Source of the DNA: Bugula neritina
Lineage: Eukaryota; Animalia; Bryozoa
Length of the DNA stretch: 64,000 nt
NCBI GenBank assembly: GCA_964035545.1
Contig: OZ037767.1
Span: 17,171,781 to 17,235,780 of the forward strand
Reading direction: 5' to 3'
Positions 1 through 64,000 of this stretch are shown in pieces. The translations under genes were made by a program, and so were the position numbers. How positions within the stretch are numbered: the stretch's first letter is position 1; the number at the start of each line of letters is the position of its first letter. The notes under the pieces are model-generated. The model made no database searches and was not told where the DNA came from. It was given only the letters and a program-made list of their open reading frames with translations.

Positions 1-795
1 GGAGGACATGAAAACGTGCTCATGGAAATGGTTGAAATCTCGTTGGCTGAAAAAGGAAACAGAAGGACTGCTGTTAGCTGCGCAAGATCAAGCACTTTCT
101 ACTAAAAATTATAAAGTAGCTAAAATGAAAGAACAAGGTAGCAAGAAGTGTCGGATGTGTAATGCAAGAGACGAGACTGTGATGCATATACTGAGTGAAT
201 GTGAGAAGTTAGCACAAGGAGAATATAAGAAAAGACACGACCATATGGCATTGATAATTCACTGGGAGTTGTGTGAGCTCCATGGATTTCAGAGAAGCAA
301 AAATTGGTACGACCACCAAGCAGAATCAGTACTGGAGAATGACGATGTAAACATTTTATGGGACTTCAACATACATACCGACAAAGTCATCGAAGTAAGG
401 AGGCCTGATATAGTAGTAGTTGACAAGCGTAATGCTGAAACAACAATCATCGATATCCCAGTTCCTGGTGACTACAGAGTAAAAGAAAAAGAATCAGAGA
501 AGATAGGAAAATATCAGGATTTAGCACTAGAGTTAACCCGACTTTGGAAAACATCAACAAAAGTCATCCCCATTGTAGTTGGAGCCCTTGGAGTTTCACA
601 CAAAACTGCAGAATGGATGGCACTACTTGGAGTAGGTAGCTGAAAACAAATACCCACTGATTCAGCAGACAGCCTTACTAGGATCAGCTCACATCTTGAG
701 GAAAGTGCTATCCATCCCAGCCTAGTGGAACTAAGCCGATGGTAGAAGGTTGCACCAGCTAAAAGCTGTGATACAACCAATAATAATAATAATAA
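1..795 (+). mobile_element. 3' end of an RLE-type non-LTR retrotransposon (R4/Dong-like), frameshifted, with (TAA)n tail
   Basis: ORF 8..643 has a CCHC knuckle (CRMC...HILSEC), RHDH, LWDFNI and the RPDIVVVDK...IIDI restriction-like endonuclease motif. The typical C-terminus (IQQTALLGSAHILRKVLSIPA*) continues in the +1 frame to ~725. A TAA repeat lies at ~779-795. Confidence 0.9.
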
Positions 796-959
796 AGAGT
801 TTGCATTAATAGCGTGATTGTCCCACCACCCAAATATGACAGAGCGGAGCTATAGATGAGGAAAGAAAAACATTAATAGTGTGCTTGTGAAATAAATTCA
901 GCTTTTGCTATATGTATTATAAATAGAAGTAATATAAAACCATTATATGTTATAATTGT

Positions 960-2795
960 TGTAGTTATAGTGTGCTTGTAAACATAAATAGCTTCAATAC
1001 TATATAATATATTATAAATAGAAGTAAAGTAATTATAAGATATATGCATATATTATAATGTGTTATTTTACTTATAATATTTAAACATTTGTGATGTCAC
1101 AAATTTACCTGAAATTAGAGCTTCTTCACCTGAGATTGCTTAGCCAGTATCTACACAGCCTCTTTCTGACTATACTTTGTTGCTGTCAGTTTCCCAGCTG
1201 GTACTCTGCACCTAGTCTATAGTATAGCTGAGTAACACATCACCTAGATATATTCAAGTCTGTATTATACGCTATACAAAAGATACTCAAATTTTTTTTC
1301 ATGGTATAAATACGAATGTAAAGGTTTTAGAAAAAGGCAGTCTGCCTTATCACAAATATCTTCATGTTGAATAGAAATATATTAGTTACATAAGTTCCCG
1401 TTACAAGTTCACAAGATAGAAAACTATTGATTTATATGAATGCATAAGGAGAGATGAATACAAAGTATCAATTTTTAGCCTATTGTCCATCCTTTTCTCT
1501 ACACTTTGACTACTGAGAGCGTACTTTAAGATCCCATTACATTTAATATAGCCTACATCAATGATTAACTGACAAATGGTTCTACACAAAGCTATAGTAA
1601 TTGAACTCAGGGCATGTTTAAAGCCAAAACAAATGAGATGTTTACATATAGTGATTGCCATTATAACTACTGGCCTAAATATTGGATAAAATTCCCTGAA
1701 TCTCCTATTTGACTCTTCAAGTTTATGTCATGTTTTATTTGTGAATTTTTACCTGCAATTAGAAAGTTTAAGCAGATGATATTAAACAAGTAAATGCCAA
1801 TATAATAAGTAATTTTCTTTGTGGAAATCTCAACCCAGTCATCTGATTTGAGTTTATGCTTGTGCCAATAAAACACATAATTGATTATATTTATGCTAAA
1901 TTTTTAAAATTGATGGTTAATAATCTAAGATATTCATTTTATTTTGCCATAAAAATGATTAAAATTGCAGTCTAAAAAAGATGACAAAGTGTAAAAGTGT
2001 ACTTCACTGTTTTTCTTTTACATTCTACTTTATAAGGCTAATACGCACAAGTTGAGGCCATGCTATAACTTGTGCACTAAAATCAGCTCTCAATTTTTAG
2101 CATAACCCCATATACTGTTCTATTCACACCTTGACCTTGACCTTGACTATTGTATGCATATAAACATGGGTATTGATTATAGCAGGTCTCATAGTATAAA
2201 CCACCGATGTATGATAATAGCTAGAATAATAAACCCAGCTATATTATTGTATGTAATAAATACAGCAGACAGCTGGTTGAAACAATCACAGAAAGTAGTA
2301 CAATAATAAGTCTCTATTCTTCAATAACAAAAATAATTTCACTGACTAACAAAACAACACAGCATATTATGCAACTATATAGATACAAGATATGATAAAT
2401 CCATAACATGTATATATATATTGATTATATACTATATTATTACACTATATCACTAAATACATCCCTAAACTATTAGTTGTCTTGTAGATATTTATAGTAT
2501 TAATAGTAAACTCTGTACACTTGGTGATACATTCAGATCATGTGACTAAAGAGCAGACGACTCTCTGGGTTTGAAGGAAACTTTGAATTCTCCTGGAAAT
2601 CTGATGAGTCCGTAGACATCAGGTTTGACATCCCCGGAAAGGCTGACCTTGAACTTCTGCAGAATAGCTGTGAGAAAGAGGAAGATTTGCCACTGGCTGA
2701 CAGTTTGACCTAGACACGACCTCACACCTGCAACACACAGACAGACGGTACAGGAGTGTACACTGTTTACCTCCTCAGGAGTGTACGCTGTCTAC
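960..2795 (-). repeat. Inverted segmental duplication of the CYP last intron end, last exon, 3' UTR and downstream DNA (partner ~14100-15625)
   Basis: Block ~960-1270 matches the reverse complement of ~15330-15625. Block ~2130-2795 matches the reverse complement of ~14100-14800. Homology ends at (CA)n/(CCA)n microsatellites at ~2800-2855. Confidence 0.85.
2546..2727 (-). pseudogene. Isolated inverted copy of the CYP terminal exon (VRSCLGQ...PRESSAL*)
   Basis: The reverse complement matches 14226-14407 at 172 of 182 nt, with an intact TTGCAG acceptor and TAG stop. No upstream CYP exons were seen on the minus strand between 2800 and 7500. Confidence 0.85.
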
Positions 2796-3634
2796 TTTAC
2801 ACACACACACACACACGCACACACCACCACCACCACCACCACCACCACCACCACCGAATCATACACTTCTTCTTTGACCATGTAGATAAGTTCCTGAAAA
2901 AAGTAGTCATTTAAGTCCAGCAGTTAATAAGCAATGCAATCGTCTAACCTAAGAGTTATTATATTATCTTTCTATACTTATGAGTCATCACAAGAACCTG
3001 CATGCTATTGGCTGGCAGATTTCCCACATATCATCTCTAGGTTTATTTATATCTGTTTATTTTTTATTGTAATTGTGGAACTATAGGATTAGCTGATGAC
3101 ATACAGAATGACTAGACAGAATATTGTGTTAGCTGTTAATAAATCCTACAGGCTATGCTCATCTCTTCTTAGGTTTAGTAATAGAAAAAATACCCAATTG
3201 CCTTAGTGAAAATTGGTTTGAGGGTAGGCTGAAAACATATTAGAGAATAATATATTAACTTCTTTTGAGGCACTTCTCACCTGGAATACTGGCTTTTCCC
3301 AACATGTCTATCGATGTACCTTTCCTAAAATATAATCAGTCATGAGGTATGGTAGCTAAATGCTTTGTACCTGCTCTGTTAGTTAGTGACTGCGGCCCTG
3401 CTCTGTTATGGTAACTGCAGTCCTGATTCATGTTTGGCATTCAGATTTTCAACTGACTGTTGATAGTATTATTATGGATTAATAAGTTATAATGAAAGTT
3501 GACGGAAAATAAGGATTTTGGAACAAAAAAGCTTTTCTGCTGAGTTGAAAAGAGGAAATGCATAATCTTACTTGCACGAGGAAATAGTATTTCCTGTTTT
3601 TTGTTTCTTCATACTTCAACATACCTCACCATTA

Positions 3635-3855
3635 AATAGGAAGTCCCTTCCACATGTGCTGCACCTGAATCACCCAATAGAAAGCCATCTCAACATGTGC
3701 TGTACTTCTATTATCCAATAGAAAAACTACTTTAACATGTGCTATTCATCAATCACCCAATAGAAAGCCATATCAACATGTGCTGTACTTCTACCAACCA
3801 ATAGAAAGTCTCTTCGACATGTGCTGTACATCCACAATCTAATAGAAAACCACGA
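3635..3855 (+). repeat. ~41-bp tandem repeat, about 5.5 units, carrying CCAATAGAAA and ACATGTGCT
   Basis: Recurrent ccaatagaaa...acatgtgctg units with variable spacers. Confidence 0.8.
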
Positions 3856-4712
3856 CCAGCAAGTTACGCTGTAAACTGTTCCTTTCACTTGCTAACGCTG
3901 GACAGAGCTGTATTTACTGATATAGAGTTGCCCTCTCATATATTATTCTATGACCTTATTTTATTTACTCAGGCTAAGAACCTTAGAGTATTATTGACTT
4001 CTGTGTTAAATACTACAGCAGCTAATTTACCATCTCATTTAATATATATAAAAATATTATCAAATAGCTTTCAACTTTTACAAGATGTATAAGAAAACAA
4101 TGTTAACGGACTAATGAACAGCACTGGCTCCTTATGATGTAGATTCTCACTGAATCTATCAGTTCACCTTAAATAGCAGACACATATTAGCCCAAGCCTC
4201 TATCTAACCCTAGCCCTACTAGACTTAGTTGTTTCATATCACTTATTTAAATTAATTTTGTGTAAAGGAACTGCAAAATCATTATAATTATGTTTAATAT
4301 GCAAAGGGTATTCCGTTAATTGACTTACTGATGGAGCTAATTTATTCCCAGTTGAGAATGAAATTAACTATATACTATGTCACATTGACAGTTGTATTCT
4401 ACCAGCTATGCTATATCTCAGTGACAGCTACATGTATACACTACTAACTATACCATATCCTAGTGGCTCGAATGTACTATAGATGCATACTAGCTGTAGT
4501 CGTTTAGCATGCTGAGCAATTACAGCTGGTATTATCTTTGATTATATCCACTTTGAATGATACCTTGACATTTTAGGCTCTGTTGATTTTGCTTTGACAG
4601 GCAAAAAGTAGTGGCTTTTGACACAATATGGCAGACAGGGTCTTCCTTTTGAAGCTACTTTATCTATTCTCAAGTGAGTTTATCTGGTTCCCATTAGGAC
4701 AGGATAGCTGAG

Positions 4713-4853
4713 TAGCTAAGAGAGAGGGGGAGGGGGAGCTAAGAGAGGGGGTAGCTAAGAGAGAGGGGGAGAGGTAGCTAAGAGAGGGGGGGTGGTAGCT
4801 AAGAAAGGGGGTAGCTAAGAAAGGGGGTAGCTAAGAGAGAGGGTAGCTAAGAA
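4713..4853 (+). repeat. Purine-rich minisatellite (GTAGCTAAGAGAGGGG-like)
   Basis: About 7 degenerate copies visible directly. Confidence 0.85.
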
Positions 4854-5145
4854 AGTACACATGTGTATGCAGTTTCCCAGCTTTAGAGAAGAATGAGATA
4901 TGATTATTGCATAGTCCTACTTCATTTACAGACTCTGGAGACTTTTACCTCCCCTCTGGCTGAATATTTCACCCTCAGTAACTTGGAATGTTTTGTGCTC
5001 CGTAGTTGAGGCTCACAAGAAACCGTCTCACATAGTGGGTGGACAATTTCTAATAATACGATCACTGTTAGCTCTTAAATCAACTTGGCATTATTTGTTT
5101 ATCTATCTTCGATGTAGCCACCCCTGTATGATTATGTTACGTATT

Positions 5146-5250
5146 TATAGTATATCCACCCCTCTCCTATATTAGTATATATAGTATATCCACCCCTCTC
5201 CTATATTAGTATATATAGTATATCCACCCTCTCCTATATTAGTATATATA
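5146..5250 (+). repeat. ~34-bp tandem repeat x3
   Basis: tatagtatatccacccctctcctatattagtata repeated. Confidence 0.85.
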
Positions 5251-7510
5251 ATATATATATAGCTCCTTGATTTATAGTTCTATTGTTTTCGCGTATCATG
5301 CAGTTCATTCACATCACCAGGCCCCCCTTGTACTAATGGAATGGATGGCTAGTAAGTATTAAATTGTGTTGCACTCATTCTGACATACATTATATATTGA
5401 GTGTCACCTTCCACTGTACATGTGCAATGCCTGTTAACAATATTATATTATAACATCTTATATAATACTACAATTTGAAATCATTTTTTGGAGCAGAAAA
5501 GTTTGAACTTTTGAACTTTTGAATACAACTTAATTTAGTGATGGTTATCAGCAGCGCCACCACGAATCTCTCTCATACCAACAAAACAGAAGTAGCACAG
5601 ACTGCAATCTACTAGAAGTTATGCCAGAAAGGTGTAAAGTTGCAGTTGTATGCCAATAGATACCAATCTACATCCACACTTGCCTGGTATGACTCTGTAG
5701 TCTATAATCAGAATTGTTTCAAGATGAAATCTTCCAGAGATATTATGTAATAATGCCAAGATAAGTGTAGCTTTAGCCCTCGATCTGTAATTAGCACATA
5801 CTTCACTGTACAACCCAGTTCACATGTACTACACCTACAGGGTGACATACATTTCGAAAATGACAATTGGAAAACACCTATCTGGAAACCGGACAAATCA
5901 CCAATAGACAACTGGAGAATAGACGTTTGGAAAATGAGGAATATTCAATATGGCCTAGTCTGGAGGGGGGTTCAGCATTTGGTTGAGTCTAAAATAGCTT
6001 TCAAAAATAAATATAAAGGCCTAATCAGTTAGGCTATCAGGGAGGCCATCATGGAAGTAGAATTATAGTCACCAAATAGTTCTAATTTAAGATTGCCCAT
6101 GTTTGCAATAAGCTATTTTGAACCCTGTCAGAGTTATCTGTTTTTTCACAAAGGCATTTTAGGTCATTTTTGAAATGTGAATTCCACCTACAGTATACAG
6201 GTTATCCCTGTCACTATAATTATAACTTAAGTGTCGGTGTAGAATCATATTATCATATTGTAATTCAGTTATAGCCAGTAATGCAAGTGGCACTATTAGA
6301 CTCTACATGATTAGTGACTGTAATGCCCGTGAAAATGGGAGCAATACCTTTTGTTTCTCAACAATAAGAATAGTACAGTCTGCCTACAGTCTGTATAGTC
6401 AGTTACTGCCTATTCATGCTGCCTATTCATGCTGACATTACATCAGCATAGTTCACCTCAACTGGTGAACTGATGACCCTGTGTCATCTACACTTACAGC
6501 CTCTATTCAATGGTGTCTGCATAATACTTTCAGTTAGTGGCACAGTTATAGAACGTTCCATAACATTTGAGATGTTAGACTGAGTTCTGAAGTTTTGAGA
6601 AGTTGAACCATAGGATTCCAGACTGTAGGGAACTCCTATGTTTTCTTGTTGAACACAACAAATCCCCACCTATAGGCAGTGATGCACTTAACCATAGCTT
6701 CTAATATGACTGCTTGCCAGCTCTCTGTGGTTCTACTAGCCAGCCTATCAGTTACTAACTAGACACCGGCAGCAATAGTCAGAAGTGGCAGCACTGCTAT
6801 GTTCTACCAGCATACTATTGCCACGTGTTTTTGCAGTTTCCTCTCTACAGATGTATAACTACACGTGAAAGCTTCTACTACCATCAACATTATGTATGTT
6901 AGCATAGTAATACAAGTAACCCAGAGTGATGGATCTATCACACTGGTTTATCTAGCAACTGCTGGAGATGGTCAGAGAGGGTAGGAGTGGATATAGATAA
7001 CCTAACTACCCCCAGCTCCCCCTGACTAAATGGCAGGTATTTTACTGCATAATCATCACAGGGGACTCTAGCTTTGCTATTGGAGTTTGAACAGGGTGCA
7101 GCAAAATTAGAACAAGTTAATTAATAGTCGCAAGTGAGTTACCATAGTGACCAGGGTCAAAATATGAAAGCATACCAAACAGTTTTGCAATTACAATTTT
7201 TATTAGCTTTGATGACTAGAAATTCCTCAACTCAAATCTCAAAATTAATGTTACCACCTCTGCCTGCCATTTTGGCCAACTGAAATTCTTGTAGATTTAT
7301 GTAGCATACTGCTACATAATTATTATCTACTTCTGTTGTTATAACTTATACTACCCCCACAAACTGCAAACTCATCAATCTATCTGTCAACGCTTGTCAA
7401 CTAAAACCAGAAGTGTCGATTGCAAGTGCGGCCACAAAACGTGATGCTAGCTATACGCAACTGCCAGCTATTATTATCGTCACGTTATTGCAGTACATGC
7501 AATCGCTACG

Positions 7511-7545
7511 TATATAAAGGAATGTCGCAGTCACCCCGTCATTCA
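7511..7545 (+). promoter_or_regulatory. TATA box plus initiator of the CYP gene
   Basis: TATATAAAGG at 7511 and TCATTC (Inr-like) about 30 nt downstream, in a CpG-containing patch about 120 nt upstream of ATG 7660. Confidence 0.65.
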
Positions 7546-7659
7546 TTCAACACGTGGTTGAGCTACTACACGCCGGTAGACAAACATTCCTATCACTACA
7601 TCACTATTAGTAACCACACTCACTATTATATTACTCCTACAACTCTGTGAAAAACGGAC

Positions 7660-10600
7660 ATGGGTTTCATATACGCTGTAAGTAAAGTTTAATTTCTCTA
7701 GCAAATATTATTCATGCTTATGAATATATTATTATATTTGTTGCATTTTTTTAACTTGATGTTAGTAAGTAACTAAGTTTGTTAGCCAAACTCAATAGTA
7801 AAACTAAAACTAAATTTAATAGTAATACTAATTAGTAATTATAATACAGTAAATGTAGTACTAATAGTAATAGTAGCACAAACTGTAAAGTGTAATGTAA
7901 TATTATTAGTGATAGTAATACTAGTAATACTAATACTAATAGTAATAGTAATACTAATACTAAGTCTAATACTAATGAGTAATAGCAATAGTATTTTTCA
8001 TAAATTATTCACTAAAACTAAAAGTAAAACGTATTACTTGTAGTTGTTGGTGAAATTAAATTTATTTCTAATGATAATTGAAATGTTGTTGCTTGCTGAA
8101 TTATTTATAATATATTTATAATAATAGAATTTAAACTCGTACAAAAATATTACAATTTACATGTGACATTTTAATTCAATTGTAATATATTAATTTAAAT
8201 ATTCATATTGGTATATAAATATTCACTTTCAGTGATACAATTGCAAGAAAAATGATGGTGAGTAACAACTAACGTGATTTTCTTTGATTTTCTTATAACT
8301 TTCCTTATCTTACAAACACTAATAGTAATACTAATAGTATGAGTCAATGAATGCACTTGCAGTTACACTAATAGTAATACTGTAGTAGCAATACTTCATC
8401 ATTGTGCTTGCTTCAAGTTCATAACCAATAGTGCTAGGATTTAGAAATGTTTTGCATGTGGCTAGTGTTCTAGTGTTATTGCATCTGCCAATACTTTGGC
8501 ACTCAGTGACTCAACAAAAATCAACTAATTTGAATATTTCACATGCTGGTTGATTCTTCCATTTCATTTCATAATTTTTGAGCTAGGTGCAGTAATGGCA
8601 CTGGTATTGATTACCAAGTTGATTTGGTAATTTGTCAATTGAATGTATGATAGAATAAATTTGCTTGAACAGAGAAGATATTTCTCTAGATTGAGCACTA
8701 GACTCAGCTTGAAGTAACTGTCTGACACAGCAGAGTGGGTCACTCTAAGAATGTGACCTTTCACCTTTAACCTAAACTACTAACATGCACACTGATTGCC
8801 CTTGGACAGCTCAGCATTCTCCATCTCCTTGTAGAACCTCGTGCAGACCACTTGGACCCACTACCTCTACGCTGCCATTGCTGCCGCACTTGCCTACGTC
8901 GTGTACACTAAATCCAAGAGAGCACGATTCCCACCAGGACCATTTCCTATGCCACTTATAGGTTGGTATTGCCTGGTAACATGATAAACATACCATATTG
9001 CTATACAACAGACAGCAGACAAGTCTTAACAGCAGTTTGTTTTCAGTGAATTCATAAATTTAGACTATTTCAGCACTTAGCCACTCCTTGTAGTTGTGTC
9101 AACTTCAATAACATAGCCTACAGTCATTGCAGCATTTTACTGTTGGGAGGGGGGGGCTTGTCTCCATCCCGGCCACATGTAATTTTAAGAGCCTAAGGCT
9201 TGGCATGCTGTTGTATAAGCTTTGTTATTCAGAAATAGAACAGCCAGGTTAATAACCTGCACCTGAATACCAGGTGTGCACTGGCCTGAAAATCCCTTAC
9301 ATCTTATATATACTCTCTATAGATTATGTGGCCTGGGGGAGAGTTTAGCTTCCCCTACTGTGATATATTCTCTGCTATAAATCATTTAAAGTACTGAAAG
9401 CTGGTGGTTTAATGTGACATTAGCTATAATATATGCAGCATTCCTGTCCATTTCTGTTGACAATACAGACTGGGTTCTGTAAAATACTCTATTCATAATA
9501 TATTAATAGAATGAGGTCACATTCTATAGCCTTAGCTCTTAACTTGTGCATTCAAGCCTGTCTCAACAAATAATATTGAAATGTGTCCACTTTCACACTA
9601 TTAGTAGTTCCCAGTACACGTGTACTACAGATTGTTTTTATCAACAATTTCGAGTCTAGACAGTAAAAGTACATTACGAAGTATCTATAAATAGTGCATG
9701 TTATGGTATTTACTTCAATATGAATCTATAAATAGCTCATGTTATGCAGTATTTACACCAATACACTCAGTTCGGAAGCTTATTTAAAACTTGGTGATTA
9801 AAACTTTAATGTTGTTTTGTTCCTAAAATACTTGTTGTTTATCACATGAAAGTCTAGACTGCCTGGACAGACAACTCTATACTGAAACATGAATACATAG
9901 CAGTGAATATATCTCAGACCTCATATTAATGTACCATAACAATATTGACATTATCCCCTACTTCAACACATGAATATACACATCACACTTTACTATTACA
10001 TACTAATATATTCATGGCAGTTATTTCTTATGCCCACTCACTTTAAAAGTTGTCTCCCTGCTCTGAAATATTTTATAGAATCTCTATTCAATACATTTAC
10101 TATGTTCATTCGTATTTCTCCCAACTCTTCCTTTCAAACATGTTATAGTTATAATATATTATAATGGAATTATATTATAATTATATTGCAACATAAAATA
10201 ATTGATTATAAGGCTTTTATAATATAGAACATGGCTCCTTGCCATACAAAACAATTTCAAACGTTTTTTTGTGTTCACTATTAACTGGTTTTCAATTAAT
10301 TTTCAATTTTGCAAAAATTCCAATATTCAACTTCAGGGGCTGTTGCTAAGCGATGCTGTATAAACACAACATAACGTTGGCATTCATTTGATATATTATT
10401 ATATTAAAATGGTTTATGGACGTATAAATTCCCATTAGCTACCACAAGTAGAATCTATTCTCATTACACCAGCAGTAATACACAACAGGTGCCTTGGGTA
10501 CACATAAATTATAGGTTTAGTAAGTAGAGGTCCTACGCCACTGTTTCCTGTCTTGTTACGGGTCTTCTCTCTCAGGATGCACCACTAGAATCATTGCGGA

Positions 10601-13600
10601 TGTGGGAAATGCAACTGTAAATTTTAGTCTAGCTGTTTTGACTCAGCGATTTTGTGTCTCTATTTCACAACATTAAATTCTTTCAGTTGGCAACTTTCCA
10701 AAGCTTTAAAGTTTAATTTGTCAACATTTCTGCAAGGCATTAGACCGTTTCAGAGAAATATATTGATTAATAGGATATAAATAACTTTGTTATTATAAAT
10801 TTATTTGAAATATTTAAAATCTTTAGCTTATACTGTCAAAAACAATTCCGTGTATTTCAGGAAATGCCCTGGGAATTCTGGGACAGCCCCTGCACGTAAC
10901 GTTTGCACAGTTGCAGAAGAAATATGGTGAGATATTTGCGCTGAAAGTGGCGGGAGTTGAGGTGGTAGTGGTAAATGGGTATGAGAACATACGAGAGGTG
11001 CTGGTGCATCAGAGCAAGAAGTTCAGTGGCCGGCCCAACATAACCTGGACCAGTCTCACTCAGAAACACGGTGAGTGTGGGTACTACTCAGTAAGTGTGA
11101 GTACTACTCAGTCACTAAGTACTACTCAGTCAGTGTGAGTACTACTCGGTCAGTGTGAGTACTACTCAGTCAGTGTGAGTACTACTCAGTCGGTGTGAGT
11201 GTTTGACTGTGAAATATAAGAGATGATTTAGAAATGGTATCCAATGTTCCACCAGTTATTCACAGCAACAGCTGAATAAAATACTCTGCAACTAAGCATT
11301 ACGTGTGAAACATGCAGATGCTTGCCATAAAGAATGTAAATCACAAGTTAGCACTGCTTGTGATTGTCATGCCATCATACCCAAACGTGTTGGTTGTTAC
11401 CAACCTCACTGTTGTATATAGTAAACTCATGTGGCTGTATATAGTATACTCATGTTGCTGTATATAGTATACTCACATTGCTGTATATTGTACGTCATGT
11501 GGTTGTTCCTACAGGCATATTCAGCTGCGAAGGTAAAACCTTCTCCACGCAGAAGACAATGGTGAGGAAAATGCTGGCAGAGGTGAACTGGGACGACGAA
11601 GACGCGGCTGAGAAGAGAATACAGAGTATAGGTAGAGACCTGGTGGCCTGGCTGGGAGAGACAGGTGTGTACCGAGGACTACCTGGTGTATTGTATTGTG
11701 TGTGGAGTTTCTCTCTCTATGCAATATCTGTGGGAGAAGATAACTACTGTTGTAAATTGTGATTACAAGATATTTTAGTCTAGAGTAGGATTTATTACTC
11801 ATCAAGTTGAGGCATGGTGTGTAGGAGTTGTGTCCCCTACTAACTTGTACTCTGTTCACACAAGGTAAGCCTGTGGACCCGCAGATCTACCTCGACACAG
11901 CCGTCTGCAACGTGACCAGCGGCCCGCTCATGTCCATCACATTCAAGCCGACCGATGATCTCATGCTAGCCGTCTCCAAGATCGCCATGGACATATTCAT
12001 AGACGCCGGGGCACAGAACGTCAACAACTACTTCACTTTCCTTCGGTAACTATATTTCTCTCCTTTTGCCTGCCTGTCTGTCTATGTCTGTCTGTGTGTC
12101 TATGTCTGTCTGTGTGTCGGCTACTATGTCAGTTACCACGGATACGTGTGTTTACAGTGATATCCCGGGAGACCCGACCAACTACCACGTGCTGATGAAG
12201 AACGCCGGCACAGCTATGGATGTTCTCTCAGGAGTTATCACCTCTCACAAAGAGAAGATGGTGGAAAACCCTTCATCTCCCCCAGCTGACTTCATAGACC
12301 ACTACCTGCACACGATGCAGTCGGGCACTGAACCTACCTGCACAGGTAAACGCTTCTCTTCTCTCTTAAGAATTACATGGTTGAGGAGAAAACATTATCG
12401 TAAAGTTTACCTTCTTCTTGACTTGGATGTTGTGGGTTTAGTCTAAGATTTTACACAACTTGACAGTGTAATGACAAAACCAGCTGAGGACATTTAGCTA
12501 TTCATTCTAACATACATGTGTTTCAGCACCTTGTAGTTGATACAACCTAAACTTGACCTCTCAATGACCTTGGCTTTTGGTATTCACGCGTTTCTAGTTC
12601 ACAACTAATGACATCACGGAATAAAATTTGCATGCATTTTTGATATGGCGTAGTAACTATACATACGGAGTTTTCCCCTCTTCATTGCAGATGCACAGCT
12701 ATTGGCTGTAGTGACAGACTTGTTTGCTATGGGTATTGAGGCTACAGCCACGATGCTAAGGTGGGCTCTACTCCTGCTCTCTCAACGCCCCCAGGTTCAA
12801 GCTAGAATACAGGTTAGAGATTAAATTGAGAGTTTTGTTTTCTTAACAAGATGAGACAACTTTACTGTGACAAAACTTAATTTCTCTATGTGTGACTGTA
12901 TTTCAATTGCAATGGTTGAACTGAAAGGTGAAGGTTGAGTGGGCATGATTATATAGCAATAGTTTTCTTTACTGCTAACAGCATCTACCATCTCATATAT
13001 ACGTCTGCACCTCATCTATACGTCTGCATCTCATATATACGTCTGCTGCTGCCATATCTCAGGGTTCAGGTTATAATAGACTTTTCCCCGTGTAGAAAGA
13101 GATTGATGAGGTTATGGGTAAGACGACCCCGTCCCTCGCTCATCAGCCAGAAATGAATTTCACAAACTCGGCTATCACAGAAATAAAGAGATATGTTAAC
13201 TTAGTCAGCATCAACCTCCCCCACGCTGCCACCGAAGATGCCATATTTCAAGGTGTGTCTTTCTTCTGCGTGTAAATAACTTCAAATCAATACAGAAATA
13301 TTGACTATTGATTTTCAGTTTGCTTTCTTTCAATATCTTTGCACCTTTTTCCAACCCTACTAAATTGAAACCTCAACCCGGGAGCGTCACAAACATCCTG
13401 ACTGCTGTATAGTCCTCAGGCTAAAGTTGCATTGCGAAGTATTATTTCATGAAGCCTGTGTTCTTATTTTAGGATACTTCATCCCAAAGGGAGCTGTGGT
13501 ACTGCCCAACCTTGCCTCTATCCATTACGACGAAGAAACTTATGCTGAGCCAATGACCTTCAAACCCGACAGATTTATTGAAGGCGGATCTTTCCAGAAG

Positions 13601-14407
13601 CCTAAGAAGTTCATGCCATACTCCGCAGGTAACGTATTATATATATTACTACTCCGCAGGTAAACTATTATATATATTACTACTCTGCAGGTAAACTCTC
13701 CTATATATTACTACTCCGCAGGTAAACTCTCCTATATATTACTACTCCGCAGGTAAACTCTCCTATATATTACTACTCCGCAGGTAAACTCTCCTATATA
13801 TTACTACTCCGCAGGTAAACTCTCCTATATATTACTACTCCGCAGGTAAACTCTCCTATATATTGCTACTCCGCAGGTAAACTCTCCTATATATTGCTAC
13901 TCCGCAGGTAAACTCTCCTATATATCTCTATTCAAGAGAACACGACTCTCTGTTTATGCTTAATAAAATACATCTTGATGCCACGCTGCCTCGAGTCAGC
14001 AGCCCAACTCTGTTTGTTATTCATGTCCTGTTCAAGTGCTGCCTCTTCTCTCTGACAGCGTGTCTCAAGACAGCTCAGCTGCCATCTCATGAATATTCAG
14101 CGTATACACTCCTGGGGGGTCGACAGCGTACACTCCTGGGGGGGTCGACAGCGTATACACTCCTGGGGGGGTCGACAGCGTACACTCCTGAGACACGTCA
14201 GCAAAACTCTGTCTGTGTGTTGCAGGTGTGAGGTCGTGTCTAGGTCAAACCGTCAGCCAGTGGCAGATCTTTCTCTTCCTCACTGCTATTCTGCAGAAGT
14301 TCAACATCAGCCTCTCCGGGGACGTCAAACCTGATGTCTACGGACTCATCAGATTTCCAGGAGAATTTAAAGTTTCCTTCAAACCCAGAGAGTCGTCTGC
14401 TCTTTAG
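7660..14407 (+). CDS. Cytochrome P450, CYP2 clan, 496 aa. Exons: 7660-7677, 8835-8961, 10861-11070, 11515-11664, 11865-12045, 12158-12345, 12691-12812, 13096-13252, 13473-13628, 14226-14407
   Basis: Phase-consistent GT-AG exons totalling 1491 nt. N-terminal anchor plus PPGPFPMPLIGN, KKYGEIF, DFIDHYL, EIKR (ExxR), FKPDRF (PERF) and the heme motif PYSAGVRSCLG. Exon 1 is the least certain. Confidence 0.92.
13615..13925 (+). repeat. 31-bp minisatellite (~10 units) made of the exon 9/intron 9 junction (CTACTCCGCAG|GTAAACTCTCCTATATATTA)
   Basis: Directly visible; the first unit contains the real donor site. Confidence 0.92.
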
Positions 14408-17400
14408 TCACATGACCTGAATGTATCACCAAGTGTACAGAGTTTACTATTAATATTATAAATATCTACAAGATAACTAATAGTTTAGGGATGTATTTAG
14501 TGATATAGTGTAATAATATAGTATATAATCTATATATATACATGTCATGGATTTATCATATCGTGTATCAACATAGTTGCATAATATGCTGTGTTGTTTT
14601 GTTAGTCAGTGAAATTATTTTTGTTATTAAAGAATAGAGACTTATTATTGTACTATTTTCTGTGATTTTTTCAACCAGCTGTATGTTATATTTATTACAT
14701 ACAATAATATAGCTGCGTTTATTCTAGCTATAATCATTGACGTGCGGGTCGTACTACACAACCTACTATAAAATAAGTCACGTGTTTATTGGTCAGGGTA
14801 GTCTATGTCAAGAACATTTTTCTGTTAACTTCGGAGAATTCAATGTTGTGTTATTTATTATTATTTATTCCTGCACTACTGTTTTACGAAAGTAACAATA
14901 AATCACTAATAAAATATAACTCAGTTGCCATATTTCAAACAGAATTCATTTGTCTATGGTTTATATCAGTAAAGGGGATAATCCTTGAATACAGCAATAC
15001 TATAGATTATAGAATATAGATAACAGAAATATGTGATGCCGTATGCTTGCAATCTAGTATCTAAATATATGTAACACTTGACCCACTGCAGGGCATACCT
15101 GTAACTCATACACCTTCAATTCTCTCCTCATGCGTTCACATGTCACATGCAGCTTTGTATTCTATGAAATTGAAAGAAAGGGATTTTTACTAAAGTGAAT
15201 GATCTATTTTTATTATGTATAGAGATAGCTTCGGCATAGCAGACTGCGCTTTAGTGATTCCTTTATGTTCATGTTTAAAATGTGGAAAGAAATTTGAGTA
15301 CATTTTGTATAGTGAATGATATGTGGGTTACATTGTATAATACAGACTTGAATATATCTAGGTCACGTGTTAACTCAGCTATAATATAGACTAGGTGCCG
15401 AGTTTAAGCTGTGGGACTGACAGTAACAAAGTATAGTCAGAAAGAGGCTAAGCAATCTCAGACCAAGAAGCTCTAATTTCAGGTAAATTTGTTACATCAC
15501 AAATGTTAAATAATTATAAGTAAAATAACACATTATATAAGCATGTACTTTTTGATTACTTTACTTCTATTTATACATAATACAGTAAAAACTGTTTATG
15601 TTTACAAGCACACTATAACTGTAAGCTTTATTACTATTACCATACAATGTTATTGTAGCATGATAAAAATACAAAAAATTGAAATATAAAATATAGAAAA
15701 ATGGTCAATTTTAAGAATATTTTCAAGCTACTCTACAAAGTGAGAGCATTGTACTAGGAAGCAAATTTAACCTTATTCTAAAAAATCTACTCAAATATTT
15801 ATTATATTCTATGTCTATGGTTTATAACACAAATTATATCAATATGTATGCATGTAACAGCTAACTATAATATGTACTGTAGACATATTATAGACAACTA
15901 TAGACATATTATAGACAACTATAGACATATTATAGACAACTATAATATGTACTGTAGACATATTATTTTATGTGTAGTATACAGAAAGGGTCTATAAACA
16001 TTTATTTATCTCTTTTTGTGATTTTCTCACACTCATTGTAAGGCAGCATGCATGAACTTGTGAGATGACAGCACATTGGCAATCCCCATGAGCTGCACAC
16101 ATTGTGTTCACACACTGACATGCTGTATATAATAGTCCCATGTTTTAACCTGCCAACATGTCTATATATAGAACAGCCCATGTAATAACTTTCCTATACA
16201 CTTACATCATAATGAATATAGATTACATAAGCAAATCAACTTGTCAGGCAAGTTGTGTCATGGTGAGGCTGGGGTCGTGAACCCCTACGCGGAAACAGAG
16301 TAGAACACAGTCTAAACTAGCTGAGATCTCGCATAAGTTTTTATAAACACTCCATGCAAAGTATATGAGACGGAAATGGTAGACATGAAAACAGCCTGTA
16401 TAAAGTAGAACATTGATCATTTCAGGTTAACTTTTAGTTTTGAAATGTTGAGGATGGCTATAAAAGCTTTATATGTATGCTTAGAAATCAAGCTTTACTA
16501 AAAAAAGCTTTTTACAACTTTGCTCACAGCTGATTGTATAATAGCAGCTTTCTTTTAGTAATTTTTCAACTATAACTTAAATTTTCACATCTTCTTATTT
16601 TATTTTTATTGTGTTATTTAAACTTTTGAACGCTATTCAACTTTTTACTGAACTCCTATGAATCACAAGTTTAGAAACACAATTTTCTATATCGCTGGTA
16701 TCTTTCTTTGTTTTACAATACCTTCTATAGTCTCTTTTCTGCTTAACTCAAACCCAAACTCCAAGTTTGTTAAACTCAATTACTATCCCAACTACTGCAT
16801 GCTGATTGGATGCTTCAAGGCAAGTATAACAGCCAATTTCTAATTGGTTGCAGTCTATAACTGCAAGAACCTCTCCATAGTGATTACCTATAGGGTCATT
16901 CTTGCAGATGGTTCAACATGTATAGTACACATGCCTTGACACCAGCATATTATTTCTGTCTTCCAAATTTAAAGCATATTACTGTTGCACTTATTAAATG
17001 GGTCTCATTAAATTACTCTAGAAGTTGTCTTCTTTCTACTTACCTTTGGAATCATCTTCTTTGTGAAAATGTAAAACCTGACATAATGCTTAGAAAAAGA
17101 AATGAATTAGAGTTTGAGCCCTAAACTCATTTCATTTATGCCTGAGTTACGAGTCTTTAAACTCGAAATTATTCAAGAGAACAACTCCTGTTGCCAATGG
17201 ATTGTAATAGTAGTATGCTTTGACAAGTGACATCACCATGCAAGTGCAACATCCACTCTTTTCATGTTCATCACATTAGACTCATTCAAAATGAACAATT
17301 GACTAAACAACAACAATATATCACAAGAATCAACTTAGTGTAGTATTGCTTTCTCAGAGGCTATGCTAAGATTACTCTTTCATTACTTCAGTGAAATTCT

Positions 17401-18183
17401 TAGCATCAAATAGTCGTATTATTTGATATTATATCTGAAATAGTTTATATATTTATCAGCTTGCAATCTGGTGTGAAACTTCACAAATATCTTTATGATT
17501 CATTACTATAAAACATTAATTATTTATATAAATTTTTTATAACATTCAATTTTATATTTAATATTCATTATGCATTTACCACAAAAAGTATGAACATAAT
17601 GTTAACGAGCTCATATCACAGCCACATGGCTAAATAGCTTTAGGGAAAACACAGGAAACAAGAGCTTTTCTAAATATGTTGTGTGGTAATCGTTTATATA
17701 AACAGTGCAGAGCTGTTTGAGAGCTGTGATTTAATTGGTTAGCACTTGATAGCACCGCTCAAGTACAATCTAACAGTAAATATCAATAATGATATACAAG
17801 GAGTTATGTTATAATAATAAATACATTTCTCACCTATTGCTAGCACTCCTACTCTCGTATATAAGGTGTATAATTGTGTAACGCAGCATTCTAGGAACGT
17901 TAGCTCAACGCTGCACATATACAAGCAGTAGTGTATTAGAGCTGTGTATAGCTGTACTCTGTGCCCTGCCTTACACTTGCTCTTTCTATTGTTCAACTCA
18001 TTTTAGTTAATTTAAAACTTGGTCAAAAATGCATTCCTCAAACAAACAACAACAATGATAAATCTGGCAGCGCAGGTAAACACATAGATAGGTGCAAGGA
18101 AACTTAGTTCAACTGTTTATTTTATGTTTGGACATGCAGCAGTGAAGGTTTTTGGTGGACAAACAAGTTTTGTTGTGTTTTAG

Positions 18184-18246
18184 CAGTCGCCTGGCTTAGC
18201 TAGGAATACAGAGAGTTCTCCTGCACCGTCCTTCCCCGAATCTGAG
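18184..18246 (+). other. Probable 5' UTR exon of the DEG/ENaC gene
   Basis: GC-richer segment flanked by tttTAG and GAG|GTAAGA. Another donor-like site (CAG|GTAAAC) lies at ~18075. Confidence 0.4.
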
Positions 18247-19280
18247 GTAAGAGTAAGAACTCAAACTATACTGATTAGTGACTTAAATATATTATATTAT
18301 ATAGTTTGACTTGTTTTATTTATTATATAAAGTATTATATTATCATGATAACTATATTAGCTATTACTATTATTATGTAATAAACATGTGGAATATACTA
18401 AATACCATCTGATAGTCACAACTTGGGCTCCACTTTAAGTCTTTAGCCTGCTTTCTAACTGATTTCTTTTCTCACACTTCTAAGAATTCATTTTTAGCTT
18501 AATTAATTATTTTTATAAGTTTTGTTGTCTCTCATTAAAGCGTAGTAACATATAGTTTGTATTAATTAGTAAAGCCAGTTACTTATTATGTAATAATATC
18601 ACTTTCAGGTATACATTAATGAATTATTAAAATATATGCTGTATATTATACTATTTGAGTGCATCATGCATACAATTACCTTTTATGTTATACAATACAA
18701 CCTGCCATTGAAAGCTTTTAAACACATTTATTATTCGGTGACCAGCTTGTTAGTTGATAGTGCTCATCAAATTTAAAAACTAATATGTTATTGCAATGTA
18801 GTAGTTGATAACATATAAACTTTATAAAATATTATAATTATAACTATTACAATAATTATATTATAGTAAAGCGTTGTGGAAAGTCTTAAAAATTTTTAGT
18901 TCAACTAATTTTAAGTGATGCTAATGTTTTAGAACAGTATATTGTGTTATCGTATAAAATATTGTAATATATAGTATATGATATTTTAATATAGTATATA
19001 ATATTGCAATACAGTATATAATACTGTTATGTAGTATATTATATTATACCATATAGTCAAAAATATTATAATATATATATTATAATAATTCTTTGCAATT
19101 GCAATTTCTTGACAATATAATTTTATATCATGTATTAATATTCATGTATCAGAAAAACCATGATAGAAAATGAAAATCAACTGAATTTAGCTTTTGCAAA
19201 CAGATTTTGCACATTATTATTTTTGGCTTCAGTCAGAGCACAGTGCAAATAGCAGGGAGGCAATACACCCCTCCCCAAAC

Positions 19281-22200
19281 ATGGCAGGAAATGCAGACGA
19301 GGAAGCTAGCTCTGAGAAAATAGAACTGTATGAGGCCTACTGGATCCAGAATACCACCGCCCACGGGTGTTCCAGACTGGCAAATACTGCCAAGTTTCAG
19401 AGATTCGTCTGGGTTCTTGCCTTACTGAGTGAGTCTATGAGTGAGTCTATGAGTGAGTGTGTAACTGAGTGTGTAACTGAGTGTGTAACTGAGTGTGTAA
19501 CTGAGTGTGTAACTGAGTGTATAACTGAGTGTGTAACTGAGTGTGTAACTGAGTGTGTAACTGAGTGTGTAACTTGATTAAAATTGGTTTGCAAAACTTA
19601 TGCTTAGTGAACCTAATCAAGAGTTCAAGGTTTTTATACATTAATGGGTTTATATTTTGCTGCTGAAAGTTTTGCAGATTTTTACCAGTAAACCACCTGC
19701 TTTCACCTGTCACTTGTTCAATCTGTCAAAACAACTGACAGCAGGTGCTCTCTCTCCATAGTCTATATTCATAGTATAGGTTGATGACTTGCTAAGTAGT
19801 GCATCCACAGCAATGATTATGGAGTAACACACCAGTACTGTAGTACTTCCCGGTGTCATTTTATATAGAATAGCTGTATTTGATATAATTTTGCTTAAAC
19901 ACCAAGCTTTGCTTATAGTTTATACGGCACAATTGTACACACCCACTCAAAACTTAGACATCTATGTTGGGTTAAAATATAATATTTTGTTTTCCACTGC
20001 CACATACCTACTCTAGTTTATTATAAGTTTGTTTGTAAAATTCAATACAATTTGGTTCACATCACTGCGCCAGTAAAATTAGACAGCTAGAGATAGAAAT
20101 GACTTGAGGTTGGCCAAGCTCACACCTTGAGGTTAAAAAGCATTTATATAAACTGCATAATACAGTTTTACCTGCTGAATTACAACTTTTATAAGTTCAA
20201 TGATTTGTCTATCGATCTCAGTTATCACTCAGTGTTAGATGTTTATATTACATATAAATGTTTTTGTTTAAAACTTTAATTAATCTGCTGTAAAACATGC
20301 TGAATACCATGTTACAAGGTCAGTAAACCAAGTGTAACTATATACGTGTATGTTTGATGTACATTTAAATTGTACATTAAAAAGCAATTGTTTCATCGGA
20401 AAGAAAAAACTTCAAACTGTATTTATATTGTAGCTTGCTTTGTGTACGTCTCCATTGAGGTCTACAACAGCTTTGACTTCTACTATCAGTATCTCACCAC
20501 AACAGAGATCAATAAAATCAATAAGCCAGAGATTCCATTTCCTGCTGTAACCATCTGCAACTTCAACAGGTGAGAAACTCACCACTTGTGGTTCTTCATT
20601 GCATAATACCTTATTCATGCTTATACATGCTTATACCACCTTATTCATGTTTATACATGCTTATAATACTTTATCTATGCTTATATATGCTTATGTATGC
20701 TTATACCACCTCAATCATGTTTATAAACGATTATGCAACCTTATATATGCTTACACATACTTATACATGGTTACGATACCTTATACATTGCTATTCATGC
20801 TTATTTATGCCTATTCATGATTTTCAGCCTGTATCTACATTTATTGAGGGTTATTTATCTAATCATGAGTATATTTCGCTTTAAAGTACTTACACAAAAC
20901 GCAGGGTTTAAACAATTCCCAGTGGTTAAAAAACCATCGCTAATTTCAATGGAAGGTTTCGCTTTCCTATGGCAGGTTTCAGCAATTGCTGACAGCTCAA
21001 TAAGTTTTACACAGTATTAGCAGCAGAAGACATTATCAACGGTTTCTAACAAGAATGTCAAGAAAAACTTAAAGAGTTATTTCTGCTAGTAACACTAATT
21101 CTTCTAGCGTCATTTTTATACAAGTCTTCACCAGGGAAGGTACTAAAAATTGCGTCTAGTCTACATGTCATTACTATAAATAGCACCATTTGTTATAATT
21201 CAGTGAGTTATCCTTTTATGTTAAATTAAGTACAAAGTAAATGGCATACATGTAGGAGTTGTGAATATGCATACGTGTGATTCATATTGGGATACTGCAC
21301 TAAATAGCTGAAAGCACAACTTCCACACTGTTACAACAGTGTAGTGAAGTTTTGTGTTATAAATAGGAAATACATTATTATTGAGATTTTCTTCACAGTT
21401 GAGTTAAGAGTCATAGAGAGGTGAACCAATCAATAAGTGACACAACGAGTTGGTAATTATACACTTCGATACTCCATATTCTGTCCTCGAGGATTCCCAG
21501 AGGTGCTAATTTTGAGTGTAAACATGTTTGACTTTACATGCACTACGGACACACTTATGCATATTCATAAATATAATCTCGCTCGTCACACATCTGTAGA
21601 CGGAGTAAAGGGGATAAGCACCGGATGTGCTGTATTCATTAATATACTTATGATAACCTTAGCAAAGTTCTTACCAGTTTCAGTTTCAACACCCATGCGC
21701 TTTAAAACTGCACTAGTGGTAGTTAAACATGTTGTATTTTAGTTGGTTTATGGGCTATGTAATTAGTTGTTTTAGTGAATGAAGAAGCTACCACTATAAC
21801 GTTACACTTATTTTATATCATAAAGTTAATACTGTAGCATTACACTGACAATGTACCATAGAGTTGACACTGTAGCGCTACACTTGCATTGTGTGATAGG
21901 CTTAACACTATAGCATTACACTGATAGAGTTAATATTGTAGCATTACACTTCCTTTGTGTAAAAGAATTACTACTGCAGCAATGCACTTCCTTTGTGTGA
22001 TAGAGTTAACACTTTAGTGGTACACTTGTTCAGGTGGCGGAAGTCTCACTTGGATGAAGACACGGTGGAGCAGTTGAAGGGAATCGTTGCCCTCTACAGT
22101 TACGACTACGTCATCCCTGACCTTGACACCAACGAAGAGAATCTAGATGAAGTGCTTAGCAGTGAGTTACTCTCTCTTGCTATGTTCTTAGGCTATAACT

Positions 22201-25200
22201 AAGGCTATAAATACACCTTGACCTAGCACTGACCTTGAGACAGGCACACGCCCAGTATTGTTACTTTGCTGTGATATATTCTTGTTTACATCAAAGTTTA
22301 TGTTTATAGTAATAAGTTTAAAACATGCAAAATCTCGAAAAAGTTTTCGTTTTAATAATTCTAAGCCGAAAGCATACAAGAAGCTCTTGTGAGATATAAT
22401 ATAATATAGCATAGCACATAATATAATGCAATATATTATAATTTAGCATGGCATATAATATAATGCAATATAATATAATATAATGTAACATAATATAAAT
22501 AGAGTGAATGTAATGTAATGTTATATAATATATAATATAATAGAATGTAACATAATATAATATAATATAATATAACATATTATAATATAATATAATATAA
22601 TATGATATAATATGATATAATATAATAAAATATAATATAATATAATATAATATAATATAATATACCGTAAGAAAAGCGAAGTGTTACTCTCGCCTCGTGT
22701 TATCGCATACAGATATACTTCCAACTGCAAAACCGGTACGTGTGGAGACAACAACTACCACAGCCCCACCGGTAGAATGTGTCCTTCCACCCACACCTCT
22801 CGGCATCACGTATGAGGTCGAAAGTGAGTTGACCAATCAGAGCACAGTGCTAGTTGGCAGCACAATCAGATACGTCTGCACTGTGTCCTACATGGTGTTG
22901 AGGGACGGAGATGAGGTGCATATCTGTACAGAGAGCGGACAATTCCAGGGAAAAGTTCCGATGTGTGTAGACTGTGAGTATATTATAGAGTTTAGAGTAT
23001 GGGGGTATAATGTGCCACCCTTAGGTTATGTGTCGTACTACGGCCCTGAGTTTATTTGATATGTCGATATTTTATTCTTAAATCCAACTTCAGTTTAAAT
23101 TTCATTTTATAGATATTATATTTGCTATGTAATAGATAATGTACAATATAGGGAGCAGCCATACACTAGGGGTTAGAGCATTTGCCTAATAAACACAATT
23201 AGGTCATGGGTTCAAACCCCAACAAAAGCCGTTAAGGTGATGTTAGGAAGAGCATCCTGTCATCATTGCTTCTGTGCCTCATGTGAATAAGTCCTTAGGC
23301 TTATTTAACAAAAACCCTTTCCATCAGGGATTTTCTCACAGGGATAGTGACTATAAACTTGCGTGAGTTTTTGTTATATAATTGATATGTATAATAGTTG
23401 ACATTTGAAATATAGTGTACATAGTATATGTAATGTTATATATTGCAAATGAAACATATAATATATAAAAATATATTACAACATACAACTTATAACATAT
23501 AAAAATATATATTATATAAACTAGAGCTTTGAAATCCCGTATATATACCTAATTTCCTAGTTGAAGAGGCGGGGGAGCGATACACAATAGCCAATAACAA
23601 GTCAGATCCTGAGGCTATGGCTGTTTCCACCACTGTGGCTACAGAATACAACAGCCAGCCTCTCAGTGACATGACTCTGTGCTTCTGGATAAGGAGTAGT
23701 GCGGGCAGTACGCTGGGCACCGTAATCTCCTACGGGGTTGGGGGTAAGTTCACAGGCTATGAAGAGTTATGGAAGCATTTCCTGGCGTATGCTTCATGAG
23801 AGAGTTTCACTATTTGCTCACCATGTCAAACTCATGGGAAAGCGATTCTAAAACAACACTATGCACCCACTCTATGCATTCACATAATATACAATATGGC
23901 TGTATGATATTAGTTATTAGTGTTTGACTATAAGATTCTATATATATTATGTTATTTAAACTTTATACAGTAGGTGGTGTGTAACATGTGGGTTATGTGA
24001 CAATTATAATACAATACAATACAACAAAATGTAAGATTTGTAATACAATGCAGTGTAGTGTAGTGCAGTGTAGTGTAGTGTAGTGCAGTCCAGTGTTATG
24101 CAATGTAATATGTGTTTCATGTATTGTATTGTAGAGGGAGTGTAGTATAATATAATACAATGCATGTATTATTTCATAGTATTAAGTTTACTTGTAGTTA
24201 CTTTCTCTTTGCAGACGATTCGATTCTCTCAGTCATTCAAACTCCCCAGAAGCTCTCTTCAGTCTACGGTCTGAAATATAAACTCTTTGGTATAGAAGGT
24301 AGAGCTATTACACTGACTAGCTACGGTCAGTGGAACCCCTTTTGCCTGCATTACTCGACTGGAGATGCTGGATCTAAGGTACTAAGTCTTTCTTGTAGAC
24401 TGTGAACTGTTCACTTAAACTCTATCATACAAACTAGTATGTGTTAATTTAGTAGAGATGTCTTCTCTTCGTAGAGTTGTGCTTCTTTAGTGAAGTTGTT
24501 TTCTCTTGTTACACTCACACAAAACAAAGATTCTCCAAGTAGCTAATACTTACTGCTCTAAGTTGTAATAACTAAATTATATTCATTTTAAGGTGCTTCA
24601 ACTTGAGCATCCGTATATAATTTCTTTTTTTTCCTTCTGCACAAATTTGTTGTCTTTGTATGAAAGTTTTTACGCTTGAAGTTATCTTCTCTCTAAGCAT
24701 TGTGTTTTTTATTATTTGTGCTTAAAGTGTCTATTTTCGGCGCTGTCTTTACTTTCTAACTAATTTATACATTTCGTTTATAAGCAATGCTACCTTTTGC
24801 ACTACATTTCACCAGCTGTTGCATTTACTTTTATTGTAGCAGTATTTTATCTTTTGCTATATTGCCGTTATTTGCTCTGCAATTTTTACTTATTCAGTTC
24901 CAGGCATCTCTCCAGGTACTGTATATACAACGTATAGACTAGCGTCTTAACATTGTAAACTATATTAAGTTCTTGTCACCATGATGTCTACGTTCACTCA
25001 CATTCAACAACTAATCTGAGCTTTGTAGGCATCATTGTAATTATTAGTCAATAACATCTACTAAATTTCTGATTGCTTTCATATGAAAGTTGATATATAA
25101 TTGTTAGTTGCCTTCAGGTAGACTGGCCTAACAAATTAGCAGCAAAGGGATAGCTGTTAGTGTAGCTCTGTTGTAAAAGTACCTCCCCAAAACAAAACTC

Positions 25201-28200
25201 TTCATTGTTGTATGTTGCTAGCATCCGATCTAAGAATGACGCAGCTGTCTGTATAAGAAATGAGTGTATTTTCTTATCTCAGAGGATGAAACTGTGTGCA
25301 ACCTGTGGATTAATGTTTGTTTACAACAAAACATTTCTTATAAAGTTTAACGAGTTTCAACTATTGCACATATGATCAGATGAGGCTGTTTTTGAAAAGT
25401 GTCAATCAAAGAATTAATACCATTGTTTCAGTTTGAATATAAATATACATGGTGCTCTATTTCATTAGAACCCTAACAACAAAGTTGAGTTAAATCAGGC
25501 GAAACATCTATATGGAAATTTATTTACAGCTTTACAAGTTTCTTGTATTTGAAAACGGAGAAAATGGATTCCACCTTTACGGTGATGATGACATCAGAGG
25601 GACAAGTCATCAAGAGTTTCCTTTGGGTGGAAAGTTGGTGCTGCTCAACGAGTATGAGAATTATATCAACTTGAGAGGTAAATATTCGAGTACACATGTA
25701 TCGTTATTACAGGAAACTGTTTGGTTTATGTAACACTGAGTTCAGACAATAGTCCTTGTGGTGTAATGGTTAGTGCGCCTGCAGCGTGCAAGCTGGAGGT
25801 CTTGGGTTCGAATCTCAGGTGGGGCAAAAGTCTTACAGTTTAAAATTCAATTGTAATTTGCAAGAACTACTGTTTTTTCTTATTCTTTTTTTATTTGTCT
25901 TTCATTTGACCTTTTTCCTGATTGCTTATCCACAATAGGCTGTAACCACGGATATGTCATGTGAACAGAGTGTATAACCCTCCAAGCAGATTTTCAGAAT
26001 ATGACTTAAAAGTTATTTTGATTTTAGAGAATAGAGAGTTGAGTCAAGTCTCCTCAGGCGCTGAGGTAGCCAATGTGAACCTGTGGTCAAGAATTATTCC
26101 TATAGAAGTGATGGACAAGATGCTATGGTACGGGAACGTGTACACCATGCTCCCATCTACAATTGCCAAGCTGTATGGATCCCTGGACCATGAAATTGCT
26201 GTATATAACGTTTCTGGTAAGCAACATTCTTTTCAGTCATAGTGTAGTTTAGCTGCTTCAACCAAACATCAAATGAATTGATGATTCATGAACAGAAAGC
26301 GACTTTATTTTCTCCACCTTTTAAACCAAACAACTTGATGAGATTATGTAACTCAGCTGACTTCCTATTGTCTTACTCGTGTGTCAATATGATTTCAGTG
26401 AGTCAAACCTCAGCTGTGACAACTTTATACAATGGTAAGACAACCACTTTGTAGCAGATATAGTTTGTTCACATTAATGGAAGTTGTCATTTCTTTTTCT
26501 GTGCGAATTGTATTTAGAAGTTGCCTTCTTTGCTTTTAAAGCTTCAACTACTTACGTTTTTTAATACATGCATAGCTTTCCTTGTTATTATAGCTTTATA
26601 TATTTTAGCTTGTTATATGCTGCACATTATGAAACCACTAGAGCTGGCGTAAAAACTATAGCTATACATATTTTAAACACTCGGTGCTTTAAACATATTG
26701 CTTTAAAAACCTAACACGTGCTTTTTAGAGGGGTGAAGAGCAATCCACCCCTGAAAATCACAGTACTGCCTCAAACACAATGTTAACCATTTTTTGGGTT
26801 ACCTAGTAAGTAGAGTGTTCTATCTGTATAATTACTTATTGACTTACTAGTTCTATAATATAAATATATATATAATATAATACAATATTACAGTATATAA
26901 TGTTATAATATAGAGTAATGCATTATATTGTAATGATTATGATGAGATATTAAACACAGATTTAATATTTGAATATAGGAAGTGTACAGATTGGTGAGTA
27001 TAAGACTCTCTTTGTCACTCATTTGACAAATACATATGACCTTGACACTGGGATAGTTGAGTTACTTTAATATGATTGGTTCACAGAAAGGCGTATAATT
27101 CTCTAATTTCCACATAATTATATGGCTTATAAGCTAAGGTTCTTCTATTTCTATTAAAGCTTCAGTTTAAAACACCACATACTTACTTCACAAGCATTTC
27201 ACGTATTTTGGAGAAAATCTATCGTTTTCATTACTTTCCTTATAAAAGCTTTAAAAACAATTTCCTTGATTCATTTTTCATAAAATTTCCTGTAGCTTGT
27301 TAATTATCTATAATATTCAAAAATAAACAATGGGAATATAATTTCCCAATCTGCTTCTAAAACTTTCGCTGTCGATAAAATAGCCTCTGCTTCATTCATC
27401 TGTCTCTTTCTACACACTATACATCTGGCTAGTATATGGCTCAGGGGATCAAAGGCTATGTTAATACAACAACCTAAATTTGGTAGCAAGAGTACATGTC
27501 TGGTACAAAGCCCTCTCTTTCCCCATTGCAGCTTATTATTATTATATTATAGTTATATAGTGTGGCTACTGGCTATCATAAAATACTAGTATTTATTCTT
27601 CCTTGCGAATTACTAAATAACAATGTTACTATACACATTTACAGAAACTGGTGTGCTACGAGTGAGAAGAAATGAGCTTATCACATCGATCAGCTCTACC
27701 ACTTCTGTTACCGCGTCAACTGCTCCACACCTGAACACAACAGGTGGATCTGCACTAAACGCTACGGCCGACTTTGCAGTTACCAGTACACCCTACTTGG
27801 GCAATACTACATCTTACATGGGCAACAGCACTTACATGGGCAACACTACTACTGATTCTGTCAACGGTACTACTGACGCTGTCAATGGCACGGCTGACAC
27901 TGTAAACAGCACGATGAGCAGCTCCAACATCACCAATAGCAACGATACGTCAGCTGATAACACGACAACAACCACTGAGCAGACGCCATTCAACTACGCT
28001 GATTTCACGAGGACTGCTGGCTGGCAACTGGTGGATGAGAAGTCGGGACATGATGGAACGGAGCGAAAGACTTTACTCTCTTGTACGTACAGAGGAAGGA
28101 AATGTGACTCTAGGGTGAGAAGCTAAAGCTATAAGTGTATGATCATTTTGAAAAAGTAAATTTGCAGCATGCCAGAGATCTTTAGGCCTACTGTGATTTG

Positions 28201-31200
28201 GAGTATATACCTGAAAAATAATGATTTTATAACATTGAAAGTCGGGAAAACTATTTGTTACAAGGCTTTTAATTCATAGTAACTCATGCATAATGCTTAG
28301 TAACAGAGGCTAAGTAAAGGCAAGTGGAATTTCAATTTACTAGTTTGCAGTGCTAAGCTTTACCAGATAGCATAACTCTGTTGCCTTGTCTGTAGCCCAT
28401 GTCTTCATTGTAGTGGTTCACCCACAGATAGTATAACTCTGTTGCCTTGTCTGTAGCCCATGTCTTCATTGTAGTGGTTCACCCACAGATTTGGAGCTTA
28501 TGGCAACTGTTATACTTTCAATCAAGACATACCTGAATCTTTAGCTAAAGAGGAAGGATTCTCCTTGCCAATAATACAGGATAATGCTGGACCAACCGGG
28601 GGTCTGAATATGCTACTTGACGTACAAACCGTAAGTCTAACTTGTACAAACTGTAAGTCTAACTTGTACAAGCTGTAAGTTCAAGTCCACGACTTGACAC
28701 ACTTAAATTACCTTAATGTATTGGCTATACTTAGTAAAGTGTTTTACTCTTAGACTTTCTACTTTGTTCTAATCTAGATTTTACTATATTATACCTCTGC
28801 ATGTAAACAAAATTGGTTTGAGAAGTTGAAATGAAAAGAAGTAACATGAATAGCTTAAAGATTGAATGTTGATAATTTTTCTGTGCCCTTTTATACTTAT
28901 ATATTACTATTATAATATTAATTTTATTATAATATTATTAACAAGTAATAATATGTCTTTATATTTACACCATGTGTTTTTTCATAACGTAAACTTCTTG
29001 CATTTTATTGTTTAGTTTGAGTACGCGGAAAGTACTGTCCTCAATGGGAACAGTGAACTAGGGCTAAAGTTTATTATTCACGCTCCATATGAGGTTCCAG
29101 TCATCAATTCCATGGGGTATGCCGTTGGCCCAGGACAGAAAGCTTTTGTCGGCTTTGATAAAACTATTGTAAGTTGTTTAACCTCTGTGTGCACAATCAC
29201 ACTGCATAATTTTATTACCTCGGACTCCATATTGAAATATTATTGAGCAGCTCTGCTCAAATCTCCATAAGTTTCTATGGTATCGTGCTTCTTCAGACTT
29301 TTTACAATAGTAGTAATATAAAAGTACTAGAATTTTCTAATTGCTGTAAAACTGCTACGGATGTTGCACTCATTGTTATAGCTCAACAACTTAGAAGAAC
29401 CGTGGGGGCGCTGTAAAAATAAGAGACTTAAATATTTTGAGAAATACACAGAGAGTAGCTGCGCATTGGAATGTAAGCTAGATAGAGTTGTGTCCTCCTG
29501 CCTCTGCAAGCCCTATTACTATCCCGGGGATTTTGACATTTGTACTTTTGACCAGCTGTATCAGTGTGCCTATCACGAGATTGGTAAAATTCTTGTCAAC
29601 GTGCCGTTGAATCGTTGTGTCTATTATTTATCTCCCCCCCTTGTGAACTCTATAGGCACCCCCAATCCTTAATATGTTGATTTTATCCCTGATTGATAGC
29701 TTATAAAATTATTACCTTTTTGTTTTCCTGTAAACACAAAACTCAAAGTAGAATCGTGCAGCAATAACGGTTAGGATTTCTCAGTCTACAGGGACGCTGT
29801 GGTCTGCTCCCTCAACCAAGAGTAGATTGCCTGAGTTCTCATGTTTGATGTTGTCACCAGGTGTCGAACTTAGAGAAGCCGTGGGGGAAGTGCAATGAGA
29901 GCAGACAGCTGATATACAACCTGAACTACACGTTAGAGGGATGTGCTGTTGAATGCCGTCTCGAGAAAGTAGTAGCAGCCTGCGGCTGTAAACCGTACTA
30001 CTATCCCGGAGACTTTGATATCTGTTCGCTAGATCAGCTAGAAAAGTGTGCATTCATTGAAATTGGTAAAGTGTTCTTTATTGTCTCTGCTCAAGGCACA
30101 TTATGAAACTTTGAACAGTAGTATTCAATTAATGAAAAAAGTGTTATTGAAACATTTGGCACTATATTAGTACCAGTTATAATAGAAACAATCTTTTAAA
30201 TAAAACAAATTAGTAAGTTTGGGTAGACACAAACAGTAACAATAATAATGAATGGTGATACTTCATAACCAATTAACATTTCGCGGATATTTATTTGTGG
30301 ATCTTCAGACCAGCAGACATACAACTCAGGCTAAATTGAGATTTAGCAAACCAAGTTGTTATTTATTTTATGTGTGAAAAAAAATTAAGATCCTCAACCT
30401 GATTCTATTTGTTAATACTGATGATTCCAACCCTCAGATTCTTCCACGAGTTACATTAAATGTTTATTTGTATCCTTCTTTCAGTTTATTTGCAGGCGTG
30501 ATGATTTTTTTTATTTTGACAGTTGTAAAAAGTAAATGGATTTTTAAAACCTTGTGAAAACTGCATTTGACTATTTTGCAGATGTGATACTATTGATCCA
30601 AAAACATAATTTTTGAGTCAAGACTCATTATTGTGCAGCAACATTCCGTTGCTGTTTGATACAATATTCTTTTGTGTTATAGCAAAGGTCAACGCTGACT
30701 TCAGTGAGCTGTGTGACTGTCCTATAGCGTGTATGTCTGAGGATTATGACGTGAAGCTGTCCTACACGACATTTCCGAACAGACCTTACGGCTTCCAGCT
30801 GGGGGAGGACCTCAACATAACTCTACCGAGATTTACTCCCGGCACAGTTGCATATGAGAACACCTATCAGTACATCAAGTATGGTTTACTTTCTTCAACA
30901 GACAGTCTCTTGCTAAAGCCCTGCTTTTATTATTAGAGTTTATTGCTCTTGAAATCTTTAATCTTAGAAGAGCTATGTTTGTTATACCAGCTGTGTTTAT
31001 TGGCAACAGTGCTTGTATATTTGAGATGTGCTGAAATTGTTACAGAGGGAATGTTATAAACCTGGACATGTATTTTGAGAAAATGTTGGAGACTGAAATG
31101 AAGCAGAATAAAGCAATGGACATCACGGCTCTACTTGGTAAGTGTTTCTGTCTGCTGTAGGTAAGTCTCTAGTATAGGTTATAGACTATCCTGTATTTTG

Positions 31201-31700
31201 CTGTAGCCTATGTTGGTTCCCTTATATATAATCTTCATGCTGGTTGAATTCATGCAAAAAGGATTAGTTTTTCTCGCATTACAAAGGCGTCAGGTGGCAG
31301 AAAACGTAGTTCCCTAATGATTGAATTGAACAGAACCATTGAATTAGTTGCAACAGCTGTATGTGTGCTGCAAGCACACGGCTTGATTAAGGTTAGCATA
31401 CTGTATTGATAGAGTTTTATCTATTGTGCAGGTAGTGTTGGCGGACAGCTTGGGCTATTCATAGGGTGCTCCTTCCTCACAGCCTTTGAGTTCCTTGAGT
31501 GTATAGTGATGAGTACTCTGTACCACTGCAAGAGGAGACGACTAGCAAAGGCTCGTAAAAAGAAGAGAGAACAAGCCGCAGCTCACCAACTCGAGTACGG
31601 CCTTTACACTCCCAGATACAGCTCTGAGTTGAACAAAAACAATAGTAACAACAATGGCGGATTGTCTGCGGCCATTTCACAGCAACCTTTAGTGTGGTGA
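19281..31700 (+). CDS. DEG/ENaC (ASIC-like) channel subunit with sushi, pentraxin and mucin-like insert, 964/965 aa. Exons: 19281-19428, 20434-20569, 22034-22161, 22713-22973, 23561-23743, 24215-24378, 25530-25677, 26028-26216, 27645-28114, 28475-28630, 29016-29168, [29382-29583 OR 29861-30065], 30683-30878, 31046-31137, 31432-31700
   Basis: TTAHG pre-TM1 motif, TM1, PFPAVTICNFN, YGNCYTFN, Cys-rich thumb, CDCPIAC, and TM2 ALLGSVGGQLGLFIGCSFLTAFEFLE. All junctions are GT-AG and phase-compatible (2895 or 2898 nt). Confidence 0.93.
19429..19575 (+). repeat. 12-bp minisatellite (GAGTGTGTAACT) starting at the first coding-exon donor
   Basis: Directly visible. Confidence 0.9.
23152..23371 (+). mobile_element. 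tRNA-derived SINE, family A (intronic copy)
   Basis: A-box/B-box-like head (GGGTTCAAACCC) and a body shared with 33181-33400 and 40109-40322, ending GACTATAAACTTG.GTGAGTTT. Confidence 0.85.
25751..25826 (+). repeat. tRNA-like dispersed repeat, family B
   Basis: TGGTGTAATGGTTAG (A box) and GGTTCGAATC (B box), poorly paired stems; 4 copies in the window. Confidence 0.75.
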
Positions 31701-33178
31701 AAGCAATAAGTTGCTTGTAGAAATCAGTGTTTGATGATATTTGATGTATAGCTAGCACATGGAGCTACTACAAGAATTTAGGCAATATATTTTTATATTG
31801 ATATCTGTTTTGACTGTTATGAGATTGAACTATTTACTTATTTCTATGTAACCTGTTCGCACAAAGTTATTTTAGACAAAAAACTGTTGTAAAAGTAAGC
31901 AGTTTTTGCAGCAAAAATATTTAATTTTATTATTTGTCAGCCAACGAAACTTTTTGTAGCTGGTGTACTATTCAGTAAACCAGGCATTGATAAACTCAAG
32001 CTAATTGGGCACTTTTATACATCTTCTCAACTGATTGGCTGAGTAATCAATCAATCAAGGAATGAATTCAGTTTACTCAAAAGTTTAACTAGTATTTTAT
32101 GAACAAACATCTGCTCCATTAGTGGAATACATTTTCGTACTAAATAAAAGACTTGACTCAACATGTTTCTACTCTTTGTGCAAATGTGAAGCACATATAA
32201 ATTTTAATATTATTGTTCCATTTTCAACATTGTCAGATTATTCTATATTGTAAACTGCATGTTAGTAAATTTTGTCAACTTTAAAATATAATGTATGCTA
32301 CTAGATAATCACAACATTGCCTATTTATTCATCTGCTCACTAAAGAAAATACTAATAATTCAGCCAATTTGGTGTTCAAGAGATTTACGGTGATTTTTAA
32401 GCTGACTAAAATATGTTAATTTTATTACTGAATAAAGAGTGAAAGAAATAACGAAGATCATTTTTTTCAATATATTGAATTGAAAATTTGTGATCCTCCA
32501 AGTAATTATATGTCAGAAATCATTTTCATGAAAATATTTATTTTAAAAAGAAATAACACAAAGCAACATAAAAATATATCACCAATATTGTTAGTTTATC
32601 AGGAATATAAAACCTACAATTTATTATAAAAAGCAGAAAAGAAAAAATCAAATTCAGAATTAGCTCAATTGACTGAAGCCTTTCCAAAAACTTGTAGCTG
32701 AAAAAAGAAATTAACATAAAAAGAACGAACAAAATAACAAGAAAGAGAATTGAGCATTTTATAAATTGTGACTTTCTTTGGAAAATTGAGCAAATTATTT
32801 GAGCAAGAAAATTATATCAAACATTGCAGATTATTATTGTAAATTATAAAGAAGTTATACCAACATGTAGGTGCAAATAGATTGAGCAGGCTAACAAAAT
32901 CTCTTTGTTTTAAACTAGAGGGCAAGTCTTGAATCAACTACAAAGAAAATACATGCAATTAGCTGAATTAAAAAAGCAATCTAAAATGAAAAATTAAGCA
33001 ATAGCAGATTATAAAACCAGACATTAAAAATGAAATACTAATAAAGTTTGTCTATATTTGATGATAGTAAGAATTGGCTATAAATATGAATAAATTAACC
33101 AGATCTTGGGATAGCATCTTATTCTTGATTTCTTACGAAAAATGATAAACTTTCATGAACTATTTTATATCTGCTGTT

Positions 33179-33400
33179 ACAGAGCAGTCGTGGTCTAGGA
33201 GTGAGAGCGTTTGCTTTGTGAACAAGAAGTCGTGGGTTCGAACCTTGACAAAGGCCATTGGTCATGTTAAGAAGAGGATCCAGTCATAATTGCCCCTGTG
33301 CCTCATTTAAATAAGTCTTTAGCCCGCTTTAACAAAAACCCTTTCCATCAGGGGTTTCTCACAGCGATACCGACTATAAACTTGGGTGAGTGCGTGAGTT
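33179..33400 (+). mobile_element. tRNA-derived SINE, family A, with 18-bp target-site duplication
   Basis: TATTTTATATCTGCTGTT at 33161-33178 and 33401-33418; B box GGTTCGAAC. Confidence 0.9.
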
Positions 33401-36258
33401 TATTTTATATCTGCTGTTCTTACATGACTACTGTTGGAGGCAATCATCAATATTAAAAAAGTGAATTAAATGATTGGAATAACTTACAAGTGTGACTGAA
33501 ATGCTTCCTTTCTTTAAGCTTAGGGTTTACAGGTTTCCATTGACAACGACCTTCAACTGGAATCTCCTCAGCCTGCCCAGTTTGTGTGCTGCACTGAAGA
33601 TGAGAGTCAAAGTGCTTTCGTTGTGCCCTGCAGAAATCCTCTTTTTTCATCCGCTCAACAGCGCACCAAGTTTCTCTAGCCTCACCTAATAATTACAGTT
33701 GACAACTTACTGAAATCATGATACTTATCAAAGACAGATTTAGCAACGTATCCGAACTTGAAAAATGATATGTAAAACATCTCTGACAATTGATATTATT
33801 CTTTGCATAAAAACATTCAAGACTTAAACTCCAACTCCAAGTCATGCTGTCTCTAAATGTGCGGCACCGTCAGTTAATACGGACAATACTACAGAGATCT
33901 AGATCGACCAATCAGGGTCGATAACTCACTTATAAGCCATGCCTTCCGGCACCCACAGTCAGTCTCAGACAGTACTAGTAGCTACTAGGTTATTCATATG
34001 TAATTGCTTCGACTATTGCTATCTTTATCGTTTTATACTTATGCTTACTTTTAATTGTGTATAATTGCTTCAATACAGTTATGAGTTATCTTGTTAGACA
34101 CTCAACTAGTTTGGTTATTCACATAACCTCACAATGGACATGTAGTGATTACCAGCACGCAATAACACCCAAACTAGTAGTACGGAAAACTACAACAATA
34201 TCACTATCAGTTTCAGTACCACTTATTTAGAATTTAGTATTATCAATATCACAATCATACTCATAATGGTTACCCGATAACTATAATGATAATCACTCGT
34301 AAGTCATAATTATTATGATTACCAAATTATGATAACCATAATCAATAAACTATCATAAAGTGATACTGATAATCAGTCTGATTTATCAGTATGATAATGA
34401 GACCATAATTATAATATTAAATTTAATCATAATGAACTTGAAGAACTTGTCATTGAATTTGATAAATACTCATTCAATTGTTAAACTAGAAAAAGTTCAA
34501 ATATAACATCACGTAAATATTTTCTTACCTAAGCTTTTAGCACTAGACATGATAAACTTTAACAGAGCAAACTTGACTAAGAATGTGACAAAAGGAAAAC
34601 AATTTCAATTTGAAACAATGCAATGCACCGATTGCACCTACAACTACATATGGTATATGATGACGGGTTACGATAGTAACATAATAATGTTCCTGCGCGT
34701 AGTATTATACATGAGAAGGTAATTTTTTACATTCCAAGACATGTTATTTAAATTTTTGTAAATAAATTAAAAATTTTATTGAGAAAATATATTTAAATAA
34801 ATCTTGAAGACACAAAGAAAACCTTCCATAAACTCTAATAGTATATTCTACAAGTTTTTACGCTCACAACGGCTCCACCTAAGTTTATTCTACCTCACCT
34901 TTGAGCTCTCATTTACAACCTCAGATAAGTATAGCAAATTACTCTATCTTAGATAAGAGGTAATACACCATTCCCATTCAGGGAGAATCTGATATATTTA
35001 TATTAATATTATAATTATAATTATATTTAACTCTGAGTTTGTTCCCATTCTGGGTTTGTATTTGTCATAACTTCAATTGATGTTTTATCTTTGACATATA
35101 GTTGTTTTCCGGTTTTATTTTTTTCGTTCATCTCTGGCCATGGTGAATTACTAAGTCTAACTTTAACTTACTCTTACTTATTCAGTTAAACTTAATGTTT
35201 ATACACCAAATTTAATTTTACAGTTTAGGTTTAGGGTATTGAATAAACCCTATCATTTATCAGCCATCAATATCACTATCATAGTGACTATCAGTACCAT
35301 TATGATTATGATTATGATTATCATTCTGGTACTACTACTAAGACTTAGAGTTAGTAGTTTGTAGTTGTACCATAATCATAATGATAAGCATAAGCATAAC
35401 CATAACGGTACTATGCACTTGCAGCATGAGTATCACTATCAGTATGCTAAAAGTAAAAGTGAATAAGTTATACTAATAGTAATTGTTTTTTTTAAATTTG
35501 AAATCATATATTTTAAATTATACATATGTTTATAATATAGACTCACAATTAATGATGGCTGTTTAGTTTTATTATATCAATTTTATTTGATTAATTCTAA
35601 TGAGTAATGAGTATATTTTAGTTGTATAATAATAAGTAATTATAAGGAAATCATTATGATTAATCAATATTAATATTATAATTTAAAAATAATTTGATTA
35701 TTCAGCTGTATTTGTTGCTATTTTATTAGTTTAGAGCGAAAAATCATGTACATTAGCAGCAAATTGTGAAAAAATAGCTAATAACTAGACATATCGAGTG
35801 TGTACTAAATTAAGTAAAATGACTCAAAAGTCTTTTTTAGTTAGCAAACTAATGTTGCTGTTTGCATAAAATACACCCGACTTCATAGCTTTTACTATTC
35901 AAATCAAAATTTTTTTGTATTGTAGCATTTCATGATTTTATTTGTTCATAAGCCCTACTAATCAACATATCATATATTATAAAACATTTACTCGTTAAGT
36001 TTTATCTTGAAAGTTCGTTCAGGTTTTATCATGTGGATTAGTATTAATATTTTTAAGATTGTGGCTATATTTTTCTGTAAACAGATTATTTATTTTTTGA
36101 CTTGTTTGTAAGAATGGAATTCGATAATAATGTTGAGTTGAAGGTTAATTAGTGGACATTTTTCCTGCTTTGTCTATTATATCAAGAAAAGCCAATCATG
36201 TGTTTTCCCTTTGTTTCAGACGGGCAAGTAGTGTCTGGTGACTGAATTGTAACTAAAC

Positions 36259-39200
36259 ATGGCGTCCATGTTTAGCGGACCGCTGACTCTTACAGATCTA
36301 GATGACTTCATAGCTCCCTCTCAGGAATGCATTAAACCTGTAAAGGTAGACAGAGTGCCTGGCGCATTCAAGAAATCTGGAGTTATTAAAATCGGTAAGA
36401 TTTTGTCAGTTTATTCAGCAGCATATGACTCATACACACAGCGTGTCAGCTTGTAAGTGTGACTACTTCCTGTAGATGATGACGGCGCTTACTCGGCTCT
36501 CAATGATGTCGGAGAAAGTTACAAACTGGAGAAAGTGTCTATAACTCTCAACGACTGTCTGGCCTGTAGTGGCTGCATCACGTCAGCGGAGTCTGTCCTC
36601 ATCACCCAGCAAAGTCAGCATGAAGTACGTCTAGTGTATACTACAGTAATAGTATGTTCTGTCTAGTGTATACTACAGTAATAGTATGTTCTGTGTAGTG
36701 TATACTACAGTAATAGTATGTTCTGTCTAGTGTATACTACAGTAATAGTGTGTTCTGTCTAGTGTATACTACAATGGCAAAAGAGAAAGGTGTGGGAGGC
36801 GTGGCTAGTAGCCTATGTAGGTGTGGCTAGTTGTCAATAAGAAGTTATACCAACACTGACTTTGTTGTAAGCTGATATACATTTACTTTGTCTGGAAGGT
36901 GAACAGAGCGTTATCAGAGAACAAGACTTGTGACATAGAGAATAGAAAGTTGATGGTGATCAGCATATCTCCACAATCTAGAGCCTCTCTTGCAGCTAAA
37001 TATAGCCTGAGTGTAGAAGAGACTGCGGGGCGGTTCACCACTTACCTTCACAGTATCGGTATGTATCTTAGGTTTGTAGCTACGAGTATGTGTGATGATA
37101 CTGGCAGTAGAATCACAGCTAAGGGAAGTTTTCTCTAAAACCTGCATACATTGACCCCTAAGGCTAATTATTTAGGGTTTGACTTGGTCCTAGACACCAC
37201 TGTCAGTAGAGAACTTAGTCTACTGGAGACGTGCAAGGAGTTTATAAGCAGGAAAGAGAAATATGACAAGGGAGATAAATCTTCACTTCCTATGCTCACC
37301 GGGATATGCCCAGGTGCGTTGCGACTGCATTCTATTTGCTAGAGATCGTGTTATTAGTGTCCGCGCTGTAGACATCATGTTGTGTCGACAGGCTGGGTGT
37401 GCTATGCTGAGAAGAGTCACGGGGAATACATCCTTCCTTATATCAGCAGCGTGAAGTCACCTCAGCAGATGATGGGCAGCATAGTGAAGGTACAGTAAGC
37501 TTTCTCTATACACAGTATTACTATGTCGTCTGCTATACACAGTATTACTATGTCGTCTGCTATACACAGTATTACTATGTCGTCTGCTATACACAGTATT
37601 ACTATGTCGTCTGCTCTACACAGTATTACTATGTCGTCTGCTATACACAGTATTACTATGTCGTCTGCTATACACAGTATTACTATGTAGTCTGCTATAC
37701 ACAGTATTACTATGTAGTCTGCTACACACAGTATTACTATGTCGTCTGCTCTACACAGTATTACTATGTCGTTTGCTATACACAGTATTACTATGTCGTC
37801 TGCTATACACAGTATTACTATGTCGTCTGCTATACACAGTATTACTATGTCGTCTGCTATACACAGTATTACTATGTCGTCTGCTATACACAGTATTACT
37901 ATGTCGTCTGCTATACACAGTATTACTATGTCGTCTGCTATACACAGTATTACTATGTCGTCTGCTATACACAGTATTACTATGTCGTCTGCTATACACA
38001 GTATTACTATGTTGTCTGCTATACACAGTATTACTATGTCGTCTGCTATACACAGTATTACTATGTCGTCTGCTATACACAGTATTACTATGTCGTCTGC
38101 TATACACAGTATTACTATGTCGTCTGCTATACACAGTATTACTATGTAGTCTGCTATACACAGTATTACTATGTCGTCTGCTATACACAGTATTACTATG
38201 TCGTCTGCTATACACAGTATTACTATGTCGTCTGTTATACACAGTATTACTATGTCGTCTGCTATACACAGTATTACTATGTCGTCTGCTACACACAGTA
38301 TTACTATGTAGTCTGCTATACACAGTATTACTATGTCGTCTGTTATACACAGTATTACTATGTCGTCTGCTATACACAGTATTACTATGTCGTCTGCTAT
38401 ACACAGTATTACTATGTAGTCTGCTATACACAGTATTACTATGTCGTCTGCTATACACAGTATTACTATGTAGTCTGCTATACACAGTATTACTATGTCG
38501 TCTGCTATACACAGTATTACTATGTCGTCTGCTATACACAGTATTACTATGTCGTCTGTTATACACAGTATTACTATGTCGTCTGCTATACACAGTATTA
38601 CTATGTCGTCTGCTACACACAGTATTACTATGTAGTCTGCTATACACAGTATTACTATGTCGTCTGTTATACACAGTATTACTATGTCGTCTGCTATACA
38701 CAGTATTACTATGTCATCTGCTATACACAGTATTACTATGTCGTCTGCTATACACAGTATTACTATGTCGTCTGTTATACACAGTATTACTATGTCGTCT
38801 GCTATACACAGTATTACTATGTCGTCTGCTATACACAGTATTACTATGTCGTCTGCTATACACAGTATTACTATGTCGTCTGCTATACACAGTATTACTA
38901 TGTCGTCTGCTCTACACAGTATTACTATGTCGTCTCTACACACAGTATTACTATGTAGTCTGCTATACACAGTATTACTATGTCGTCTGTTATACACAGT
39001 ATTACTATGTCGTCTGCTATACACAGTATTACTATGTCGTCTGCTATACACAGTATTACTATGTCGTCTGCTATACACAGTATTACTATGTCGTCTGTTA
39101 TACACAGTATTACTATGTCGTCTGCTATACACAGTATTACTATGTCGTCTGCTATACACAGTATTACTATGTCGTCTGCTATACACAGTATTACTATGTA

Positions 39201-40776
39201 GTCTGCTATACACAGTATTACTATGTTGTCTGCTATACACAGTATTACTATGTAGTCTGCTATACACAGTATTACTATGTCGTCTGCTATACACAGTATT
39301 ACTATGTCGTCTGCTATACACAGTATTACTATGTCGTCTGTTATACACAGTATTACTATGTCGTCTGCTATACACAGTATTACTATGCCGTCTGCTATAC
39401 ACAGTATTACTATGTCGTCTGCTATACACAGTATTACTATGTCGTCTCTACACACAGTATTACTATGTAGTCTGCTATACACAGTATTACTATGTAGTCT
39501 GCTATACACAGTATTACTATGTCGTCTGCTATACACAGTATTACTATGTAGTCTGCTATACACAGTATTACTATGTCGTCTGCTATACACAGTATTACCA
39601 TGTAGTCTGCTATACACAGTAGTACTATGTCGTCTGCTATACACAGTATTGCTGTGTCGTCTGTAATCGTCTCACTATTCTTTCCAGAACTTTCTAGCAT
39701 CTCAGAAGTCGCTCCTGCCGAGCCAGATTTACCACGTCACCCTGATGCCGTGCTACGACAAGAAGCTGGAGGCGAGCAGGCCGGACTTCCACAGCAAAGA
39801 GTTTGACTCTCAGGATGTGGACTGCGTCATTACCGCTAGTGAAGTGATAGAAATGATTGAGAGGGAAGGCAGACAACTCCCAGACTATGAGATGAGTCCT
39901 CTGGATAGAATATTTGATGAAGTTCCTACACACGTGTACTCTCATTCTGGGGGTGGCTCAGGTACGTCCCGTAATGCTGTCTTGTCTCTGTATTACCATC
40001 TTTGTATATCTGATATTGTAGAGTATAGTATATACTATATATTACAATAGTTGTGTATAGTATAATATAGTGTACAGTATAAAATAGTATACAGTATAGT
40101 ATACACAAGGAAGCAGCCGTGGTTTAGGGGTTAGAGCGTTGACTTAGTAAACGCAAAGTCATGGGTTTGAACCCCAGTAAAGGCCATTGACGATGTTAGG
40201 AAAAGCATCCAGTCATAATTGCTCCTGTGTCACTTCTAAATAAGTCCTTAGCCTTATTTAACAAACCTTTTTATCCAGGGTTTCTCATAGGGATAGGGAC
40301 TATAAACTTGTGTGAGTTTTTTATATAGTGTAGTATATAGTTCAGTATATAGTATAGCATATAGTATAGTATATAGTATATAGTATAGCATATAGTATAG
40401 TATATAGTATATAGTATAGCATATAGTATAGTATATAGTATAGTATATAGTATAGTATATGGTATCTGAATTACAGGAGGATATCTGGAACATGTATTTC
40501 TACACGCTGCCCGAACCCTCTACAACATCCAGTCTCCCGAGATAGAGTACACGGTGAAGAGGAACAAGGACCTACAGGAAGTCACGCTCACCCTCGCGGG
40601 AGAGAAGAAACTCAAGTTTGCTCTGGCTTACGGCTTCCGGAATATTCAGAATATCGTCCCGAAGATAAAGCAGAGGAGATGTCCGTATGACTTCGTGGAG
40701 GTGATGGCCTGTCCGTCAGGTCAGTTTCCTAACTAGTAGTACTAATAGTAGTATCACTCTGTAGTAGTAGTAGTAC

Positions 40777-40853
<77 letters not shown>

Positions 40854-40948
40854 CTAGTGGCAGTAGTAGTAGTAGTAATAGTAATAGTAGTGGTACTAGT
40901 GGCAGTAGTAGTAGTAGTAATAGTAGTAGTAATAGTGGTACTAGTGGC

Positions 40949-40979
<31 letters not shown>

Positions 40980-40999
40980 ATAGTAGTGGTACTAGTGGC

Positions 41000-41033
<34 letters not shown>

Positions 41034-41604
41034 ATAGTAGTGGTACTAGTGGCAGTAGTAGTAGTAGTAGTAGTAGTAGTAGTCACTGTGTATAGTACTA
41101 CTAGTAGTCACTGTATATAATCGCACTAATAGTATCACCGTATGTAGTAGTACTAGTAGTATCACTATATGTAGTATTACTAATAGTAGTCACTGTATAT
41201 AGTACTACTACTACTATTACTAATAGTAGCAGTAGTAGTAGTAGTCACTGTGTATAGTACTACTAGTAGTCACTGTGTATAGTACTACTAGTAGTCACTG
41301 TGTATAATAGTACTAGTAGTATCACTATATGTACTACTACTACTACTACTAATAGTGACTGTATTATGCAGGATGTCTGAACGGAGGGGGACAAGTCAAG
41401 GTCACGGGGTCAGACGACAGTAAAGACTTATTGAATCGGGTCACTGACCTATATAACACTAGTGAATGTAGGTCACCTGAGGATAGTGTGGTAGCTCAAC
41501 GTCTGTACGATGAGTGGCTGAGTGCGGACAACTCCCACACCCTCCTCACTACTCAGTATCACGCAGTCGAGAAATCTACTAACGCATTGACTATAAAGTG
41601 GTGA
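36259..41604 (+). CDS. CIAO3: Cytosolic iron-sulfur assembly component 3 (NARFL/IOP1/Nar1), 476 aa. Exons: 36259-36394, 36476-36624, 36899-37058, 37176-37313, 37392-37489, 39688-39961, 40477-40719, 41372-41604
   Basis: [98 protein letters not shown]-terminal W. Exons sum to 1431 nt in frame. Confidence 0.97.
37507..39663 (+). repeat. 27-bp minisatellite (~80 units; TATACACAGTATTACTATGTCGTCTGC) filling CIAO3 intron 5
   Basis: Directly visible; produces the spurious repetitive ORFs at 37462-39700. Confidence 0.97.
40109..40322 (+). mobile_element. tRNA-derived SINE, family A (CIAO3 intron)
   Basis: Colinear with the other two copies. Confidence 0.85.
40733..41355 (+). repeat. Compound (TAG)n microsatellite in the last CIAO3 intron
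   Basis: Directly visible. Confidence 0.95.
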
Positions 41605-43817
41605 CTCTATATTCACTGTGGTTATATACTAGCTGTTGATGGTGCTATATATTGTGTGTATAGATTTGATATGTTAGTGTAAGTCTAAGTATTGTAACAA
41701 TCTTCTAGAACGGTTTGTAAGATTGTGCCCTTACTGTGATTCTGTAGGGTTATGATTTTAACTGAACACAAATTTATATTATAATATTTCTAAATAAAAA
41801 CTGTGCATATTATATAGATTGTAGTTGTAGAAACCACATTCCACTCTCTGCAATGTTTGCATTTACTGACAGGCTTTTGATATAATGCATTTTCAAGAAC
41901 TCTAAAATAAAGTAAGAAATGTTGAAAGTTGAATGGCTGTCATTGTGATGGTTGTAATGGGTGGCAGTTAATTTCCTGTACTGTGATGCTTTACCTTCAA
42001 TTTGAATATCCTTTGAAATGCATCTCTATTCCAATTGAGTTATTATACCCACATCACTAATTCCTTTGTCACATTCAGTAATTATAGTTGAACAAATAAA
42101 TGTCTAAATTGTGAGTTTGAATAGCTGGCTGATATGTAAATATCTCTGCTGATATTATAGCCCTAGGCTGTGGAATTTTGCAGTAGTATTAACTGTGCAG
42201 GTATGATTAGTGCATTAGCTGAGTATAGTGTACAGGTACGTGAAATATAATAGTTTCTTCCCAGGAGTTATTTATCATTATTCTAATTTAGAAGACGGAA
42301 TTTAGCTGCAGATGGTAAGTACAGCCTGTAAATAGATTTTAGCTACCATTTAAAACTATTAGGAGTTATGTTTCCTTAGAGATCTTGCCAAAAATTAGTA
42401 TTGAAGTAAAAAGCAGCTTGCTTTTTCTGCACATATTGTTTCGTATTTTATACTCTAGAATATAATCTATCAACTTTCATTCCTTGAGCTCTCCTTGCAG
42501 TTCACGTATAAGTTATTCCCACCAATTAGAATACCTATAGTAATCCCTTTATTATATCTAATTTAGGCGTAAAATCTTTGTACTTCTACTATATGAACCT
42601 ATTCTAGAATAATAACTTTTCTACTTGCTAAATCCAACTGAACTGTTGGACACAGACTGGTTACTTCAGTATAAATAACTGGTAGTTTCCAGTAGCTATT
42701 AAAAATAGCTTTCCCCATACATCACAGTGAAGGTAGCCCAAGCATGCTCCACATTCATTTATGATAGCTATTGGTAATCCTTACTCTAGAATATTCCTAT
42801 TGTATTTTAAACTCTGAGATGTTATTTAAGTTAGAGTAACTTATAAAAAGCTAGAACTGATTTTGGTCATCATTTAGAGTAAATTAATAATAGTGGAACG
42901 GTAGACTTTTTCAACTTTCATTAATTGTGATTTCTTAGACGGATTTGGTCAACTCCTAACCAAGAGACATAACTTCAGTGTGAGGAATGATAGCCCAAGT
43001 CGTACTTGGTATAGTAACTTATTTAGTTTGCCAGCTAGACTGTAGCGCTACACACTAGCTTGTCATAATAGCAGATAGTGTGGCATGGTAGTAGCGAAGG
43101 GATGATGGGAATAATGTACTGTTGAAGTAGATATCCTATATGTTGAGTGTCCTCACCCATACTGTTACTATAGTTACCAGTAAACAGATAATATGGCCAC
43201 CTCTCAGCCTGTTACTCAAGTGTCATATAGATATAATGAATAATTCAGTGAGGAGTGTATTAAATGACATAATTAGTTCAATATAGTGATATTCCTTCAC
43301 TTACAACAGCTTTTCCTGTGGGTACAATATTCTATATAGTAACAGATAGTACAGGCATTGACATACTTGCAGCTTAGACCGATTTCAACTGATAGTAGAG
43401 ATACAGGATTATCTATATGGCAGTAAGTTGGGCACATTCTCCTACTGGTACTGAGGCTATATATTAGAAATTATGTGTTTAGTAGGCTATGACTCATGCA
43501 TGTCATTCATATACTTGTGTGGGAAGCATTTGAGAGCAGTAGTGGAGATGTTTAATTTCTTTACTTTTATTATTAAATTTTAGTTTGGGGCGCGGGTTGG
43601 AATTCTCCCGAGAACATAACTTCTTATGCTTCATTCTTAATTTTGAACACAGCTGCTCTTCTCAATTTCTTCGTTACTTCAGCTACCTCTTTAAAAGGCA
43701 CATTTTGATGGGAAGTAAAATTTAATAGTGTATTTAAATATACAGTGAAATACATGACTATTTGATGGAGTAATGCAATTTCTTCCAGGTAACAACTGCA
43801 CATAACGAGATGAAATA

Positions 43818-54489
<10,672 letters not shown>

Positions 54490-55747
54490 GTAGATCTGGT
54501 TATTTATGTTAATCAATAAGCCAAATTATCACATTGTTGGTTTACTACTAATACTGGTTCAAATTACCCTTTTTATGCAAAATTATATCAGAGTAGTTGT
54601 ATTTTTTTATTCATTTTTATACAATAAAATTTACTTTTTGTATATTCTAAACTTTAAATTTTGGTTTTGTTTGTTTTATGGCACTGCAGATAAAATTAGG
54701 ATGAAGGTTCAAAGAGTTGATAAACTTGTGATACCTATTGTATATTGGCTGAGTTATTGTGATTCATTGATTATATTGTATTGTGTTGAATATATTTTAT
54801 TGTATAGACTAGAATGTATTGTATACAATAGATTATGCTATAATGAACAAATTATATTTTATAGAACATTATATAACCCAGCTATTTCTATTCCTATACA
54901 TAATGCACGCAGAAAATTGCATGTGTTCAACTCCCAATGCTATGTTTTAGTTGAATAGTTTTCTTTTAACAAAAATAACATTTACTCAGAAATCTATAGC
55001 ATTTATTTGTTGAAAAGACCAAATTATTTTGCATTCATGAGTTACAACTTTAAATACAATTGTACCAGTAATAAATGAAGAATAACAGCTATATAACATG
55101 TTTATAGAAAGGATTTGCCCACGACTGTTTACCATGAGATGTGCTAACGACTGTAGCTTCTATTTCGCCTCACAGCTCATCTTCACCTGACATTATTGAT
55201 TTTATGACAACCAAATATTTAGTTACCCTAGCACACGAACAAACATAACTAAAGCAGTAGCAATTAATCAATAGATTGGCTATTATTTGTTGAACTGTTC
55301 TTTTGTCATCTTCTCTCTTTAACACGTAATAACAATTCCATGCCTGACAAGTGTCTTTTAGTGACAGTCCCGGGAGAGATTTGTCAGGATGTGATTCAGT
55401 AACTTCACGAAATCTCAGAGGTAAAGCATTGTCAGATTACCGACTATCTACAGAGGAACACATTGTACAGGTAATGTGCGTATTACATTATTAACTAACA
55501 CATTGTCATGTATTGTGATGCCATAGGAAACCATAAACGTTGGGTTCAATGTGCAAAGTGTGCCATGTCAGAAGCAGCACTTATCCTCAAGTGTTTGCTG
55601 ACAGCGTCTCTATTTAAACTCAAGATTTACTTTAACTGAAATCAATAATATTAGAAAAGTTTAGTCAATTAGCCAGCATTAATAAGGGCATTAGTTTAAT
55701 GTGACAACGACGACGAGGCTGAAACAACACTGAGGACACTTGAGAAA

Positions 55748-58700
55748 ATGACCCGTCGCGGGACTTTGTATCAGCAAATTCTAACAAAAAGACATCAAAT
55801 AGAAAACCCTAAACTGCTTGATGCAGAAAAAGAAAAAGATCGGCAAGCAAAGTTGCTGAAAGAGTTTGAGGATAATGTCAGTTTGATTCGAGCAGTAAAA
55901 TCAACAACACAACAGGATGTCCAAAGAGCTGCCACGCAGTCAGCTAAAACTGAGCCTCCTCAGAACTCCAGTATGAGTCATTATGGTGGATGTGACGTGA
56001 AGCTGTCATATCAAAGAAATATTTTTTTAGAGGACAACTGATGCTGGATTTCCAGTGGAAACTGAATTCATTATTATATTTGTTATTCATTAATTGTAAT
56101 TCTTTATGTTTATAACATTTTGTAACGCTAACTTTTAAACTTCTTTTGTTAAATATATTTGCTTATTTGGAATATATTATTGTTATGTAACTGTTTGGCA
56201 GCAATGGCGTTTCGCACCAGTAAGATATTCAAAGCTCTGGATAAACATGAAGCCTCAACTCCACAGACTGTGAGAGACGCACTGGCTGGGGGAGAAGATG
56301 CTGAAATGATTGACAGTTCTACAGGTAAATGCTGTCACTTTGCTCACCTGGACAGCTGTAGACTTTTACCATACGATGCAATCTTTATTTTAGGGTATCA
56401 GTTCAGCTATAAGATACTTGGTGTTCTGAACAGTTCCATCTATGTTCTGAGTTTGGGAAATCTTAAAACAAGAATGCTGGCGACAGCTAAACTGTCTTCA
56501 TAGTTTCTTATTATAAACTTAATCCTTTGTTTGAAACTTCCAGAAATTTAAAAATATTCTAACCAAGTTATGCAAGTCTGCAAATTTTTACGGATATTAC
56601 TTGACTGACATGACTTGACTTATATGACTTGAAATGTTGGGACTTGACTGAGATGTGACTTCACTCTGTGCTGGTTAAATACATTAAACATTGCGTGCTG
56701 CTGAAAAGCTTATATTATACAATCTCTATGAATAAAGTGTATCTAAGGAAAATAATATTATGTGAGCACTTTGATCATATATAATATTATATGATTTTAC
56801 ATTGTGAAAATATTTTGCTAGAGAATAAATGTCATGTAAATACTTCTTGCTGAGTTAAGAAGTTCTGTTAATCAACCCTATACATAGAAACTCCTGTGGT
56901 GCCGAAATCTCTACGACATATGAATAGAAATGTTCTATGAGCAGCTCAGAGTTGGGGTTCCAACCTAATTCCCCAGTTTCCAAACTTGGGACTCACAAAC
57001 TACTGCACTCATTCACCTCTAACTTGGAGCTGCTTATAGAAAGACTCATGAATGAGTGTGTATATTGTATAAGATGCAACTTAACCTGAGTTCTAACAGC
57101 TACCTCTTTGCGGGCAGGTCGAGGGTTTGTCCACAAAATAGTGGAGATGTTTGAAGCTCCAAGAGAAGATGAGTTTCTAGAATCCCAGATGATTCCCTCG
57201 ATGGTTAGCCTTGTATCCTCCGGTGCAAATATCAATTTGAGAGACACGGATGGGAACACCCCACTACATCTCGCTTTCATTCTAGACTCTGGGGCTAAAG
57301 TATGTCAAATAGAAAACTCAGTCTAAGGTTTGGTTTAAAAGCTGTGAATTGTTTTCATCTGCCCCAGTCTGACAATAGATTTGAGTCGCAAGCTCTTTGT
57401 TGTTGAAGGTAGTAAACACACTAGTCAAGTTGGGTGCAGACCTCACTATACTCAACGAGAGCAGCCAGAAAGTTGGAGACTTGATTGGCAAGACAACCGA
57501 CCCTCACATGGTGAAGGCTTTGGGTGAGTCAGCATATAGTATATTACATAATACTCAGGTAGCATATTACATAATACTCAGGTAGTATATTACATAATAC
57601 CCAGGTCTGATGGTACCTGGACTGTGGCATGCAATGGAGTCTGATGACAAGGAGAAAGTAAAGGCAATGCTAGAGTACTGGTGTAAAATAGACATCAGTG
57701 TTGATGGAGTGTCGCTAATAGAAAGAGCCAAAGAGAAAGGCAATACAGAGATCATTGAACTGTTGCAAGTGAGTAGAGTTATATCTTGTACATTCTTATA
57801 TACTGTGTGTTGTGTACCTGAACATGTACACTCTGTACCTACACATGTACACTCTGTACCTGAACATGTACACTCTGTACCTACACATGTACACTCTGTA
57901 CCTACACATATACACTCTGTACCTACACATGTAAACTTTGTACCTACACATGTACACTCTGTACCTACACATGTACACTCGACAGGATTATTGGCCCATG
58001 AACCAGCTGATTTATGCGGCTCTGGTACAAGACACAAAGAAAGTAAAAAAGATTCTAAAGAAAGAGAAGATAAACCTCGATATGAAAGACAACAGCGTGA
58101 TAGATGATGAGGGGTGTCAGGTGCAGCTGACTCTACTAGGTGAGCCAATCAGAGGGACTGTTACAAAACTGCAAATATTATTGTAGCCAACAGGGCTTTA
58201 GAATAAGAAGTAACATGTTCATCTTTGTACTAGTGACTTTTGCATGTGTGTTTAGGGTAGCATAACTCCAAGCTATATGGTGCTGTCATTTGAATAGGCA
58301 GCTAATAGGTCATCAACAGCTGTTTTACTCGTCTCTCTGCTGCTGCTGCTGACAGCATATTTTAGTGTCTCCAGTATTTCCTTTCATTCCAAGTGTTTTT
58401 CTAGCAAAGAGAAGACAACTTTAATATAAGCTACATGTGCGTTACCATAGCGACATACTAACAACCCTGGTAGTTTCGTCACAAATAAAACTATAATTGA
58501 TATAAAAGTACAGCTTGTGTATCTAGCTAGAAGCAGTTAAGGGTTATATATTATTGTATGGTAATGCTTTAGCATATGTAATTAGCTAGGATAGCTAGCT
58601 TTGCAATATTTTGTTTATTACGCATGTTTTCATATTTTGCTACACTTTGATATGCAATAGAATTTAAATAGTTTATTCTATAACATAATGCGGTTACAAT

Positions 58701-61700
58701 GTTGGCAGCAGCTAACATAGAAAGGAAAATTGCTAAGTACATACTAAATATTGAGTGTAGACTACTCCAAGATAAAGCAGCACATTTACAAACTACTGTA
58801 CAATATTGTAGCCTCTGTACCAGGAAATGTTTGATGCTGTAGCTTTCCATTTCAGGAGAGTGTCTGATGCTAAACCTGTTTGAGTCAGCCATCTATCTCA
58901 TGGATAGAGGGGCGTTCATCAACGAGCCTATCCAAGTTGGAGAACAAATGGAGCCAGTCTACTTCTATCTCATGAAGAATAACCCCTCCCTTGTGTTTAG
59001 CCCAGTTTTCAGCACACTGATAGAAAGAGCAGATTTGAAGCTAATTAAACAATTCAGGTTAGATCTCAAGCTAAATTTGTTCTTAAAGAACTCTGCTATA
59101 TATTGGTAAAATGTAATATTAATAGCATATGATAATATAGCGTTGTTACATGTCATGTGATAGGCTGTATATTACTGTGTAGTGTTGTTACATGTCATGT
59201 GATAGGCTGTATATTACTGTGTAGTGTTGTTACATGTCATGTGATAAGCTAATGTTACTGTGTAGTGTTGTTACATGTCATGTGATAGGCTAATGTTACT
59301 GTGTAGTGTTGTTACATGTCATGTGATAGGCTAATGTTACTGTGTAGCGTTGTTAAATGTCATGTGATAGGCTAATGTTACTGTATAGTGTCGGTGTACT
59401 CTACACTGGATACACAAATGCTTGGCCCTCCGAGGCTGTCAGTCAACTCGCAGATAACGGCCTTGACCTCACGGGGAGAAATGAAGATGGCTACACGGTG
59501 CGAGACAATATACTTGTACAGGTATGTGGAATAACAGGGATGTTCAACACTGTCATAGTATTAGAATATTATTTTCCTGGCATCAACTGGTACATATGTG
59601 TGTTGGGAGTTGTGCTCTTATATGTGGAATACTTTTCCTCAGTGCCATGAATTATTTTCCCACTCTTATACTATTGTTTTATTTAAGGTGGCATTTTATC
59701 CGAGGAGAAAGAGATTGGAGAAGCTGCAATATGTAGATCAGTACATAATTAAACTAGCATCTGAAGGTATGCAGTACATCTAGTAATATTTAAGTTGTAG
59801 CAATCATCTAATATATATATAATAATAGTCTTGTAATGTATGTATATAATAATATATATCATCATATGACAAACCAATGACATGGTAACATAACTACTAA
59901 GTATAAAAACATGGTATGGTTAGAGTCATAAAGTTATGCAACAACAAAAACATTTTCAACACTTTCTAAAGCTAGTATAAAGATGTGAAAGTTCTAAAAT
60001 AAAAATGTAGTACTTTATTATTCAGCCAATCACCGTGCTCAGAAATCTTGACCAATTATTTCATTCTATGCTAACTAGCATGACTATATTCTAGTTGGGC
60101 TCTGTTACAACACCCTCATAAAGCTAGTATAGCGCTGTAAACTAAGTTCTCAGTCTATCTCTCACCGTAGGAAACCTAGACAGGCTGAAGGACATAGCCA
60201 ACAGTGGCTACACCAACCTTAACATCAGAGACACCAAAGGTAGACCGTGCTCATACCTGGCAAGGAAAGAAGGCCACAAAGAGGTCTCCGAGTGGCTGGA
60301 TAACATCAATGAAGTATTCGTAAGTTCCCAGTCTACTGCTTGCATTGTTTATTTTAATGTTACTTTCTATGCAAGTGCAGCTTATCAACTCAATTATTAG
60401 CAATTGTGGTTTTGCCTGTTGCAAATGTTACCATCAATATTTAAGGGAAATTCCTATATAACTTGCTTTTAATTTCAAAGTATATGAACATAGTAGAAAC
60501 TTTAAAAAACCTATAAGCTGTTGTGGTAGGTGAGCAAATTGACTTCGCATTTCTAGTAACAAATTGGCTATTCTTCTAGTTGTGTTTCCAATTGGCATCT
60601 CTACTAGGAGAGATTGCAATTGACGTCTCTACTAGGAGAGATTGCAATTGACATCTCTACTAGGAGAGATTGCAATTGCCATCTCTCCTAGCATGGTTTG
60701 GCATAGTTATAGTTACTAGGAGAATTACAAATCCTACTAGGAGAGATTGCAATTGTCATCTCTCCTAGGAAACATTGCAATTGACATATTTACTAGGAGA
60801 GATTGCAATTGCCATTTCTCCTAGCATGGTTTGGCATAGTTACTAGGAGAATTACAAATCCTACTTGGAGAGATTACAACTGTCATCTTCACTAGGAGAT
60901 ATTGCAATTGTTATCTCTACTAGGATGAATGCGCATGGTTACTAGGAATATGGGAGGTAGGAATATGACAGCTAACCCATTTATTGTATTTAGAGCAAGC
61001 ATGCCTTCAGTACTGCAGTATGTAGAGTTGAGTTTCTCCAGTAGTCCCTGTGGTTCAATCGTTAGCATGCCCGCTTGCAAGCTGGAAGTTTCGGGTTTGA
61101 ATCCCAGTTCAGGCAAAAGTTTTCTATAGATGTGAATTATAATAATATTTGTATTTTCACTTGTAGAAGAACGTGCACACTCTCCATGAGTACATCAGAC
61201 AGGCCAACTTAGCCAAGGCTCGAGAGTATCTAACTGATGAGTCAGCATTTGTCTGCGATCGAGCTGGAAGGTCGTCTCTGCACATGGCAGTTCTGTTTGA
61301 GAGGAGATTTGTGATCAAGTACATTCTCAAGTCATACCCGGCCACCGTACACATCAAGGATGACGTAAGATCAACTGTGGACATACTTTAACTAATCACC
61401 TACTAGTCTCTTCCACTCTCTTACTAAGCAGTGATGGTTGATACATTAGTAAACTGTATCAGCTTTGCAGAATGGCTGAAAATTATACACTGAAACAAAC
61501 TTCATATCTTTTGTGCAAGTATTGTGTTTTATGATGTAGAAGCGTTGCTCTATTGTGAAAATGTATGTACATTTCTTTATAGAATGGTAGAACAGCTATG
61601 CACTACGCGTGTGCTCTTCAAGATGGTTCGGATATCGAGGATCTCCTGGTGCAGTACGGTTCTGATGAGACCATTCAAGATGATGTGAGTTACATTATAC

Positions 61701-63124
61701 TGTAATATTCTCTATCCAATCACAAAGATGGTACTATGAGTCTAGCCAATGATATCGAGATATTGATTGTCTATATGCAACCATAGCGAGGGTTGCTTTT
61801 TAAATAATTTTCACTGGTGACCACTGAAGAGATGGTGTTCTACAGAGCTGTATCATTGTAGCTGAAGTTCTGTCCAATGGACTACAAACTGAATGAGGAA
61901 GAAAACTTCATAGAGAAAGAGAGGAAAAAGACCTGTGCATTTGACATTTACCTGCTAGAGGTTTACCTCAACTTAGCTGACGGAATAATAGAAGACGACT
62001 TCGATTTAGTTAGAGGTGAGACAACACTTGTTTGTTGTGCTGTAGTTAGAGGTGACTTGGTCTCCTGATATTTACTATACTTGGTAATAGAGATGTACTG
62101 GTCATATATAACATTTAGTTTACAATCCAGATTGCAAGGACTTAATATTTTAAGACCAAGGTGTAAGTTGAATTTTGTATTGCATTAACAGACACACGCG
62201 ATGACCTGTTTGAGGATGTCAAAATGACTGACATCATGTCAAAGATGTACAAGAACACATCGGATAAACCACCCGGGTTCCTTCAGCTCTGTTTAGATAA
62301 TAAAAGAGAAAACATAGCTCGATATCTTATCAACAATGGTGTGGATATGTGGGAAGACGTAGTGGTACGTCTCCTTAAGCCAACTGAATTATGTTATAAA
62401 GACTTGCTGTGCTAACAATGACAGAAACCTGCAGAAATTGTAAAAATTTTTGCAGCTCATTTTCATACACTCTTCATTCTAAAACCTTTCATTTTACAGC
62501 TGGAAGACAAGGTGATGAAGTTTCCTCTCGCAGTAGAGAAGGCGGGAATGTTGAGGTTAAATGAGTTCTTATCCAAACGAGTAAGTTGAGATGTTTTATG
62601 CAGACGTGAATTACTGAATGTGAGAAAAGTGTAGTTGTAGGGTTGAGTATACCCAGTGGTCCCAGTAGTGTAATGTATAGTGCGCCTGCTTGCAAGCCAG
62701 TGGTCTCGAGTTCGAATCCCAGTGGGGGCAAATTTAATTTGTTAAAGTAGATGATCAACAGTTTCATGCTGATTTGGTACAAGTGCGAGTAGAGCGAGTA
62801 CAGAGTGAGTAAGAGTATATAATCAGTATGAGTATAGGGCCAGTATGAGTACAGAGTGTTAGTACATAGTCAGTTTGAATACAGAGTGTCAGTACATATA
62901 GTCAGTTTGAGTACAGAGTGTCAGTACATAGTCAGTTTGAGTACAGAGTGCGTAGCTATAACTCAACGCTGTAGAGGAGAGAAGACACGGACGAAGATGC
63001 TAAGTTCAAGGAAGCAGAGAAAACTGTAAAGGAAGCGAAGGCGGAGACATCTAAGTGGACAGAAGAAGAGACGGGAGAGGAAGATGAGGATAACGGGAAG
63101 AGCAAGACCTGCACTGTGTTGTGA
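55748..63124 (+). CDS. Ankyrin-repeat protein with acidic tail and C-terminal CaaX (CTVL), ~793 aa. Exons: 55748-55970, 56202-56324, 57118-57299, 57409-57523, 57605-57768, 57986-58139, 58856-59057, 59389-59521, 59688-59766, 60171-60319, 61167-61364, 61583-61684, 61862-62015, 62192-62364, 62500-62580, 62975-63124
   Basis: GANINLRDTDGNTPLHLA, AGRSSLHMAV and NGRTAMHYAC motifs; all junctions are phase-compatible. The start could instead be ATG 56204 with a non-coding first exon ending at 55470. Confidence 0.85.
60590..60925. repeat. ~27-bp quasi-palindromic minisatellite (CTAGGAGAGATTGCAATTG...)
   Basis: Directly visible in the intron 60320-61166. Confidence 0.85.
61043..61115 (+). repeat. tRNA-like dispersed repeat, family B
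   Basis: gtccctgtggttcaatcgttagc...gcttgcaagctgg...gggtttgaatccc...ggca. Confidence 0.75.
62658..62730 (+). repeat. tRNA-like dispersed repeat, family B
   Basis: ggtcccagtagtgtaatg...gcgcctgcttgcaagc...gttcgaatcccagtgggggca. Confidence 0.75.
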
Positions 63125-63464
63125 TTGGACGATCTGCTAACTTATATAAACATACTTGAAGTTGTAATATAATACGTTTATTTATTAACAAATTTAGTCA
63201 TTTATCTCACTTTCACCTATTCACACTAACTTAGTGTACGGACATATGCAGTGCTCAATAGTTATAATATATTTTTCTATTTTTCACTTTTTAACAAAGC
63301 TAAAATTTTCCTAAAGCATGTGAAATTTTTATCATAATCTCAAAATAGACTTTCACATTTCACCAAATATAGGATTAATCTATCTCGACAGTTTGTCCCC
63401 TAATCTGAGTTTTAACTTCACGCCTCAATGACTCATTTGACTAGATAGTATTCCGTCACAGTTA

Positions 63465-63563
63465 TCAAGTTGTCTCCCCCTGAGTAACAGGTTCCTCCAT
63501 AGACTTGGCTACGGGTTGTTTCTTCTCTTTAGACTGTCTAGCCTCAGCCCGCGCTGCTTTTAC
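63465..63563 (-). CDS. Probable terminal coding exon of a convergent gene extending beyond the window (VKAARAEARQSKEKKQPVAKSMEEPVTQGETT*)
   Basis: The minus strand has a TTTCAG acceptor followed by 33 open, GC-richer codons ending in TGA. Confidence 0.55.
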   Translation of the reverse strand, partial: VKAARAEARQSKEKKQPVAKSMEEPVTQGETT

Positions 63564-64000
63564 CTGAAATCAAAGGCTATGTTCTGAATTGGCAGAGCAA
63601 AGTAACTGGTAAGAAAAACAGAGTTTCTTATACGCAAATTCTAACCATAGAAGTTGTAAGAAATAAACCAATAAACCAAATAACTGCTACATAATGTGCG
63701 CCAATCATAACTGTAAAGTTATCCCACAATTATGGGTAAATAGTATAATGAATGGTGGGCTGTGGTGGTCAACAACCAGCTAAGTTACTAGACATCTTAT
63801 TATACAGTCCGATATCTGGACAGGTAAAACATCCCCTGGAGACTTACGCCAACGAGACAACTTGTGAAGGGAGTAAGTATTACATAATAATATGACACAT
63901 AGATATATATAGGTTTAACGTACAGCATCTTTATTATCCCTCACAGAGCTAGGACTCTCTAAAGGTATAGTGACTGGTCCATCATTCTGTATGTGAACCT

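Follow-up and report, generated by a model that had tools for sequence, protein, structure and literature searches.

It has long been an open question by what means DEG/ENaC channels are linked to extracellular tethers or to protein ligands. No part of these channels varies more than the finger, which, in the accessible part of one source, is believed to regulate gating by way of the thumb (PMC6827283). Cleavage in the finger activates ENaC, and FaNaC, a peptide-gated DEG/ENaC channel, recognises its peptide there, according to the available portion of a second paper (10.1101/2023.02.01.526556). The ENaC GRIP domains undergo a double cut and the polybasic tract of human delta-ENaC is not cut, so such a tract need not be, as stated in the accessible text of a third (10.1101/2020.10.19.344341). 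No description of the channel architecture reported below was found in the literature, as judged by titles and abstract openings. A motif search of supplement 5 of PMC9949801 gave 0 matches; its rows are cut and gapped, so that result is silent on whether a Membranipora member is present among the 8 'Mmem' entries.

The window analysed here is a 64,000-nucleotide stretch of the Bugula neritina genome (contig OZ037767.1), and all coordinates are positions within it. It harbors a DEG/ENaC gene of 16 exons encoding 977 aa. The preliminary description had placed five in-frame exons with sushi and pentraxin hallmarks in the finger of this channel. Their coordinates, AG/GT ends, frame and summed length (261 + 183 + 164 + 148 + 189 = 945 nt, 315 aa) were verified, the quoted motifs were found in the translated exons, and the exon models place phase-1 introns on both flanks of the block. 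The exons are as follows.

19281..19428, + strand: E1, start codon, HG motif (TAHG) and first part of TM1; PF00858 E 0.016 (below the cut-off when taken alone), covered from 19231 by a spliced RNA contig
20434..20569, + strand: E2, rest of TM1, beta1/beta2 and FPAVTICN; PF00858 E 4.2e-7, RNA contigs
22034..22161, + strand: E3, finger helices a1-a2; Watersipora ortholog aligned to ASIC1/2, RNA joints
22713..22973, + strand: S, Pro/Thr linker and sushi (CCP) domain with Cys160/193/209/222, phase 1-1; Pfam PF00084, ortholog fold model, RNA joints at both ends
23561..23743, + strand: P1, first strands of the pentraxin-like domain (MTLCFW, GTVISY) with Cys265; pentraxin alignment score against shuffles, RNA joint 22973^23561
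24215..24378, + strand: P2, pentraxin-like domain (QWNPFC) with Cys329; 53% identity to Watersipora, RNA contig coverage, joints inferred by RNA-contig span arithmetic
25530..25677, + strand: P3, pentraxin-like domain (GGKLVLLNEYEN) with degenerate calcium segment; RNA contigs, alignments
26028..26216, + strand: P4, end of the pentraxin-like domain (VANVNLWSR, GNVY); RNA joint 25677^26028, weak collinear match to NPTX1/2
26399..26434, + strand: m1, 36-nt micro-exon, phase 1-1; RNA joint 26216^26399 in X1 and X2, spans fit exactly
27645..28114, + strand: E4, RVRR furin-type site, Ser/Thr stalk, then finger a3 and LLSCTY; RNA contig coverage
28475..28630, + strand: E5, beta-ball, YGNCYTFN; PF00858, RNA joint 28114^28475
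29016..29168, + strand: E6, palm/beta-ball; PF00858, 86% identity to Watersipora, RNA joint
29382..29583, + strand: E7a, thumb exon copy 1, phase 0-1; PF00858 E 8.2e-9, no spliced use in RNA contigs
29861..30065, + strand: E7b, thumb exon copy 2, phase 0-1; the copy spliced in RNA contigs, Pfam
30683..30878, + strand: E8, thumb end, palm and knuckle; Pfam, RNA contigs
31046..31137, + strand: E9, palm strands and TM2 start; 70% identity to Watersipora, RNA joint near 30878^31046
31432..31700, + strand: E10, TM2 with GCS filter motif, basic tail and stop codon; Pfam, exon model, RNA-contig spans

E7a and E7b are mutually exclusive by frame because both copies together break it; this duplication had been overlooked earlier. 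E5 has two duplicated acceptors.

Splicing was examined in spliced contigs from a relative about 94% identical to, and distinct from, the sequenced individual (runs X1 and X2, one sample). None of the matching runs listed is registered as RNA; X1 and X2 were taken as RNA from the library label, and reliance was placed on GT..AG joints absent from run X3. Joints 22161^22713, 22973^23561, 25677^26028 and 26216^26399 all have GT..AG ends and are present in both RNA-labelled runs and absent from X3. One X2 contig, 1734 nt long, agrees to the nucleotide with a run of exons from E1 to m1 that continues into E4, and joints P1^P2, P2^P3 and m1^E4 rest on span arithmetic of the RNA contigs. The channel exons and the module are joined in one mRNA; the joints in these contigs support the single chimeric transcript proposed before, and the entry junction 22161^22713 was as predicted. 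The exit junction had been drawn at 26216^27645, but the block is in fact spliced at 26216^26399 to the 36-nt micro-exon, whose acceptor comes from this joint and whose end comes from a GT donor and RNA-contig spans. This micro-exon was missing from the earlier exon list. A second one, guessed near 26980, was dropped because the RNA-contig spans leave no room for it. Of the suggestion that the block can be inserted or skipped in frame, the frame part stands, as the reading frame stays open, with no internal stop, whether the block is included or skipped (650 aa); skipping is unsupported so far, with no block-skipping joint among the 15 of 58 joints listed, from contig assembly that drops rare forms. 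The evidence points to constitutive inclusion of the block. Among the 40 of 336 differences from the RNA relative that were listed (39 coding), 13 of the 19 changed codons in S, P1 and P2 are synonymous.

The same insert architecture is common to the window gene and the bryozoan Watersipora subatra, where the module is present in 3/3 RefSeq isoforms (XP_067941757.1-759.1), all named 'uncharacterized'. The RefSeq record names no domains, and its precomputed Pfam annotation is PF00858 only. TM1, early finger, sushi domain, pentraxin-like domain, polybasic site(s), Ser/Thr stretch and the rest of the channel follow in the same order, with 30-86% identity exon by exon (30-53% in the insert exons, 56-86% in E5-E9). 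However, Watersipora has two polybasic sites to the window's one, and its 3 annotated isoforms have one thumb segment where the window has a duplicated thumb exon. Among themselves, these isoforms show differences of 9 and 21 residues directly behind the module. A whole-protein homolog search, weak in being word-based, gave 5 matches among 7436 candidates, with the insert only in Watersipora; a search with the sushi exon alone gave none among 75 candidates, and a whole-protein Atlas search gave no usable match.

Family membership is supported on both sides of the insert, with PF00858 matching 8 of the 16 exons scanned singly and two stretches of the Watersipora protein (281.9 bits). The window protein has hydrophobic stretches at aa 39-63 and 886-916, TAHG at 26, FPAVTICN at 85, thumb cysteines at 735-809 and the filter motif GLFIGCS; the HG, FPxVTxCN, thumb-cysteine and GxS motifs are all intact. 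Alignment of the ortholog to ASIC1 and ASIC2 places the insert between finger helices a2 and a3, which bears out the claimed insertion in the finger, and the finger spans 490-537 aa vs 94-95 aa in three ordinary relatives. The proposed origin of the module by phase-1 exon insertion was judged plausible. The ASIC proton-sensing set, given in the accessible part of its source as H73, D78, K211, E411 and E416 in rat ASIC1a numbering (PMC9949801), reads here T, N, N/S, E and T/V, with one of five kept (E411), as read via the ortholog against chicken ASIC1 and the window-ortholog alignment.

The first insert domain had been called sushi, and at the level of sequence profile and predicted fold this is proven. 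Exon S scores 24.7 bits against PF00084 (cut-off 20.7) with all four cysteines present; the Watersipora copy scores 14.7 bits, below the cut-off, and the fragment P0022 scores 23 bits. The model of the ortholog's sushi domain has pLDDT mostly 70-85 over residues 1-60 (one block at 59), its top fold matches are CCP-containing chains (best Z 8.2-8.4), and it superposes on E-selectin with an rmsd of 1.8 A over 62 residues.

The second insert domain is likely pentraxin-derived, though its sequence similarity is concentrated at the start. The P1 region scores 22.6-22.8 bits against two pentraxin domains, a score reached by 0/2000 shuffles. Similarity is significant only in residues 1-64 of the domain: without the first 60 columns the score is -0.3, and against the C-terminal 170 residues 55 and 119 of 2000 shuffles score equally or better. 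A global profile alignment to pentraxins scores 31.2 over 183 columns (best of 30 shuffles, 20.7). Atlas features give 0.95 to PF00354 clusters, with the best 10 family matches all in one clan (10/10), and these matches share 138-145 of 256 features where 170 is typical of the same family. A search of 1.84 billion proteins brought up a hemichordate protein with five pentraxins at E 6.7e-7, and the best two PDB sequence matches of a pentraxin-free profile were NPTX2 (E 0.0054) and NPTX1 (E 0.015); a profile match to pentraxins at E 1e-29 was discounted as circular, with pentraxins already in the alignment. Neither PF00354 nor PF13385 was matched by any of the four exons, by the full Watersipora protein or by the domain taken from it alone.

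The pentraxin cysteine pair sits in TxCxW and HxCxTW strands. Both motifs are visible in the aligned pentraxin P0026, and in the window domain HxCxTW is reduced to PFCxxY; the paired cysteines (Cys265 and Cys329 strands) are kept in 6/6 and 5/5 rows covering them. The calcium segment, previously described as degenerate, is indeed so: QEQD in both pentraxins has become NEYE in the window and in the Bugula fragment P0008 and NSYQ in Watersipora (3/3 rows). In two AlphaFold predictions, pLDDT was below 50 over most of the domain. The second input was biased towards a pentraxin fold because its alignment held two true pentraxins, and domain confidence was still low; the best Z of 3.1 and best Foldseek E of 0.31 of this model are meaningless as fold matches. 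The pentraxin fold proposed earlier is only likely.

Behind the module, E4 encodes a furin-type site (RVRR, aa 470-473) and a stalk of 105 aa, 43% of it Ser+Thr, that carries 11 N-glycosylation sequons; both features were overlooked before. An R-x-K/R-R motif lies at this spot in all three sequences covering it (window, Watersipora and P0008) and nowhere else in the two full proteins, of the window and Watersipora. The Watersipora sites are RSKR and RVKR, 18 residues apart.

Our tentative reading, at a probability of roughly 0.45, is a DEG/ENaC subunit whose finger carries a sushi and likely pentraxin-derived module, a furin-type motif and a Ser/Thr-rich stalk; the module would probably be an arm that binds a protein or tethers to matrix independently of calcium and would pull on, or load, the finger-thumb gating interface. 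By the family rule, a trimer would display three arms. A single cut at RVRR would turn a closed loop into a free arm: the Pro/Thr linker would attach the sushi-pentraxin unit to the TM1-side fragment, and the glycosylated stalk would stay on the TM2-side fragment. The ligand would be a protein rather than a calcium-dependent sugar, and binding by the arm would be transmitted to the gate by pulling on or loading the finger-thumb interface. Most likely the gating finger constitutively carries the module as an arm for protein binding or tethering, and its binding may steer channel opening. A broader proposal is possible but doubtful: a bryozoan exon-shuffled adhesion-to-current transducer, in which furin-freed sushi-pentraxin arms would gate the pore on binding to matrix, to a substrate or to a partner cell, tuned by micro-exons at the arm base and exclusive thumb exons. 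The channel would then be a self-contained tethered mechanosensor or protein-ligand receptor.

A domain added to a channel can act in targeting and leave the gate unaffected. Anchoring, clustering or trafficking is the role of the GABA-B1a sushi pair and of neuronal pentraxins. The module could likewise serve localisation only, anchoring, clustering or trafficking a channel gated by another stimulus, and this alternative, if unlikely, draws on GABA-B1a, whose receptor ectodomain bears sushi modules and which is among the fold matches, on neuronal pentraxins as the closest solved sequence matches, and on flexible linkers on both sides that could decouple the module from the gate. However, the insertion lies in the finger, adjoining the gating interface as outlined in the accessible part of PMC6827283, and a conserved protease-type site follows it. 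Such a site could instead indicate an ENaC-like proteolytic switch arisen by convergence, with the insert as an autoinhibitory lid relieved by polybasic-site cleavage. The finger polybasic sites in 3/3 sequences fit this, and the two Watersipora sites could release a peptide like the GRIP double cut described in the available text of 10.1101/2020.10.19.344341. This alternative is improbable, however: the window protein has one site where ENaC needs two, the module cannot be shed because no polybasic site lies upstream of the sushi domain, and the window shows no conservation of the stretch that separates the two Watersipora sites.

A calcium-dependent lectin or pattern receptor, whose pentraxin domain would bind microbial or matrix glycans like CRP/SAP and open the channel, would agree with pentraxin-like ancestry and with the two acidic residues that the window and P0008 retain in the calcium segment. 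We consider it highly improbable: the acidic ligands are not conserved because Watersipora has NSYQ, and the QEQD of the two aligned pentraxins is lost throughout (3/3). Even less credible is a non-conducting adhesion protein with the DEG/ENaC scaffold repurposed as a trimeric stalk. The insert does make up >40% of the chain, and what we take to be the ASIC D433 position reads S or N in the window/Watersipora alignment, but the HG motif, GxS filter, TM2 and thumb cysteines are intact and E5-E9 are better conserved with Watersipora than the insert. Readings in which the exons normally lie outside the channel mRNA, as a nested gene, optional cassette or annotation artefact, could cite the phase-symmetric block, its open skip model and the 15 of 58 joints listed, but they are largely refuted: both RNA-labelled runs join the block directly to E3, a contig spans the block, E4 contigs start on G at 27644 while E3 ends in A, and the block is included in 3/3 Watersipora isoforms.

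The finger of this channel tolerates about 400-440 extra residues including at least one folded domain, and the finding indicates an orphan family of receptor-channels that has several divergent members. In this gene the gating finger itself contains a candidate module for tethering or recognition, encoded by phase-symmetric exons that can be removed, and the tether model is therefore testable with one deletion construct.

Among solved structures, ASIC1/2 are the best sequence matches (E 1e-55), sharing the channel core, HG, FPxVTxCN, thumb cysteines and GxS, but they lack the ~400-440-residue finger insert, and four of their five proton-sensing residues are replaced here. The pentraxins of NPTX1/2, SVEP1-like proteins and adhesion GPCRs resemble the second insert domain in N-terminal strands, cysteine pair and collinear motifs; identity is ~20%, however, and the window domain has a ~20-residue insertion after the second cysteine and no QEQD. 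In the SVEP1-like match P0043, the pentraxin domain stands after EGF repeats and ahead of the main sushi array. Complement regulators and GABA-B1a have sushi domains of the same fold, and none of these pentraxin and sushi proteins is an ion channel. FaNaC, a weaker match than ASIC1/2 (E 1e-28 to 1e-16), likewise uses the finger region for ligand recognition, but in the available portion of 10.1101/2023.02.01.526556 its site is made of finger-helix residues, without appended folded domains. The GRIP domain of ENaC alpha/gamma is also an extra finger-region segment with furin-type sites; descriptions of it confine it to ENaC subunits, and it releases an inhibitory tract by a double cut, whereas the window insert consists of mobile extracellular modules with one site, downstream of them.

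The channel gene, a DEG/ENaC member, was read from the window sequence on the plus strand at 19281-31700, with GT/AG ends at all of its introns. Translation of the exon model including the sushi exon (S) and the four pentraxin-like exons (P1-P4) remained open over 964-965 aa, bearing out the preliminary description, which had placed these five exons in frame with the channel. With the 36-nt micro-exon m1 and the second thumb exon copy (E7b), the product reaches 977 aa and internal stops are absent. The block had also been described as skippable in frame; a model without S-P4 is indeed open (649 aa plus a stop), but no joint skipping S-P4 was seen among 15 of 58 joints listed for the X1/X2 contigs, and a rare skipped isoform is possible. 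In a Pfam scan of single exons (n = 16), eight matched PF00858, with nothing relevant for P1-P4, E3, E4, or E9.

None of the three sequencing runs listed is recorded as RNA; two of them, X1 and X2, represent one sample with an RNA-Seq label. Their exons differ from the window by ~6% and therefore derive from a close relative. Among 15 of 58 joints listed, X1 and X2 contained the GT..AG joints 20569^22034, 22161^22713, 22973^23561, 25677^26028, 26216^26399, and 28114^28475, whereas run X3 showed none of these six in the same set. The expected entry into the block, 22161^22713, was thus recovered in X1 and X2; its exit is not 26216^27645 as proposed but 26216^26399, leading to m1. Record 7 of X2 (1734 nt) contains E1, E2, E3, and S, and its other 749 letters correspond to P1+P2+P3+P4+36+29, i.e., m1 (26399-26434) and a 30-letter overlap into E4. 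The E4 contigs of X1 and X2 both begin at 27644 with the letter G, which fits m1 or the intron and does not fit E3, because E3 ends in A. Between the window and this relative (39 coding differences among 40 of 336 rows listed), the insert exons carry 13 silent and 6 changed codons, against 14 and 4 in the flanking exons; these proportions are compatible with purifying selection in the two sets.

X1 contigs extend from m1 (26405-26696) and from the first thumb exon copy, E7a (29382-29742), into the following introns; they may derive from unspliced RNA or from DNA, or mark alternative 3' ends yielding short forms without TM2. Upstream of an acceptor near 19233, a spliced contig carries another 262 letters (window 19231-19280 and upstream), indicating at least one untranslated 5' exon, with a candidate donor near 18247. 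The E5 acceptor lies within a 61-nt tandem duplication (28363-28484), which may be either a real allele or an assembly artefact. Splicing to the upstream copy (28414) would create a stop at codon 627; the joint in the RNA relative falls at 28475, and X3 contigs break at the duplication. Interspersed repeats lie at about 23160-23375, 25750-25830, and 33190-33400; the one in the S-P1 intron has very high contig depth and resembles the copy near 33200, and that near 25750 looks tRNA-like by eye. The window also contains:

2-640, plus strand, retrotransposon-like ORF fragment (zf-RVT E 1.2e-4, below cut-off)
2549-2791, minus strand, cytochrome P450 exons
10827-14404, plus strand, cytochrome P450 exons
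36860-41601, plus strand, NARF/CIAO3-like gene (iron-only hydrogenase-like domains)
46777-62412, plus strand, ankyrin-repeat exons of one or two genes

The peptide at the end of 2549-2791 is nearly identical to that at the end of 14192-14404, which suggests an inverted duplicate gene pair. An intron of the NARF/CIAO3-like gene holds a long short-period tandem array (about 37400-39660).

The thumb exon is duplicated (29382-29583 and 29861-30065), with frame, cysteines, and splice sites intact in both copies. Silent sites between them are saturated (pS 0.88; pN 0.27), and the duplication is old and under purifying selection. Contigs splice E7b, whereas the contig over E7a begins at its acceptor and continues into the intron. 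Inclusion of both breaks the frame, and phase alone suggests mutually exclusive use.

The insert lies in the finger, as first proposed. In alignment with ASIC1 and ASIC2, the Watersipora subatra ortholog can be followed to the end of finger helix a2 (query 143; chicken 140), and the match picks up again at query 566/chicken 160. The span from FPxVTxCN to GNCYTFN measures 537 aa in the window and 490-511 in Watersipora, compared to 94-95 in three ordinary relatives. PMC6827283 describes the finger as the extracellular region that varies most and as a presumed regulator of gating via the thumb.

The sushi assignment holds: the exon at 22713 matched PF00084 (24.7 bits, cut-off 20.7), and the ortholog model (pLDDT mostly 70-85) matches CCP modules (Z 8.3, rmsd 1.8 A, 62 residues). 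For P1-P4, a pentraxin origin is quite likely. Atlas, a feature-based family search, scored 0.95, with the best 10 of 10 family matches in the pentraxin/LamG clan; the best PDB sequence matches of the profile were NPTX2 (E 0.0054) and NPTX1 (E 0.015), and both cysteines are invariant. The single sequence matched NPTX2/NPTX1 at E 0.083 and 0.15 in two collinear stretches, behind a sialidase module (E 0.034). Global profile alignment covered 183 columns (probability 66.5, score 31.2 versus ≤20.7 in 30 shuffles). However, Pfam gave no match to this domain, whether in the whole Watersipora protein or in isolation, the signal is confined to residues 1-64 (the remainder was equalled by 55-119 of 2000 shuffles), and neither of two fold predictions was confident over this domain.

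A thumb-exon search returned one protein of two candidates, Watersipora XP_067941758.1 (941 aa, 'uncharacterized'). The insert is present in all three Watersipora isoforms, whose only differences are 9 and 21 residues just after it. Compared with the window, the insert exons are 30-53% identical and E5-E9 56-86%, and a bryozoan origin of the window is therefore likely. When the insert was run through a full HMMER search of 1.84 billion proteins, 42 matches came back, including a Bugula neritina fragment spanning P3-P4 (P0008, E 3.4e-21), unnamed exon-sized pieces matching S (5), P1 (4), P2 (4), and P4 (6), proteins with several sushi domains, and a single genuine pentraxin protein (P0026, E 6.7e-7). 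Three pieces are near-identical to the window and the rest 35-64% identical, showing several divergent members with similar exon ends, without implying that each belongs to a channel. The architecture is real and conserved across bryozoan-type sequences. It is deposited in RefSeq, unnamed, and no description was found in the literature searched, which lay outside paywalled journals, the architecture tables of InterPro, and the truncated alignment rows in the PMC9949801 supplement.

Behind the module lies an R-x-K/R-R motif (RVRR in the window, RSKR and RVKR in Watersipora, RVKR in P0008), not found elsewhere in the full window and Watersipora proteins, followed by 105 aa that are rich in Ser+Thr (43%) and bear 11 sequons. 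The preliminary description mentions neither these features nor m1 and the thumb duplication. We tentatively favor (probability roughly 0.45) a constitutive arm on the gating finger that binds a protein or acts as a tether, and in which binding would be coupled to gating. Were the chain cut once behind the module, the module would stay joined via the TM1-side fragment, as no site lies upstream. A role in localisation only is rather unlikely, if the nearest contender. An ENaC-like proteolytic switch could draw on the motif but is improbable; ENaC requires a double cut (10.1101/2020.10.19.344341). A calcium lectin is very unlikely: the QEQD calcium segment is NEYE or NSYQ in all three rows, degenerate as anticipated. 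A non-conducting scaffold is more doubtful still, and a nested gene or artefact is scarcely credible beside the observed joints.

Compared with known channels, ASIC-type proton gating appears unlikely because four of the five residues named in PMC9949801 are replaced in alignments to ASIC and the ortholog. An unrelated 911-aa DEG/ENaC of Macrobrachium rosenbergii (P0006) resembles the window in a Thr/Ser-rich region of ~400 aa and RKKR ahead of the channel core, yet a domain search found no sushi or pentraxin match, so the combination of stalk and site, without these domains, is not unique. For the module itself, possible comparisons are the sushi-linked targeting of GABA-B1a, the clustering role of neuronal pentraxins, and tether models.

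Follow-up and report, generated by a model that had tools for sequence, protein, structure and literature searches.

Channels of the DEG/ENaC superfamily usually diversify by duplication of whole genes. Tandem homologous exons, of which a transcript includes either one or the other, are enriched in ion channels according to excerpts of two papers (PMC9741552, PMC5740500), and the pairs of CACNA1C, of SCN (exon 5a/5b) and of Drosophila slo are adjacent homologous exons of the same phase and of near-equal length, that length not being a multiple of three. Within the superfamily itself, homologous duplicated exons are swapped in ASIC1a/1b and in ASIC2a/2b; an excerpt of PMC10507113 reports that the ASIC2a/2b swap alters proton gating, and the human ASIC1 and ASIC2 exon events are catalogued as N-terminal in all 12 places where the supplement of PMC8373072 names ASICs. 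The C. elegans gene del-6 likewise has either/or exons, numbered 5 and 6, in a degenerin-like channel (PMC4165533). We describe here a locus of this kind, found in the window (the whole stretch of DNA that was analysed, 64,000 nucleotides), whose exons A and B are tandem copies of the thumb exon of one DEG/ENaC gene. We think it likely that an old tandem duplication left two intact thumb exons, both under selection, and that the gene makes two full-length subunits by either/or splicing.

The exon pair and its reading frames

The pair, the intron between its members and the constant exons on either side are the following.

29016..29168, + strand: constant upstream exon E12, palm/beta-ball, ending in phase 0, 44 of 51 residues identical to Watersipora
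29382..29583, + strand: thumb exon copy A (E13A), 202 nt, phase 0-1, Pfam ASC E 8e-9
29584..29860, + strand: A/B intron, 277 nt, without similarity to the intron preceding A
29861..30065, + strand: thumb exon copy B (E13B), 205 nt, phase 0-1, Pfam ASC E 4e-11
30683..30878, + strand: constant downstream exon E14, starting in phase 1, with the three final cysteines of the thumb and the end of its helix a5

The gene encodes an ASC domain (Pfam PF00858), two transmembrane helices, a cysteine-rich thumb and what we take to be the HG motif and the G-x-S filter of DEG/ENaC channels, and both exons align to the ASIC thumb. The coordinates, lengths, AG/GT ends and translations of A and B proved to be as an earlier note on this DNA had given them, and so did the seven cysteines of each exon and the phases, phase 0 at the end of the upstream exon (29168) and phase 1 at the start of the downstream one (30683). 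The exon had been equated there with the thumb domain; it holds most of the thumb, but three further cysteines lie in the constant next exon.

Each of the two lengths (202 and 205 nt) is of the form 3n+1. Exon A is one residue shorter than B, and the length of B is that of the thumb exon of Watersipora and Bugula. In the 16-exon model (19281 to 31700), a transcript with A alone encodes 976 aa and a transcript with B alone 977 aa, while a transcript including both meets a stop at 29896, 455 nt ahead of the last junction, and a transcript including neither meets one at 30725, 243 nt ahead of it. This means that joint inclusion of A and B is unproductive through a frameshift, and that the frame is shifted by both or neither, as the earlier note had claimed; its description of a tandem duplicate whose either/or use is enforced by the frame is supported by this test and by the similarity of the exons. 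Neighbouring, of similar length, in the same frame, open, bounded by canonical splice sites and similar in sequence, A and B have the properties by which homologous mutually exclusive exons are recognised in PMC5740500.

Selection, age and splicing of the two copies

A and B have 39 of 67 residues identical. The shared residues had been said to use often different synonymous codons, and 23 of the 39 do; 10 of 13 four-fold sites differ. The comparison of rates, proposed along with the claim that both exons are under selection, upholds this claim, with a pS of 0.998 against a pN of 0.257 (bootstrap of pS-pN 0.52-0.99). We simulated neutral decay without indels, which is conservative: at 0.2 changes per site the frame, the seven cysteines and the splice sites survive in about 0.6% of 4000 runs, and at 0.3 changes per site the open reading frame, the seven cysteines and the AG/GT ends are intact in 5 of 4000 runs for A and in 0 of 4000 for B. 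Among 77 homologues, 18 columns are conserved in at least 60%, of which A matches 16 and B 17, and the differences between A and B concentrate at the variable columns (p 1e-6). All three variants seen in A and B in the public run X1 are silent (one in A, two in B; chance 0.04, transitions only, tiny counts), as are four of the five in the constant exon E14, again a small count. The identity to Watersipora is 42/67 for A, 38/68 for B and 43/65 for E14, and the identity to Bugula is 38/67, 44/68 and 38/65 respectively; each copy is thus conserved about as well as the constant exon E14. Judged by these comparisons, purifying selection is acting on both copies. Such selection on both of them makes either/or splicing of A and B probable.

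Selection signals integrate over the past, and one may suppose that both copies were long used and that one of them, more likely A, was recently silenced or reduced to a trace level, so that the gene now has essentially one thumb. A looks the more derived copy: it lacks one residue, has Leu in place of Gly at a column conserved at 62% and carries a +4 loop that is absent in the orthologues, and the annotations of the relatives have a single thumb exon. We nevertheless regard a recent silencing as unlikely, given that the present-day variants of both copies are silent, that A keeps 16 of the 18 conserved columns and is by identity the copy closer to Watersipora, and that the splice sites of A and B are intact, with equal donor scores.

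The identity between A and B is about 60%, against 56-66% for the Watersipora and Bugula orthologues. Since A and B are as distant from each other as from the orthologues, the duplication is old. As for its placement, the grouping of A with B in a 68-column tree has a support of just 39/71, and none of four alternative groupings was rejected by AU tests (p 0.14-0.35). A pairing of A with Watersipora and of B with Bugula was considered and given up, for it rests on 2 vs 1 vs 0 columns and is not established.

Docking and selector complementarity in the flanking introns, which the earlier note had proposed to look for, does not rise above shuffles: for five region pairs in this one genome, 13 to 36 of 40 shuffles were as good or better. 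The inverted repeats of the region are short and AT-rich only. Branch-point-like motifs occur near the 3' end of the A/B intron, 258-265 nt from the donor of A, and there is one weak motif at 47 nt; motifs like this last one also occur toward the 5' end in each of the two flanking introns. Steric hindrance was taken to need a branch point less than 50 nt from the upstream donor. Hence, with the 3'-proximal motifs lying 258-265 nt away, a steric block is not clearly indicated, though the weak motif lies at 47 nt. In human mutually exclusive clusters, as reported in PMC5740500, 60% contain non-3n exons and 9% show steric interference, and an excerpt of PMC4165533 reports weaker splice sites for the either/or exons of C. 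elegans. The splice sites of A and B had been called good; they are canonical, but by a crude consensus count each of the two donors agrees with the consensus at 5 of 9 positions, fewer than any other of the 16 donors of the gene. As these are the weakest donors of the 16, competition combined with nonsense-mediated decay likely controls the choice. The spliceosome would choose between two weak-donor exons, and the products including both or neither, which carry premature stops, would be cleared by nonsense-mediated decay.

Both unproductive forms being predicted decay targets, and no structure enforcing exclusivity having been found in the region, one could suppose that the pair is mainly an expression switch, in which regulated inclusion or skipping of both exons leads to decay and the productive isoforms are functionally near-equivalent; the fact that A and B differ at family-variable columns would agree with this. 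A switch of this kind seems to us very unlikely, for a single 3n+1 exon already provides a skip-to-decay switch, which leaves two constrained copies unexplained, and the differences in charge and in sequons cluster in one exposed loop.

The authenticity of the pair was examined with the run X1, in which a single contig of 1626 nt corresponds to 28461-30086 and covers E11, E12, A and B; it has 6 differences from the window, 0 gaps and no joint skipping either exon. Because it covers introns, X1 behaves as DNA, and because its contig differs from the window, it represents at least another haplotype; a relation to the source sample is possible. With the Watersipora protein as query, the thumb exon alone has two tblastn matches in the window and the other exons have one each. 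The similarity between the exons A and B has a z of 14.3, against 1.4 and 0.8 for the flanking introns, while the other duplicates in the window have 84-98% DNA identity and are mostly non-coding or copied with their flanks. The window does contain these other duplications, and a paralogue may exist, a 185-nt contig of X1 matching E11 with 17 differences, but with A and B only 58% identical in protein, saturated at silent sites, separated and flanked by unrelated introns, spanned by one X1 contig and alone in being doubled, it is hardly credible that merged haplotypes in the assembly produced the pair as an artefact, that it is a neutral copy of recent origin, or that it includes an exon of a paralogous gene. 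The artefact and the recent neutral copy were rejected on the grounds that the similarity of A and B is coding-only, in contrast with the 84-98% DNA identity of the other duplicates.

Several further observations were made in the window. At 28472-28557, the 185-nt contig of X1, with its 17 differences from E11, runs on into similar-looking coding sequence, which suggests a paralogous channel gene, belonging either to the same organism or to a co-sequenced one. A 61-nt tandem duplication (98%) at 28364-28490 copies the acceptor of E11; the first copy of this acceptor (AG 28412-28413) leads to an immediate stop and is a possible decoy acceptor, and the X1 contigs break at this repeat. Away from the channel gene, 2211-2745 (- strand) is a 94% identical inverted copy of 14208-14737 (+ strand), including the apparent last exon of a cytochrome P450 gene (about 10.8-14.4 kb), and is either a recent duplication of part of this gene or another P450, on the minus strand. 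About 2.2 kb of a 27-nt tandem repeat (37503-39664) lie just upstream of the exons of an Fe-hydrogenase-like gene (39667-41601), which we take to be probably of the NARF/CIAO3 type. One or more long ankyrin-repeat genes occupy 45238-63000 (+ strand), and a retrotransposon zf-RVT fragment occupies 2-640.

The thumb, the finger insert and the relatives of the channel

In a model of the Watersipora orthologue, which has the ASIC fold, a pLDDT above 90 across the thumb and a match to ASIC structures at E 1e-29, the thumb exon runs from the end of b9 through the b9-a4 loop, a4 and the a4-a5 loop into a5, most of which it includes, these names being, as we presume, those of the corresponding ASIC1 elements. 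The positions at which A and B differ are 11 of 22 in the b9-a4 loop, 9 of 17 in a4, 2 of 15 in the a4-a5 loop and 5 of 12 in a5. A had been described as basic, which is true of the b9-a4 loop only, where its net charge is +4 and that of B, Watersipora and Bugula is 0; the charge of the whole exon is -1 for A and -3 for B. The two sequons ascribed to B, and absent from A as the earlier note had said, are present (positions 736 and 746 of isoform B) and both lie in the b9-a4 loop. Sequons at these two places are found in 9 and 6 of 80 homologues; they are therefore tolerated and do not by themselves indicate a special function. The swap would keep the disulfide scaffold and the a4-a5 loop and change the b9-a4 loop, a4 and a5, so that with A the b9-a4 loop would be basic and unglycosylated, and with B neutral, with glycans possible at two sites.

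The earlier note had appealed to the acidic pocket of ASICs. In the channel of the window, the thumb places of the acidic-pocket aspartates D346/D350 (presumably chicken numbering, D347/D351 in human) read Y or F, and A. Only one of the five ASIC determinants given in PMC9949801 (H73, D78, K211, E411 and E416, in rat ASIC1a numbers) is kept, namely E411, the places of H73, D78, K211 and E416 reading T, N, N and T; moreover the pocket is conserved in chordate group A ASICs only (PMC9949801). The appeal to the pocket fails on these grounds, and a reading of the channel as a proton sensor is, from the residues, unsupported. Even without the ASIC residues, protons might gate the channel through other ones, as an excerpt of PMC10507113 describes for TadNaC2. 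According to an excerpt of PMC12469268, mambalgin, PcTx1 and MitTx bind to the thumb of ASIC1, which approaches the finger when the channel gates. With the ASIC proton residues missing, we infer that the swap would tune something other than proton sensing: the difference in the loop would act on ligand, toxin or partner binding, on gating or on trafficking.

The remaining exons of the gene are listed below. The 16-exon model was built from coordinates, and every exon except E9 is supported by tblastn of the Watersipora protein.

19281-19428, 20434-20569 and 22034-22161, + strand: E1-E3, N-terminus with HG motif, TM1, start of the finger
22713..22973, + strand: E4, Sushi (CCP) domain in the finger, PF00084 E 3.1e-5, 24.7 bits against a cut-off of 20.7
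23561-23743, 24215-24378, 25530-25677 and 26028-26216, + strand: E5-E8, pentraxin-like domain in the finger
26399..26434, + strand: E9, tentative 36-nt micro-exon, frame-neutral, 1/12 identity to Watersipora, without tblastn support
27645-28114, + strand: E10, furin-like R-X-R-R (about 27659-27670), Ser/Thr/Asn-rich stalk with many sequons, return to the channel core
28475-28630, + strand: E11, from tblastn and the gene model
31046-31137 and 31432-31700, + strand: E15 and E16, TM2 with GCS filter, C-terminus, stop at 31698

E4-E10 (22713-28114) form an insert of about 450 residues in the finger (about 500 in Watersipora), whereas the median anchor-to-anchor span of the finger is 95 among 107 homologues. 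The Sushi domain of E4 lies above the gathering score of PF00084, and the Watersipora copy, at 14.7, below it. The pentraxin-like region has no Pfam pentraxin match; its profile matches are NPTX2 (E 0.0017) and NPTX1 (E 0.0057), and the region in the Watersipora orthologue scores 0.96 to pentraxin clusters of the ESM Atlas, with 146 of 256 features shared. The model of the insert has low confidence (pLDDT 41), and its fold matches are all at E>0.05 (galectins, Gpr126). ENaC is activated by furin through the finger. The furin-like site R-X-K/R-R falls at the same aligned place in the window's channel and in that of Watersipora (shuffle chance 0.02-0.04), and such a site is also present in the finger span of 20 of 104 other homologues. 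The combination of Sushi and pentraxin in an insert is matched only by Watersipora among the 179 proteins compared. The Sushi domain, the pentraxin-like domain, the furin-like site and the Ser/Thr stalk were absent from the earlier note, and the finger insert is arguably more novel than the exon pair. Between E8 and E10 no convincing candidate for a second micro-exon was found. The isoforms of Watersipora (P0003/P0004/P0005) differ by segments of 9 and 21 residues just past the pentraxin-like domain, and the linker at the position of E9 may also be alternatively spliced. Nine other DEG/ENaC proteins of 930-1060 aa (P0095, P0101, P0103, P0106, P0115, P0141, P0146, P0152, P0171) have an ASC match which stops at about profile position 390 and resumes later, implying a large insert after the thumb that belongs to no Pfam family.

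The closest proteins are from Watersipora subatra (about 47%, full length) and Bugula neritina, both bryozoans. In a quick tree of 35 proteins chosen from 179, with no named vertebrate BASIC among them, Watersipora subatra XP_067941757-9, Bugula neritina KAF6040558/KAF6024813 and the gene of the window form one clade (SH-aLRT 100), which sits among Lingula, Antedon, Branchiostoma and other channels, apart from four sequences mostly with the wrist His. The nearest named sequences bear automatic labels, 'ASIC5-like' or 'ASIC1/2-like', and ASIC5 of the PDB scores below ASIC1/2 against the channel of the window.

One may imagine a bryozoan DEG/ENaC channel gated by a tethered Sushi-pentraxin sensor, carried on a furin-cleavable glycosylated stalk of the finger, in which conserved either/or thumbs would switch the coupling of the sensor, or of an outside peptide or toxin, to the gate, and one gene would yield two subunits of distinct pharmacology and as many as four types of trimer. 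We put this forward tentatively, as a rather doubtful extension.

Comparison with known systems

The Watersipora orthologue has the Sushi, pentraxin-like and furin-like features in common with the channel of the window, but just one thumb exon is annotated, common to its three RefSeq isoforms, which differ in small segments of the finger. The two Bugula models are C-terminal fragments labelled ASIC5 which do not cover the region of the insert; each is annotated with one thumb exon, which is B-like. The single annotated thumb exon of the relatives speaks against, or is silent on, conservation of the pair. Scans of metagenomes for the loci of relatives gave 200 and 49 pattern matches, with 0 relatives confirmed. 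Two thumb matches occur in 3 of 162 thumb-bearing proteins (P0135, P0058, P0035), protein records being unable to show either/or exons; as other cases of thumb duplication all three were discarded, P0135 and P0058 being unrelated look-alikes with two ASC stretches and P0035 a near-identical repeat of several exons instead of a single-thumb duplication. P0128 (six LDLa repeats) and P0097 (F5/8C and kringle) likewise have extracellular binding modules between the finger anchors, but the modules differ from those of the window, and the two proteins group together in a separate clade of the tree.

In the literature searched, most subscription papers lying outside its coverage, we found no internal either/or thumb exon in a DEG/ENaC channel (fly and worm catalogues may contain one) and no description of a DEG/ENaC channel with Sushi and pentraxin domains. 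The swap of an internal thumb amounts to a natural chimera experiment, with two thumbs on an otherwise identical channel. This makes the role of the thumb testable in an orphan non-ASIC channel whose finger bears a module of adhesion or lectin type.

The two exons of del-6 measure 28 and 165 nt and one of them bears a stop (PMC4165533), unlike the two full-length thumbs of the window. In ASIC1 and ASIC2 the swapped part is N-terminal and the thumb is shared, whereas here the swap is internal, in the thumb itself, and in a channel without the ASIC proton determinants. Compared with the pairs of CACNA1C, SCN and slo, A and B belong to a DEG/ENaC channel of a bryozoan-like genome and are known here from DNA alone. 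The splicing mechanism described here is thus ordinary; what is new is its place, in an orphan channel whose architecture is unusual.
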